Source: Bacilli bacterium
GTDB taxonomy: Bacteria; Bacillota_I; Bacilli_A; RF39; UBA660
Length of the DNA: 54,077 bases
Assembly (NCBI GenBank): GCA_017478105.1
Contig: JAFVEF010000033.1
Location: forward strand, 1-54,077
Direction of reading: 5' to 3'
Shown here: piece after piece, positions 1 through 54,077 of the stretch
Position numbering within the stretch: the stretch's first letter is position 1
Layout: every line of letters starts with the position of its first letter
Made by a program: the position numbers and the translations under genes
Notes under the pieces: model-generated
Databases searched by the model: none
What the model was told of the DNA's origin: nothing
What the model saw: the letters and a program-made list of their open reading frames with translations, nothing else

Positions 1-18
1 ATGGTATAAAAAGCATAA

Positions 19-34
19 AGTTTCACGTGAAACA
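19..34. promoter_or_regulatory. parS-like site (candidate ParB/Spo0J binding), first of seven
   Basis: aGTTTCACGTGAAACa matches 15 of 16 positions of the palindromic parS TGTTTCACGTGAAACA. Copies lie at 19-34, 82-97 (one core mismatch), 145-160 (two), 207-222 (two), 269-284, 331-346 and 393-408. Confidence 0.7.
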
Positions 35-44
35 TAGATAAAAA

Positions 45-60
45 TATTTCCCGGGAAATA
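45..60. promoter_or_regulatory. NBS-like site (candidate Noc binding), first of seven
   Basis: TATTTCCCGGGAAATA contains the published B. subtilis Noc-binding consensus ATTTCCCGGGAAAT. Identical 16-mers lie at 45-60, 108-123, 171-186, 233-248, 295-310, 357-372 and 419-434. Confidence 0.7.
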
Positions 61-494
61 AATTAGTAGAGATAAAATTATAGTTTAACGTGAAACATAG
101 ATAAAAATATTTCCCGGGAAATAAAATAGTAACAATAAACTTAAAGTTTCACGCGGAACATGGATAAAATTATTTCCCGGGAAATAATTTGGTGGAAATA
201 AACTGAAGCTTCACGTGAAATATGGTTAAAAATATTTCCCGGGAAATAAAATGGTAAAAATAAACTGAAGTTTCACGTGAAACATAGATAAAAATATTTC
301 CCGGGAAATAAATTGGTAAAAATAAACTGAAGTTTCACGTGAAACATAGATAAAAATATTTCCCGGGAAATAAATTGGTAGAAATAAACTAAAGTTTCAC
401 GTGAAACATAGATAAAAATATTTCCCGGGAAATAATTTATACAGTTTGATATCATTGTGTATTTACTTTTTATTGATGTTATATTAAAATATGT

Positions 495-570
495 TTGTGC
501 AATGAAAGTGATTGAACCAGGTCAGAATTGGAAGATAGCAGCCTTAAGATCCTCCTTTCATGTGCACTTT
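495..570 (+). ncRNA. ffs: Small (4.5S-type) signal recognition particle RNA
   Basis: ACCAGGUCAGAAUUGGAAGAUAGCAGCC matches the conserved SRP domain IV sequence (E. coli ACCAGGUCAGGUCCGGAAGGAAGCAGCC), including the GGAA tetraloop. The closing helix is GUGCAAUGAAAG / CUUUCAUGUGCAC, followed by a U-run. Confidence 0.8.
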
Positions 571-586
571 TTTTGTTGGAGGTTTT

Positions 587-1030
587 ATGAATTCTAATTT
601 TTTTGATAAAGCTTTTAAATGTGCTGAAAAAGCATTAAAGTGTGATGAAGTTCCAGTTGGTTGCGTTATTGTTAAAGACAATGAAATTATTTCAACTGGT
701 TATAATAAAAAAGAATCTACGAATAAAGTAATATCTCATGCTGAAATAATTGCTATTACAAAAGCTGAAAAAAAGCTTAATAATTGGCGACTTGATGAAT
801 GTGATATTTATGTTACTCTAGATCCTTGCCCTATGTGTGCTAGTGCTATTAAACAGGCTAGAATTAAAAATGTATATTCCGCTTTATCTAATTCAGATGA
901 AAGAAATTCTTTTATTATAAGTGAGATTTTTAATGCTGATAATTGTAATGCAGAAGTTAATTTTGAAACAAATTTATATTGTGGAAAATCAAAAAAATTA
1001 CTAAATTCTTTTTTTAAAGACAAACGTTGA
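587..1030 (+). CDS. tadA: tRNA-specific adenosine deaminase
   Basis: Zinc deaminase motifs HAE and PCPMC are present. GGAGG at 578-582 precedes ATG 587. The 560 start given in the ORF track lies inside the SRP RNA. Confidence 0.9.
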   Translation: MNSNFFDKAFKCAEKALKCDEVPVGCVIVKDNEIISTGYNKKESTNKVISHAEIIAITKAEKKLNNWRLDECDIYVTLDPCPMCASAIKQARIKNVYSALSNSDERNSFIISEIFNADNCNAEVNFETNLYCGKSKKLLNSFFKDKR

Positions 1031-1067
1031 GTTCTTATTTATGATATAATTAAATTGAGGTGTTTTT

Positions 1068-2759
1068 ATGTATCAAGCTTTGTATAGAAAATATAGACCT
1101 AAAGATTTTGATTCTGTTGTTGGACAAGATCATATTGTTAAAACTTTAAAAAACTCTATTAAGAATCATACTTTTTCTCACGCTTATATGTTTTTTGGAT
1201 CTAGAGGTATTGGAAAGACTACTGTTTCAAAAATCTTTGCTAGAAATGTTAATTGCTTGAATTCTAAGGATGGTTTAGCTTGTGGAAAATGTTCTAATTG
1301 CAAAAATTCTTTTTCTAACGAATGTGTTGATATTATTGAAATTGATGCTGCTTCAAATAATGGAGTAGATGATATTAGAAATTTAAAATCTAAAGTATCA
1401 TTAGTTCCTGCTGAATTGACATATAAAGTATATATTATTGATGAAGTTCATATGTTATCTATTGAAGCTTTTAATGCCTTATTAAAGACATTGGAAGAAC
1501 CGCCTAGTCATGCTATTTTTATTTTAGCTACAACTGATCCTCAAAAAGTTCCTGAGACTATTATTTCTAGATGTCAGTGCTTCTCATTTCAAAGAATTTC
1601 TCCTGAAATAATTGTAAATAAGCTTGTGGAAATATGTAAAAATGAGAAGATTAAAATTGATTCTGATGTTTTGTATAATATAGCTGTTTTTTCTGAGGGA
1701 GGATTGCGTGATTCTATTGGTTTATTAGATAAACTTATATCTTATAATCCTAATAATATTACAATGGATGATTTTACTGAGATTAATGGTATTATTTCTG
1801 AAGGTATGATTAAAGAATTTTCTAATTATGTTTTTTCTGGTGATGTAAAAAATGTTTTATTATCTATTAGTGATTTTGAAAATGATGGTAAAAATTTAGT
1901 TCAAATTTATATTCAATTATTGAATTATTTGCGTAAAATCATTGTGGATTATTTTTTGAGTAATACTTTACTTGATTATTCGATTGATTTATTACAGAAA
2001 TTTTTATTTGTTTTAAACGAAAATATGTTCGATATAAAAAATAGCGATAACTCTAGAGTTTTTTTTGAAATGATTGTCTTAAAATTTATAAGTGATAATT
2101 CATTATTTAAAAATACTGTTAGTAATATTTCAAAAGGTGTAAATGATTCTACTGCTGTTATTATTGAAAGTAATGATGGTGATAATGCTATAGAAGATGT
2201 TGTTTTAGGTAAAGAAGAACCTGATGATATTCTTGTAGATGAAAGTAAGATGAAGTCTTTAACTGATTTAAATAGTAATATTAGGAAGGTTGTTAATTTA
2301 GCTGATATTATGAAAGTTAGAGTTAATAATACTTTAGCTATGGCTAATAAGAAATTATTGATTGAGGAAAAGGATAAGTTTAAGGAATTACAAGATTATT
2401 CTTTTGATCAAAAGATAGGTTATATTGTTTGTTCTTTATTAGATTCTAATTTAAGAGCTGTAAGTGAAAATGAAATGATTATTAGTTTTAATTTAAAATC
2501 TACTGTTGATCAAAATTTAGTTATTTTATCTAGTATTGAAGATGTTTATAATAAAATTACTAATTCAAATAAAAAAATAGCTATTGTAAGTGATGATGAT
2601 TGGGAAAAAATTAAAAGTGAGTATATTTCTAATTTAAAGAATAATGTTAGTTATAAAATTGAGGAAGAACCTGATGAAATATTTGAGAATTTAAATAATG
2701 ATGATATAATAACTAGTAGTGCAATTAATCTTTTTGGAGATATTGTAGAAGTAGAATAA
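1068..2759 (+). CDS. dnaX: DNA polymerase III subunit gamma/tau
   Basis: N-terminus YRPKDFDSVVGQ, Walker A GSRGIGKTT, DEVHML box, SRC motif. Conserved dnaX-ybaB-recR gene order. Confidence 0.95.
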   Translation: MYQALYRKYRPKDFDSVVGQDHIVKTLKNSIKNHTFSHAYMFFGSRGIGKTTVSKIFARNVNCLNSKDGLACGKCSNCKNSFSNECVDIIEIDAASNNGVDDIRNLKSKVSLVPAELTYKVYIIDEVHMLSIEAFNALLKTLEEPPSHAIFILATTDPQKVPETIISRCQCFSFQRISPEIIVNKLVEICKNEKIKIDSDVLYNIAVFSEGGLRDSIGLLDKLISYNPNNITMDDFTEINGIISEGMIKEFSNYVFSGDVKNVLLSISDFENDGKNLVQIYIQLLNYLRKIIVDYFLSNTLLDYSIDLLQKFLFVLNENMFDIKNSDNSRVFFEMIVLKFISDNSLFKNTVSNISKGVNDSTAVIIESNDGDNAIEDVVLGKEEPDDILVDESKMKSLTDLNSNIRKVVNLADIMKVRVNNTLAMANKKLLIEEKDKFKELQDYSFDQKIGYIVCSLLDSNLRAVSENEMIISFNLKSTVDQNLVILSSIEDVYNKITNSNKKIAIVSDDDWEKIKSEYISNLKNNVSYKIEEEPDEIFENLNNDDIITSSAINLFGDIVEVE

Positions 2760-2772
2760 AGGAGATGTTAGT

Positions 2773-3066
2773 ATGAATATGCAAGCTATGTTAAAACAAG
2801 CTCAAGCTTTACAAAAAGATATGATGAAAGTAAAAGATGAAATAGATAAGACTGAATTTGTTGGAGAGAGTTCTTTTGTAAAAGTAACTTTATATGGAAC
2901 AAGAGAAGCTAAATCTGTTGAAATTAATTCTGATTCTTTGGATAAGGATGATGTGGAAGCATTACAAGACATGCTTGTTATTGCTATTAATGAGGCTAAT
3001 AAAAAAATTGATAAAGAAACAGAATCTAAGATGGGTAAATTTGGGAATATTCCTGGATTATTTTAG
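2773..3066 (+). CDS. ybaB: YbaB/EbfC family nucleoid-associated protein
   Basis: About 97 aa. N-terminus MQAMLKQAQALQKDM is typical of the family. Located between dnaX and recR. Confidence 0.9.
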   Translation: MNMQAMLKQAQALQKDMMKVKDEIDKTEFVGESSFVKVTLYGTREAKSVEINSDSLDKDDVEALQDMLVIAINEANKKIDKETESKMGKFGNIPGLF

Positions 3067-3074
3067 GTATTTTT

Positions 3075-3671
3075 ATGTATCCTGAAAGTATTAGGTGTTT
3101 AATTGAATCTTTTAAATGTTTACCAGGTATAGGTGAAAAAACAGCTGAAAGATTAGCTTTTTCTGTTTTGGATATGGAAGAAGAACAGGTTGAATTGTTT
3201 TCTAGTAGTTTGATGGATGTTATTAATAATGTTCATAAGTGTCCTATTTGTAATAGTTTAACTGATTCTGATATTTGCAGTATTTGTTCAGATCCAACAC
3301 GTGATAGTAAAATATTATGTATTGTTGAAGATTCTAAAAGTGTTTTCTTGTTTGAAAAATTAGGAATGTTTCATGGAAAATACCATGTAATTGATGGTTT
3401 AATCTCACCATTAGATGGTGTTAATCCTGAAGATATTGGCTTAAATAAACTATTAGATAGATTAAATGAGGAAAAGTTTGAAGAAATTGTGTTTGCCTTG
3501 AAACCTTCTATTGAAGGTGAAACTACCTCATTGTATATAAAGAAAATATTAGAGGGTATGGATATTAAGGTAACACGTTTAGCCAGTGGTTTACCTATAG
3601 GTGCTGATATAGAGTATGTTGATAGTTTAACGCTAGAAAGAGCAATTAATGATAGAAAGATTATTGAATAA
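3075..3671 (+). CDS. recR: Recombination protein RecR
   Basis: HhH LPGIGEKTAERLAF, C4 zinc finger CPICNS...CSIC, C-terminal Toprim. Confidence 0.95.
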   Translation: MYPESIRCLIESFKCLPGIGEKTAERLAFSVLDMEEEQVELFSSSLMDVINNVHKCPICNSLTDSDICSICSDPTRDSKILCIVEDSKSVFLFEKLGMFHGKYHVIDGLISPLDGVNPEDIGLNKLLDRLNEEKFEEIVFALKPSIEGETTSLYIKKILEGMDIKVTRLASGLPIGADIEYVDSLTLERAINDRKIIE

Positions 3672-3884
3672 TATGTTTTTATTTTCATATTTTATATTGG
3701 TGATATATATTGATTAAATTATTTAAAAAAGTTATTTTTTCTTTTTTATTGTTATATTTGTTTAATTATATTTTTGGGATTATTATTCCTATAAATATTT
3801 ATACTTTTTCAAGTACTTTTTTTCTAGGAATAAATGGTATATTATTATTGGCTGTTTTTAAATTGATGTTATAGAGGTGTATTT

Positions 3885-4742
3885 ATGAATGATAAATCTT
3901 TATTGAAACAAAAATTTATTGATTATGTTGATTCTATAATTGTGAATAAAAAGATTTCTCATGCATATTTGATTGAATTATCTGATTATGAAGAAGATTA
4001 TAATTATGTATTATCTTTTGTGAAGATGATTTTATGTGATATATCTTATGAAAAATTATTTGGTAGTAATAATAATTTGATTAGTCAAATTGATAATAAT
4101 AATTATCTTGATTTAAAGGTAATTGAACCTATTGGTAATAGTATTAGAAAGAGTCAACTTACTGATTTACAAGATGATTTTTCTAATACTTCTTTAATAA
4201 ATGGAAAGAGAATTTATATTATTAAAAACGCGGAAAAACTTAATAGTTCATCCGCAAATACTATTTTAAAGTTTTTAGAAGAACCTGTTGATAATGTTGT
4301 AGCTATTTTGGTTACTACTAATAGATATAAAATAATTAAGACTATTTTATCGAGATGTCAAATTTTATCTTTGAAAGAGGAAAAATTAGATTTTGACTAT
4401 GATGATGAATTTATAGATTTTTTAAGTTTGTTGTTAAATCCTAAAAACTTTTTTATAAATTATAAATCTATAACTGAAAGTTATCTTGTGGATAAAAATG
4501 TTGCTTTGAATTATTTTGGGTTAGTTGAAAAATCGATTATTTCTTTTTTTCATAATAAGTACTCTGGTGATAGTGTTGATAAAAGAATTTATGATGTTTT
4601 GTCTTCAAAAACGGATAGTTATTTATTAAAATATTTGAGTATAATAGAGAGTGAATTAAAAAAGTTAAATTATAATGTTAATTTTAAATTATGGTTAGAT
4701 TCAATTCTTGCTAGATTATTAGTGGAGGTTAATTATGATTGA
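3885..4742 (+). CDS. holB: DNA polymerase III delta-prime subunit
   Basis: SHAYL motif, FLEEP, SRCQ box. Located upstream of yaaT as in Bacillus. Confidence 0.8.
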   Translation: MNDKSLLKQKFIDYVDSIIVNKKISHAYLIELSDYEEDYNYVLSFVKMILCDISYEKLFGSNNNLISQIDNNNYLDLKVIEPIGNSIRKSQLTDLQDDFSNTSLINGKRIYIIKNAEKLNSSSANTILKFLEEPVDNVVAILVTTNRYKIIKTILSRCQILSLKEEKLDFDYDDEFIDFLSLLLNPKNFFINYKSITESYLVDKNVALNYFGLVEKSIISFFHNKYSGDSVDKRIYDVLSSKTDSYLLKYLSIIESELKKLNYNVNFKLWLDSILARLLVEVNYD

Positions 4743-5520
4743 TGTTGTTGCTGTTAGTTGCGATATATTGAATAATATTTATTATTTATCACCTAATGGA
4801 TTAGATTTAAAGAAAGGTGATAGTGTTATTTTTGAAACTGATAATGGATTATTAGTTGGAAAAGTATGCAAAGAAGTTTATCAAGAAAAGTCTAATAATC
4901 TTGTTTTGCCTTTAAATAAAGTTTTAAGATTGTCTTCAAAAGATGATTTGAAGAAAAATGAGAAAAATATTCATCAAGCAGAAAAAGCTCTTAGTGATGC
5001 TAAAAAGATAAGTAAGGAATTAAATTTAGATATGAATATAATTGATGCTTATTATTATTTTGATAATTCTCAACTTGTATTTTCATTTTTATCTGAAAAT
5101 AGAGTTGATTTTCGTGAATTAGCTAAAAAATTGGCTTCTAAATATAAGACTAGAATTGAATTAAGACAAATTGGTGTACGTGATAAAGCTAAAAAAATAG
5201 GTGGTTTAGGACCATGTGGATTATTCTTATGTTGTAATACATTTTTAAATGATTTTTCAAGTGTTTCTATAAATATGGCTAAAAATCAGATGTTGGCATT
5301 AAATCCTTCTAAAATAAATGGTATGTGTGGAAGATTACTTTGTTGTTTAGGTTATGAAAATGAGACATATACAGCATTAAAAAAAGATTTACCTAAGGTT
5401 GGATTAGTTACTGATACTCCTTTAGGTATGGGGAAAGTAGTTTCTATTGATGTGTTTAGAAAAAAATATTCTGTAGATTTAAAAGAAAAGGGTATTGTTA
5501 CTTTTGAAAAGGAAGATTAG
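4735..5520 (+). CDS. ricT: PSP1 domain protein (RicT/YaaT family)
   Basis: ELRQIGVRDKAK...GPCG..LCC...CGRLLCCL cysteine-rich PSP1 C-terminal signature. Confidence 0.85.
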   Translation: MIDVVAVSCDILNNIYYLSPNGLDLKKGDSVIFETDNGLLVGKVCKEVYQEKSNNLVLPLNKVLRLSSKDDLKKNEKNIHQAEKALSDAKKISKELNLDMNIIDAYYYFDNSQLVFSFLSENRVDFRELAKKLASKYKTRIELRQIGVRDKAKKIGGLGPCGLFLCCNTFLNDFSSVSINMAKNQMLALNPSKINGMCGRLLCCLGYENETYTALKKDLPKVGLVTDTPLGMGKVVSIDVFRKKYSVDLKEKGIVTFEKED

Positions 5521-5525
5521 TTACG

Positions 5526-6254
5526 ATGGAAATGCTTAATGATATTTTAGGTTATGATAATTTAAAAATTTACCAAGATACTGATTTTTTTTCTTTTTCT
5601 TTGGATAGTATAGTTTTAGCAAATTATTCTACAGTTCGATTAAGAGATAAAAAAATACTTGATTTTTGTACTGGTAATGGTATTGTACCTATTATTGTAT
5701 CTAGAAGGACTAAGTCTAATATTTTTGGTGTAGAAATACAAGATAAATTGGTGGATTTAGCAAAAAAATCTATTAGTTATAATAATCTTAATGATAGAAT
5801 TTCTATAATATGTGATGATGTTAAAAATTTTTCTAATGCTAATTTGAATTGTTTTGATTTAGTATTATGTAATCCTCCTTATTTTAAGGTTCATGATAAT
5901 TCTTCTTTAAATTTATCTTATGAAAAGAAGGTTGCTCGTCATGAGGTTTGTATTAATTTAACTGAAATATGTGAGTGTGCCAAGAAGGTTTTAAAAGATA
6001 ATGGTTCTTTTTCTATTGTTTATAGAAGTGATAGGCTTATTGAGTTAATTGATGAGTTTAGAAAACATGGGATTGAACCTAAAAAAGTTAAATTTGTATA
6101 TGAAAAAGTAGATAAAAATGCTAATCTTGTTTTATTGCAAGGACAAAAATGTGGAAAAGTTGGTCTTACAATAGAAAAACCACTTATTATGTATAATGAT
6201 GATGGTAGTATGACTGATGAATATAGTAAATTAAATAAGGAGATATTAGTATGA
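5526..6254 (+). CDS. SAM-dependent N6-adenine methyltransferase, tRNA1(Val) m6A37 (YabB/TrmN6-like)
   Basis: NPPY motif (LCNPPYF) and SAM-binding D.C.GNG. Position matches yabB of Bacillus. Confidence 0.7.
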   Translation: MEMLNDILGYDNLKIYQDTDFFSFSLDSIVLANYSTVRLRDKKILDFCTGNGIVPIIVSRRTKSNIFGVEIQDKLVDLAKKSISYNNLNDRISIICDDVKNFSNANLNCFDLVLCNPPYFKVHDNSSLNLSYEKKVARHEVCINLTEICECAKKVLKDNGSFSIVYRSDRLIELIDEFRKHGIEPKKVKFVYEKVDKNANLVLLQGQKCGKVGLTIEKPLIMYNDDGSMTDEYSKLNKEILV

Positions 6255-7087
6255 TTCAAAATAGTTATGATGATACTCCAAGTTTATACTTGGTTCCAAC
6301 ACCTATTGGAAATATTGAAGATATTACAATAAGAGCAATTAATGTTTTGAAAAGTGTTGATATTATTTTATGTGAAGATACACGTGACTCTTCTGTTTTG
6401 TTAAATAAATATGAAATTAATAAAAAATTAGTTAGTTGTCATCAATTTAATGAACTTTCTGTTGTTAATAAAGTATTATCTTATTTAGCTGATGGATTAA
6501 ATATAGCTTTGATAACTGATCAAGGGACTCCTATTATTAGTGACCCAGGTTATGTTTTAGCAAGAGAAATTATTAAAAATGGTTTCAATGTTATTAGTTT
6601 ACCTGGAGCAACGGCTTTTGTACCTGCTCTTACTTCTTCAGGAATTGAACCATCTCCATTTTTGTTTTATGGTTTTTTAAATTCAAAAAGTAGTAAGCAA
6701 AAAAAAGAGTTAGAAAGTCTTAAAAATTATTCTTTTAGTATAATTTTTTATGAATCAGTACATAGAATTCGTGAAACTTTAAAAAACATACTAGATACTA
6801 TGGGTGATAGAAATATTTGTTTATGTCGTGAATTAACGAAAGTACATGAAGAATACATTAGAGGAAAAGTATCAGAAGTGTTAGATAATTTAAATTTATT
6901 AAAGGGTGAATTTGTAATTATTGTTGAAGGAAATAAGAATTTGATTGATTTTACTGATTTAAGTATAGTTGATCATGTTAAAATGTATTTAGATGATATG
7001 AGTGAGAAAGAGGCTATTAAAAAAGTTGCTTTGGAAAGAAATGTAGCAAAGTCAATTATTTATAAGGAATATCATGAGGGGAAGTGA
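6251..7087 (+). CDS. rsmI: 16S rRNA (cytidine1402-2'-O)-methyltransferase
   Basis: LYLVPTPIGN..DIT.RA...L..VD.ILCEDTR tetrapyrrole-methylase-type N-terminus. Confidence 0.9.
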   Translation: MIQNSYDDTPSLYLVPTPIGNIEDITIRAINVLKSVDIILCEDTRDSSVLLNKYEINKKLVSCHQFNELSVVNKVLSYLADGLNIALITDQGTPIISDPGYVLAREIIKNGFNVISLPGATAFVPALTSSGIEPSPFLFYGFLNSKSSKQKKELESLKNYSFSIIFYESVHRIRETLKNILDTMGDRNICLCRELTKVHEEYIRGKVSEVLDNLNLLKGEFVIIVEGNKNLIDFTDLSIVDHVKMYLDDMSEKEAIKKVALERNVAKSIIYKEYHEGK

Positions 7088-7091
7088 TAAA

Positions 7092-7661
7092 ATGAAACTT
7101 GTTGTAGGGTTAGGTAATCCTGGAAAAGAATATGATAATACTCGTCATAATGTTGGTTTTTCATTTATTGATTTTTATTTAGCAAGCAAGAATATTATCC
7201 CAAATTGGTCTAAAAAATTTGATGGATTGGTTTATTCCTGTACTTTAAATAGTGAAAAGGTTTTATTTTTAAAACCACAAACATTTATGAATTTATCTGG
7301 TAATTCTGTTATTAAAGCAATGAAATATTATGATATTGATATTAACGATATTCTTGTTGTTTCAGATGATATGGATATTATATTGGGTAATTTTAAATTA
7401 AAATCTGCTGGATCTTGTGGTGGACATAATGGTTTGAGGGATATTGAAAATAAATTAGCTTCTAGTGATTATAAAAGATTAAAAATAGGAATATCAAAGC
7501 ATAATGATATTGAATCTAAAGATTATGTTTTGGGTAAATTTTCTAAGGATGAGAATAGTGTTCTTAATGATTTATTTTTAAAACTATGCTCTGTACTTGA
7601 TGATTATTTCCTACTTCCATTTAGTGATTTAATGAGTAAATATAATCGAAAGAACAGGTGA
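7092..7661 (+). CDS. pth: Peptidyl-tRNA hydrolase
   Basis: MKLVVGLGNPG.EY..TRHNVGF. Start taken at the internal ATG after GAGGGG. The ORF track starts at 7074. Confidence 0.92.
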   Translation: MKLVVGLGNPGKEYDNTRHNVGFSFIDFYLASKNIIPNWSKKFDGLVYSCTLNSEKVLFLKPQTFMNLSGNSVIKAMKYYDIDINDILVVSDDMDIILGNFKLKSAGSCGGHNGLRDIENKLASSDYKRLKIGISKHNDIESKDYVLGKFSKDENSVLNDLFLKLCSVLDDYFLLPFSDLMSKYNRKNR

Positions 7662-10600
7662 TTGTTATGTTTGATTTTATAAATGTAATATTGAAAAAAG
7701 ACATGGGTATATATAATTTAACCGATGAATTTTTTTGTTTGTATCTCGATAAAATAAATAAAACTACTGATAATAATATATTAGTTGTTGTTAATAGTAT
7801 TTATGAAGCAAATAAATTATATAATTCGTTAAATAATTATAATGATAATACTTTGCTTTTTCCAATGGATGATTTTTTAACTAGTGAAGCTCTAGCAAGT
7901 TCTCCTGATTTAAAGATTACTAGACTTGAAACATTAAACGCTATTAGTAAAGAAAAAAATAGAATTATTATTACTAATCTTATGGGTTATTTGCGATATC
8001 TTCCTACAAGAAGTAATTATAAAAAGTTTATATTGTCATTAAAAATAGGAGATTGTATTTCTCCTAAAAGTATTGTGGAAAAATTTATTTCAATGGGTTA
8101 TTATCGTGATACTATTGTTAATAAAACGGGAGAAATTGGTGTTAGAGGATTTGTTGTTGATATATTTCCTATTGATGAGGAATATCCTATTAGAATTGAG
8201 TTTTTTGATGATGAAATAGAGTCAATTAGGTATTTTGATCCTGAAACACAAAAGTCTATAAAGAAAATTGATAGTGTTGAAATATATCCTTTTTTTGAAT
8301 TTCTTACTGATAAAAAAGTTGATGAAGATTTTTTTGGTAAACAAAAATATTATTCTGAATATGAAGAGGTATGTAATATATCTCAATTTATTGGAAATTG
8401 TATTACTTTTTTTAAGGATTATGACCAATTAAAAGTTAGTTATTTAAGTATTCTTGAAGAAATAGTTGAATTTAAGAAGAATAAGGATATTAACTATAAT
8501 GGAGATTATATATTTCATTTTAATGAGCTTAATGAAGAGTTTCCAATTTATTATATGTCTTTAAATAATATGTCTTCTGCTAATTATATAAATGAAATGG
8601 TTGATTATGATGTTAAGACTATTAGTAATTTTCACGAAGATCCTGAACAGATTAATTCTTTTATCAGAAAACAAATAAAGAATAAAAAGACTGTTATTAT
8701 TTGTTTAAAAAGATATCAGATACGTAGTATTATGAAATATCTTAATATGAAGGTTGTGGAAACTGATATTAATAATATTCAAGAGGGTTGTGTCAATTTA
8801 GTTGAATATGGAATTGGTCAAGGTTTTTTTTATAATAATTATGTTGTTTTAACGGCTTTTGAATTATTTAATGTGAAAGAAAAGGTTAAAAAGTATAAAA
8901 CAAATTATAGATATTCTTCTTCTATTAATGATGTTAATAGTTTGAATGTAGGGGATTATGTTGTACATAGTATTCATGGAATTGGTGTTTATAATGGTAT
9001 TAAAACTTTATCTTTACATGATATTACTAAGGATTATTTAGAGATTTTATATCAAGGTACTGATAAAATATATATACCAGTTGAAAAAATAGATATTCTT
9101 AGTAAATATTCTAGTCGTGAAGGGGTAATGCCTAAAATTAGTAAATTAGGTGGTACTGAATGGCAAAAAACTAAGGCTAGAGTTAAATCTAAAGTTACTG
9201 ATATGGCAGAAAAATTATTAAATCTATATGCTATTAGGGAATCAAAATCAGGATTTGCTTTTTCAAAGGATTGTGATATGCTTATTGATTTTGAAAATGA
9301 TTTTCCATATGAGTTAACAGTTGACCAAAGAAAGGCAATTGAACAAATAAAGGGTGATATGGAATTAGCTACTCCTATGGATAGGTTATTATGTGGAGAT
9401 GTTGGTTTTGGAAAAACCGAAGTTGCTTTTGTAGCAGCATTTAAAGCGATGCTTGATTCAAAGCAAGTATTATTTTTGTGTCCAACTACTATTTTATCTA
9501 CTCAGCATTATGATAATGCATTAGAAAGATTTAAAAATTTTCCTGTTAATATTGCTTTACTTAATAGATTTACTTCTTCTAAAGAAAAGAATAAGATTCT
9601 TGAAGGATTAAAAGAAGGTACTATTGATATGGTTATTGGTACACATAGATTATTATCTGATGATGTTGTTTTAAAGGATTTAGGACTTTTAATTATTGAT
9701 GAAGAGCAAAGATTTGGAGTTGCTCATAAGGAAAAAATTAAAGCTTATAAAACAAACGTAGATGTTCTTACTTTGACTGCAACACCTATTCCTAGAACTT
9801 TGCAGATGTCACTTGTTGGTATTAGAAGTTTATCTTTAATTGAAACTCCTCCAATAAATCGATATCCTGTTCAAACATATGTTGTTGAGGAAAATAAACA
9901 AATATTAAAAGATGCTATATATAAAGAATTATCAAGAGATGGACAGGTATTTATTCTTTATAATAGAGTTCAATCTATTCATGAATATGCAAGTAGAATT
10001 AAGAATATTGCTCCTGATGCTACTATTGGTATTGCTCATGGACAAATGAATAAGAATGATTTGGAATCAACTTTATATGATTTTATTAATCATAAATATG
10101 ATATTTTATTGTGTACTACTATAATTGAAACTGGTATTGATATTCCTAATGTTAATACATTGATAATATTAGATGCTGATAGATTTGGTTTAAGTCAACT
10201 TTATCAGATAAGAGGAAGGGTTGGTAGAAGCGATAAAATAGCTTATGCTTATTTAATGTATCAACCGTTTAAGAATTTAACTGAAAATGCTGTTAAGAGG
10301 TTAAATGTTATTAAAGAGTTTACGGAGCTTGGTAGTGGTTTTTCAATAGCAACAAGAGATTTATCTATTAGAGGTGCAGGTGATATTTTAGGAAATGAGC
10401 AAGCAGGCTTTATAGATAGTGTTGGTGTTGATTTATATTTAAAAATGCTTGATTGGGAAATCAAAAGACTAAATAATGAAAAGGTGGAAGAAGATATTAC
10501 TGATGATAGTAGTAAACCTTTAGTTAATGTTACTACTCATATAAGTGATGATTATGTTTCTGATGATGATTTAAAAATTGAAATTCATAAAAAGATTAAT

Positions 10601-10975
10601 TCGATTTGTGATCAAAAATCTTTTGATAATGTTAAAAAGGAATTAGAGGATAGATTTGGTCAAATAAATGAGGATTTAATAATCTATATGTATGAAGAGT
10701 GGTTTGAAAAGTTAGCTAATAATCTACATATAAAGAATGTCAATCAAACTAAGAATTCAATAGAGTTAATATTCCCTTCTTCAGTTGTTTCTAAAATTGA
10801 TACTGAAGAGGTATTTATGGATGCTTTTAAGATTACAAATATGTTTAGATTTTTAAGTAGGGGTACCAATATGGTTATTGTTTTGGATATCGTTAAATTA
10901 GATAAACATCCTATTTATTATTTAGTGGAATTGTTAAAACAAATTTATGAAAAATTTGGAAATAGTATTGACTAA
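7658..10975 (+). CDS. mfd: Transcription-repair coupling factor
   Basis: CarD/TRCF domain (GDYVVHSIHGIGVY), helicase motifs GDVGFGKTEVA and DEEQRFGV, length 1105 aa, follows pth. Start is GTG 7658 or ATG 7667. Confidence 0.95.
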   Translation: MIVMFDFINVILKKDMGIYNLTDEFFCLYLDKINKTTDNNILVVVNSIYEANKLYNSLNNYNDNTLLFPMDDFLTSEALASSPDLKITRLETLNAISKEKNRIIITNLMGYLRYLPTRSNYKKFILSLKIGDCISPKSIVEKFISMGYYRDTIVNKTGEIGVRGFVVDIFPIDEEYPIRIEFFDDEIESIRYFDPETQKSIKKIDSVEIYPFFEFLTDKKVDEDFFGKQKYYSEYEEVCNISQFIGNCITFFKDYDQLKVSYLSILEEIVEFKKNKDINYNGDYIFHFNELNEEFPIYYMSLNNMSSANYINEMVDYDVKTISNFHEDPEQINSFIRKQIKNKKTVIICLKRYQIRSIMKYLNMKVVETDINNIQEGCVNLVEYGIGQGFFYNNYVVLTAFELFNVKEKVKKYKTNYRYSSSINDVNSLNVGDYVVHSIHGIGVYNGIKTLSLHDITKDYLEILYQGTDKIYIPVEKIDILSKYSSREGVMPKISKLGGTEWQKTKARVKSKVTDMAEKLLNLYAIRESKSGFAFSKDCDMLIDFENDFPYELTVDQRKAIEQIKGDMELATPMDRLLCGDVGFGKTEVAFVAAFKAMLDSKQVLFLCPTTILSTQHYDNALERFKNFPVNIALLNRFTSSKEKNKILEGLKEGTIDMVIGTHRLLSDDVVLKDLGLLIIDEEQRFGVAHKEKIKAYKTNVDVLTLTATPIPRTLQMSLVGIRSLSLIETPPINRYPVQTYVVEENKQILKDAIYKELSRDGQVFILYNRVQSIHEYASRIKNIAPDATIGIAHGQMNKNDLESTLYDFINHKYDILLCTTIIETGIDIPNVNTLIILDADRFGLSQLYQIRGRVGRSDKIAYAYLMYQPFKNLTENAVKRLNVIKEFTELGSGFSIATRDLSIRGAGDILGNEQAGFIDSVGVDLYLKMLDWEIKRLNNEKVEEDITDDSSKPLVNVTTHISDDYVSDDDLKIEIHKKINSICDQKSFDNVKKELEDRFGQINEDLIIYMYEEWFEKLANNLHIKNVNQTKNSIELIFPSSVVSKIDTEEVFMDAFKITNMFRFLSRGTNMVIVLDIVKLDKHPIYYLVELLKQIYEKFGNSID

Positions 10976-11019
10976 ATTTTTATGAATTGCTAAATTTAAT
11001 ATGCTAGGAGGTAATTTTA

Positions 11020-11667
11020 ATGGATAGTATTGAGGAGTTGAAAAAACAACATGTGGAAGGTTATAAAAATGCTATTATTGAAATAATAAAGAATAATACT
11101 AGAGTTTTAGTAGAAGAAGATATTTTGTCTTTAGTTAAAAAACCTCCATTAGATTCTATGGATCAAATTAAAATTAAATTTTTAGATTTAGCTAAAAAGA
11201 ATAAAATAGTTTTAATTACGAATAATTTAGATGAAATGATTGATCAATATAGAATAAATTTAGAAAAAAAGGTTTTATGTTTAAAGGACTATAGGATTGA
11301 ACAATTGTTAAAAAAAATAAATATTGATACTAGTAAATTTGATGATACTATAAAATTTTGTAAGAAAGATTTTACTATGATTGATAAATATATTAATAGT
11401 ATTATTAAGGATAGTATTAGTGAGTGTTTTAAATCTGATATTGAATCTAAGTTTGATTTATTATTTGGTGATATAGATGAAAGTATTAAAAATAAGTTTA
11501 TTAAGGAAATAACTAAGTATTTTAAAACTTCGTATAAAAAACAATTATTAGAGAATATAGATATTAAAGTACTTGTTAAAAATACTACTTTAATGAATGG
11601 AGTTAATGAGCAAAGTGATCGATATTTGTTTACTATAAATAATTCTAGATTATTTACTGATTATTAA
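11020..11667 (+). CDS. Hypothetical protein, Lys/Ile-rich and probably helical
   Basis: GGAGG RBS before the ATG and coding-like composition. No motif recognised. Confidence 0.5.
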   Translation: MDSIEELKKQHVEGYKNAIIEIIKNNTRVLVEEDILSLVKKPPLDSMDQIKIKFLDLAKKNKIVLITNNLDEMIDQYRINLEKKVLCLKDYRIEQLLKKINIDTSKFDDTIKFCKKDFTMIDKYINSIIKDSISECFKSDIESKFDLLFGDIDESIKNKFIKEITKYFKTSYKKQLLENIDIKVLVKNTTLMNGVNEQSDRYLFTINNSRLFTDY

Positions 11668-11709
11668 AAAAGTGTTGTTTTTATAAATATTGTTTGCTAT
11701 AATAGGCTC

Positions 11710-11932
11710 GTATTAAATGTTGTGATGAAGAGCGATATATTTATTGTATTTTAGAGAACTCTTGGTTGGTGAAAAAGAGTATATGATTGTATATTGTATG
11801 GCTTTTGAACTGTTATATCGATATGTAGGTATAAACGTAGATAGGCGTTAACTATTTAAGTGTATAATAATTATTATAAAATAAGGTGGAACCGCGGAAT
11901 TATTTTCGTCCTTATGATATAGTAATTTTTTT
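11710..11932 (+). promoter_or_regulatory. T-box leader, Met specifier, upstream of metG
   Basis: Extended -10 TGCTATAAT at 11695-11703. Stem I has AGAGA and GGUGAAA distal motifs. The specifier candidate is AUG followed by A (tatATGAtt). T-box sequence AAGGUGGAACCGCGG lies at about 11883-11897, followed by a hairpin and U-run before the RBS. Confidence 0.8.
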
Positions 11933-11946
11933 TTGGAGGGATGATT

Positions 11947-13485
11947 ATGGATAAAAAGAAGTATTATATTTCAACAGCAATTGCTTATACATCAGGTAAG
12001 CCACATATTGGGAATACTTATGAAATTGTTTTAGCTGATGCGATTGCTAGATTTAAAAGATTACTTGGATATGATGTTTATTTTCAAACTGGGACTGATG
12101 AGCATGGTGAAAAAATTGAATTAAAAGCTAAAGAAGCTGGAGTGAGTCCACAAGAATTTGTTGATTCTAAAGCTAGTGAAATAAAGAGAATTTGGGATAT
12201 TATGAATACTAGTTATGATAAGTTTGTTAGAACAACTGATAAACATCATGAAGAGGTAGTACAACATATTTTTAAGTATATGTTTGATAAGGGAGATATT
12301 TATCTAGGTAAATATGAAGGATGGTATTGTACTCCAGATGAAGCTTTTTGGACAGATACGCAGGTTGTTCAAAATGATGATGGAGAGTATGTGTGTCCTG
12401 AGTGTGGAAGAAAAGTTGAAAAAAAATCTGAAGAAGCTTATTTCTTTAAATTGAGTAAATATCAAAAACAATTAGAAGAATATATAGAATCACATCCTGA
12501 TTTTATTCAACCTGTTTCTAGAAAGAATGAAATGATTAATAATTTTATTAAGCCTGGATTACAAGATTTGTGTGTTTCTAGAACTTCTTTTAAATGGGGA
12601 ATACCAGTTGATTTTGATCCTAAACATGTTGTTTATGTATGGTTAGATGCTTTAACTAATTATATTACTAATATTGGTTATGATGTTTCTAATTGTACTG
12701 ATGAGTTTAAATATAAGTGGCCTTGTGATTTGCATTTAATTGGAAAAGATATTATCCGTTTTCATACTATTTATTGGCCTTGCTTTTTAATGAGTTTAGA
12801 TATTGAATTACCTAAAATGGTATTTGGTCATCCATGGTTAATAATGAGTGATGGAAAGATGAGTAAATCTGTTGGTAATGTAGTTTATGCAGATGACTTA
12901 GTAGAAGAATTTGGTGTAGATGCAGTTAGATATTATTTTTTACATGAAATACCATTTTCTAATGATGGAGTCTTTTCTCGCGAATTACTTATTGAACGTA
13001 TAAATAGTGATTTAGCTAATATATTAGGTAATTTAGTTCAAAGAACTATTTCTATGGGAAACAAATACTTTGAAGGTAAGATTTCTAATAAGAATGTGTC
13101 TGATGAATTAGATGTAGAGTTTTTAAATTCTATAAATGGTTTATATGATAAAGTATGCTCAAGAATGGATAAATTAGAAATAAGTGATGCTATTAGTGAA
13201 ATATTTAGTTTATTAAGAGCAAGTAATAAATATATAGATGAGACAACACCTTGGGTTTTAGCAAAAGATGAATCTAAATTAGATAGATTAGAGACTGTTT
13301 TATATAATTTATTGGAAGCTATTAGAGTTTCTGCTTTATTATTAAAGCCTTTCTTGCCTGATACTAGTGATAGTATAATGAAGCAATTAAATAATTCTAA
13401 TGATGTATTTAAATTTGTTTCAGATAATAATTATAATTTAAATAATCCAACTCCATTATTTATGAGAATTGATGTTAATAAGTAA
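11947..13485 (+). CDS. metG: Methionine--tRNA ligase (short form, no C-terminal tRNA-binding domain)
   Basis: HIGH-type KPHIGN, KMSKS, CPECG zinc knuckle. ATG 11947 is better spaced from GGAGG than the ORF-track ATG 11941. Confidence 0.93.
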   Translation: MDKKKYYISTAIAYTSGKPHIGNTYEIVLADAIARFKRLLGYDVYFQTGTDEHGEKIELKAKEAGVSPQEFVDSKASEIKRIWDIMNTSYDKFVRTTDKHHEEVVQHIFKYMFDKGDIYLGKYEGWYCTPDEAFWTDTQVVQNDDGEYVCPECGRKVEKKSEEAYFFKLSKYQKQLEEYIESHPDFIQPVSRKNEMINNFIKPGLQDLCVSRTSFKWGIPVDFDPKHVVYVWLDALTNYITNIGYDVSNCTDEFKYKWPCDLHLIGKDIIRFHTIYWPCFLMSLDIELPKMVFGHPWLIMSDGKMSKSVGNVVYADDLVEEFGVDAVRYYFLHEIPFSNDGVFSRELLIERINSDLANILGNLVQRTISMGNKYFEGKISNKNVSDELDVEFLNSINGLYDKVCSRMDKLEISDAISEIFSLLRASNKYIDETTPWVLAKDESKLDRLETVLYNLLEAIRVSALLLKPFLPDTSDSIMKQLNNSNDVFKFVSDNNYNLNNPTPLFMRIDVNK

Positions 13486-13511
13486 AAAGATACGTTTGTA
13501 TCTTTTTTTTC
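13486..13511 (+). terminator. Rho-independent terminator after metG
   Basis: aagatacGTTTgtatctt hairpin followed by a T-run of 8. Confidence 0.8.
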
Positions 13512-13545
13512 TTTATTATATAATTGTTATTGTGGTGATTATAAT

Positions 13546-14301
13546 ATGTTTATTGATACACATTGTCATTTATCTAAAGAGTATTATGATGATATAGATT
13601 TAGTTGTTGAAGAAAATAAAAAAACAGGAATTTCGAAAATGATTGTTTCTGGTTGTGATAAGGAATCAATTTTAGAATCCATGCTTTTTGCGAGTAAATA
13701 TAGTGATGTTTATTTAACTATAGGTTATCATCCAAGTGAAGCTGATGTTATATGTGAAAAAGATTTGATATTGCTTGAGAACCAGCTTAATAATGAAAAG
13801 GTTATTGGAATAGGTGAGATTGGTCTTGATTATCATTATGGTAAAGAAAATATGGAAAAGCAGAAAGAATTATTTAGATATCAATTAGATCTTGCGAGTA
13901 GAATATCTATGCCGGTTGTGATACATAGTCGTGATGCAACTTTAGATACAATTAATATTTTAAAAGAATATCCTAATGTTAAAGGTATTATTCATTGTTT
14001 TAGTGGTAGTTTAGAAACTGCTAATATTTATATATCTATGGGTTATAAACTTGGCATAGGTGGAGTTTTAACTTTTAAAAATAGTAATTTATTTAAAGTG
14101 GTGCAAGGTGTTGGTTTAGACAATATAGTTTTGGAAACGGATGCACCTTATTTAACACCTGAACCTTTTAGAGGAAAAACAAATTCTTCTAAATATATTT
14201 CTGTAATTGCTGATAGAGTTGCTGAGTTATTAAATGTAAGTGTTGAAGAAGTATCTGATATTACTACTAAAAATACTCTTGATTTGTTTGACTTGATTTA
14301 A
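13546..14301 (+). CDS. tatD: TatD family metal-dependent DNase/hydrolase
   Basis: FIDTHCHL start, IGEIGLDY, HSR and ETDAPYL motifs. metG-tatD order as in Bacillus metS-yabD. Confidence 0.9.
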   Translation: MFIDTHCHLSKEYYDDIDLVVEENKKTGISKMIVSGCDKESILESMLFASKYSDVYLTIGYHPSEADVICEKDLILLENQLNNEKVIGIGEIGLDYHYGKENMEKQKELFRYQLDLASRISMPVVIHSRDATLDTINILKEYPNVKGIIHCFSGSLETANIYISMGYKLGIGGVLTFKNSNLFKVVQGVGLDNIVLETDAPYLTPEPFRGKTNSSKYISVIADRVAELLNVSVEEVSDITTKNTLDLFDLI

Positions 14302-14352
14302 TAATTATGTTATGTTTAGTTTGATGATAGGGTGTTGGAGGATATTTGATCT

Positions 14353-14928
14353 ATGCGCTTAAATAAAAGGTATTTATATGTTTTTATACTGTTTATTTGT
14401 ATTTTTAGTGTTTTATTTATAGGCTTTTTAATAGAGAAGAAAAAGATGCATGATGATTCTAAAGATTATTTACAGATTAAATTTGAAAGTAATGATATTT
14501 TAAAAATAAGTAATAAGCTTCCTTTATCTGATAATCTTGGTAAGAATATTAAATATGATGATTCTTTGAATGGTAGTGTTGGTTATTTAGATTTTTCTAT
14601 TGTTAATAAGTCTTTAAAATCTAGAAAATACAATATTACTATAAATAAACATGCAGTTGATTCTAGAGAAATTAATGATAATTATATTAAAGTTTATTTG
14701 ACTGATATGGATGATAAACCATTAAAAGGTTTTTCTGATAATAGAGTTATTACTTATAATGAATTACATTTTTCAAAAAAGAATGTAGAAAATGTGGTTT
14801 TATTTAGTGATAGTGTTGAGAAACTTTCTAAAAAGAATTATAGATTGAGAGTATGGGTTTCTGATAGTTATGGTATATCTAAATTAGATGAGTCTATCAT
14901 TTTAGATGTTGGTATTGAAGGTATATAG
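14353..14928 (+). CDS. N-terminally anchored or secreted protein, paralog A of a SipW-linked pair
   Basis: N-terminal hydrophobic segment. Shares blocks with the next ORF (Y.DFS, I.VYL, NYRL+.W+SDS). Confidence 0.6.
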   Translation: MRLNKRYLYVFILFICIFSVLFIGFLIEKKKMHDDSKDYLQIKFESNDILKISNKLPLSDNLGKNIKYDDSLNGSVGYLDFSIVNKSLKSRKYNITINKHAVDSREINDNYIKVYLTDMDDKPLKGFSDNRVITYNELHFSKKNVENVVLFSDSVEKLSKKNYRLRVWVSDSYGISKLDESIILDVGIEGI

Positions 14929-14936
14929 GAGGAAAA

Positions 14937-15533
14937 ATGAATAAAGAGGTTAAACAATCAAATTGTTTTTGGTATTTAATAGTTGGGATTATATTTGTAA
15001 TGATCCTTGTTGTTTCAATAGGTTTTATTGCTTTTAGTAATAGGGAAGATGAAGTAATTGAAAAAAATAGTGATGGAGCAAAAGTATATTTGAATTATTC
15101 TAGTGATGTTCCAGGATTAAAGGTATCTAATATGTCTCCAACTTCTGATGAAGTTGCGATTACTGATTTAAAAGACGGAAGTTATTTTGATTTTTCTGTG
15201 GAAGTGGATATGCTTAAAGCAAAGGATTATGAATATGAGATTTCTGTTGTTAAAGATATTAATAATTCTTCTATTAGTGATGATGATATTAGAGTTTATC
15301 TTGAAAAAGAAGATAGTGGTTCTTATGTACAAGTATTTGAACCTAATAAGTATAGTGCTCTTAAGAAAAAAAGTGATTTAGGATCAGCTAAAGGTAGCAT
15401 GGTTTTATATACTGATAGTTGTAGTAAAGATTGTTCTAATAATTATAGATTAAAAATTTGGTTATCTGATTCAGCGACTACTACTATTGGTAGTTATGGA
15501 GTAGATGTTATGGTAAATGGAATTGCTAAATAG
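14937..15533 (+). CDS. N-terminally anchored or secreted protein, paralog B of a SipW-linked pair
   Basis: Same architecture and conserved blocks as 14353..14928. GGAGG RBS. Confidence 0.6.
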   Translation: MNKEVKQSNCFWYLIVGIIFVMILVVSIGFIAFSNREDEVIEKNSDGAKVYLNYSSDVPGLKVSNMSPTSDEVAITDLKDGSYFDFSVEVDMLKAKDYEYEISVVKDINNSSISDDDIRVYLEKEDSGSYVQVFEPNKYSALKKKSDLGSAKGSMVLYTDSCSKDCSNNYRLKIWLSDSATTTIGSYGVDVMVNGIAK

Positions 15534-15614
15534 TGTGTCAAGCAATTCTTTTTTTTTATAATTAATTTTTTATTTTTCTTTTTGTATTATATAATAATAA
15601 TGGTAGGAGAGTTG

Positions 15615-16187
15615 ATGAGTTTGAATAAATTATTATCATATTTTTACATATCAATAAAGTCATTACTTGTATCTTTTATTTGTTTAATGATTGTACTTCT
15701 ATCTTTTTTTGTTTATTATTTTGGAGATTTATTATTAAATCCTAGTAAAGTACCTGCATTTGGGGCTTATATAATTGTTTCTAAAAGTATGACTCCTACT
15801 ATAAATGTTGGAGATTGTGTTATCATTAAAAGAATGAATAATGATAATTATCGAATTGGTGATATTATTACTTATGATATGAGTGATTCTAATAATCCTA
15901 ATTTTTTAGTTACTCATAGGGTTGTTAATAAAAGGGTTATAGATAGTGGGGAATCTTTTTATACTACTCGTGGTGATAATAATAATTTAGTTGATACAAA
16001 ACAAATTAATACTAGTGATATATACGGTAAAGTTTTATTTAAAATACCTAAGCTTGGTTTATTATTTAGTTTTTTTAATAAACCATCTAATTTCTTTTTG
16101 TGGCTATTGATACCTACAATATTATTTTTAGTGTATGAATTATTTAGAATATTTAATACATTGTTGTATAAAAAGAAAACTTTTTAG
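15615..16187 (+). CDS. Signal peptidase I, SipW (archaeal/ER, S26B) type
   Basis: VSKSMTP (catalytic Ser), VTHRVV (His), TRGDNN, plus a C-terminal TM segment, all resembling B. subtilis SipW. Start taken at ATG after GGAGAG. The TTG at 15582 is doubtful. Confidence 0.8.
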   Translation: MSLNKLLSYFYISIKSLLVSFICLMIVLLSFFVYYFGDLLLNPSKVPAFGAYIIVSKSMTPTINVGDCVIIKRMNNDNYRIGDIITYDMSDSNNPNFLVTHRVVNKRVIDSGESFYTTRGDNNNLVDTKQINTSDIYGKVLFKIPKLGLLFSFFNKPSNFFLWLLIPTILFLVYELFRIFNTLLYKKKTF

Positions 16188-16243
16188 TTTTCTTCTTTCT
16201 TTATTTTGATTAGTGCTTTATAATAAATCTGATTGGTGATTAT

Positions 16244-17044
16244 ATGGAAAAATATGATGTTAAGTTTAAAAAAAAATTAGGACAGAATTTTTTAAAGAAT
16301 ACTAGTGTTGTTGATAGGATAGTTAATCAGGCTGATATTGATTCTAATTCTTTAGTTATTGAAGTTGGACCTGGTGGAGCAATTATGACTAGGGAGTTAG
16401 CTAAAAAGGCAAAAAATGTTTTGGCTTATGAAATTGATAATGATTTGGCAGATGAAATTCATAAGAGACTAGAAGGATATGATAATGTAGTTGTTTTATT
16501 TCAAGATTTTTTATTATCTGATATATCTAAGGATATAGCTAAGTTTGATTATGATAAACTTTTTTTTATTAGTAATGTTCCTTATTATATTACTACACCT
16601 ATCTTAATGAAGTTAATTAATTCAGGGTTATCATTTAATAAAATTGTTATGATGGTTCAAAAGGAAGTTGGAGATAGATTTTCTACAAAATGCGGGAGTA
16701 GAGATTATGGTTCTATAACAGTTCTTTTAAATTATTTTTATGATGTTCGTAGAGAGTTTGTTGTTTCGAGAAATAACTTCGTACCTGTTCCAAATGTTGA
16801 TAGTGTTGTAGTAACATTTACAGAGAAAAATAATAAGAAGACTGTGAAGAATTTTAGTTATTTTGATAAATTAGTTAGGGATTCTTTTAAATACAAGAGA
16901 AAAACTATTAAAAATAACTTGAAGAATTATGATTTAAATATAGTAAGCCAAGTCTTATCTAAATATGGTTATGATTTATCAGTTAGGGCAGAAATGTTAG
17001 ATGTAGATGTTTTTGTTGATTTAGCAAATGCATTAGGAAAATAG
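16244..17044 (+). CDS. rsmA: 16S rRNA (adenine1518/1519-N6)-dimethyltransferase
   Basis: KKLGQNFL, EVGPGGA, NVPYYITTPI. Confidence 0.93.
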   Translation: MEKYDVKFKKKLGQNFLKNTSVVDRIVNQADIDSNSLVIEVGPGGAIMTRELAKKAKNVLAYEIDNDLADEIHKRLEGYDNVVVLFQDFLLSDISKDIAKFDYDKLFFISNVPYYITTPILMKLINSGLSFNKIVMMVQKEVGDRFSTKCGSRDYGSITVLLNYFYDVRREFVVSRNNFVPVPNVDSVVVTFTEKNNKKTVKNFSYFDKLVRDSFKYKRKTIKNNLKNYDLNIVSQVLSKYGYDLSVRAEMLDVDVFVDLANALGK

Positions 17045-17077
17045 ATTTCTATTTTCTTTTTTTTTACATATATATTT

Positions 17078-17443
17078 ATGGGAGATGATTATTTGAACTT
17101 TAAAGAAGGAGATTTGGTTACTAGAATATCCCATAAACATGATATAGTTTTTAAAATAGAAAAAATAGAGGGAAATGTCGTTTATTTAAAAGGGGTTAAT
17201 GTTAGATTATTAGCTGATTCTTATCTTGATGATATAGTTATTTCTGATAATAATTCTTTGGATGATGAAGAAATAATTCAGAGAAGTGTTAAAAATCTAG
17301 ATATTGATAGGAATAATTATTTTTATATTCCTGGAAAAATTCTTCATATTGATACCGAGTTTCAATTAACTAACACCCTCGCAAACCCTTATAAAATAAG
17401 GAAAAAAGCAATTTTTGAAAATTGTAAAAATCATCAAAAATGA
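17078..17443 (+). pseudogene. yabG: 5' fragment (about 92 codons) of sporulation peptidase yabG, fused to an unrelated tail from the inserted element
   Basis: GDLVTRISHKHDIVFKIEKIEG...VRLLADS and FYIPGKILHID match my recollection of the B. subtilis YabG N-terminus (GDMVARKSY..DVLFRI...VRLIADS; MPGKVLHLDGD). Similarity stops after HID at about 17353. The gene sits after rsmA, as yabG sits after ksgA in Bacillus. Full-length YabG is about 290 aa. Confidence 0.7.
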
Positions 17444-17634
17444 CAAAAAAATGGCAATTTTTATAAAATGTACTACACTCAATTATAGGGGGCGACATAT
17501 CCTTAAGTAACTAAATGTGATATATTTTTTAACCAATAATACATAACAAGAATTGAAGATGATTCAGTTCTTTTTTTATGCCATACATAGCCATTATTTT
17601 TATGATGGCTAAATAGAAAGAAAGGAGGTAAGTT

Positions 17635-18456
17635 ATGTCTATTTGCAAAGTTATTGCAGTAGCAAATCAAAAAGGTGGAGTTGGCAAAACCACTACAACA
17701 TTTAATTTAGGTGTAGCATTATCTAAATTAGGTAAGAAAGTATTGTTGGTCGATTGTGATCCACAAGGCGATTTAACAACTTGTATGGGTTATTATAATA
17801 CTGATAATATACCTACTCTTGCTAATTTAATGGATTCAGTTATATATGACAAGTATATTAATACTGAAAATGTAATTTTACACCACAAAGAGAATGTCGA
17901 TTTAATACCGTCTAATTTGGATTTATCTGCGACATCTTTTTCATTAATAACTGCTATGAACAGAGAGCAAACAATGAAAAATTGTCTTAAAGATGTTAAG
18001 AATAATTATGATTATATCTTAATAGACTGTAATCCTAGTTTAGATATGATTACTTTAAATGCTTTATCTTGTGCTGATAAGGTTATTATTCCTGTACAGA
18101 CACAATATTTAGCAGCTAAAGCAATGACACAACTATTAGGAACAGTTGGTCGAGTTAAAAGACAAATAAATCCAAACCTTAATGTTGGTGGAATACTACT
18201 CACATTAGTAGATGGTAGAACTAATTTGTCAAAAGAAACCAAACTGACTTTACAGGAAAATTATGGGAGTTATATAAAGATATTTGATACTCAAATTTCT
18301 AATACTGTAAAAGTAGCAGAAGCTACAAAGTCAGGACAAAGTATTTTTGCTTATGATAAGAACAATAAAGTTGCAGAGTCATACTTGCTATTTGCAAAGG
18401 AGGTTGAGAATATTGGAAAAGAAAGAAAACAAAATGCACCTACCATCGATAGATGA
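17635..18456 (+). CDS. parA: ParA/Soj-family partition ATPase
   Basis: Deviant Walker [19 protein letters not shown], strong AAAGGAGG RBS. Confidence 0.92.
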
Positions 18457-19372
18457 TATATTTACAACCCAACAAGAGCGAGATGAGGCAAATTTAGAAA
18501 AAGTAGTTAATATATCTATTAAAGATATAGATGATTACCCAGAACATCCTTTTAAAGTTCTTGTTAATGATGAAATGCAAGAAATGGTAGATAGTATTAA
18601 AGAAAAAGGTATTCTTGTTCCTACTATCGTAAGACAAAAAGCAGATGGTAGATATGAAATGATTTCTGGACACCGAAGAAAGAAAGCAAGTGAACTTGCA
18701 GAACTAGACACTATTCCATGTATAGTTAGAGATTTAACTGATGATGAAGCAACAATCATTATGGTAGATAGTAATTTACAAAGAGAAAAAATACTACCTA
18801 GCGAGAAAGCATTTGCTTATAAGTTAAAATTAGAAGCAATAAAACATCAAGGTAAAAGAACAGACTTAACTTCTGTGCCAGTGGCACATAAGTCTTCAAG
18901 GCAAGAACTTGGAGAAAAAGTCGGTGAAAGTCAAGATCAAGTCAGAAGGTATATTCGTTTGACAGAGTTAATACCTGAACTATTAAAAATGGTTGATAAT
19001 AGTGTTTTAGGTGAATCGCCAAGTATAGCATTTAGACCTGCTGTTGAATTATCTTATTTAACAAAAGATGAGCAAACAGATTTATTAGATTTAATTGAAT
19101 GCTATGATTGTACTCCATCACTTGCACAAGCAATTAAATTAAAAAATATGAGCCAGAATAAATACTTGTCTATTGAAGGTATGGAAGAAATTATGGAAGA
19201 ATCTAAACCTAATCAAACTCCCAAACTAAAAGTAAGTATGAATCGACTTAATAACATACTCCCAGATACTCTCAAAAATGATAGAGAACGAGAGGAATAT
19301 GTTATCAAAGCAGTTGAATGGTATGACAAATACCAAAAGAAAATGCGAGAACGAAAAGGACAAGAACGATAA
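18434..19372 (+). CDS. parB: ParB/Srx-domain protein (plasmid/ICE type)
   Basis: ParB N-terminal box [12 protein letters not shown] and a downstream HTH-like region. Start taken at ATG 18434 ([10 protein letters not shown]), overlapping the parA end. Confidence 0.8.
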
Positions 19373-19517
19373 TGGGAGTACCTATTCTAAAAAGTCCCTC
19401 CTTACAATCCACCCTAAAAAAAATACTAACTATTATTACTAACTGAAAAAAAATATATAATTTGCAGTAATGACAAAATAAATTTTAAATGCTAGTATGG
19501 TGGCAAGAAAAGGAGTG

Positions 19518-20231
19518 ATGAATTTGAAAATAGTTCGTGCATTTATTGCATTTGTAATTGTGAGTTTGTTTGTAGGTATTGGATCAGCCTTTAATGGACA
19601 AAGTTATTCGGAAGATAATTTTAATAGTTTCCACAATTCTGTTGATAAAACCGAAATAGGAAACGATATTTCAACAGAAACTGTTGATAAAGAAACCCTA
19701 ACTGAAGAACAATCTCAACCAGCTGATACCAATAATTCTTTTTCAGAAAGTAATGAAAAAACTACTGCCGAAAAACAACAGTCAGTTAAGAAAAACGAAA
19801 TTAAAACTACAAACACAAACAATAACAATTCAAATAGTAATGTTAATCCAAGTGAAAATACTACTCAAATACAAGAAAATAAACAAGATACTAATGAATC
19901 AACACAATCTGTTGAAACAAAAGAAACTACTAATATAAGTATTTCTTCTAACGATGATAAATACAATTCCACTTATTATTCAATCACAAAAGGTATTCCT
20001 GAATATGATAGCGAAAGTGCTTGTAAATCTGCAGGTTTATCAATTCAAAATAAAGAATTAGATTCAATATTAGATTGGAACGAAGAACACCCTGATAACC
20101 CTAAAAGTAGGACTATTGGTAGTTCAATGTGTATTATTGTTATGAAAGAAGGAAAAGAACATTGGTTTTTACATTTTCTTACAATTAGTGGTAATAACAT
20201 GGATGAAGAATTAAAAAGATTATATAAGTAA
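19518..20231 (+). CDS. Secreted or anchored protein with an Asn/Thr/Glu-rich low-complexity linker
   Basis: N-terminal hydrophobic signal (IAFVIVSLFVGIGSAF). AAAGGAG RBS before ATG 19518. No motif recognised. Confidence 0.55.
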   Translation: MNLKIVRAFIAFVIVSLFVGIGSAFNGQSYSEDNFNSFHNSVDKTEIGNDISTETVDKETLTEEQSQPADTNNSFSESNEKTTAEKQQSVKKNEIKTTNTNNNNSNSNVNPSENTTQIQENKQDTNESTQSVETKETTNISISSNDDKYNSTYYSITKGIPEYDSESACKSAGLSIQNKELDSILDWNEEHPDNPKSRTIGSSMCIIVMKEGKEHWFLHFLTISGNNMDEELKRLYK

Positions 20232-20321
20232 TTAAGTATTATTCGGCTAGTATTAAAGGTACTAACCGATTTTTTTTATGCCTTTTTTCATCTAGGCATA
20301 CAGTAAAGGAGGAAAGATAAG

Positions 20322-23069
20322 ATGAAAAAAATAACAAAATGTATGTTGTTAGCATTTGCTTTATTAGTTGGATTTACTGTAAAAGCTAATGCAGTACAAG
20401 CAGCAACATTACACCAAGAAAATACATCATATTATTATGATAGATCACGAGGAGATGGAAGCGACCATCATTCGTGGTATTTTAAGCACTATACAATGGA
20501 CGGTGCAGTAGCATATTGTATAGAGCCAAATGTTCCTGAAGGTGTAACCTATAATCAGGGAGATTATTCAGCAACTGGATTATCAGATTCATATAAAGAA
20601 AGATTATTATTAATTGGATATTATGGATACACATATCCAGGACACCAAACTGAACAATATCGTATGGCTACTCAAGGTTTATTATGGGATACGATTATTG
20701 GTAATGGTGCTAATACTCAATTTACAACTGCTCGATGGGGTGCAGGAAATGTTATGGATATTTCAGCAGAAAAAGCCGAAATAAATAGACTAATAGAACA
20801 TCATTATGATGTACCATCATTTAATACAGGTGTTTACAAAGTTCAAGTTGGAGAAACCTTAACTTTAACAGATACCAATAATTTATTATCACAATTCGAT
20901 GTAAGTGTTAGTGGTGCTAATTATAATATAGATGGTAATACAATTACTATTGTTCCAACTCAAAGTGGAAAAATAGATGTATCATTTACTAAAAAAATGC
21001 CTTATACAACAAGTTATAAATTATTTGTTGGCGATGGAATACAAAACATGATGGTGCCAGGTATGGTAGATCCTGTTATTGCTAAAATTAGAATTAATAG
21101 TTATTCAAGTCCTGTTGAAATTGTTAAAAAAGATAAAGAGACAAATGAAAGTATTAGTCAAGGACAAGCAACCTTAAAATCTGCAAAATATGGAGTTTAC
21201 GAAACAAGTACAGGTAAATTAATTACAACAATTGAAACTGATGAAAATGGTTATGCTAAAAGTGAAGCAGTTTTAAATTGGAATGACTATTATCTTCAAG
21301 AAATAAGTCCAAGTGAAGGATATTTACTTGATAATACTAAATATCATTTTGATATGAGAGGTAAAGAAATAGAAAGAGTTGAAGTTTTTGAAACAGTAGT
21401 TAAGAATTATATTTCTATCTTAAAACAATATGAGTTTGTAGATGGAGAAACAACATTCTTAAATGCTGAAAAAAATATTACTTTTGAAATATTTTATCCT
21501 AATGGAGATAAATTTGATGAAATAACTACTGACAAAAACGGATATGCAACTATTAATTTACCTTATGGAGTATGGAAATTTCATCAAGTAAATACAACTA
21601 CTGGATTTGCGAAAATATATGATTTCTTTATTACTGTTGATTACAATAGTGAACAAGAACAATATTATAATATTTTAAATAATGCTTTATCAGCTTATTT
21701 ACAAGTATTTAAAGTAGATAGTGAAACTGGTAAAAAGATTGCACTAAAAGATACTACTTTTAAAATCTTTAATATTGATAAAAATCAATATGTATCACAA
21801 TTCGTTGGTGGTAAAGTTTATAGTGAATTTAAAACCGATGAAAATGGTACTTTTACAACCTATTTAAAATTGGAAAGTGGAAATTACAGACTAATAGAGG
21901 TATCTAGTCCTAAAGGGTATTTGTTAGATGAAAATGGAGTTGAATTTACTATTGGAAATGATACTCATTTTGCATATACAACTTATGGACCTTTTATCGC
22001 TTTGTATGTTAAAAACACACCAATAAAAGGTAAAATAGAAATATTTAAAAGTGGTGAGATTTTTACTGCAATAGATGATAGTTTTAATTATGATAATACA
22101 AAGTCATTAGAAGGTATTGTTTATAATATTTATGCTGATGAAGATATTAAATCATCTGATGGAAACCATTTATATTATGAAAAAGATGAACTTGTAGGAA
22201 CTATGACTACTAATAGCGATGGTTATGCAGTAAGTGCAGAATTGCCACTTGGAAAATATAGAGTTGTCGAATCAAAGACTAATGATAATTATGTTTTAGA
22301 TACAACAGAATATCATATAGAATTAGTTGAAAAGGATAATAAAACAAGAGTTGTTTATAATTCTAGTGAAATGACTAATGTTTTAAAGAAAGGAACATTA
22401 GAATTTACAAAAACTGATTTAGTTGATGGACAACCTATTCCATTTACAACTATACAAGTATTCACAGAAAATAATGAAAAAATATTTGAAGGTACAACAG
22501 ATGAAAATGGTAAGATTATCATCAAAAATTTAAGTGTTGGTCAAAAATACTATATTATCGAGAGTGAAGCTGCAACTGGTTATGTTATTACGGATGAAAT
22601 AGTATATTTTGAAATAAAAGACAATGGCGAAGTTGTAAAAGCAGAAATGAAAAACAAACCTATTATTGGTAAGTTAGAATTTACAAAGTTAGATTTTAGT
22701 ACAAATCAACCAATCCCTAACACATTAATAGAGATATATTCTGTTGATGATGAAGAAACACCTATTTTTTCTGGAAGAACTGATGACAATGGAATGATTA
22801 TCATTGATGAATTAAGATATGGAAAGTATTTCATTTTAGAAAAAGAAACTGGAACACCTGATTATATTTTAAATCCTGAAAGAATGTATTTTGAAGTTCT
22901 TGAAGATGGCGAAGTTGTTAAATGTACAATGGTTAATGAATTAGCACCAATAGAAGTACCAAATACAGGTGTTAGAGATTATTATATTATTATTCAAGTA
23001 ATTGGTAGTTTAATTGTATTTTCTGGAATAGGAGTGATGATCTATGCGAATAGAAAAAGAAAAAAATAA
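20322..23069 (+). CDS. Cell-wall-anchored adhesin with an N-terminal thioester-domain-like region, multiple SpaA/Cna-B type repeats and a VPNTG sorting signal
   Basis: Signal peptide ending VKANA. YCIE (Cys66, nt 20517-20519) and ATQGLLW (Gln118, nt 20673-20675) signatures. Repeated modules of the type LEFTK.D...PIP......DENG.I.I..L..G.Y...E. C-terminal VPNTG, hydrophobic stretch and NRKRKK tail. Confidence 0.8.
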   Translation: MKKITKCMLLAFALLVGFTVKANAVQAATLHQENTSYYYDRSRGDGSDHHSWYFKHYTMDGAVAYCIEPNVPEGVTYNQGDYSATGLSDSYKERLLLIGYYGYTYPGHQTEQYRMATQGLLWDTIIGNGANTQFTTARWGAGNVMDISAEKAEINRLIEHHYDVPSFNTGVYKVQVGETLTLTDTNNLLSQFDVSVSGANYNIDGNTITIVPTQSGKIDVSFTKKMPYTTSYKLFVGDGIQNMMVPGMVDPVIAKIRINSYSSPVEIVKKDKETNESISQGQATLKSAKYGVYETSTGKLITTIETDENGYAKSEAVLNWNDYYLQEISPSEGYLLDNTKYHFDMRGKEIERVEVFETVVKNYISILKQYEFVDGETTFLNAEKNITFEIFYPNGDKFDEITTDKNGYATINLPYGVWKFHQVNTTTGFAKIYDFFITVDYNSEQEQYYNILNNALSAYLQVFKVDSETGKKIALKDTTFKIFNIDKNQYVSQFVGGKVYSEFKTDENGTFTTYLKLESGNYRLIEVSSPKGYLLDENGVEFTIGNDTHFAYTTYGPFIALYVKNTPIKGKIEIFKSGEIFTAIDDSFNYDNTKSLEGIVYNIYADEDIKSSDGNHLYYEKDELVGTMTTNSDGYAVSAELPLGKYRVVESKTNDNYVLDTTEYHIELVEKDNKTRVVYNSSEMTNVLKKGTLEFTKTDLVDGQPIPFTTIQVFTENNEKIFEGTTDENGKIIIKNLSVGQKYYIIESEAATGYVITDEIVYFEIKDNGEVVKAEMKNKPIIGKLEFTKLDFSTNQPIPNTLIEIYSVDDEETPIFSGRTDDNGMIIIDELRYGKYFILEKETGTPDYILNPERMYFEVLEDGEVVKCTMVNELAPIEVPNTGVRDYYIIIQVIGSLIVFSGIGVMIYANRKRKK

Positions 23070-23697
23070 AAAAAGATTTAAAAAGAGTCAGCTTATAATA
23101 GTTGGCTCTTTGCTTATCTTATTAGGCGGTTGTGTAATATGTGGTAAATATGCATATAACTACTTTTTAGATAGAATTGAAGATATAAAAATAGAAGAAT
23201 TTTATAATGAACAGGAAAATATTGATACAGAAGTAATTGAAGAAACAACTGAAAAAGTTGAAGAAACAAAACAAGAAACAAAAATTGATTATGTTGCAGT
23301 TATTAAAATACCCAAAATTGGTTTAGAAAAAGGTCTATGTAAAAAAGGTAGTTATTGCAATAATGTTAATCAAAATATTCAAATATTAAAAGAATCAAGT
23401 TATCCAGATGTATCAAATGGAAACTTTATATTAGCAGGACATTCTGGTAATGGTAGAACTGCTTATTTTAGAAATGTTTATAAGTTAGATAAAGATGATG
23501 AAATAAGCATTATCTATGGTGGTTTTGAATACAAATATAAAATAGTTAATATTTATGATGTAGAGAAAACTGGAACTGCTAGTATAGTCAGAAATAGAGA
23601 AAAAACAACATTAACACTTGTAACTTGCAGACATAATACTAATAAACAAATTATAGTTATTAGTGAGTTAGTAGAAAGGAAAGAATATAATGGCTAA
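23044..23697 (+). CDS. Sortase (transpeptidase), dedicated to the upstream adhesin
   Basis: N-terminal TM segment, catalytic His in LAGHSG, TLVTC catalytic Cys motif. Overlaps the adhesin stop. Confidence 0.85.
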   Translation: MRIEKEKNKKRFKKSQLIIVGSLLILLGGCVICGKYAYNYFLDRIEDIKIEEFYNEQENIDTEVIEETTEKVEETKQETKIDYVAVIKIPKIGLEKGLCKKGSYCNNVNQNIQILKESSYPDVSNGNFILAGHSGNGRTAYFRNVYKLDKDDEISIIYGGFEYKYKIVNIYDVEKTGTASIVRNREKTTLTLVTCRHNTNKQIIVISELVERKEYNG

Positions 23698-23911
23698 ATA
23701 TAGTTTATCTGGAATAACAAAGTTATTAGAAAAGTTATTTAATGCAGGATTTACTGATGAAAAAAGTATTCTTGCTATTCAATTAGAAGATTTAGATAAA
23801 ATGAATATATCTCCTAATGAAATTAAAATTATTTTAGATTTAAAGAAAGCAATCCGAACTAAAAAGATGATTGCTTTTTTATATTGTAATAAAGAAAGTG
23901 AGGAAAAATAG
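23690..23911 (+). CDS. Small hypothetical protein
   Basis: 73-aa ORF, translationally coupled to the sortase gene. No motif recognised. Confidence 0.45.
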   Translation: MAKYSLSGITKLLEKLFNAGFTDEKSILAIQLEDLDKMNISPNEIKIILDLKKAIRTKKMIAFLYCNKESEEK

Positions 23912-23912
23912 T

Positions 23913-24134
23913 ATGTACGATTATAAAGTAAATTTATATGGAAATATGGAAGTAACAGTTGTTGCTGAAAGCAAAGAAGAAGCTGAAAGAATATTAAAGG
24001 ATACTATTGAAAGCATAACTGTTAAGGATTTGAGAGATAAATTAAGTCCTAATAAAGATGTTGAGATAAAAGAAAGTCATGTAAATGTATTAAGTGAACA
24101 AAAACGAGATAAAAATCGTGATAATGAAAGATAA
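23913..24134 (+). CDS. Small hypothetical protein
   Basis: GAGGAAAAA RBS then ATG 23913 (MYDYKVNLYG...). Acidic alpha/beta-like sequence. Confidence 0.45.
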   Translation: MYDYKVNLYGNMEVTVVAESKEEAERILKDTIESITVKDLRDKLSPNKDVEIKESHVNVLSEQKRDKNRDNER

Positions 24135-24150
24135 GGAAGGAGGAAACAAA

Positions 24151-24471
24151 ATGGCTTATCAATCAAGAACACCATCGGTTAAATTAACATTAGAAAATGA
24201 ATTATTTAATCAATTAGTTAGTATATTAAATGCTAATTATAACATTGGTTTGGAAGAAGAAAACTTTTCACAAATAGCAGAAAAGTTAAAAAATAAATTA
24301 TTAACTTATTCTGTTCCTAGAACAAATGATGATGGAGTACAATTTGTTGATGTAAGATTCTTCCCTAATGAAGCAAGTGATATGATTTGGCAATTATTAT
24401 TACGAGCTGAAAAAAATATTGATATAGATGATTATTATTCTACTTTAATTCAAAATAGAGAAAATAAATAA
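24151..24471 (+). CDS. Small hypothetical protein
   Basis: GGAAGGAGG RBS then ATG 24151 (MAYQSRTP...). Confidence 0.5.
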   Translation: MAYQSRTPSVKLTLENELFNQLVSILNANYNIGLEEENFSQIAEKLKNKLLTYSVPRTNDDGVQFVDVRFFPNEASDMIWQLLLRAEKNIDIDDYYSTLIQNRENK

Positions 24472-24496
24472 ATTATTTTAAAGAAAGGAGGACGAA

Positions 24497-27400
24497 ATGG
24501 CAACAACAGTAACAGTAGTTAATGCCTTATACAAAGATACGATTAAAGAAGTATCTCAAGATGCAACAAATTGGCAATCTTTTTTAAGAACTGCATCAAT
24601 GAATTATACTAATAGTTTTAGTGAGCAATTACTTATATATGCTCAAAGACCTAATGCTATTAGTTGTACTGATATAGATACTTGGAATGACACTTATAAA
24701 AGATTAGTTAATCGTGGCACTCCTGGAATAGGTCTTTTAACAGAGTTTAATGGTAAACCTAGAATAAGATATGTATGGGGATTAAATGATACTCATAGTA
24801 TTTATGGAAGAAAAGGTAAAAAACTAAAAATATGGAAAGTACCTAAAGTGTATGAAGATCAAGTTATTGAATCACTTGAAAATAAATTTGGTGAATTAAA
24901 TAACAAAGATAATTTAGTTAATGCAATTAAATCAGTTGCAACAAATCTTATGGAAGATAATTACAATGATTATTTAGACGATTTAATTTCAAATAAGTTT
25001 GATACTAGATTAGAAAATATTTCAAATGATGTTATAGAAAAGTATTATAAAAAAATACTAGAGAATAGTATTGCATATATGATTATTAACAGGAGTGGTA
25101 TAAATCCTACTCCTTTTTTTAATGATACTGATTTTATAGAAATACCAATATTTCAAGATATTGAAAGTATTGCAAGATTAGGTACTGCTGCAAGTGATAT
25201 TGCAGAGATGGGTATTAGAGAGATTTATGTATCTCTTAAAAATATACGAATAGCAGAAATTGAAAAAATTCGTACATTTGATAAAAGTAATCAGATAGTT
25301 TATGATGATAATGAAAAAAGCAGAAATGCTGAAAGGAGCGATAATTATGAACATGACTTACACTCAAGTGGGCAATTACCTACTACCGAATTTAGTTACG
25401 ATCGAGGAAGAACAATTCAAAATGGGCAAGTATGGGACAATGAGGCTTCAATACTTGAAAGAGAACAAGAAAGGGACATACGAAGCAATGTTGATGAAAG
25501 GAACTCTACAAACACATTTGAAAGAGATAGAAACATCAGCACAAACGAGAGTATCGACAATAATGGACGAGATGAAAAAGAAACTCAATATAACGGAAGA
25601 ATTGAAGTCAGTCAATCAAATGAAATGGCTTGGGATGATGAACAATATCAAGAATCAAGCCGAAGAAATAATGATGAGAGAACTAATCTTCAACTAGATA
25701 GTAATGGGAATACCGAAAATGGTATTCTTTTTTCAAATGAAGATAGATATGATTATAAAGTTGGCGACAAAGTTTTTATTGGATTAGATGAATATGAGAT
25801 AACAAAGATTGGGTTATTTGATATTGAATTATATGATCCAAATGCTCCACTCTTTGGTAGAACAATGAGTGTTATTGACTTTGAAACTAAATTAAAAGAA
25901 AATCCTGCTAATGAACATTTAAAAGTAAAAAATGTTAAAAATGAAGTTATAACTGAAACTATAACAAGTGTTGATTCATTAGATGAGGAACATTCATTTA
26001 CAGTAGCAAGAGTTATTGATAATCAACATTGTGTTGAACTTCATTATTTTAATAATAAAGCTACAGTAGAAATTGGCACTAAAGTTAGAGATGATTATTG
26101 GGAAAGCATAGTTGAAGATGCAGACTGGTTTAATAAAGATTTAAGCGACAATGAGATTATAGATAAATTAAGTGAGATATTTACAGAAAATTTTGAAAAT
26201 ACTATTTCAAAAGAAACTGATAATTATTATGGCGAATATAACGATGAAATAGATTTAATTGACCATATATTATCTAGTCATAAAATAGATGATATTATTA
26301 TGGACTTTAACGAAGATGGTATTATCATTGCTAATGATGATGAGGGAAATGTTTGGGAAGGAAAAGAATTTTACGACTTTTTATTCAATGACTTATTTGA
26401 TTATAATGAAAACGGAACAGTTGATTTAATAGACAATAAAGACTTTGAGAGATTGAAAGAATATCGTAAAAAGTATGATATTACTGAACAAAAAGAAATA
26501 GTACCGACTGAAAAAGAAAATATAGTATCAACTACTAATAACTCCTCTCAACTATCGTTATTTATACCAAAAGAACAAGAACTAGCAGATAGAATTGTAG
26601 AAGAATTTAATGCTTTAGATACAAAATATAAAGGAACTTTTTATGTTTCTTCCATTGAATTAGAAAAATGGAATCATATTAAATCAAAGAAAAGAAACCT
26701 TACTATTTCTATTAAAAGTAGTGAGTGTACAGGATATAATGAAACTAGCTTTACTCAATTCAATAGTGATAAAACTTCCGAAGTAACTTTAAGAGAAAGT
26801 ACAGAAATAAGTAAGTTTTTAAATTATTTAAGTGAAGATAAAGATTTTTCTATTACCATTACACCAGATAGTCTATTAGTTTTCTATCATAACTTTGATG
26901 AAAAGCAATTAGATTTAAGTATTGGTAAAGATAATGTTTTATCTAGTATAAGCGATAAAGATAATATAGAAATAATAGATAATCCAAAATTAGAAATACC
27001 AAAGGTTATAAAGAAGCTAAGAAATAGAGTTATTAACTATGTACTTCATCCTGAAATACCATACGAGGAACGAATCAATTATAAAATAGTTGATGATAAT
27101 ATTGGTGTTGGACAACCTAGAGAGAGATTTAGAAACAATATAAATGCTATTAAAACATTAAAGCAATTGCAAAATGAAGATAGATATGCAACTCCTGAAG
27201 AACAAGAAATATTATCTAAATATGTTGGTTGGGGTGGCTTATCTCAAGCATTTAAAAAAGATAGTGATTGGGCTACTGAATATCAAGAATTAGGTACTCT
27301 TTTAGGTTTTGATAGTGATGAGTATAATAAAGCAATGGCGTCAGTTAATACTGCTTTCTATACACCTCCTATTGTTATAAAATCAATATATAAAGCATTA

Positions 27401-30400
27401 GAAAACATGGGACTTCAAAAAGGTAATATTTTAGAGCCAAGTTGTGGTATTGGAAACTTTATAGGATTACTACCAAATAATGACAATTTAAAGATATATG
27501 GTGTTGAATTAGATGATTTAAGTGGTAATATAGCTAGGCAATTATATCAAAAGTCATCTATTGCGATTAAAGGGTTTGAAGATGTAGAATATCCAGACTC
27601 TTTTTTTGATGTTGCAATAGGAAATGTACCATTTGGTGAGTTTCCAGTATATGACAAAAAATATGATAAACACCATTTTTTGATACACGATTATTTCTTT
27701 GCTAAAACTATTGATAAAGTAAGACCAGGTGGTGTTATTGCACTAATAACTTCTAGTGGAACAATGGATAAGAAAAGCGAAGATGTTAGAAAGTATATTG
27801 CTGCACGAGCAAATCTTTTAGGTGCAATTAGATTACCTAACAACACCTTTAAAGATGCTGCAGGTACTAAAGTAACAAGTGATATTTTATTCTTACAAAA
27901 AAGAGATTCCATAACTGATATAATGCCTGATTGGGTGCATTTAGATAATAGCGAAGATGGAATTGTAATGAACAAGTATTTTGTAGATAATCCTAATATG
28001 ATTTTAGGAAAAATGGAAACTACAACACATTTTGATATGACTACTTGCACTCCATTTGAAGATAAAGATTTAAGTGAATTATTAGATAATGCAATATCTA
28101 ATATTCATGCTGAAATAAAAGATTATCAATTAGAAGAATTAACCGAAGAAGATAATTCAATCGAAGCAGATTTAAATGTTAAAAACTTTTCTTATACAGT
28201 TATTGATGATAAAGTATATTATCGTGAAAATAGTAGAATGTATCCACAAGAACTATCAGTAACTGCTGAAAACAGAGTTAAAGGGTTAATTGAATTAAGA
28301 GATACTACAAGAGAACTAATTGATTTACAATTAGAAGATATGCCTGATGAAGATATAGAAAAACAACAAGCAAAATTAAATACCTTATATGATAATTTCA
28401 CTAAAAAATATGGACTAATAAATAGTCGTGCAAATGCTTCTGCTTTTAATGGTGATAATAGTTATTATTTGCTTTGTTCATTAGAGATATTAGATGAGAA
28501 TGGTAATTTATTAAGAAAAGCTGATATGTTCTCTAAAAGAACAATTATGGCACATAAAGCACCACAAAAAATAGAAAGTTCTAATGATGCTTTAATCGTG
28601 TCTATTGGTGAAAAAGCAATGGTTGATTTAGATTATATGAGTGAAATATCTCACAAATCAAAAGATGAACTTGTAAGCGATTTAGAGGGTATTATATTTA
28701 AAATACCTAACGAGGATAGATATGTTACTGCTGATGAATATTTAAGTGGAGACATTCGTGAAAAGATTAAGGAAGCAGAACTTGCAAATGAAACTAATCC
28801 TATTTATGATATTAACCTTAAATATTTATATGAAGCAAAACCTGAAGATTTGAATGCCAGTGAAATTAGTGTAAGACTTGGAACTACTTGGATACCGCCT
28901 GAAGATTATGAAAAATTCATGTTTGAATTGTTTGATACCGACTATTACTCTAAAAGAAAAATTAAAATAAATTATTCTGATATTACAAATGAATGGTCTA
29001 TTGAAAATAAAAGTTATGATAGATATAACGAAAAAGTTAGATCTACCTATGGAACTAAAAGAATTAATGGTTACAAGATATTTGAAGAAACTTTAAATCT
29101 CCGAGATGTTAAGATATATGACTATTTTGAAGATGAAGAAGGCAAAAAGAAACGAGTTTTAAATGGTAAAGAAACTGCTATTGCACAGGGAAAACAAGAA
29201 CAAATAAAGCAAGCATTTCAAGATTGGATATGGTCTGATCCTGATAGAAGAAACAGACTAGAAAAGAAATATAATGAATTATTTAATGCTATTAAACCTA
29301 GAGAATATGATGGTAGTAATATTATATTTGATGGAATAAATCCTGAAATATCATTAAGAGAGCATCAAATAAATGCTATTGCTAGAATACTTTATGGTGG
29401 AAATACCTTACTTGCTCACGAAGTTGGTGCAGGTAAAACTTTTGAAATGGTTGCAGCTGCAATGGAAAGTAAAAGATTAGGATTATGTAATAAATCTTTA
29501 TTTGTAGTACCTAATCATATTGTAGAACAATTTGCTAGTGAGTTCTTACAATTATATCCTAGTGCGAATATTTTAGTAGCAACAAAAAAGGATTTTGAAA
29601 CTGCTAATCGTAAAAAGTTTTGTTCCCGTATTGCTACAGGAGAATATGATGCAGTAATAATTGGTCATTCTCAATTTGAAAAGATTCCAATGTCAGTAGA
29701 AAGACAAATGACATTATTAGAAAAAGAAATAAGTGAGATAATGGATGCCATTGATAATGGACAAATGTCTGGTGCATCATTTACTGTAAAACAACTTATG
29801 AAAACAAAAAAACAACTAGAAACAAAACTACAAAGACTTAATGATAGTTCAAGAAAAGATGATAATGTTGTTACCTTTGAACAATTAGGCGTTGATAGAT
29901 TATTTGTTGATGAAGCACATTATTATAAGAATTTATTTCTTTATACCAAGATGAGTAATGTTAGTGGAATTGCTCAAACTGAAGCACAAAAGAGTTCAGA
30001 TTTATATATGAAATGTAAATATTTAGATGAAATAACTGGAGGAAAAGGAATTGTATTTGCAACTGGAACTCCAATATCTAATTCAATGGTTGAGTTATAT
30101 ACAATGCAGAGATATTTACAAACAAATACACTATATAAGTTAGGATTACAAAACTTTGATGCTTGGGCTTCTACTTTTGGGGAAACTACTACTGCAATAG
30201 AACTTGCTCCAGAAGGAACAGGTTATCGTGCTAAAACTAGATTTGCAAAGTTTTATAATTTACCAGAATTAATATCTGTATTTAAAGAAGTCGCAGATAT
30301 AAAAACTGCTGATATGTTAGACTTGCCAGTACCAAAAGCAAACTATGAAAACATTGTAGTAGCACCTAGTGAGATACAAGAAAAAATGGTTGAAGAATTA

Positions 30401-31816
30401 TCAGAACGAGCTGAAAAAATTAGAGGTGGTGGTGTTGATCCACACGAAGATAATATGCTTAAAATTACAAATGATGGTAAAAAATTAGCATTAGACCAAA
30501 GACTAATAAATGATTTATTACCTGATGAAGAAAATGGAAAAGTAAGCACTTGTGCTAATAATATTTATAAATTTTATAAAGATTATGATGATATAAAAGC
30601 GACACAATTAGTATTCTGTGATTTATCAACACCAAAAGATGATGGCTCTTTTAGTGTCTATAATGACATTAAAAACAAGTTAATAGATAAAGGTATTCCT
30701 GGTGAAGAAATAGCTTTTATTCATGATGCTGATAATGAGATTAAGAAAAAAGAATTGTTTTCAAAAGTTCGTAAAGGACAAGTAAGAGTTTTAATTGGCT
30801 CTACTCAAAAAATGGGTGCTGGAACTAACTGCCAAGATAGACTTATTGCTATTCACGATTTAGATTGCCCATGGCGACCTGCTGATTTACAACAACGAGC
30901 AGGACGAATTGTAAGACAAGGAAATCAAAACAAAGAAGTATTTATTTTTAGATATGTAACTGAAAAAACATTTGATGCTTACCTTTACCAATTAGTAGAA
31001 AATAAGCAAAAGTTTATATCACAAATAATGACTTCTAAAACACCACTTCGTACTGCTAGTGATGTTGATGAAACTGTTTTATCCTATGCTGAAATAAAAG
31101 CATTAGCTGCAGGAAATCCTCTTATTTTAGAAAAAACTGAACTTGATGCAAAGGTATCTAAACTAAAATTATTAAAACAAAGTCATTTAAGTCAGATATA
31201 TGAACTTGAAGATAAAGTTATGAAACAATATCCACGAGATATTAAAATAACTGAAAATAATATCAAAGATATTCAAGAAGATATATCACTTTTAGACAAG
31301 AATAAAACAGATGATTTTAGTTATATTATTCTAAATGGTATAACCTATGATGAAAGAAAAAATGCTGGTACAGCACTACTTGAAATAATCAAAAATAATC
31401 CTACAATAGATAATGAGATACCTATTGGTAATTATTTAGGATTTGATTTGTCTTTGGGATTTAATTTCTTACAAAAAACATTTTATCTTGATGTAAAAAA
31501 CAAACATTCTTATATTGTTGAACTTGGATCTGATCCTAGTGGTAATATAATTCGTATTGATAATCAATTAAGTAAATTACCTGATTATTTAACGAATAAT
31601 CAAGAAAAATTAGAAACATTAAAGCAACAATTTGAAATTGCAAAACAAGAAGTTCATAAACCTTTTCCACAAGAACAAGAGTTAAAAGATGCTATGAAAC
31701 GATTAAGAGAAGTTGACACTGCTTTAAATCTTGATGAAAAAGTACCTGAAATATTAGAAATGTCTGATGATGATAATGCTCCAAGTCAAATGTGCAAAGA
31801 TGAATATGAAAGGTAA
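24497..31816 (+). CDS. Polyvalent conjugative-element protein with an ArdC-N-like ssDNA-binding module, a disordered linker, unassigned domains, an N6-adenine DNA methyltransferase and an SNF2/DEAD-like helicase
   Basis: ArdC-N-like LLIYAQRPNA...W....R.V.RGTPGIGLL. MTase motif I EPSCGIGNF (about 27434-27460) and motif IV GNVPFG (27621-27638). Helicase motif I HEVGAGKTF (29417-29443), motif II DEAHYYKN (29908-29931) and motif VI QQRAGRIVRQGN (30889-30925). Confidence 0.85.
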   Translation: MATTVTVVNALYKDTIKEVSQDATNWQSFLRTASMNYTNSFSEQLLIYAQRPNAISCTDIDTWNDTYKRLVNRGTPGIGLLTEFNGKPRIRYVWGLNDTHSIYGRKGKKLKIWKVPKVYEDQVIESLENKFGELNNKDNLVNAIKSVATNLMEDNYNDYLDDLISNKFDTRLENISNDVIEKYYKKILENSIAYMIINRSGINPTPFFNDTDFIEIPIFQDIESIARLGTAASDIAEMGIREIYVSLKNIRIAEIEKIRTFDKSNQIVYDDNEKSRNAERSDNYEHDLHSSGQLPTTEFSYDRGRTIQNGQVWDNEASILEREQERDIRSNVDERNSTNTFERDRNISTNESIDNNGRDEKETQYNGRIEVSQSNEMAWDDEQYQESSRRNNDERTNLQLDSNGNTENGILFSNEDRYDYKVGDKVFIGLDEYEITKIGLFDIELYDPNAPLFGRTMSVIDFETKLKENPANEHLKVKNVKNEVITETITSVDSLDEEHSFTVARVIDNQHCVELHYFNNKATVEIGTKVRDDYWESIVEDADWFNKDLSDNEIIDKLSEIFTENFENTISKETDNYYGEYNDEIDLIDHILSSHKIDDIIMDFNEDGIIIANDDEGNVWEGKEFYDFLFNDLFDYNENGTVDLIDNKDFERLKEYRKKYDITEQKEIVPTEKENIVSTTNNSSQLSLFIPKEQELADRIVEEFNALDTKYKGTFYVSSIELEKWNHIKSKKRNLTISIKSSECTGYNETSFTQFNSDKTSEVTLRESTEISKFLNYLSEDKDFSITITPDSLLVFYHNFDEKQLDLSIGKDNVLSSISDKDNIEIIDNPKLEIPKVIKKLRNRVINYVLHPEIPYEERINYKIVDDNIGVGQPRERFRNNINAIKTLKQLQNEDRYATPEEQEILSKYVGWGGLSQAFKKDSDWATEYQELGTLLGFDSDEYNKAMASVNTAFYTPPIVIKSIYKALENMGLQKGNILEPSCGIGNFIGLLPNNDNLKIYGVELDDLSGNIARQLYQKSSIAIKGFEDVEYPDSFFDVAIGNVPFGEFPVYDKKYDKHHFLIHDYFFAKTIDKVRPGGVIALITSSGTMDKKSEDVRKYIAARANLLGAIRLPNNTFKDAAGTKVTSDILFLQKRDSITDIMPDWVHLDNSEDGIVMNKYFVDNPNMILGKMETTTHFDMTTCTPFEDKDLSELLDNAISNIHAEIKDYQLEELTEEDNSIEADLNVKNFSYTVIDDKVYYRENSRMYPQELSVTAENRVKGLIELRDTTRELIDLQLEDMPDEDIEKQQAKLNTLYDNFTKKYGLINSRANASAFNGDNSYYLLCSLEILDENGNLLRKADMFSKRTIMAHKAPQKIESSNDALIVSIGEKAMVDLDYMSEISHKSKDELVSDLEGIIFKIPNEDRYVTADEYLSGDIREKIKEAELANETNPIYDINLKYLYEAKPEDLNASEISVRLGTTWIPPEDYEKFMFELFDTDYYSKRKIKINYSDITNEWSIENKSYDRYNEKVRSTYGTKRINGYKIFEETLNLRDVKIYDYFEDEEGKKKRVLNGKETAIAQGKQEQIKQAFQDWIWSDPDRRNRLEKKYNELFNAIKPREYDGSNIIFDGINPEISLREHQINAIARILYGGNTLLAHEVGAGKTFEMVAAAMESKRLGLCNKSLFVVPNHIVEQFASEFLQLYPSANILVATKKDFETANRKKFCSRIATGEYDAVIIGHSQFEKIPMSVERQMTLLEKEISEIMDAIDNGQMSGASFTVKQLMKTKKQLETKLQRLNDSSRKDDNVVTFEQLGVDRLFVDEAHYYKNLFLYTKMSNVSGIAQTEAQKSSDLYMKCKYLDEITGGKGIVFATGTPISNSMVELYTMQRYLQTNTLYKLGLQNFDAWASTFGETTTAIELAPEGTGYRAKTRFAKFYNLPELISVFKEVADIKTADMLDLPVPKANYENIVVAPSEIQEKMVEELSERAEKIRGGGVDPHEDNMLKITNDGKKLALDQRLINDLLPDEENGKVSTCANNIYKFYKDYDDIKATQLVFCDLSTPKDDGSFSVYNDIKNKLIDKGIPGEEIAFIHDADNEIKKKELFSKVRKGQVRVLIGSTQKMGAGTNCQDRLIAIHDLDCPWRPADLQQRAGRIVRQGNQNKEVFIFRYVTEKTFDAYLYQLVENKQKFISQIMTSKTPLRTASDVDETVLSYAEIKALAAGNPLILEKTELDAKVSKLKLLKQSHLSQIYELEDKVMKQYPRDIKITENNIKDIQEDISLLDKNKTDDFSYIILNGITYDERKNAGTALLEIIKNNPTIDNEIPIGNYLGFDLSLGFNFLQKTFYLDVKNKHSYIVELGSDPSGNIIRIDNQLSKLPDYLTNNQEKLETLKQQFEIAKQEVHKPFPQEQELKDAMKRLREVDTALNLDEKVPEILEMSDDDNAPSQMCKDEYER
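25347..25697 (+). CDS. tnpV: TnpV-like protein encoded in the +1 frame inside the polyvalent-protein ORF
   Basis: AAAGGAG (25332-25338) lies 8 nt before ATG 25347. The translation MNMTYTQVGNYLLPNL...MGKYG.MRLQYLKE...THLKEIE.SAQ...ITEELK..NQMKWLGMMNNIKNQAEEIMMRELIF fits the TnpV (Tn4451-type) family pattern from memory. Confidence 0.6.
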   Translation: MNMTYTQVGNYLLPNLVTIEEEQFKMGKYGTMRLQYLKENKKGTYEAMLMKGTLQTHLKEIETSAQTRVSTIMDEMKKKLNITEELKSVNQMKWLGMMNNIKNQAEEIMMRELIFN

Positions 31817-31871
31817 TTTGTACATTTGTAAATGTAGTATAATTTTCTTATAATGCTGAATAGAAAGGAAG

Positions 31872-32135
31872 ATGTTTAGTTATATGCGAAAAAGAAATCC
31901 AAACAGTAAGTTAAGAAAAATTGTTATTAGTAATGTTAAATATTACAGAGAAAAAGCTAATATGAGTCAAGAAGAATTATCATTAAAACTTAATAGAAAA
32001 GAAAACTTTATAGAAAGATTAGAAGCTAATCAAACAAAGATAGAGCCGACTATTCTATTAGTAGATGAAATCGCTCATATATTTAATATACCAACTGAAT
32101 ATTTGGTGTTAGAAAGGGAAAAAGATGAGCATTAA
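31872..32135 (+). CDS. XRE-family HTH protein
   Basis: NVKYYREKANMSQEELS.KL is a Cro/C1-type HTH. The start may instead be ATG 31884. Confidence 0.7.
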   Translation: MFSYMRKRNPNSKLRKIVISNVKYYREKANMSQEELSLKLNRKENFIERLEANQTKIEPTILLVDEIAHIFNIPTEYLVLEREKDEH

Positions 32136-32469
32136 AAAAATGGATACCTTATATAAAAGATCAAGTGAAGAATTTGATGAACTAATTAATGATGTTTTAC
32201 AAGATGCAGAAAGAAATGATAAAACCTATCATAGATTAAGTGAAATTAATAAGGGATTAAGGCGAAAATATCCTAATTTAATGAAGATATATGAAACTGA
32301 AAATCCTAAAAAATTGACTGAAAAAGAAATAGATTCATTAATGACTATATTAAATAATGAGTTTGAAATGAAATATATTATATATGAAAAAATGTTTATG
32401 ATTGGTAATAAAGAAGCATATTACTATTTTAAAAGAATGGGAATTCTTAAGGAAGAAGACAATAATTAA
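32125..32469 (+). CDS. Hypothetical helical protein, translationally coupled to the HTH gene
   Basis: Overlaps the upstream stop by 11 nt. No motif recognised. Confidence 0.5.
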   Translation: MSIKKMDTLYKRSSEEFDELINDVLQDAERNDKTYHRLSEINKGLRRKYPNLMKIYETENPKKLTEKEIDSLMTILNNEFEMKYIIYEKMFMIGNKEAYYYFKRMGILKEEDNN

Positions 32470-32513
32470 TGTTTTCTTCCTTTATTTATTTTAAAGAAAG
32501 GAATGATTAAATT

Positions 32514-32900
32514 ATGAAATTATATAATGTTGAAGTTGTAGAAACTTTAAGCCGAGTTGTTGAACAAGAAGCTAATTCTTATGATGAAGCAGAAGATATT
32601 GTTTATGATAAATATCGTAATGGAGATATTGTTTTAGATTATGAAGATTTAGATGATACGGATTATAGACCTTATCCTAGCCAAGAATTAAAGAAAAGTT
32701 TTAATTTTAATATTGATTATGATAGGACTGATAAAACAATATGGATAGGAACTGAAAATACTTCAAGTGAAAGATTTAGATGTAGAAATAAAGATGATTT
32801 AATTTGTGCTATAAAGACTTATATTGATAACAATATAGAGTTAGAACCTATTAAACCTGAAAAAGATTTAAGCAAAAAAAGTAAGGATTATGAGAGATAA
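32514..32900 (+). CDS. DpnD/PcfM-like small conjugation-associated protein
   Basis: N-terminus MKLYNVEVVETLSRVVEQEANSYDEAEDIV.DKY..GDIVLDYEDL resembles the PcfM/DpnD pattern. Confidence 0.5.
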   Translation: MKLYNVEVVETLSRVVEQEANSYDEAEDIVYDKYRNGDIVLDYEDLDDTDYRPYPSQELKKSFNFNIDYDRTDKTIWIGTENTSSERFRCRNKDDLICAIKTYIDNNIELEPIKPEKDLSKKSKDYER

Positions 32901-33865
32901 TGGCTTACTTTACTCCAGAGCAAATATCAAGAGCAAAAGAAATTGATTTGCTCACTTATTTGCAAAATTATAACCCTGATGAATTAGTTTATGAATCTCG
33001 AAATACCTATCATACAAGAACACATGATAGTTTAAAAATAAACAATGGTATGTGGTATTGGTTTTCAAGAAATATAGGCGGCAAAAATGCTCTTGAATAT
33101 TTAATTCAAGTTGAAGAATATAAATTTACTGATGCAGTAAGTCATTTATTAAATCAAAAAGGACTTGAAAAAAGATATATTCCTAAACAAATACTAACTG
33201 AAAAAGAAAAAATAGATAGATTAGATTTACCTAAAAAAGCATCTAATAATTATAAAATTATGTCCTATTTGCAATCAAGAGGAATCAGTAAAAATATAAT
33301 TGATGAATGTATAAATAAAGGATATATCTATCAAGAGTATCCTAAAAACAATGTTGTATTTGTAGGATTTGATGAAGAAAATAATCCGAGATATGCAGGT
33401 GTAAGAGGAACAAATTCTAGTCGTTATATGCATGATGCTTATGGTAGCGATAAGGCATATTCTTTTAAATTAAAATCAGTAGTAAAGAATAATTCAGTTC
33501 ATTTATTTGAAAGTGCTATTGATTTATTATCTTATGCTACTTTTAAAGAATTAAAAAATGAAAAATGGGATGAAGAAAATCTTCTTTCTTTAGCTGGTAT
33601 TTATAGTCCTGGGAAAGATATTTTAAATAGTAAAGTTCCAAAAACTGTATCCACTTTTCTAAAAAATAACTCTAATGTAGATACAATTTATATTCATTTT
33701 GATAATGATACTGCTGGAAGAATTGCAACACAAGCACTCATAAATTCTTTTTCAGAAAGTTATAAAATTATAAATGATCCACCTAAAAGTGGAAAAGATT
33801 TTAATGATTATTTATGCGATTTTTTACAAATAAATCGTCATAAATGTTATGAAAATTATAGATAA
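32900..33865 (+). CDS. DUF3991 plus Toprim domain protein (conjugative primase/TraC-like)
   Basis: N-terminal FTPEQI..AKEIDLL.YL pattern. Toprim acidic motifs LFESAIDLLS and HFDNDTAG. Confidence 0.75.
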   Translation: MAYFTPEQISRAKEIDLLTYLQNYNPDELVYESRNTYHTRTHDSLKINNGMWYWFSRNIGGKNALEYLIQVEEYKFTDAVSHLLNQKGLEKRYIPKQILTEKEKIDRLDLPKKASNNYKIMSYLQSRGISKNIIDECINKGYIYQEYPKNNVVFVGFDEENNPRYAGVRGTNSSRYMHDAYGSDKAYSFKLKSVVKNNSVHLFESAIDLLSYATFKELKNEKWDEENLLSLAGIYSPGKDILNSKVPKTVSTFLKNNSNVDTIYIHFDNDTAGRIATQALINSFSESYKIINDPPKSGKDFNDYLCDFLQINRHKCYENYR

Positions 33866-34078
33866 TTTAGTGTTCTATGAGAAAAATAATGTTTTCTTGT
33901 AAAAGAAAACTATGTCTTAGCCAGCACAGGAGGATTACTCCCGCAATCCCCCAAATCCATTTTAGGGATACCCCAAACCCCTAAACAAAGTTATATGACA
34001 AATTAAGTAATATATTGATAAATATTGATAAGAATATGTTATAATAGAAAATGTAAGTCATAATGGGAGGTGAAAGAA

Positions 34079-34354
34079 TTGAAAAAGTCTGAAATGATTG
34101 AAGCATTAGCTAAAGAAACTGGTTTAACTAAAGCTGATGTTGAAAAAGTATTCAATGGTACATTCAATTTATTTAAAGATGAACTTGCAAAAGGAAACAA
34201 TGTTGCTGTTGCTGGATTCGGTACATTTAAAATTTCAAATAGAGCTGCAAGAACTGGTAGAAATCCTCAAACAGGAGAAACTATCAAAATTGCTGCTAGT
34301 AAGAGCGTAGGTTTCAAAGCAGGATCTGCTTTAAAAGATGTTGTAAATAAATAA
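34079..34354 (+). CDS. hup: HU-family DNA-binding protein carried by the element
   Basis: KSEMIEALAKETGLTKADVEK...GFGTF....AARTGRNPQTGE.I.I is a classical HU signature. TTG 34079 is better spaced from GGGAGG than GTG 34070. Confidence 0.9.
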   Translation: MKKSEMIEALAKETGLTKADVEKVFNGTFNLFKDELAKGNNVAVAGFGTFKISNRAARTGRNPQTGETIKIAASKSVGFKAGSALKDVVNK

Positions 34355-34375
34355 TTAGATTAAGTTTTAATTATT

Positions 34376-34411
34376 GAGTGTTAGTAAATAATTACTGACA
34401 CTCTTTTTTTT
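34376..34411 (+). terminator. Rho-independent terminator after hup. It is also a candidate oriT inverted repeat.
   Basis: gagtgttagtaa-ATAA-ttactgacactc hairpin followed by T8. Confidence 0.7.
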
Positions 34412-34438
34412 ATGCCAAAATTTAGAAAGGATGGTTGT

Positions 34439-34777
34439 ATGAGATATAGAGATAAGAAAAAACAATTTTGGTTTAGTGAAGAAGAATGCAAGATACTTGC
34501 TGATAATTCTGAAAAAGTTGGTTTAACAGAAAGTGAATATATTAGAGAGTTATTAGTTGGTTATAAACTAAAAGAAAAACCTGATGATAGATTTTATGAA
34601 AATTTAAAAGTATTTCGTAGTCTTGCTAATAATATGAATCAAATAGCAAAGAAAGCAAATTCACTAGGATTTGTAGATGAACTATCTTATAAAAGAAATG
34701 TTGATATGATTAAACAATTTATACATGATTTAAAGAAAGAATTTTTGATGGAAGTAATTGAGGTGGATGACCAATGA
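34439..34777 (+). CDS. mobC: MobC-family relaxosome accessory protein
   Basis: RSLANNMNQIAKKAN matches the MobC signature (IGNNLNQIA..AN). Located immediately upstream of the relaxase gene. Confidence 0.8.
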   Translation: MRYRDKKKQFWFSEEECKILADNSEKVGLTESEYIRELLVGYKLKEKPDDRFYENLKVFRSLANNMNQIAKKANSLGFVDELSYKRNVDMIKQFIHDLKKEFLMEVIEVDDQ

Positions 34778-34871
34778 TAATTTTATTACTAATTATTACA
34801 TTATCTCCACTCCTACTTTTCTTTTACTCGTGTTTAAAAATATCAAGTGAGTGTTCTAGACAGGAGGAAAG

Positions 34872-36200
34872 ATGGCAACAACAGGAATATGGAAAATCGA
34901 AAAAAGATTAGATCATGTTATAGATTATGTATCAAATCCTGAAAAGACTACTAAAGCAAATGAAAGTTATCAAGAACTTCATCAGTTTAGTGAGTATGAT
35001 AACCTTAACTTTAATACTGAAGAAGGATGTTATGTTTCTGGAATTAATTGCTTACCTGATGATGCTTATCAAGATATGATGGATACCAAAGCAATTTGGA
35101 AAAAGAAAGATGGTGTTTTAGGTTATCATGCTTTTCAATCTTTTGTTGAAGGAGAAGTAACTGCAGATAAAGCTCATTTAATTGGTATGAAACTTGCAGA
35201 AGAAATGTGGGGCGATAGATTTGAAGTTATCGTTACTACTCATATAAATACTAATCATATTCATAATCATTTTGTTATAAACTCTGTTTCATTTAAAGAT
35301 GGTAAAAAGTTTAATAATTGTAATGAGAACTATGCTTTATTAAGACATTTATCTGATTCTTTATGTCAGGAATATGGATTATCTGTTTTAGATAATAAGA
35401 AAATAAAAGTTAATAAAGTTAATTATGAAAACTTTTATCAAAGATATGTAAAAAAGAACACATATCATTCTATTGCAAAACAAGATTTAGATCGTGCCAT
35501 TGGTATGGCATATTCTTATAAAGATTTTGAAAACATTATGATTAAGATGGGATATGAAATAAAAAATAGATATGGAAAACTTTCAATAAATAGACAACCT
35601 TATAAAAAGAATATTCGTATTGAGAGAGCATTTGGTAGTGATTATTCTATCGAATCTATTGAGAAAAGAATTGAACTAGAAACTGCTACACGAGTACCTT
35701 TTATTGAAGCATATAATCCAGCAAATCAAAAGAAAACTTTTGAGGAGCATAAGAAAGAAAAAGCACATGGTATTTATGGTTTATATAAATATTATTGTTA
35801 TATATTAGGTGTTTATACTAAAGACTATCCAAATAAAATATTAACTCCAGCTATGAGAGTTGAAGTAAAAAAGTTAGATCAAATATCAAAGCAAACACAG
35901 TTGTTGGTAAATCATAAGATTGAAACATACCAGCAACTTTTATTTTATAAAGATACTATAAATCAAGATATTAAAGAATTATCTTCAAAGAGAGAAAATT
36001 TATGGCGAAAGATAAAACGAACTAAAGATGACAACGAAAAAATATTAATTCGTCAAGAAATTGATACTCTTACAAGACTGTTAGAGCCAAAACGAAAGGA
36101 GGTGGTCTTATGTGAAGGAATAGAAAAAAGACTTGGTGTTGTTAAAGAAAACATCAAAGAGTTCGAAGAAGAAAAAGAGAAAGGAGAAATGAAAAGATGA
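34872..36200 (+). CDS. Relaxase/mobilization nuclease (MOBP-like, histidine-triad type)
   Basis: N-terminal relaxase domain with THINTNHIHNHFVINSV. Follows mobC. C-terminal coiled-coil. Confidence 0.85.
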   Translation: MATTGIWKIEKRLDHVIDYVSNPEKTTKANESYQELHQFSEYDNLNFNTEEGCYVSGINCLPDDAYQDMMDTKAIWKKKDGVLGYHAFQSFVEGEVTADKAHLIGMKLAEEMWGDRFEVIVTTHINTNHIHNHFVINSVSFKDGKKFNNCNENYALLRHLSDSLCQEYGLSVLDNKKIKVNKVNYENFYQRYVKKNTYHSIAKQDLDRAIGMAYSYKDFENIMIKMGYEIKNRYGKLSINRQPYKKNIRIERAFGSDYSIESIEKRIELETATRVPFIEAYNPANQKKTFEEHKKEKAHGIYGLYKYYCYILGVYTKDYPNKILTPAMRVEVKKLDQISKQTQLLVNHKIETYQQLLFYKDTINQDIKELSSKRENLWRKIKRTKDDNEKILIRQEIDTLTRLLEPKRKEVVLCEGIEKRLGVVKENIKEFEEEKEKGEMKR

Positions 36201-36985
36201 ACTCAAGTGAAGCTGCTGAAAGTATTGTTAAGATGTCATTAGAAGGTATTGAAGTAGCTGCAAGAATAACTGGTACAGGTGTTGAGAGAATTGCAGTTGC
36301 ATTACTTGCTATGGCAAAGCAAAAACAAATGACTAAAGGTAAAACAAACTTGAATAATATGTTAAAGTCTGGGAAACCTTTACAAATTTTTTCATTAAAG
36401 CAGGAAGAACTAAAAAAGTTTCATGATGAATCAAAAAAGTATGGAATATTATATACTGCTTTAATTGATAAAAAACATCCTGATACTGATGGACTTGTTG
36501 ATATTATGGTAAGACAACAAGATGCTATCAGAGTTAATCATATCTTTGATAGATTTAAATTATCAGCCGTTAATCTTGCAGACATTAGAACTGAAGTAGA
36601 AAAAGATAAAATGGAAGAAATGTTACAAGATGCAAAAGAACGAGGTGTTGAAATTAAGTCCAATGAAGAAAAACTTGTTGATGACATTATGTCTAAACCT
36701 ATTCAAAAGGAGCAACAAGAAATGTCAAACCCCCAAGTGGCAAAGACAGAAAAAAACCCTCTGTCCGAGCCTTCATCAGAGAACAAAAACAAATCAGGGG
36801 TGGCTTCTAAAGAACAAAGACCTTCTGTTCGTGAAACTCTAAAAGAGATAAAGAAAGAGTTAAAAGAAAAAGAAGCAAGTAAAGACGAAAAACAAGAAGT
36901 TAAAGAAGGAAAAAGTTTAAATGTTGATAAAGATAAAAACATGATAAAACCTTCTAACAAAAATAAGAAAGGAAAGGAAAGATAA
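36197..36985 (+). CDS. PcfB/DUF3801 family protein with a Lys/Glu-rich tail
   Basis: TKGKTNLNNMLKSGKPLQIFSL...L..F...SKKYGILY pattern of DUF3801. Follows the relaxase gene as in pCF10-type systems. Confidence 0.65.
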   Translation: MNSSEAAESIVKMSLEGIEVAARITGTGVERIAVALLAMAKQKQMTKGKTNLNNMLKSGKPLQIFSLKQEELKKFHDESKKYGILYTALIDKKHPDTDGLVDIMVRQQDAIRVNHIFDRFKLSAVNLADIRTEVEKDKMEEMLQDAKERGVEIKSNEEKLVDDIMSKPIQKEQQEMSNPQVAKTEKNPLSEPSSENKNKSGVASKEQRPSVRETLKEIKKELKEKEASKDEKQEVKEGKSLNVDKDKNMIKPSNKNKKGKER

Positions 36986-36986
36986 G

Positions 36987-37844
36987 ATGATAGATGAAAT
37001 TATTACGAAAGCCAACACAAAAGATGGTTATGATAAAGAAGCATATAAACAACGAAAAAAAGAACAAAAAGAAAAAGCATATCAAATAATTGATGATGCA
37101 CTTTCTGAATTGAAAGGTAACCCAGATGCTTTGAAGAAATATTTAGATATTCAAAGTAGATTTGATATGTACACACCTAGAAATGCTTTACTAATTGAAA
37201 AACAATGTCCTACTGCTACACAGTTAAAAACTAGAAAGGATTGGATGGAATTAAAAATATCATTTAAAAATCCTTCTCAACAAATTATCACTATACTAGA
37301 ACCAGGCGATCCTTATGAAGTTGATGGTAAAAGTTTTACTCCATATAATGCAAAGGATATGATTGATGTTCAAGAAACTAATACAAAACCTTTTACAAGA
37401 ACTTTTGATAAAAGATATGTATTACAAGCAATGCTACATGATTGTCCTATTGATGTTAAAGTAGTTGATAGTTTAGATAGTGGTAAACTATGCGAGTGTA
37501 ATATTGATGATAAAGTATTATATGTTAGTAGAAGTGATGTTAATGAAGAATATATTAAAGCAGTTGCAACCGAAATAGCTAAAATGAATTTATTTGAAAT
37601 GACAAATGAGTTAGATAATGACAAAGCAGATTGTATTGGTTATATGGTATGCAAAAAATATGGAATTGATTCTCCAGTTGAAAGTTTAGATAGATTAAGT
37701 TCTAAATATTCTAATATGGAAAAGCAAGACATTGCAAAAGATTTAACTTCTATGAAAGAAGTTGCTCAAGATATGAATAGTCGCATGGGACAGTATCTTG
37801 ATGATAAAAGAAAAGAGTTAAAAAATAAGGAACAAGCGAGGTAA
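36987..37844 (+). CDS. ArdC-N-like ssDNA-binding / antirestriction-like protein (tentative)
   Basis: YTPRNALLIEKQCPTATQLKTRKDWMELK resembles the ArdC N-terminal domain. No HExxH protease motif was seen. Confidence 0.4.
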   Translation: MIDEIITKANTKDGYDKEAYKQRKKEQKEKAYQIIDDALSELKGNPDALKKYLDIQSRFDMYTPRNALLIEKQCPTATQLKTRKDWMELKISFKNPSQQIITILEPGDPYEVDGKSFTPYNAKDMIDVQETNTKPFTRTFDKRYVLQAMLHDCPIDVKVVDSLDSGKLCECNIDDKVLYVSRSDVNEEYIKAVATEIAKMNLFEMTNELDNDKADCIGYMVCKKYGIDSPVESLDRLSSKYSNMEKQDIAKDLTSMKEVAQDMNSRMGQYLDDKRKELKNKEQAR

Positions 37845-37848
37845 TCAA

Positions 37849-38187
37849 ATGAAAGATAAAATAAGATTTGATTTAACCGATAGCGAAAGAACTATAATTA
37901 TTAAATCACTAAATATGTTAAGAAATTATTTATCAGCACAAGAAAGATCAACAGATTCTGTTGATGAAATAATTTTAAAAGTTAGTGATAATCATAAGGT
38001 AGAATTAGATACCTTTGATTCAAAGATAATTATAAATGCTCTAAATACCATGAGATATAAATTAAAAAATGATAATCAGCCTAGAAACGAAGTCAATGAT
38101 ATATTGCTTAAAATGATTGATGAAACTGATAGTAAAAAAAAACTAATTTTAAGGAAGACAACGAGAGGTAATGGTAGAAGATTCTAA
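37849..38187 (+). CDS. Small hypothetical protein with an internal duplication
   Basis: Two similar halves (IIIKSLNMLRNYL....VDEIILKV and IIINALNTMRYKL....VNDILLKM). Confidence 0.5.
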   Translation: MKDKIRFDLTDSERTIIIKSLNMLRNYLSAQERSTDSVDEIILKVSDNHKVELDTFDSKIIINALNTMRYKLKNDNQPRNEVNDILLKMIDETDSKKKLILRKTTRGNGRRF

Positions 38188-39997
38188 AAAACAAAAAATC
38201 ATATTAAGTATATTCGGAATTATACCTGTAATATGGCTAGCTCTTTTAATCGCCCCTCATATAGATGGTGGACTCGCAGAAATAATAAAGAATTTTAGTA
38301 AGGCATTAAATAACCCATTTAGTATTAAAATATGCGATAACACAATTAAAACTGTGTTTTTTTTATTGCTTGCTTATGGATTAGCAATAGGAATATATTT
38401 CTCTACTAGAAAGAATTATCGTAGAAATGAAGAATATGGTAGTGCTAAATGGGGAAATGCTATTAGTATTAATAAGAAATATGAACAGAAAAATAGTAAT
38501 AACAATAAGATACTAACTCAAAATGTTAAAATTGGTTTAGATGGAAGAAAACACCGAAGAAATCTTAATCTTCTCATTTGTGGTGGCTCTGGTGCAGGCA
38601 AAACAAGATTCTTTGCAAAACCTAATGTTATGCAATGTAATTCTTCAATGGTAATCCTAGATCCTAAAGGCGAAATTGTTAGAGATACTGGCGAACTTTT
38701 AGAGAAAAAAGGATATTCAGTCAAAGTATTAGATTTAATTAATATGGATAAAAGTCATTGTTATAATCCATTTGTATATTTAAAAAATGATAATGATGTT
38801 CAAAAATTAGTTACTAACCTCTTTAAATCTACTACTCCAAAAGGTAGTCAAAGCAATGATCCATTTTGGGATACTGCCGCATCAATGCTTTTATTAAGTT
38901 TAATATTCTATCTTTGGTATGAAGCACCAGAAGAAGAACAAAACTTTACTATGGTTATGGAAATGCTACGAGCAGGAGATGTTAAAGAAGATGATGATTT
39001 ATATATGAGTCCTCTTGATATATTATTTGAAAGATTAGAAATAAATAATCCAGAGCATATTGCTTTAAAGTATTATAGAGATTATCATAGTGGCTCTGCT
39101 AAAACATTAAAATCTATTCAAATAACATTAGCATCTCGATTAGAAAAGTTTAATTTAGAGAGTTTATCAATGCTAACTATGACTGATGAATTAGAGTTAG
39201 ATACATTAGGCGAAAAGAAAACTGCTCTTTTTGCTCTAATTCCTGATAATGATACATCATTCAATTTTATAGTTAGTATTTTATATACTCAATTATTTCA
39301 ACAACTATTTTATACTGCCGACCACAAATATGGTGGAAGATTACCTGTTCATGTTCACTTTATTATGGACGAGTTCGCTAATGTAAGTTTACCTGATGAT
39401 TTTGACAAAATATTATCAGTTATGAGGTCAAGAGAAGTATCAGTATCAATTATTTTACAAAACCTAGCACAATTAAAAGCATTGTTTGAAAAACAATGGG
39501 AGTCTATTGTTGGTAACTGTGATTCATTTTTATATTTAGGTGGTAATGAACAATCCACTCATAAGTATGTAAGTGAACTCATTGGTAAAGAAAATTTGGA
39601 TTTGAATACCTATGGTAAGAGTCATGGTAGAAATGGGAGCTATTCAACAAATTATCAACAAACTGGTAGAGATTTGCTTACTCCTGACGAAGTTAGAATG
39701 TTAGATAATAAATATGCTATTTTATTTATTCGTGGGGAAAGACCTATAAAAGATTTAAAATATGATATTTTAAAGCATCCTAATGTTGCACAAACTACTG
39801 ATGGAAGTGCAAAACCTTATGAACATGGAAAGACAAATAATTCTGTTGGAACTATATCTATTGATTATAATTTGCAAAATTACAATGAATTTATATCTAT
39901 GGAAAATATAGATGAAGATTATGACATCATATCTAGTGAAGATATGGATAATTATTTAGAAGAAAGGAAAGGTAAAAATGAGAAAAGAGAAAATTGA
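38171..39997 (+). CDS. virD4: Type IV coupling protein (VirD4/TraG family)
   Basis: Two N-terminal TM segments, Walker A GGSGAGKT, Walker B-like HFIMDEFAN. Confidence 0.9.
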   Translation: MVEDSKKQKIILSIFGIIPVIWLALLIAPHIDGGLAEIIKNFSKALNNPFSIKICDNTIKTVFFLLLAYGLAIGIYFSTRKNYRRNEEYGSAKWGNAISINKKYEQKNSNNNKILTQNVKIGLDGRKHRRNLNLLICGGSGAGKTRFFAKPNVMQCNSSMVILDPKGEIVRDTGELLEKKGYSVKVLDLINMDKSHCYNPFVYLKNDNDVQKLVTNLFKSTTPKGSQSNDPFWDTAASMLLLSLIFYLWYEAPEEEQNFTMVMEMLRAGDVKEDDDLYMSPLDILFERLEINNPEHIALKYYRDYHSGSAKTLKSIQITLASRLEKFNLESLSMLTMTDELELDTLGEKKTALFALIPDNDTSFNFIVSILYTQLFQQLFYTADHKYGGRLPVHVHFIMDEFANVSLPDDFDKILSVMRSREVSVSIILQNLAQLKALFEKQWESIVGNCDSFLYLGGNEQSTHKYVSELIGKENLDLNTYGKSHGRNGSYSTNYQQTGRDLLTPDEVRMLDNKYAILFIRGERPIKDLKYDILKHPNVAQTTDGSAKPYEHGKTNNSVGTISIDYNLQNYNEFISMENIDEDYDIISSEDMDNYLEERKGKNEKREN

Positions 39998-40304
39998 AAA
40001 AAGATTAAAGAAAGGATTTAAAATCTATACACTAGCATTAGTTGGAATTGGAATATTATCTATTCTTACTCCTACTGTGTTTGCAGCTGGAGATGATCCA
40101 ATTAGTGTTGTTAATAATTTGTCAGATTTTATATTCCAATTAACAAAGGTAATTGGTGGAATTATTGTAGGATATGCAATAGTTCAAATTGGATTATCAT
40201 TTACAAGCCATGATGCTTCACAAAGAGCAAATGGCTTTTTATTTTTTGCAGGTGGTGTAATCATCATGTGTGCTAAAACTATTCTAAAACTAATTGCAGG
40301 TTAA
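39978..40304 (+). CDS. Maff2-family small membrane protein (possible VirB2-like component)
   Basis: About 108 aa with a signal/TM segment ending FAAGDDP, a second TM segment, and a position between virD4 and the VirB6-like gene. Confidence 0.6.
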   Translation: MRKEKIEKRLKKGFKIYTLALVGIGILSILTPTVFAAGDDPISVVNNLSDFIFQLTKVIGGIIVGYAIVQIGLSFTSHDASQRANGFLFFAGGVIIMCAKTILKLIAG

Positions 40305-40361
40305 TCAAAGTTAAGGGTGGAGTCATGCTCCTCCCTGTCGCTTTATTAAGGAGGTGGAACA

Positions 40362-41210
40362 ATGTTTGTATTAGCCAAAGCAAATTGGGTAACTCAAAAT
40401 CTTGAAAATGCACTTGATACTTGGAATAACAAATTAGCAGAAATATGGCAGTTAATAACACAATCTCCTGAAACATTTAAAGGTGGAACAATATGGCAAG
40501 TAATATTAAAAATTAATGGTGCAGTTCAAGCGATTGCACTTGCATTATTAGTATTATTTTTTGTTGTAGGTGTTATTAAGACTTGTGGTTCATTTACTGA
40601 AGTTAAGAAACCTGAACACGCTTTAAAATTATTTGTAAGATTTGCTATTGCAAAAGGTGTTGTAACCTATGGACTAGAACTTATGCTATCAATATTTAAG
40701 ATAGTACAAGGTTTAATGTCCACGATTATGACCACATCTGGAATTGGTGGTGCTACAAAAACTGTCTTACCAGATGCAATAGTAAAAGCAATAGATAGTT
40801 GCGGTTTCTTTGAATCAATACCACTTTGGGCAGTAACCTTAATTGGTGGATTATTCGTAACAGTATTATCTTTCATAATGATATTAACAGTATATGGAAG
40901 ATTTTTTAAATTGTATTTATATACAGCAATTGCACCTATACCTCTATCCACATTTGCAGGAGAGCCAACACAACAAGTTGGAAAAAGTTTTTTGAAATCT
41001 TTTTCGGCAGTATGTTTAGAGGGTGCAATTATAGTTTTATCGTGCATAATATTTTCACTCTTTGCAAGCACACCACCTGTTGTTGATACAGATGCTGCTG
41101 CAGTAACACAAGTTTGGAAATATATTGGCGAGTTAATATTTAATATGTTAGTTCTAGTAGGAACGATTAAAATGTCCGATCGTGTCGTTAGAGAAATGAT
41201 GGGATTATAA
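40362..41210 (+). CDS. Polytopic membrane protein, VirB6/TrbL-like (CD1112-type)
   Basis: Five or more hydrophobic segments, AAGGAGG RBS, position within the T4SS operon. Confidence 0.65.
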   Translation: MFVLAKANWVTQNLENALDTWNNKLAEIWQLITQSPETFKGGTIWQVILKINGAVQAIALALLVLFFVVGVIKTCGSFTEVKKPEHALKLFVRFAIAKGVVTYGLELMLSIFKIVQGLMSTIMTTSGIGGATKTVLPDAIVKAIDSCGFFESIPLWAVTLIGGLFVTVLSFIMILTVYGRFFKLYLYTAIAPIPLSTFAGEPTQQVGKSFLKSFSAVCLEGAIIVLSCIIFSLFASTPPVVDTDAAAVTQVWKYIGELIFNMLVLVGTIKMSDRVVREMMGL

Positions 41211-41230
41211 AGGAAAGGAATGATTAAATT

Positions 41231-42040
41231 ATGGAAAAAGAAAAAATTAATAAATTAAAGAGAGATTTAAAAAAGAAATTAAATGAATATATGGAAAAGA
41301 AAAACTGCACATTGCAGTTTATATTGTCAAAAGACAATAAAGTTAGCGATATTATTTATGCTAATTTATATGGCGAGTTAGTTTTAAGTGTTGATCCTGA
41401 AAGTTTTGAAATAACAAAATTAGAAAAAACTACATCAGTATTAGATGATATTTTATTTTTAAGAATGAATGAAGATAAACAAATTGAATTTATAGCTGAT
41501 GAAGCACATGATTATTTATGGTATATTATTGAAACCTACTATACTGACTATAATATGCATGAACTTGATGTTCCAAATAAAAAAAGTATGTTGAAATATT
41601 TAAAATATTGTAAGGATAATAATATTACTGATTTTTATATAGATAAAAAGTTCAAAAGTAATCCAGAAGATTTACTTGAATTTTATGACAATGTTCATGA
41701 TAATTTTAAACTTGGAGAGTTTACTGTAACCATGTCTAGAGATGTTTTTGATAGAAGAAATGAGAGATGTTATCTAGCATTTAGTTTGGGATGCAGTATA
41801 ATGCATAAAATGATTAAAGAATATATGCATGGTAATTATGATATTGTTTTTGATTTTTGCTATATAATAGCCGATGAATTTCAAAATAGTGATTATTATA
41901 CTAATGATTTAAGGATACAATATGATAAATTAATAGAATATTATAATGATAATAAAGAAAAAATAAAAAAACAATATATTGAATTTTTAGGAACAACAGT
42001 TTCGCCTCTTGTTTGTGAATCAGCATTTTTAAAGAGGTAA
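41231..42040 (+). CDS. Hypothetical cytoplasmic protein (insert within the T4SS operon)
   Basis: 269-aa ORF with coding-like composition. No motif recognised. Confidence 0.5.
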   Translation: MEKEKINKLKRDLKKKLNEYMEKKNCTLQFILSKDNKVSDIIYANLYGELVLSVDPESFEITKLEKTTSVLDDILFLRMNEDKQIEFIADEAHDYLWYIIETYYTDYNMHELDVPNKKSMLKYLKYCKDNNITDFYIDKKFKSNPEDLLEFYDNVHDNFKLGEFTVTMSRDVFDRRNERCYLAFSLGCSIMHKMIKEYMHGNYDIVFDFCYIIADEFQNSDYYTNDLRIQYDKLIEYYNDNKEKIKKQYIEFLGTTVSPLVCESAFLKR

Positions 42041-42045
42041 TTATT

Positions 42046-42897
42046 ATGTATAAAGATACATTTGAATTTTGTACTAAAGGCGAAATTAAAAACCTATTAT
42101 TAAGTGGCGAAAAGTTAGTTTATGCTGATAATGGTATTGATGAATTTGTAGTTAGATACAATGACTTACCTGATTTTATTGTTGATATGAGCAGAAGTAT
42201 GGGAAATCGTTGTGAACTAAAAGTATATAAGTATCCTGCTGAATCTATGACACCAATATTAACTACAATTGGTGAATTTTTAGATAGATGTGATCATGAT
42301 GTTAGAGCAGATATTATTGATAGACTTGTTGCAGTTCAAACAGAAGTTGATACTAAAAGTTATAGAATTATCAATGAATATGATTTAGAGGTTGTTAAAG
42401 AAGATATTGATAAAAATATATCAGTAAAAATATTAAATCTCTGGTTATCAGATTATGGCGATATAAGGTGTAATGCTTCTATATCAGTAAATGGTAAAGA
42501 AAAAGCAAACATTATAACAAGTTTTGAAAGAGATTATTATCCAGATTGGAAAAACTCACAAAATGATTATAAAGAGGAAATAAAAGATGAATGGGAAAAA
42601 TATTTACATTTACCTAAAATATCGAAATGTTCAAAACTAATGCAAGAAATATATGATAATGTATGCGAATCAGAAGCAACAATGTGTCATATTACTAATG
42701 ACGATTGGAAAGAACTTTATGCCGATAGATTTACCAACAAAGATATTACTAAACTAAAAGAAGAAGTAAAAAAATATAAGTTAGATGATGTTATTACCTT
42801 TGATGACCGAGAGTATAAAATTATTGGCTGGGGTAATTTAGAAACATCTTTTAATGATGATAGAAAACTTGAAAGAAATAAAGAAATGGAAAGGTAG
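42046..42897 (+). CDS. Hypothetical cytoplasmic protein (insert within the T4SS operon)
   Basis: 283-aa ORF. No motif recognised. Confidence 0.5.
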   Translation: MYKDTFEFCTKGEIKNLLLSGEKLVYADNGIDEFVVRYNDLPDFIVDMSRSMGNRCELKVYKYPAESMTPILTTIGEFLDRCDHDVRADIIDRLVAVQTEVDTKSYRIINEYDLEVVKEDIDKNISVKILNLWLSDYGDIRCNASISVNGKEKANIITSFERDYYPDWKNSQNDYKEEIKDEWEKYLHLPKISKCSKLMQEIYDNVCESEATMCHITNDDWKELYADRFTNKDITKLKEEVKKYKLDDVITFDDREYKIIGWGNLETSFNDDRKLERNKEMER

Positions 42898-43183
42898 TGA
42901 TATTTTGAAAGATTATAATAATGTTAAGACTAATCCTGATATTGAGATGGGAACTATATTTCAATTTGGCAGATATATATGTGAAGTTGATGATTTTAAT
43001 TATGATAATCCCAACGAATCAATAGTATTCATTTATAAATCAAAAAAGGATTATGAACAAGGCAATTATTTAGAACAAGTATCTTTGCTAAATAAAAATA
43101 TTAAGCAGAATATTGAAGAATATATGAAAGATATTTACGAAGTAAAGATACAAAATAAAAACTCTGAAAGGAGTGAAAGATAA
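42854..43183 (+). CDS. Small hypothetical protein; start uncertain (possibly TTG at about 42905)
   Basis: The ORF overlaps the upstream gene end. No motif recognised. Confidence 0.4.
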   Translation: MMIENLKEIKKWKGSDILKDYNNVKTNPDIEMGTIFQFGRYICEVDDFNYDNPNESIVFIYKSKKDYEQGNYLEQVSLLNKNIKQNIEEYMKDIYEVKIQNKNSERSER

Positions 43184-43545
43184 TGGAAGTTAAAATAAAT
43201 CGTGAGATTAGAAATTATACCGAGAGTGTATTCTTTGGACTGTCTTTAAGACAGTTCATTTTTTCTCTCTTGGCATGTGGAATGGCAGTAGGTTTATATT
43301 TCTTAACAAGTGATTATTTTAATAAAGAAATAGTTTCTTGGATTTGTATTTTAGGTGCTTTACCTTTTGCAGGACTTGGCTTTTTTAAATACAATGGTAT
43401 GCCATTAGAGGAGTTTATAAAAGCCTTTTTAGTGTCAGAGGTATTAACACCTAGAGAGTTAAAGTTTGAGTCAGAAAACATCTATTATGAGGCGATAAAG
43501 CCTTATTTAGATAACAAAGAAAAGGAGGAATTAAAAAGAAAATGA
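43183..43545 (+). CDS. PrgI-family (VirB3-like) membrane protein
   Basis: About 120 aa with two adjacent TM segments. Located immediately upstream of virB4 and overlapping it. Confidence 0.7.
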   Translation: MEVKINREIRNYTESVFFGLSLRQFIFSLLACGMAVGLYFLTSDYFNKEIVSWICILGALPFAGLGFFKYNGMPLEEFIKAFLVSEVLTPRELKFESENIYYEAIKPYLDNKEKEELKRK

Positions 43546-45857
43546 TAAAAGCATTAAAATTATTAGAAAAACAAGAAAAGGAAGATTTTGGTATTCCTAA
43601 AAATATTCAACAAGTAATACCAATTCAAAGAATATGGAAAAATGGTATTTTTCTAGTTGGTAAAAATAAGTATGCACTAACTTATAAGTTTACTGATATA
43701 AATTATGCAGTTGCTTCAAAAGAAGATAAAGAGTCAATGTTTTTAGATTATTCAGAACTATTAAACTCTTTCGACAGTGGTGCTACTACAAAAATAACTG
43801 TTGCATTAAGAAGAATTAATAAAAAAGATTTTGAAAAAGAAATATTATTACCATTTAAAAATGATGGATTAGACATTTATAGACAAGAATATAACCAAAT
43901 GTTACTTGATAAAGCAATTGGTAGTAATGGTATGGTAAGAGAAATATATCTTACTGTATCAGTTGTTAAAAAGAACTATGAAGAAGCAAAAAGTTATTTT
44001 AGAAGAATAAGTAATGATATTATATCTCATCTAGCAAAACTAGGTAGTAAATGTGTAGAACTAGATGCAAGAGAAAAATTAAGAATACTACACGACTTTT
44101 ATAGAATTGGCGAAGAAGTAAACTATAATTTAGATTTAAAAGAATTAATGAAAAGAGGAAATAGTTTTAAAGATTATATTTGTCCAGATGGCTTTTCATT
44201 TAAAGCAGATTATTTTGAAATGGGTAAAAAGTTTGGCAGAGTATTATTCTTAAAAGACTATGCAAGTTATATCAAAGATAGTTTTATCGCAGAATTAACT
44301 GATATGAATCAAAATATGATGATGAGTATTGATGTAATACCAATTCCTACTGATGAAGCAGTTAGAGAGGTAGAAAATAGATTATTGGGTGTTGAAACAA
44401 ATATTACTAATTGGCAAAGAAAACAAAATGCTAATAATAACTTTTCTGCAGTTATTCCTTACGATATGGAACAACAAAGAAAAGAAAGTAAAGAGTTTTT
44501 AGATGATTTAACAACAAGAGATCAAAGAATGATGTTTGCTAATTTAACACTTGTTATTACTGCAGATACCAAAGAACAATTAGAAGCTGATACAGAAACT
44601 GTATTAATAACCGCTAGAAAACATTTATGTCAAATTGTTCCATTAAAATATCAACAATTAAATGGTTTAAATACTGCACTTCCTATTGGTGTTAGAAAGA
44701 TAAAGAATTTAAGAACATTAACTACTGAAAGTTTAGCAGTATTAAATCCATTTAGAGTTCAAGAAATATTTGATAAAGGTGGTATTTATTATGGCGAAAA
44801 TGCAATTAGTCATAATTTAATAATGGTTAATAAAGCAAATCTTTTAAATCAATCATCATTTTTATTGGGAGTACCTGGTAGTGGTAAATCATTTAGTGCA
44901 AAAGAATTAATTGTCTTTTTATCATTATCTACTGATGATGATATATTGATATGTGATCCTGAAGGTGAATATTCTGCTCTTGTAAAAGCAATGGGTGGCG
45001 AGGTAATAGGAATAAGTGCAAATAGTAAAGACCATATTAATGCTATGGATATGACAGAGGGATATGGTGATGGTGCTAATCCTGTTGTAGATAAATCAGA
45101 GTTTGTTTTATCATTATTTGAACAATTAGATAAAAAAGGACTTGGATCAAAAGAAAAATCTATTATTGATAGATGTACTGCTCTTGTATATGATGACTAT
45201 AATAAAACTGGTGTTGTTCCTACTCTAATGTCATTAAGAAAAAAATTAGAAGAACAACCTGAACGAGAAGCACATGAGCTATCTTTATCATTAGAATTAT
45301 TTACTAATGGCTCTTTAAATGTATTCTCACATGAAACTAATGTTAATACAAATAGTAGAATTATATCTTATGATATTTATAAACTTGGTAAACAATTAAA
45401 AACAATGGGATTATTAGTAATAACTGATGCTATGATAAATCGTGTATCAGAGAATTATAAGAAAGGTAAAAGAACACATATTTTTATAGATGAAATTCAT
45501 GTATTATTTGAAAATGAATATTCAGCAACTTTCTTTAATTCTGCTTGGAGGCAATTTAGAAAGAGAAATGCATATCCGACAGCTATTACCCAAAATGTAG
45601 AATACCTTTTATCAAGTGTAGATGCTTCTACTATGCTATCTAATAGTGAGTTTATTGTTATGTTAAATCAAGCAACTACAGATAGAAAAGAACTTGCTAA
45701 ATTATTAAATATATCAGATGAACAATTGAGTTATATTACAAATGCTGATGCAGGTTGTGGACTTATTCGTTATGGTAGTTCACTTGTACCATTTATAAAC
45801 AAGTTCCCAGTTAATACTAATTTATATAAACTCATGACAACAAAGCCAGGAGAATAA
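43542..45857 (+). CDS. virB4: VirB4-family conjugative ATPase
   Basis: Walker A GVPGSGKSF, Walker B IFIDEIHVLF, length 771 aa. Confidence 0.9.
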   Translation: MIKALKLLEKQEKEDFGIPKNIQQVIPIQRIWKNGIFLVGKNKYALTYKFTDINYAVASKEDKESMFLDYSELLNSFDSGATTKITVALRRINKKDFEKEILLPFKNDGLDIYRQEYNQMLLDKAIGSNGMVREIYLTVSVVKKNYEEAKSYFRRISNDIISHLAKLGSKCVELDAREKLRILHDFYRIGEEVNYNLDLKELMKRGNSFKDYICPDGFSFKADYFEMGKKFGRVLFLKDYASYIKDSFIAELTDMNQNMMMSIDVIPIPTDEAVREVENRLLGVETNITNWQRKQNANNNFSAVIPYDMEQQRKESKEFLDDLTTRDQRMMFANLTLVITADTKEQLEADTETVLITARKHLCQIVPLKYQQLNGLNTALPIGVRKIKNLRTLTTESLAVLNPFRVQEIFDKGGIYYGENAISHNLIMVNKANLLNQSSFLLGVPGSGKSFSAKELIVFLSLSTDDDILICDPEGEYSALVKAMGGEVIGISANSKDHINAMDMTEGYGDGANPVVDKSEFVLSLFEQLDKKGLGSKEKSIIDRCTALVYDDYNKTGVVPTLMSLRKKLEEQPEREAHELSLSLELFTNGSLNVFSHETNVNTNSRIISYDIYKLGKQLKTMGLLVITDAMINRVSENYKKGKRTHIFIDEIHVLFENEYSATFFNSAWRQFRKRNAYPTAITQNVEYLLSSVDASTMLSNSEFIVMLNQATTDRKELAKLLNISDEQLSYITNADAGCGLIRYGSSLVPFINKFPVNTNLYKLMTTKPGE

Positions 45858-45858
45858 T

Positions 45859-47481
45859 ATGTCTAACATTAAGACAAGAGAAGTTGTTAAAGGTACAATT
45901 AAAACCCTAGATAAAAGTGTCATAGCAACACAGAAAACGAAAGATAACATTGTTAATGTAAAACAAAAAAGTGAAACTGCTATTCAAAGTAATGAGCAAA
46001 ATGCTAACGAATATGCAACTAATAAAATAACTAATGCTGGAAGAAGAATTGTTGATAATTCTGGTAAGATAAAACAAAAAGGAAATCAATCAGTTAAAAC
46101 AACAAAAGAAAATTATAGAAAAGCAAAAACAAAGGTAAAAAGTATTAAGACTAAACTTGCTGAAAAAAGAAAAATAAAAAATACTACCAAAGGTATTAAA
46201 ACAAGTAAGCATGTTGCAAAGAATACTCAAAAGGTTGCAAGAGAAAGTGTTAAGGCATCTCAAAGAGCAATGAAACTTGCAAAAGAGTCTGCTAAAAGAA
46301 CCTATCAAGGAGTAAAGCTAGCAGTTAAAGCGACTATATCTACTGTTAAAGCAATAATTGCTGCAACAAAAGCACTTATTAGTGCAATAATTGCTGGTGG
46401 TTGGGTTGCATTAATAGTTATTATAGTTATTTGCTTAATAGGACTATTATGTGGATCTATTTTTGGTATATTCTTCTCTGGTGAAAAGTCCAGTGCAAAC
46501 TCTATGAGTATGCAAGATGCTATTATAGAGTGTAATAAAGATTTTTCTGATAAGTTAGAGTCTATACAAAACTCTAATCCACACGACGAGTATGTTCTTG
46601 AAGGAAATATGGCTACTTGGAAAGATATGCTTTTAGTTTATGCAGTAAAACAATCCAATGGAGTAAATGAGCAAGAAGTTATTACAATGGATAATGCAAA
46701 ATTAAAAGTATTAAAAGATATTTTTTGGGATATGAATACATTAACTCATGAAGTAAAAACAGAAAATATTACTTTTCAGGGAGTTAATGATTTAGAAATG
46801 CCAGAAGAAAAAGAAAAACGAGTATTGCATATAAAAATAACTTCGAAAACTGCTGAAGAAATGAAAAATAAATATTTCTTCAATGCAGCACAAATGAAAC
46901 AATATAATGAATTATTAAGTGATGATTATGCAATGCTTTGGAATGGTATTGTTTATGGTATTGATTCTGGAGAGTATGTTAATTGGCGACAAAAAGGTGC
47001 TACTTGGTCTAATATTAGAATTGGAAATACAAGTAGTACAATTGGTAACATTGGTTGCCTTGTAACATCAATAGCTATTCTTATAGAAAAATCTGGTACT
47101 GCACCTGCTACTATTAATCCATTCAATCCTGGAACATTCGTTGAAGCACTTAATAAAAATGGAGGATTTGATGAACATGGTAATTTACAATATTCTCCAA
47201 TTAATAAAATTGTACCTGATTTTAAATATATTGGTAATATTGGTTTAAGAGGTAAAACAAGAACCGAAAAATTAGAACTCATTACAAAGTATTATAATAA
47301 TGGTTATTATTTAACAGTTGAAGTAAAAGGTGCAACAGAAGGTAATCAACATTGGGTTGCAGTTATTGGAATAGATGGAAATAATATTGTAATGGTAGAT
47401 CCAGCAACTAATCATACAGATATGTGGAATGCTTATGAATGGAGCAAAACATCACAATTTAATTATTTTAAAGCAAATTAA
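45859..47481 (+). CDS. Membrane-anchored cell-wall hydrolase (CHAP/NlpC-P60-like cysteine peptidase, VirB1 analogue)
   Basis: Lys-rich N-terminus, one TM segment, and a C-terminal domain with a candidate catalytic Cys (GNIGCLVTS) and His (GNQHWVAV). Confidence 0.7.
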   Translation: MSNIKTREVVKGTIKTLDKSVIATQKTKDNIVNVKQKSETAIQSNEQNANEYATNKITNAGRRIVDNSGKIKQKGNQSVKTTKENYRKAKTKVKSIKTKLAEKRKIKNTTKGIKTSKHVAKNTQKVARESVKASQRAMKLAKESAKRTYQGVKLAVKATISTVKAIIAATKALISAIIAGGWVALIVIIVICLIGLLCGSIFGIFFSGEKSSANSMSMQDAIIECNKDFSDKLESIQNSNPHDEYVLEGNMATWKDMLLVYAVKQSNGVNEQEVITMDNAKLKVLKDIFWDMNTLTHEVKTENITFQGVNDLEMPEEKEKRVLHIKITSKTAEEMKNKYFFNAAQMKQYNELLSDDYAMLWNGIVYGIDSGEYVNWRQKGATWSNIRIGNTSSTIGNIGCLVTSIAILIEKSGTAPATINPFNPGTFVEALNKNGGFDEHGNLQYSPINKIVPDFKYIGNIGLRGKTRTEKLELITKYYNNGYYLTVEVKGATEGNQHWVAVIGIDGNNIVMVDPATNHTDMWNAYEWSKTSQFNYFKAN

Positions 47482-47504
47482 AGGGATACAATTAAGTATC
47501 CCTA
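47482..47504. terminator. Bidirectional hairpin between convergent genes
   Basis: agggatac-AATTAA-gtatccct. A weak U-run lowers confidence. Confidence 0.45.
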
Positions 47505-47513
47505 GTACATATA

Positions 47514-48023
47514 TTATTTAACTGTTTCTAGATATTCTTTAACGCTATCATGCATTTCAAAAGGTTTGTTTGGTCTTATTTCAACAGTTGTTTCATAGTT
47601 TTCTTCTTCTCTTGCATATATTCTAATAAATACATTATCTTTTTTACACAATTCAGTAAGTTCCTTTAAAGAAAATGATATATCCTTAATTTCATCAATG
47701 TTTATTGCGTCTTTAAAATATATTCCTTCATCACTATCAATATTACCTTCGTCATCAACATATAATTTAACATATTCAGAGTTTGTAGTATCAACAAAGA
47801 AATTACTATCTCCCCATGTTTCATTCAATTTCTTTAAATCGCCCAATTTGTTGTAAAAATTCATATTGCAAAGTACAATATCAATTGAGTATTCAAAAAC
47901 ATCTCTAGGTGCTTTAATAATTGCTTGTCTATAACCTTCTAAAATGTCATTATAGATTTTTTTAGTATCTACTTTTGTAAGTCCTAAATATTTTTTTCTT
48001 TCATCTAAAATTTTTTTATTCAT
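47514..48023 (-). CDS. Hypothetical acidic protein. It is the only minus-strand gene in the window.
   Basis: GAAGGGGG RBS before ATG at 48023 (MNKKILDE...). No motif recognised. Confidence 0.55.
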   Translation of the reverse strand: MNKKILDERKKYLGLTKVDTKKIYNDILEGYRQAIIKAPRDVFEYSIDIVLCNMNFYNKLGDLKKLNETWGDSNFFVDTTNSEYVKLYVDDEGNIDSDEGIYFKDAINIDEIKDISFSLKELTELCKKDNVFIRIYAREEENYETTVEIRPNKPFEMHDSVKEYLETVK

Positions 48024-48184
48024 ATTTTCCCCCTTCAAAATTGACTTATATTATAGCAGAATTTATAAAAAAAGCAAGTGTTTGCAGAGAAAATAAAGGT
48101 TTTCGCAATATAGTAATATTCCGAACATTTAAATTACAAAAAATGTGATATAATGAAAATGATTAATAATAAAGAGGTGTTTAT

Positions 48185-49147
48185 ATGAATTATAAAAAGA
48201 TAGTAGTTGCTGGTGGAGGGGTTTTAGGAAGTCAAATAGCATTTCAATCAGCATATTGTGGTTACGATGTAACTATTTGGTTAAGAAGTGAAGATAGTAA
48301 GACAAGAACTCAACCAAAACTAGATGAATTAAAGAAGAATTATATTGAAACAATAGAATCTATGGAACCTAACGATGAAGAAAATTGGGCTAGAGGAATA
48401 GCTGATATTGATAGCTTTAACAAAGAGGAATGTTTATCTAAAGTTGATATTGCATATAATAGTATTAAATTAGTAGTAAATTTAGAGGAAGCAATGAAAG
48501 ATGCAGATTTAGTAATTGAATCCATGGCTGAAATAAAAGATGAAAAAATTAAGTTCTATCAAAAATTAGCTCCAATATTAGATGAAAAAACTGTATTAGT
48601 TACTAATTCTTCGACTTTACTACCATCAATGTTTGCAAAATATACTGGTAGACCAGAAAAATATTTATCATTACATTTTGCAAATACAATTTGGAAAAAG
48701 AATACTGCAGAAGTAATGGCACATAATGGTACTGATAAAAAGTATTTTGATGAAATAATGCATTTTGCAACAAGTATTAGAATGTTACCATTACCTGTTA
48801 TGAAAGAAAAATCTGGTTATTTATTAAATTCTATGTTGGTACCATTCTTATTGAGCGCAATGGATTTATTAACAAATGAAGTGTCAGATCCAGAAAGCAT
48901 AGATATTGCTTGGACAAGAGGAACTGGGGCCCCTAAAGGTCCATTTCAGATTATTGATACTGTAGGTCTTGTTACAGCAAAGAATATCGTTGAACAATAT
49001 CAAAAGGTACCTGGATTAATGAGCCCTTTATTAAAGAAAATGCTTTTACCTTATAATTACAAAGGTATGCTTACTATGTTAAATAAGTATATTGATGATG
49101 GTAAACTAGGCAAATCTACCGGAGAAGGTTTTTATAAATATAAATAA
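48185..49147 (+). CDS. 3-hydroxyacyl-CoA dehydrogenase family protein
   Basis: N-terminal Rossmann VAGGGVLGSQIA and a C-terminal HCDH-type domain (GPF...D.VGL). Confidence 0.75.
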   Translation: MNYKKIVVAGGGVLGSQIAFQSAYCGYDVTIWLRSEDSKTRTQPKLDELKKNYIETIESMEPNDEENWARGIADIDSFNKEECLSKVDIAYNSIKLVVNLEEAMKDADLVIESMAEIKDEKIKFYQKLAPILDEKTVLVTNSSTLLPSMFAKYTGRPEKYLSLHFANTIWKKNTAEVMAHNGTDKKYFDEIMHFATSIRMLPLPVMKEKSGYLLNSMLVPFLLSAMDLLTNEVSDPESIDIAWTRGTGAPKGPFQIIDTVGLVTAKNIVEQYQKVPGLMSPLLKKMLLPYNYKGMLTMLNKYIDDGKLGKSTGEGFYKYK

Positions 49148-49242
49148 CAAGATATCGTAATATTAAGATATTATGATTTAGTATATTAGGAGTAAAATCC
49201 TGATTTTTTGTGATATAATGTAAATGATAGGAGGATACGTTT

Positions 49243-50610
49243 ATGAAAAAAAAGATTTTTTCTTTTATATTTTATGCCATCGCTGGATTATTTTTAATGC
49301 TGTATTTGATAGCTGATCGAAGTACTACACTTCATCTGTCAGAATTTGGTAGATTATTCTTTTTATGTGGGAGTTGCTTATTCTTATATTTTGGTGGATT
49401 ATTATTATCTAAATATAAAAATAATACTAAACCTATGAAAATTAATTTATGGATATTTTTCGGATTATATCTGGTATTACTTATAACTCTTACTTTATTT
49501 GATAGTATGTGGGGAAGAAATGTCGGAAACTTAATAAATGCTAATATTGATTACAAACAATACTTTGAAAATACAGTTAATTTAATCCCATTTAAAACAA
49601 TTATTGGATATGTAACAGAATTTGATAGTATGTATTCTACAAGTTCAATATTATTCAATCTACTTGGTAATTTGGTAGCACTTATGCCTATGGCTTTCTT
49701 TCTGCCATTACTATTTAAAAAACAAAATAAGTTTAAATATTTTGCTTTAACTACAACAGGAATTATTTTATTAATCGAATTTTTACAATTAATTACTTCT
49801 TCTGGAAGATTTGATATAGATGATGTAATTTTAAATTTATCTGGTGCATTAATTTTATATGGAATAATTAAAATAAAATCAGTAAATAACTTAATTAGAA
49901 ATATATTTTTATTAGAAAAGAATAAAATATCTAAACAAAGTTACATTAAAATATTTAGTTTTCTATTTATTGTTGTACTCGCAACTATACTACTCGTTGC
50001 TTTTCGCAATAAGCTATATGATAAAAATGTAGATGATTATATGAAAAAGATGAATCCAACAATTAAAATTGTTGATGAAACAGAAACTTGTGATGAAGCA
50101 TTAGAAAAATTTTATGAAGATGATTTTAGAACTTACTACTTTCCTTGTATAAAGAGTGATAATGTATATGCTATTATTAATGGCGAAGAAAAATATTTAG
50201 TTAAAGATATACTTAATACAAAAGATTTTAAATATAATATTGATATTAATAAGATTAAATTAAAGTTAGAAGAATATAAAGTTAAATATTATGAAGAAGA
50301 TAAATATAATAAAATTAACTTTAATATTGATATAAATTGTGATAATGATGTGTGTGGCTCACCAGAATTTAAAGCATTTGTTGGTAATGAAAATAATTTA
50401 GAAGTTAAATTTGATAGTAGAAATTCAAATTTTGACAGTGATAATTACAAATATAGTATTGATTTATATTTGATTCCTAAAGCAAGTGGTACATCTAATC
50501 TTGAAGTTATATTTAAAGATTATAATTCAGGAAAACAAACAAAATATTTATATAAAGTAACTATTGATGATAATTTTAATACAACTTATAAATTAATAGA
50601 TAATAATTAG
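49243..50610 (+). CDS. VanZ-like membrane domain fused to a C-terminal extracytoplasmic domain of about 190 aa
   Basis: NLIPF, GNLVALMPMAFFLP and EFLQLITSSGRFDIDDVILNLSGAL match the VanZ pattern. An extra TM segment is followed by a soluble Cys-containing domain. Confidence 0.65.
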   Translation: MKKKIFSFIFYAIAGLFLMLYLIADRSTTLHLSEFGRLFFLCGSCLFLYFGGLLLSKYKNNTKPMKINLWIFFGLYLVLLITLTLFDSMWGRNVGNLINANIDYKQYFENTVNLIPFKTIIGYVTEFDSMYSTSSILFNLLGNLVALMPMAFFLPLLFKKQNKFKYFALTTTGIILLIEFLQLITSSGRFDIDDVILNLSGALILYGIIKIKSVNNLIRNIFLLEKNKISKQSYIKIFSFLFIVVLATILLVAFRNKLYDKNVDDYMKKMNPTIKIVDETETCDEALEKFYEDDFRTYYFPCIKSDNVYAIINGEEKYLVKDILNTKDFKYNIDINKIKLKLEEYKVKYYEEDKYNKINFNIDINCDNDVCGSPEFKAFVGNENNLEVKFDSRNSNFDSDNYKYSIDLYLIPKASGTSNLEVIFKDYNSGKQTKYLYKVTIDDNFNTTYKLIDNN

Positions 50611-50748
50611 TTCAAAATATAAAGATATTAAGAGAATGTAAAAAAATTCTCTTTTAATATGTTAAAATAGTAGTATAGACAAAATTAAACCAATAGTGTG
50701 TGTTAATTTTTAATTAAAAATGATAATATTTTTTGAGGAAGTGAGAAA

Positions 50749-51969
50749 ATGGATCAAAATAAAAGTGGTAAATTTATTGCTAAATTAAGAAAAGAAAAAA
50801 ATATGACTCAAGAACAACTCGCTGAGAAAATGGGTGTTAGTATAAATGCTGTTAGTAAATGGGAACGAGGACTAAGTTTTCCAGATGTATCACTATATAA
50901 GAAATTATGCAAAGAGTTAGATATAAATATAGAAGAATTAATTAATGGGGAAAAAGATAAGAGTGAAGAAGCAAAAGAAAAAGCTATAATTTCTACAATA
51001 AAAGAAACAGATAAGATAAAAAAGAATTCTAAAAAATTATTAATTGTTTTATCAACAATTTTCGTGATTATAGTTTGCGGATTAATTTATTATAATAAAA
51101 ATTTAAAAGTTAATTTAGTTAATGATTCAGATTATTTATATGATGAAGTTATTGGTTTTATAAAAGAAAAAGAATTTAAAGAGAATCCAGATTCAAAAGA
51201 AAAAGATTTTAATGTCTTTTATAGTTATCATCCTTTTGGTATAGAAAAAAAGAATGATTATAAATATGTATATTTATGGATCTACGAGCAAAGTTATTAT
51301 ATTGAAAAAGAAGAGTATGGTAGTGGGTTAGCAATATCTTCTGGAAGTTCTATGCCAATTAAAGCTATTTTTAAAAATAATAAATTACAAGATATAGTAT
51401 ATCCAAAAGATGGTAATCAGTATGTTTCATCGATTAAAGAGATGTTTCCAGGTATAATTGAATATCAAGTATTGAATTTTGATAAAAGTAAAAATATTAA
51501 TAAATTGTTTAATGAAGTGCAGAACAAAAAGAATATTTATTATGATTATTTAAACTTAGATATGAGTAAAATAACAATTGATGATTTGGTATATGAAGAT
51601 TTAATTTTTACAGTCGAAAAGAAAAATAGTAAATGCGATATACCAGTCCAATTAAATATTTACAAAAATAATAAATATACATTATTAACTGAATATAAAG
51701 CTTGTAGACCAGGTGTGGCTTGTACTTTAATGTTACAATATGTTAAATCTAGTGAAGGAAAGTATAACTATGATGTTATTGAAATAATAAGGCATAGTGT
51801 TGATGCTAATCTTTTTCAATATACAAATGAAAATTTACCTGAATATATGATTCATTCAGGTAAAGGACATGAGTTTATTACTGATTCTGATAATAAATAT
51901 TTAAAAGAATTATTAGAATCTATAAATGTAGATTTGAATCAATGTGCAAAACCAAATTATGGAGATTAA
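50749..51969 (+). CDS. Membrane-anchored XRE-family HTH protein (HTH, TM segment, then an extracytoplasmic domain of about 290 aa)
   Basis: LRKEKNMTQEQLAEKMGVS.NAVSKWERG HTH. TM segment LLIVLSTIFVIIVCGLIYY. Confidence 0.75.
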   Translation: MDQNKSGKFIAKLRKEKNMTQEQLAEKMGVSINAVSKWERGLSFPDVSLYKKLCKELDINIEELINGEKDKSEEAKEKAIISTIKETDKIKKNSKKLLIVLSTIFVIIVCGLIYYNKNLKVNLVNDSDYLYDEVIGFIKEKEFKENPDSKEKDFNVFYSYHPFGIEKKNDYKYVYLWIYEQSYYIEKEEYGSGLAISSGSSMPIKAIFKNNKLQDIVYPKDGNQYVSSIKEMFPGIIEYQVLNFDKSKNINKLFNEVQNKKNIYYDYLNLDMSKITIDDLVYEDLIFTVEKKNSKCDIPVQLNIYKNNKYTLLTEYKACRPGVACTLMLQYVKSSEGKYNYDVIEIIRHSVDANLFQYTNENLPEYMIHSGKGHEFITDSDNKYLKELLESINVDLNQCAKPNYGD

Positions 51970-52131
51970 AGTTTGGAAGATTAAGATTTTAAGAGAATGT
52001 AAAAATTCTTTTTTTCTATGGTAAAATAGATATATGATTTAAATGTTAAAATTATTTGCGTAACTTCCAAAGAAATTTGGTAGATTAAATGAATAATAAA
52101 AAGTAAAATGTTTAGTGAAAGGAATGATTAT

Positions 52132-52677
52132 ATGAATATTGGTCAAAATATTTTGAATTTAAGAAAAGGTGCTAATCTTTCACAAGAACAACTTGCTGAA
52201 AAGATGGGAGTAACAAGACAAACAATAAGTAACTGGGAGTTAGACGAGTCCAGTCCTGATTTAAAGCAAGGTAGAGAATTATCTAAAATATTTAATGTGA
52301 GTTTGGATGATTTAGCTGGTGATTCAACATTTGAATACTTAGGAGAAACAGATAGTAACAAAAAAATTACTATAATATCGCCAATTGAAAATGTTATAGT
52401 AACTTGTAATAAGGTTCAATCATCAGGTAAGTATAATGGTGGTAAAGATTCACCGAAATATGCCTTATTTGGATGTGATGAAAGTAATTCTAATGCTTTT
52501 GGACACAATACTTTTTTAGGTTGGTATGAAGACAAAGAACAAATATCAAAAGAAATTATGGGTATAAAAGAAGCATTAGTATCTGGTACTCAATCTTATG
52601 AACTAAAACATAATGTTGAAGTTGAAAAGAAATTAATGGGTATGATATTAAAAATGAAAAAGCAATGCAAATTATAA
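52132..52677 (+). CDS. XRE-family HTH protein with an unknown C-terminal domain
   Basis: LRKGANLSQEQLAEKMGVTRQTISNWE HTH. Start taken at ATG 52132. Confidence 0.75.
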   Translation: MNIGQNILNLRKGANLSQEQLAEKMGVTRQTISNWELDESSPDLKQGRELSKIFNVSLDDLAGDSTFEYLGETDSNKKITIISPIENVIVTCNKVQSSGKYNGGKDSPKYALFGCDESNSNAFGHNTFLGWYEDKEQISKEIMGIKEALVSGTQSYELKHNVEVEKKLMGMILKMKKQCKL

Positions 52678-52717
52678 TTTAAAAAAAGCATGGAAGATTA
52701 AGATATTTGGAGGATTT

Positions 52718-52873
52718 ATGAAAAAGAAAAATATAATATATGGAATTTTATGTGGTGCAGGAGGAATTCTAATAGGAGTATTTGCAAATAAATTAAATAC
52801 AGTTTATGGTGGAGCATTATTTACTATTGGAGTATTATTATTAGTTTTTTCAACAATAAAATTGGATAAATAA
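52718..52873 (+). CDS. Small 51-aa two-TM membrane protein (below the ORF-track cutoff)
   Basis: GGAGG then ATG 52718. Translation MKKKNIIYGILCGAGGILIGVFANKLNTVYGGALFTIGVLLLVFSTIKLDK. Confidence 0.5.
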   Translation: MKKKNIIYGILCGAGGILIGVFANKLNTVYGGALFTIGVLLLVFSTIKLDK

Positions 52874-53006
52874 AACAATCGGAATATTAAGATATTCCGT
52901 TCTCAATATGGATATATAGCGAGCTATTCAATTTAATTAATGAGTGAGATAAAAATATAAATTTTTATGGTATAATAATACTAGATAAAATTTAATGGAG
53001 GATAAT

Positions 53007-53978
53007 ATGAAAAGGAAATTAGTATTAGTATTGTTAGTATTTGTAGTATTATTTACAATAACAGGATGTGGTTCAAAAACAAGTAGTAAATGGGAGTATT
53101 CTAAAGAAGACTTTGCTTCATTTAGTGATGTTTTTTCTGATAAAGCATTAAATCAAGAAGATAGTGATATTGATATTATATATGTTCACGATATTAAGCT
53201 TAGTGATAATATAAGCAAGGAAGATATACTTGTTTTTAATTATGACGATCTTGAAGAAGATTTGGATTATGAAAATAAATATGTCTCATATGAACTAATA
53301 AAAAAATACCAAATTAATGTTGAAAAAATAGATATAAAAAGTGAGCCTGGCACATTACGCGTGTATTTTTATGGTGAAGATGATTTGTTTATAAATTATG
53401 GAGTTCTTATTAACAAAGACGTTAGCAAAGACCAAAAATATATAATTACAAAAACTCAAAAAGAATATCTTGGTAATGATGAAGATTACGATGGATTGGA
53501 AAATATAACATTTGCTCCGTTATTTCAATATTTAGATGCTCATGGTATTTCTATGGAGCAAATTATTGAAGATGGCGTTATCACTGAAACAATTGCGGAA
53601 ATGTTTGCTAATAATGATAATATGAAATTATCGAACGTTAGTAACCTTATCTCTTATCTTGGATGCGATGTAAAAGATGTTATGAAATATGAAAAATCAG
53701 GTGTTCATGAAGTTGCCCATGAAATTGATTGGAATACAGATACTGTGAAAAAGCAAGATTACGAGAGTAAAGGATTTATTACTTTCAAACCACTGCTTCA
53801 TTATATTAGTGAGCATAATTATAAAGCAAACAAATTGATTTTTTATGAGGGATTATTTACTGCAACTGAATTTACTAGGATTAAATCGGATCATAACTTT
53901 AGGGTCTCCATGGTAAATCGTTTGTGTAATTACTTTAAGATAGATGTTTCTGATGTCATCGAATTTGTAGAAAATTAA
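53007..53978 (+). CDS. Predicted lipoprotein carrying two HTH_26/Cro-C1-like modules
   Basis: MKRKLVLVLLVFVVLFTITGC lipobox. Two modules: ITFAPLFQYLDAHGIS...LISYLGCDVKDVMKYE and ITFKPLLHYISEHNYK...LCNYFKIDVSDVIEFVEN. Confidence 0.65.
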   Translation: MKRKLVLVLLVFVVLFTITGCGSKTSSKWEYSKEDFASFSDVFSDKALNQEDSDIDIIYVHDIKLSDNISKEDILVFNYDDLEEDLDYENKYVSYELIKKYQINVEKIDIKSEPGTLRVYFYGEDDLFINYGVLINKDVSKDQKYIITKTQKEYLGNDEDYDGLENITFAPLFQYLDAHGISMEQIIEDGVITETIAEMFANNDNMKLSNVSNLISYLGCDVKDVMKYEKSGVHEVAHEIDWNTDTVKKQDYESKGFITFKPLLHYISEHNYKANKLIFYEGLFTATEFTRIKSDHNFRVSMVNRLCNYFKIDVSDVIEFVEN

Positions 53979-54077
53979 GCTACTCTAATTCTATTTGCAA
54001 TAGGCTTTTAATGCTAAAATTTTAATAAATTGAAAAGCATCGTAAGATTAAGATATTCCGTTCACAATATGGATATA

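Follow-up and report, generated by a model that had tools for sequence, protein, structure and literature searches.

The first 435 bp of the window, the whole stretch of 54,077 nucleotides that was analyzed, belong to a tandem array in which parS-like palindromes alternate with Noc-binding sites (NBS). Comparative analysis of the sites, of their chromosomal surroundings and of the proteins predicted to read them points, with a probability of roughly 0.7, to a chromosomal, origin-proximal composite loading array, or centromere, for two paralogous CTP-dependent clamps. A composite ParB and Noc locus beside origin genes had been proposed in a preliminary description of this DNA, and the proposal is favored by the position of the array, by the presence of both paralogues in a close relative and by the specificity residues of the two proteins. 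That the proteins bind these sites, load there as clamps and occupy the array together, and what the array does in the cell, are inferences from these comparisons.

Organization of the array in the window

Tandem Repeats Finder detected one array at positions 18–435 with a period of 62 bp, 6.7 copies and 88% matches. Taken together with the sequence itself, the 3′ part of the array, which comprises ~7 of ~18 units of 62–63 bp, occupies positions 1–435 with no strand assigned. Each unit consists of a parS-like 16-mer, 10 nt, an NBS 16-mer and 20–21 A-rich nt. A search of the whole 54-kb window with the parS-like motif TGTTTCACGTGAAACA at ≤3 mismatches located seven parS-like sites, neither these nor the NBS being assigned a strand. 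The 14-bp core GTTTCACGTGAAAC is perfect in four of the seven, at positions 19–34 (AGTTTCACGTGAAACA), 269–284, 331–346 and 393–408, whereas the sites at 82–97 (AGTTTAACGTGAAACA; one core change), 145–160 (AGTTTCACGCGGAACA; two core changes) and 207–222 (AGCTTCACGTGAAATA; two core changes) are degenerate. The NBS 16-mer TATTTCCCGGGAAATA is identical in all seven copies, each of which matches the consensus (T)ATTTCCCGGGAAAT(A) at 16/16 positions; the copies are at 45–60, 108–123, 171–186, 233–248, 295–310, 357–372 and 419–434, the last of these being the final site of the array. The two 16-mers of a unit are 10 nt apart, which corresponds to 26 bp from the center of the parS-like site to the center of the NBS, and a further 36–37 bp separate the NBS center from that of the next parS-like site. 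Elsewhere in the 54-kb window there were no further parS-like or NBS 16-mers at ≤3 mismatches. The expectation in the shuffled window was 0.2–0.3 matches, and seven were reached in 0 of 100 shuffles.

Thus, the tandem units with seven parS-like and seven identical NBS sites, the division between perfect and degenerate parS-like cores, and the spacings are as originally described. The parS-like site itself also is confirmed, but its left flanking base is A rather than the T that had been reported: the 16-mer of the array, AGTTTCACGTGAAACA, agrees with the consensus TGTTNCACGTGAAACA at 15 of 16 positions.

The complete array is flanked by replication genes

Across 10.6 kb downstream of the array, contig L001 matches the window at 100% identity and therefore represents the genome from which the window derives. 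The array is complete on this contig, where 17.7 units (~18) span ~1.1 kb at positions 8744–9849 between gyrA and ffs, in the order dnaA-dnaN-(ComK-family gene, comK)-recF-gyrB-gyrA, array, ffs-tadA-dnaX-ybaB-recR. The array begins ~7.5 kb past the dnaA stop codon and is situated ~9 kb from dnaA and the replication origin. As had been noted, the array runs off the start of the window; its upstream remainder is on L001 with gyrA as the boundary, and extension in this direction supplied both the full copy number and the identities of the upstream neighbors. The downstream boundary of the intergenic gap is formed by ffs, the gene for the small SRP RNA, at positions 493–573 of the window on the plus strand (Rfam RF00169, 52.7 bits). 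It is followed on the same strand by the tadA-dnaX-ybaB-recR block at 587–3671, a conserved flank that defines the syntenic position of the cluster in related genomes, with tadA at 587–1030, dnaX at 1068–2759, ybaB at about 2773–3066 and recR at 3075–3671. The true start of tadA is at 587, as the exact TadA protein beginning there was found on several metagenome contigs; the protein from the start at 560 in the list of open reading frames had no exact match.

The array of the window genome recurs in contigs of six to seven independent samples, and contigs L002–L007, from independent samples, end inside the array as does the window. Nine units of the same sequence are present in L127, from a relative with 92.5% identity. 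The apparent copy number therefore differs among relatives, for which a comparison had been envisaged in the preliminary description, but the values of 18 and 9 both derive from short-read assemblies and the number is thus either variable or partly collapsed by assembly. The NBS is altered in only two of the 25 units on L001 and L127 (16 of the 18 copies on L001 are perfect) and is thus almost invariant, whereas individual parS positions vary in one to three units and variation is greatest, by a wide margin, in the spacer from the NBS to the next parS.

No DnaA boxes were found in the array, and a replication-origin or DnaA-titration cluster was rejected on this basis. A promoter or terminator array also was without support, as the array contained no terminators and promoter-like matches within it were weak and inconsistent.

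The core replication genes on either side, dnaA to gyrA upstream and ffs-tadA-dnaX downstream, establish that the array is chromosomal. They also bear on the possibility that the array belongs to a mobile element, as its centromere or in another capacity, or else is an assembly artefact produced by a low-complexity repeat. Tandem arrays do serve as plasmid centromeres, F sopC among them, an ICE-like region is present at ~19.5–48 kb of the window, and the window starts inside the array, where several contigs break. However, the ICE-like region is removed from the array by at least 17 kb of housekeeping genes, the site cluster is syntenic in ~113 of the species listed in the genome scan described below, and the array was recovered from independent samples, with a related array in a long-read circular metagenome-assembled genome (MAG). 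Moreover, none of 2.9 million viral contigs matched the paired-site pattern, and a blastn comparison of the array sequence with 72,556 plasmids was likewise negative. The specific suggestion that the centromere of a mobile element lies just upstream of the window fails, the upstream region being dnaA-dnaN-comK-recF-gyrB-gyrA, and mobile-element and plasmid centromeres were rejected. This explanation, artefact included, is regarded as highly improbable compared with a composite loading array on the chromosome.

The site cluster is conserved in position across species

Close parS–NBS pairs were sought with the pattern TTTCACGTGAAA-N6-36-TTTCCCGGGAAA in one genome per species from 185,579 species. 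As the scan selected such pairs, prevalence and 1:1 stoichiometry are both biased, and the counts refer to the matches listed. At least 119 genome stretches with close pairs were recorded, all but ~4 of which are from low-GC (23–37%) uncultured gut MAGs (~113 genomes). These are labelled as Bacilli, Erysipelotrichaceae, Mycoplasma or Tenericutes and originate from humans, rabbits, ruminants, chickens, horses and mice. The clade that carries the clusters is presumably the GTDB order RF39. When the L001 proteins were used in tblastn searches, the cluster was located in the gap between gyrA and tadA/dnaX in ~113–115 of the listed stretches, a few listed loci having it between tadA and dnaX instead of between gyrA and tadA. 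Identity of the flanking proteins to those of L001 across the listed loci was 52–91% for GyrA and 36–73% for DnaX. In the 83 listed loci in which both flanks were present, the gyrA-tadA gaps contained 449 sites in 59.7 kb compared with 155 sites in 579 kb of surrounding DNA. Loci that were reached via DnaA regardless of their sites (L127, L130 and L131) had both site types in the gap in all three cases.

True tandem arrays in which the unit includes both palindromes are present in ~30 of the listed species, with spacers that are unrelated and periods of 62, 68, 72, 76, 83, 84, 98 and larger values to a maximum of 393 bp. One of these, a related array of 13 × 83 bp, resides in the circular metaFlye chromosome OZ006981.1 (1.31 Mb; L102), and arrays of this kind therefore are not artefacts of short-read assembly. 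The long-read confirmation that had been advocated thus was obtained for a related array, whereas the array of the window genome itself is known from short-read contigs.

In cross-species logos, information is limited to the palindromes and one to four flanking bases. The parS logo is ATGTTTCACGTGAAACAT, and the information content is ~2 bits at the positions that discriminate parS from NBS. Neither site type was found elsewhere in ~40 kb of adjacent origin-region DNA of the window genome and close relatives (L001 and L127–L129), no NBS was detected beyond the array in ~90 kb around oriC, and spo0J contained no parS in the relatives examined.

Close parS and NBS sites are helically phased

The distances between heterotypic neighbors 18–48 bp apart were analyzed, this range having been sampled without phase bias. 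Center-to-center distances between close parS and NBS sites peak at 25–27, 35–37 and 45–48 bp across species. With a period of 10.5 bp, the vector strength was 0.33 and the mean phase ~160 degrees in 124 unrelated spacer families, in which ancestry is partly corrected; a uniform null over 18–48 bp did not match this vector strength in any of 20,000 draws for the same families. The periodicity was absent both in parS–parS distances and in heterotypic distances >48 bp. The spacings of 26 and 36–37 bp in the window are equivalent to ~2.5 and ~3.5 helical turns, and such half-integer-turn spacings would place the parS dyads on one face of the helix and the NBS dyads roughly on the other. Helical phasing, which had been pointed out for the window array, thus holds for close parS–NBS pairs across species. 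The accompanying unit of 62 bp, or about six turns, is valid for the lineage of the array but not more widely, and a universal unit of about six turns was rejected because the period differs from species to species, between 62 and 393 bp.

The phasing bears directly on the main competing explanation, namely that the gap contains an ordinary multi-site parS centromere in which the NBS are independent neighbors, co-amplified with a duplicated parS unit and devoid of functional coupling. Noc sites are enriched near origins in any case, tandem duplication by itself would produce 1:1 alternation in this lineage, and the genome scan selected adjacency. In addition, parS sites outnumber NBS in the gaps of many species (for example in the orders PNPPPPPPPP and PNPPPPPP), and NBS occur outside the cluster too, inside dnaX in 25 loci. 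Nevertheless, helical phasing was seen in the close heterotypic spacings of 124 families with unrelated spacers and not in the homotypic ones, no other element of the array is as well conserved as the NBS, two-site tandem units are present independently in ~30 of the listed species, and loci chosen regardless of their sites carry both types in the gap. A parS centromere with uncoupled NBS neighbors is considered unlikely on this evidence, and a composite array that loads two different clamps is the preferred interpretation.

Predicted readers of the two palindromes

Searches with the GERRxRA motif and with tblastn identified no ParB-family open reading frame, either in the window or within the 8-kb flanks of low-GC loci. 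The sole ParB-family match in the loci was in L040, which is from an unrelated high-GC member of the Oscillospiraceae. The par genes were reached by walking from DnaA to its neighbors in relatives, in which the other side of oriC displays the classical Firmicute order rpmH-rnpA-yidC-jag-mnmE-mnmG-rsmG-noc-soj-spo0J. The rsmG-noc-soj-spo0J segment adjoins oriC in L128, L129 and L131, and the par genes are ~20 kb from the array, across oriC. A check for parB and noc genes had been suggested at the outset: both, together with soj (ParA), were read in the 92.5%-identical relative (L127 and L128), which carries an array of the same unit, but not on a contig of the window genome.

The Spo0J-like protein (299 amino acids; L128) has B. 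subtilis Spo0J as its best match among solved structures (1.5e-62). Its specificity motif, GKSRSH...SMGHAR, corresponds to R173 and G201 in Caulobacter numbering. The best solved-structure match of the Noc-like protein (P0121; L128; 417 amino acids) is Geobacillus Noc (1.3e-64) compared with 3.4e-50 for Spo0J, and its specificity motif GKSQSAVANKIRLLSLP...SERHAR corresponds to Q173, K179, S184 and R201, with serine instead of lysine at position 184. The specificity set has been demonstrated experimentally: R173 and G201 are parS-type residues, A1 and C6 of the NBS are read by Q173 and R201, respectively, and NBS reading requires a permissive lysine at either 179 or 184 (Jalal et al.; PMC7383237). 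The residues R173/G201 in the Spo0J-like protein and Q173/K179/R201 in the Noc-like protein therefore predict one palindrome for each, such that the former would read parS and the latter NBS. The four specificity positions were readable in 94 of 150 representative clusters of Noc-like proteins and are nearly all Q-K-[S/N/T/A]-R.

A single protein might instead read both palindromes, either a ParB-family member with relaxed specificity or an unrelated regulator, in which case the array would be a homotypic platform. Only two positions per half-site distinguish the palindromes, some engineered intermediates between ParB and Noc are promiscuous (PMC7383237), and the Noc-like protein is atypical in possessing serine at 184. 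However, the reported promiscuous variants all have R173 and not Q173 (PMC7383237). The clade retains both paralogues with clean R173/G201 and Q173/K179/R201 sets and, as the site types also are sharply distinct across species with ~2 bits at the discriminating positions, a single reader is disfavored and appears improbable. Two readers with one palindrome each remain the preferred assignment.

The Noc-like protein departs from classical Noc

The Noc-like protein begins at approximately residue 24 of Geobacillus Noc, and thus has neither the amphipathic helix α1, which targets the membrane, nor the conserved α2. The N-terminal amphipathic helix is needed for membrane binding by classical Noc (PMC8429893). 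All 120 close homologues start four to six residues ahead of the conserved DE(V/I)V segment, and the PNRFQPR motif begins at residues 14–20 in nearly all of the 150 representative clusters, which were defined at 50% identity and have lengths of 221–982 residues with a median of 470. In the NCBIfam model TIGR04285 (nucleoid_noc), the Noc-like protein scored 293.1 bits, which is below the cutoff of 315, and the Spo0J-like paralogue scored 244.8 bits.

An insertion of ~170 residues separates the DNA-binding domain from the ParB/Noc-like C-terminal domain. In an AlphaFold model, which was inspected for a relocated membrane helix, this linker (residues 205–370 of the protein) is disordered, with low confidence and only very short helices, but it includes the short conserved motifs KFINYGE, DLDSFLN and TPAEKIVK. 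The conserved motifs suggest that the Noc-like protein recruits a partner. The absence of the membrane-targeting helix from the predicted protein makes classical membrane tethering unlikely here, which weakens the role in membrane tethering that had been envisaged for Noc at this locus.

A proposed mechanism for the composite array

In the proposed mechanism, ParB/Spo0J dimers would nucleate on the parS palindromes and dimers of the Noc-type paralogue on the NBS palindromes 26 bp away. Both clamps would then bind CTP, close and slide onto flanking DNA, so that one origin domain may become densely loaded with both proteins. The half-integer-turn spacing would put the ParB and Noc dimers on roughly opposite faces of the helix and could therefore allow simultaneous occupancy. 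ParB would provide the usual interaction with ParA (Soj), and probably SMC loading, for segregation of the origin, whereas the Noc-type protein, without a membrane helix, would more likely act through its long linker than by membrane tethering. Precedents exist for cooperation of the paralogues near the origin or for a role in control of replication: premature Z rings are prevented by Spo0J together with Noc in B. subtilis (PMC6852036), and replication initiation is controlled by Noc in S. aureus (PMC5540599).

A more far-reaching proposal is advanced tentatively and at rather less than even odds. A clade of gut Bacilli with reduced genomes may have made the ParB/Noc pair into a two-clamp centromere, in which a Noc descendant without membrane binding, but with a long motif-bearing linker, co-assembles with ParB on phased, interleaved sites at one origin-proximal locus, the clamps affecting the loading, retention or partner recruitment of each other.

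Comparison with known systems

The site types and the protein families described here are known already. What appear to be undescribed are the interleaved, phased layout, the tandem amplification, the conserved position and the association with a helix-less Noc that has a long linker. ParB and Noc are the textbook case of a DNA-binding protein that, after duplication, evolved to recognize a different site and to fulfil a different function; in model organisms the sites of the two proteins are dispersed and occur apart from one another. If the two-clamp proposal is correct, the array would represent a new bacterial centromere architecture and its partner a new functional class of Noc. The composite array, if confirmed, would furnish a natural system in which to ask how paralogous CTP clamps either share the same DNA or compete for it, a route to what Noc does without membrane binding, and a view of origin segregation in gut Bacilli with reduced genomes. 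Arrays of this kind additionally break short-read assemblies next to oriC in MAGs of the clade.

The array resembles chromosomal parS of the B. subtilis type in its 16-bp palindrome, which matches TGTTNCACGTGAAACA at 15/16 positions, in its proximity to the origin and in a lineage that encodes a Spo0J-type ParB and a ParA beside oriC. It differs in that known parS are single sites distributed over tens to hundreds of kb, whereas 18 copies here are packed into 1.1 kb and each is paired with an NBS, and in that spo0J of the relatives examined is without parS. The F plasmid centromere sopC consists of twelve 43-bp repeats, each with a 16-bp palindrome that is bound by SopB. In common with sopC, the array comprises head-to-tail repeats, each with a palindromic site for a ParB-family protein, that provide a high local density of loading sites. 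Unlike sopC, it is chromosomal and conserved in position, its units contain two palindromes for two paralogues, and the par genes are not adjacent but ~20 kb away across oriC.

The NBS 16-mer TATTTCCCGGGAAATA is identical to the consensus published for B. subtilis and S. aureus, and the predicted partner has Q173, K179 and R201 and is encoded in the position of noc. [quoted passage not shown] The partner differs from classical Noc in having neither the membrane-targeting helix nor K184 and in possessing a long disordered linker. A search of the literature for natural arrays of alternating or adjacent parS and NBS returned engineered labelling systems only and no natural counterpart, in agreement with the earlier remark that known chromosomal parS and NBS are dispersed single sites and not alternating tandem arrays. 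In the engineered systems, mParSpot and ParSite, arrays of parS and NBS label loci in live cells (PMC11109969, PMC11798528). These arrays are man-made tools for eukaryotic cells, in contrast to interleaved natural arrays with a cellular function; the array described here amounts to a compact, natural dual-label DNA cassette.

Genes accompanying the array

The replication gene block on the contig that is 100% identical to the window over 10.6 kb includes a ComK-family gene (148 aa; L001 2618-3064) between dnaN and recF. The gene is an unusual insertion within the dnaA-dnaN-recF-gyrB block, is found at the same position in L127, L129-L131 and many genome loci, and is retained across the clade with 36-75% identity. 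In the closest relatives, rsmG and the noc-like gene are separated by an inserted 872-aa ORF (L128 7282-9900, equivalent to L127 928-3546). This ORF elicited no match in Pfam or NCBIfam, and is missing between the same two genes in L129 and L131. The neighboring noc-like gene (L128 10001-11254) encodes P0121, whose linker of ~170 residues is disordered, yet bears short, strongly conserved motifs: AFINDNP..PT, NYGKVTIAPPEGEE, KFINYGE, DLDSFLN, TPAEKIVK and DYF. These motifs look like partner-binding peptides.

Within the window, positions 11713-13485 carry a methionyl-tRNA synthetase gene (11941-13485) preceded by a T-box leader (Rfam RF00230, 114 bits). Positions 19500-48000 comprise an ICE-like block, to which the array at the window start is not adjacent. 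The block encodes a SpaA/thioester-domain surface protein (20322-23069), a 2439-aa SNF2/ResIII helicase protein (24497-31816), a MobA/VirD2 relaxase (34872-36200), a VirD4/TraG coupling protein (38171-39997) and a VirB4-like ATPase (43542-45857).

Sites in related loci

Recurrent predicted NBS, matched by sequence with ≤1 mismatch, are present inside dnaX of 25 related loci, mostly at ~codons 342-394 (L011 3556, L025 2299, L049 1961, L084 2562, L090 1850 and 20 other loci); the window's own dnaX has no such internal NBS at ≤1 mismatch. Codon 28 of ybaB also coincides with an NBS in three loci.

The gyrA-tadA/dnaX intergenic region of another relative (L130 19018-19935) contains four parS-NBS pairs, ~190-270 bp apart, in which parS (P) and NBS (N) are separated by 42-51 bp. 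The higher-order layouts differ: the pairs in L130 alternate in orientation (P-N, N-P, P-N, N-P), whereas the window array is arranged head-to-tail.

Follow-up and report, generated by a model that had tools for sequence, protein, structure and literature searches.

The window analysed here is one entire contig of 54,077 nt. Its left part carries host genes, among them bofA and rsmA, and the gene that follows rsmA is a truncated copy of the sporulation cysteine protease gene yabG (Table 1). rsmA also lies upstream of yabG in the relatives, and the order in Bacillus is rsmA-yabG-veg-spoVG. The 121-aa ORF at 17078-17443 (+) matches Peptidase_U57 of Pfam (PF05582, E=3.7e-16) over profile positions 1-123 of 280 only, which assigns residues 1-92 to the YabG family, and the NCBIfam model TIGR02855 (spore_yabG) is matched by the N-terminal part of the ORF alone. 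Alignment with intact and truncated relatives places the end of the YabG likeness after ...FYIPGKILHID, the last codon of which closes at nt 17353; the following 29 codons (17354-17440) are unlike any part of YabG. As expected of an intervening element, the insertion lies inside a coding sequence expressed in the sporulating mother cell, yabG being cut after codon 92. The real start codon of yabG may be TTG 17093 instead of ATG 17078.

Full-length YabG/Peptidase U57 proteins comprise about 250-290 aa and contain the catalytic motifs GHD and GACQS, a description that the product of 17078-17443 does not fit; judged from its sequence, it is a fragment of a YabG family member and not a functional one. 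Integration parts the N-terminal 92 residues from the catalytic motifs (ITGHDA, AGACQS) and so leaves a yabG-null state. A tblastn search with 65 intact C-termini as queries found no YabG C-terminal part in the window. The preliminary description, made from the window alone, had recognised both the YabG N-terminus up to FYIPGKILHID and the unrelated tail of 29 codons, and the profile matches and alignments agree with it on both. It had put the missing part of yabG at about 200 codons; the absence is real, but the number is too high, the length of intact relatives (247-269 aa) giving ~165-175. A hairpin that it had placed at 17550-17577 is likewise real and lies at 17548-17572 (-9.7 kcal/mol, z=-3.5); it has a stem of 10 bp and runs into a U tract, although a consensus terminator scan did not call this AT-rich structure.

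Table 1. Features of the window, in order of position.
Feature	Position	Strand	Evidence
bofA, host sporulation gene regulating pro-sigma-K processing	3710-3874	+	PF07441, 30.3 bits vs cut-off 26.1
rsmA (ksgA), host gene upstream of yabG	16244-17044	+	PF00398 RrnaAD, E=8.8e-58
yabG 5' fragment, host-encoded, residues 1-92 ending ILHID	17078-17353	+	PF05582 positions 1-123/280; alignments
Probable crossover codon GAT (Asp92)	17351-17353	+	sole sequence common to attL, attR and attB at the junction
Element-encoded 29-codon tail and stop, in frame with the yabG 5' fragment	17354-17443	+	tail TEFQLTNTLANPYKIRKKAIFENCKNHQK
Element left end: attP-derived arm ACCGAG-N6-TTAACTAAC (17354-17374) and palindrome CCTTATAAAATAAGG (17387-17401)	17354-17401	+	
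AT-rich, terminator-like hairpin with T run, after the truncated ORF and ahead of parA	17548-17579	+	folding energy
parA (17635-18456) and parB (maximal ORF 18347-19372)	17635-19372	+	PF13614/PF01656, PF02195
Surface adhesin, 20322-23069, containing thioester and SpaA domains, plus its sortase, 23044-23697	20322-23697	+	PF17802, PF08341, PF04203
SNF2/helicase giant protein, 2439 aa, typical of such conjugative elements	24497-31816	+	PF00176, PF04851, PF00271
DNA-processing module: DUF6664, DpnD/PcfM, DUF3991-Toprim, HU, NikA, relaxase (34872-36200), DUF3801	32125-36985	+	
Mating-pair formation module, including a TrbC-like protein, membrane ORFs and a 540-aa ORF	38171-47481	+	
VirD4 coupling protein	38171-39997	+	PF02534
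PrgI	43183-43545	+	
VirB4, CD1110 family	43542-45857	+	NCBIfam NF045971, 1013 bits
Cargo/accessory region: 3-hydroxyacyl-CoA dehydrogenase, VanZ-like protein, three HTH proteins	48185-54077	+	Pfam
Repeat at which the contig ends, last 1.18 kb	52900-54077		

From 17354 to 47481, the window encodes ParA/ParB and a conjugation module of the Prg/Pcf type, which appears complete. Pfam and NCBIfam matches to ParA, ParB, a relaxase, NikA, VirD4, VirB4, PrgI, a TrbC-like protein, a sortase and an adhesin confirm the parA/parB genes and conjugation module that had been read from the sequence beforehand. The relaxase at 34872-36200 is of the MobP/Q type (PF03432). Every conjugative-type relative carries a parA-parB pair at its left end, and the 2439-aa SNF2 protein has a homologue in two of the related loci (L007 and L101). 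The window therefore holds the relaxase, coupling protein, VirB4 and mating-pair genes that characterise an integrative and conjugative element (ICE), together with an attL at 17351-17374, while attR and an integrase were found in the relatives only. The reported absence of a recombinase from the window was confirmed: the best match to the serine recombinases of the relatives has E=2.6, and no integrase Pfam domain was detected in the scanned window ORFs.

Scanning GTDB species genomes for yabG yielded 80 loci, whose hosts are labelled 'Bacilli bacterium', 'Mycoplasma sp. CAG:877', 'uncultured Tenericutes' and Candidatus Faecimonas. Intact yabG genes are found in ~70 of the 80 loci (RF39-like gut Bacilli), and these read on past the position of the junction as ILHID-GDxDYLxRCM...ITGHDA. 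A protein search with the 121-aa ORF returned 113 hits, nearly all of 90-130 aa and with PF05582. The YabG N-terminal parts of these short hits are only 48-65% identical to that of the window, whereas at least 15 protein clusters with differing YabG parts share the tail TEFQLTNTLANPYKIRKKAIFENCKNHQK almost unchanged. Related tails occur in further hits (TDILLSNNPTKPYKIRKKAKIRN, SDILLNNDLKNPYKIRKN..., ADILTSSVSK); every tail starts directly after HID, and element-type tails are present in at least 57 of the 113 protein clusters. Since near-identical tails are attached to such divergent YabG parts in different hosts, the 29-codon tail is element DNA. The same break is visible at the nucleotide level between the window and a locus from another host (L004), with 65-70% identity over mfd, metG, tatD and rsmA and 95% over the 5.5 kb from the junction onward. 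An intact yabG being the norm in the relatives, the 121-aa ORF is a truncation product with a tail of foreign DNA, and the preliminary reading of a split gene stands.

The right end of the window's own element is out of view, since the contig breaks off within a repeat; the longest contig on which the window's last gene is recorded has the window's own length, 54,077 bp. Copies of the 1.18-kb end segment, 99.5-99.7% identical, lie in at least two unrelated contexts, with at least two different continuations, which accounts for the stop of the assembly at 54077. The last 41 bases of the window have no exact match in GTDB genomes or JGI metagenomes, and its last three full ORFs had no match in exact-protein look-ups.

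Relatives show what lies at the other end of such inserts. At one locus (L059/L090), the yabG halves are 5.4 kb apart, and the insert contains two tandem genes for large serine recombinases (542 and 523 aa) as well as an ATPase gene; the yabG 3' part lies within ~55 bp of the recombinases and is followed by veg and spoVG. When the terminal recombinase was used as a probe in GTDB, 11 loci were obtained, and in 10 of them a tandem recombinase pair (~530 + ~520 aa) is located directly upstream of a yabG 3' fragment, again followed by veg and spoVG. The 3' fragments of the relatives begin at YabG residue ~83-94, and ten of ten are open. Both recombinases contain Resolvase, Recombinase and Zn-ribbon domains and the invariant serine motif RLS, and the two members of one pair are 38% identical to each other. 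Among solved structures, TnpX is closest to the catalytic N-domain (PDB 2mhc, E=1.5e-29). The relatives' enzymes thus combine the domains, the catalytic serine and the 2-bp crossover at a dyad centre of the TnpX/TndX type, the crossover being deduced from the att sequences. A profile search with the recombinase alignment, whose motif is too general, retrieved mostly distant Clostridia recombinases (30-37% identity), none of them beside yabG, which indicates that only the close family is associated with yabG.

A complete conjugative element of the window's type is present in JAGALD010000065.1, a 166.8 kb MAG contig. The yabG 5' part, together with ParA, ParB, the adhesin, the sortase and SNF2, is located at ~81.9 kb, and the recombinase pair with the yabG 3' part, in the same orientation as the 5' part, at ~30.0 kb, so that the yabG halves are 51.9 kb apart. 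The first 10 kb of this element are ~70-74% identical to window 17.0-27.6 kb. Two more MAGs carry attL and attR on separate contigs. Shorter inserts without transfer genes also occur: one of 8.9 kb (L100) encodes a glycosyltransferase, a kinase, a radical-SAM enzyme and a NUDIX hydrolase, and another of 11.3 kb (L095) a VWA protein, TelA, an AAA ATPase and GDPD. The large conjugative intervening element (>36 kb) proposed in the preliminary description is thereby matched by a 51.9 kb equivalent. The recombinase and yabG 3' part that it had expected at the far end are observed in the relatives, and from these we strongly infer that the window's own right end, beyond 54077, consists of the same recombinase pair and yabG 3' part.

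The two ends of the inserts share a small set of conserved sequences. Over all junctions, the attL consensus is host ...CAT-ATT-GAT followed by element A(C/G)(T/C)GA(C/G)-N6-TTAA-N-TAAC, and the attR consensus is element ...GTTACTTAA-N5-GTCAG-CA-GAT followed by host GGN-GAY. The left-end arm and the palindrome CCTTATAAAATAAGG keep the same register across every left end of this type, the palindrome at a fixed distance from the attL junction. GTDB species genomes contain seven copies of the left-end signature, all seven immediately following yabG ...ILH(I/L)D, and an identical element end was found in three different hosts. The attL arm of the window (ACCGAG...TTAACTAAC) is a few bases off those of the subfamilies with visible recombinases. 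The attP reconstructed from the relatives is an imperfect palindrome, GTTACTTAA-N5-GTCAG-CA[GA]TA-CTGAC-N6-TTAAGTAAC, the inner repeat of which forms a dyad centred on GA. GAT alone is common to attL, attR and attB, and the dyad centre falls on GA; this puts the crossover within the Asp92 codon, most probably with GA 17351-17352 as the central dinucleotide and less probably with AT. A GA crossover had already been considered compatible with the junction, and the first GA (ttGAt) is the best candidate, being the one at the dyad centre. TnpX and TndX use a GA crossover.

Excision would yield an attB with the yabG 5' and 3' parts joined at GAT, and an attP with the right end joined to ACCGAGTTTCAATTAACTAAC. 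In-silico excision at GAT produced a gap-free YabG of 259-263 aa at all four testable loci of the relatives, and identity between these restored proteins and the closest intact orthologues listed is 67-93%. The rebuilding of an intact ORF by excision is thus an in-silico result obtained with relatives only.

Two trivial explanations of the junction can be weighed against these data. The ending of the contig in a repeat illustrates that the assembly does break at repeats, and one might suspect that a host contig was fused to that of an unrelated conjugative element. Yet contigs from four independent sequencing runs span 17353/17354 at even depth (10-17x), and junctions of this type recur in dozens of independently produced assemblies and MAGs. 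On these grounds we reject a chimera of assembly or binning, whose probability we put close to nil. The other explanation treats the 121-aa ORF as a natural gene for a YabG N-domain, common in reduced-genome Bacilli, with the element merely adjacent. Such a view could draw on the protein search, which gave almost only PF05582 proteins of 90-130 aa. All of these short proteins, however, break at one residue and then continue into element-encoded tails, species representatives of the same clade have a full-length yabG, and matching 3' fragments at the other end of the inserts rejoin in frame. We therefore reject a natural stand-alone short gene, to which we assign only a marginally greater, still negligible, probability.

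We consider it highly probable that the window comprises attL and at least 36.7 kb of an ICE inserted site-specifically into yabG. The full element is expected to measure ~50 kb. The comparison of junctions demonstrates that the insertion is recurrent in many hosts and has spread horizontally. In the mechanism that we propose, the tandem pair of TnpX/TndX-type large serine recombinases at the right end would catalyse integration, with strand exchange taking place within the GAT of Asp92, in the conserved YabG motif ILHID-GD, and precise excision would rebuild yabG. The recombinases would be made constitutively, and a small recombination directionality factor would serve as the switch: expressed from a sigma-E-type promoter, it would bring about excision in the sporulating mother cell, so that yabG would be whole by the time of sigma-K transcription while the forespore would retain the integrated copy. 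A candidate for this factor is a conserved ORF of ~40 aa (MDKKKELVICVYDDNAPTVSEKILEAFERYLKSTLQNAK) that immediately precedes the first recombinase gene in 11 loci (L090-L100, L107) and has no Pfam, NCBIfam or PHROG family. It is preceded by a terminator and, in 8 of the 11 loci, by TCATTAA-N13/14-CATAnnnT, a pattern with a background of one match per 15.6 kb. This pattern, which we take to resemble the Bacillus sigma-E consensus, is a promoter-like motif in AT-rich DNA. Most loci also have a promoter-like site, TTGTAA-N17-TATAAT, before the first recombinase gene.

Sporulation-timed excision in the mother cell, driven by a sigma-E-dependent directionality factor, has in our estimate slightly less than an even chance of being correct. 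Its serious rival, made so by the lack of an excised form in contig-level data, is that yabG is simply a safe landing site without a developmental role, in which case yabG would stay knocked out, excision would be rare and would serve transfer, and carriers would have altered spore coat and germination properties or show no effect at all; we regard this as a substantial possibility, though one that we would not bet on. Logan contigs of four metagenome runs contained the integrated form alone at the junction and no excised form, with the proviso that contigs drop rare variants, and contigs mapped to the 5.4-kb relative gave only noisy excision joints, none at the att sites. Assembled collections yielded no attP junction either: the degenerate attP pattern had no match in JGI metagenome contigs or IMG/VR, the left-end signature was absent from IMG/VR, and an attR-like pattern had four chance matches in IMG/VR with no YabG or recombinase nearby. 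Sporulation is known to continue in yabG mutants both of B. subtilis and of C. difficile (PMC10747680), and conjugative elements must excise in vegetative donors anyway. The lack of a SpoVT-like gene at the syntenic site in the window and in L007 hints, moreover, at erosion of sporulation genes. Against a mere landing site speak the yabG halves themselves, which are uninterrupted, with ten open 3' fragments and gap-free rejoining at each of the four testable loci. In cargo-only relatives, which lack transfer genes, the two recombinases and the small upstream ORF are nevertheless preserved intact, and this ORF has a conserved motif of the mother-cell promoter type. Furthermore, the only yabG-intervening element that has been studied, yin, excises during growth and sporulation (PMC10747680).

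A more far-reaching version of sporulation-timed excision, which we consider improbable, is that the recombinase-pair family as a whole (conjugative elements of ~50 kb and cassettes of 5-11 kb) acts as a developmental yabG switch that couples conjugation to sporulation. If so, the sigma-E-driven 40-aa factor would excise the element in the mother cell only, restoring yabG for late sporulation, and a circular, transfer-competent element would be freed in a cell about to lyse, while the forespore copy would stay integrated.

The splitting of sporulation genes by inserted elements is a textbook example of programmed DNA rearrangement. To our knowledge, those described so far are prophages, their remnants or one small non-viral element, with yabG as the target in one reported case, and none of skin, SPbeta, vfbin and gin is conjugative. 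The closest precedent is yin of C. botulinum V73, which excises and circularises in a growth-phase-dependent manner (Douillard et al. 2023; PMC10747680), and whose authors found no other yabG-disrupting element in public databases (PMC10747680). Both yin and the present family are mobile elements with a large serine recombinase that lie within the yabG coding sequence, and in both cases excision rebuilds yabG and gives a circle, in the present one according to our model. They differ in that yin is prophage-like, occurs in one strain and has one recombinase beside the yabG 5' part, whereas the window's family is conjugative (or a small cargo cassette), has two tandem recombinases beside the 3' part and occurs in many species of a different class.

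Among the other intervening elements, skin in sigK (SpoIVCA in B. subtilis; CD1231/CD1234 in C. difficile) and SPbeta in spsM (SprA/SprB) likewise split a mother-cell gene by means of a recombinase, and the logic that we propose, a constitutive recombinase with a small factor expressed in the mother cell, is theirs. They are, however, defective or active prophages with one recombinase, and developmental excision has been demonstrated for them, whereas here it is inferred. In B. cereus ATCC 10987, gerE is split by gin, which is also non-viral and has a recombinase and a small factor but no conjugation genes (PMC5595907), in contrast to the full type IV secretion and relaxase set of the window's element.

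Beyond sporulation genes, SCCmec offers a parallel in CcrA/CcrB, two paralogous large serine recombinases side by side that bring variable cargo into one conserved gene; three of the relatives (L090, L095 and L100) are cargo cassettes of 5-11 kb. The likeness is architectural only, as the relatives' recombinases score 86-124 bits against the NCBIfam CcrB cut-off of 900. SCC also inserts at the 3' end of rlmH and leaves this gene undestroyed, whereas the target here is yabG. With Tn4451 and Tn5397 (TnpX/TndX) and the conjugative transposons of C. difficile 630, the family shares a recombinase catalytic domain nearest to TnpX, probably GA as the central dinucleotide, and a VirB4 of the NCBIfam CD1110 family. 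We know of no report that Tn4451, Tn5397 or the C. difficile 630 conjugative transposons target yabG or other sporulation genes.

What is new here is that yabG-intervening elements of uncultured gut Bacilli form a family that is conjugative, spreads horizontally and has two recombinases. Its recurrence at one yabG codon across many gut species marks yabG as a hot spot and shows that the gene-splitting strategy is not tied to phages and spreads horizontally. A phenomenon known from one prophage-like element of C. botulinum now looks widespread and self-transmissible. The recombinase pair, the defined attP and attB and the candidate directionality factor make the system directly testable in vitro, and the four sites (attL, attR, attB and attP) could serve as a molecular marker for whether uncultured RF39 really sporulate in the gut.

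[quoted passage not shown] The relatives carry SpoVT, BofA, veg and spoVG around the yabG locus. Since the SpoVT-like gene found between mfd and metG in some relatives is absent from this site in the window, as it is in L007, the sporulation capacity of this particular host is not assured. The relatives of the host include Ca. Faecimonas, which corresponds to the GTDB genus CAG-877 of the order RF39 and has a 1.4 Mb genome of 28% GC (PMC8035907).

All left ends of elements that share the window's type carry a perfect palindrome, CCTTATAAAATAAGG, at a constant distance of +34 nt from the crossover at the GAT codon of Asp92 in yabG. This palindrome also codes for the conserved PYKIRK motif in the tails that the elements append to the truncated YabG N-terminus, and it may serve as a protein-binding site. 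Other truncated N-termini diverge immediately after HID into tails that bear no resemblance to the PYKIRK type: ADHLCNSEFEKVL in the proteins P0032, P0081, P0085 and P0101, ADCFVSTNSK in P0058 and P0068, and GCCFFVNK... in P0035 and P0042. The same site in yabG may be used by other element lineages.

Features of the window considered here, with their coordinates
Feature	Position (nt)	Size	Location
BofA homologue	3710-3874	54 aa	after recR
ORF	11020-11667	215 aa	between mfd and metG
Palindrome CCTTATAAAATAAGG	17387-17401		outside the expected core attP
HTH_26 gene	within 52900-54077	323/327 aa	final 1.18 kb of the contig

Upstream of yabG, the mfd–metG interval contains a SpoVT-like gene in some relatives (L101, L004 and L105), instead of which the window carries the 215-aa ORF, for which no match was found in Pfam.

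In relatives, two tandem large serine recombinases lie beside the yabG 3' part. Two small elements equipped with this pair are pure cargo carriers: a VWA protein, TelA, an AAA ATPase and GDPD in L095 (507-8099), and a GT2 glycosyltransferase, an APH-type kinase, a radical-SAM enzyme and a NUDIX hydrolase in L100 (3432-7991). Because the cargo of the two differs, the recombination module evidently moves very different payloads. In the 51.9-kb conjugative element L091, a gene for a MazF/PemK toxin, preceded by a small ORF of its own (7577-8132) and probably forming an addiction module with it, comes directly before the conserved ORF of about 40 aa and the recombinase pair. At the right end of the element, both L100 (11650-12384) and L091 (11577-11762) contain an ORF reading toward the junction. 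In L100 this ORF is fused in frame with the yabG 3' part, yielding a predicted 244-aa protein that covers positions 56-280 of the Peptidase_U57 profile, so the catalytic part of YabG might be expressible from the element.

The gene is also interrupted elsewhere. In a Marinisporobacter sp. MAG (L117, 3128-7865), which belongs to the Clostridia, yabG is split after ...ANFASSP, at approximately residue 234, by an insert of ~3.9 kb whose single 472-aa serine recombinase adjoins the yabG 5' part. This position marks a second insertion site in the gene, independent of the first. The layout resembles that of yin, the prophage-like yabG-interrupting element of Clostridium botulinum, in having one recombinase at the yabG 5' part. 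In L050 (559-10351), the reading frame of the interrupted yabG switches after HFDGDNSY; besides an IS-like 431-aa gene and an ABC transporter, the insert has a 531-aa recombinase resembling the first of the pair; the crossover is not placeable there because the attP arm is more attB-like in appearance.

The window's terminal HTH_26 gene recurs as 99.5-99.7% identical copies of the final 1.18 kb in at least two unrelated contexts, which places the contig break at a repeat. Upstream of the gene, a stretch of ~120 nt (52858-52976) is 77% similar to sequence that lies downstream of the gene in L198, and this similarity suggests a cassette with flanking repeats. In the first of the other contexts (L198, 5746-7191; L200, 2184-3629; L202, 2004-3449), the HTH gene is followed by a 481-aa gene of the thiol-activated (cholesterol-dependent) cytolysin family (PF01289), as well as PrsW, a SpoIIE-type phosphatase with a HATPase domain, a STAS protein and an IS110 transposase. 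The second (L199, 79-8272; L201; L203) looks like tandem small mobilisable elements, the neighbours being tyrosine integrases, an HTH_17 excisionase-like gene, Mob_Pre relaxases and a type I methylase.
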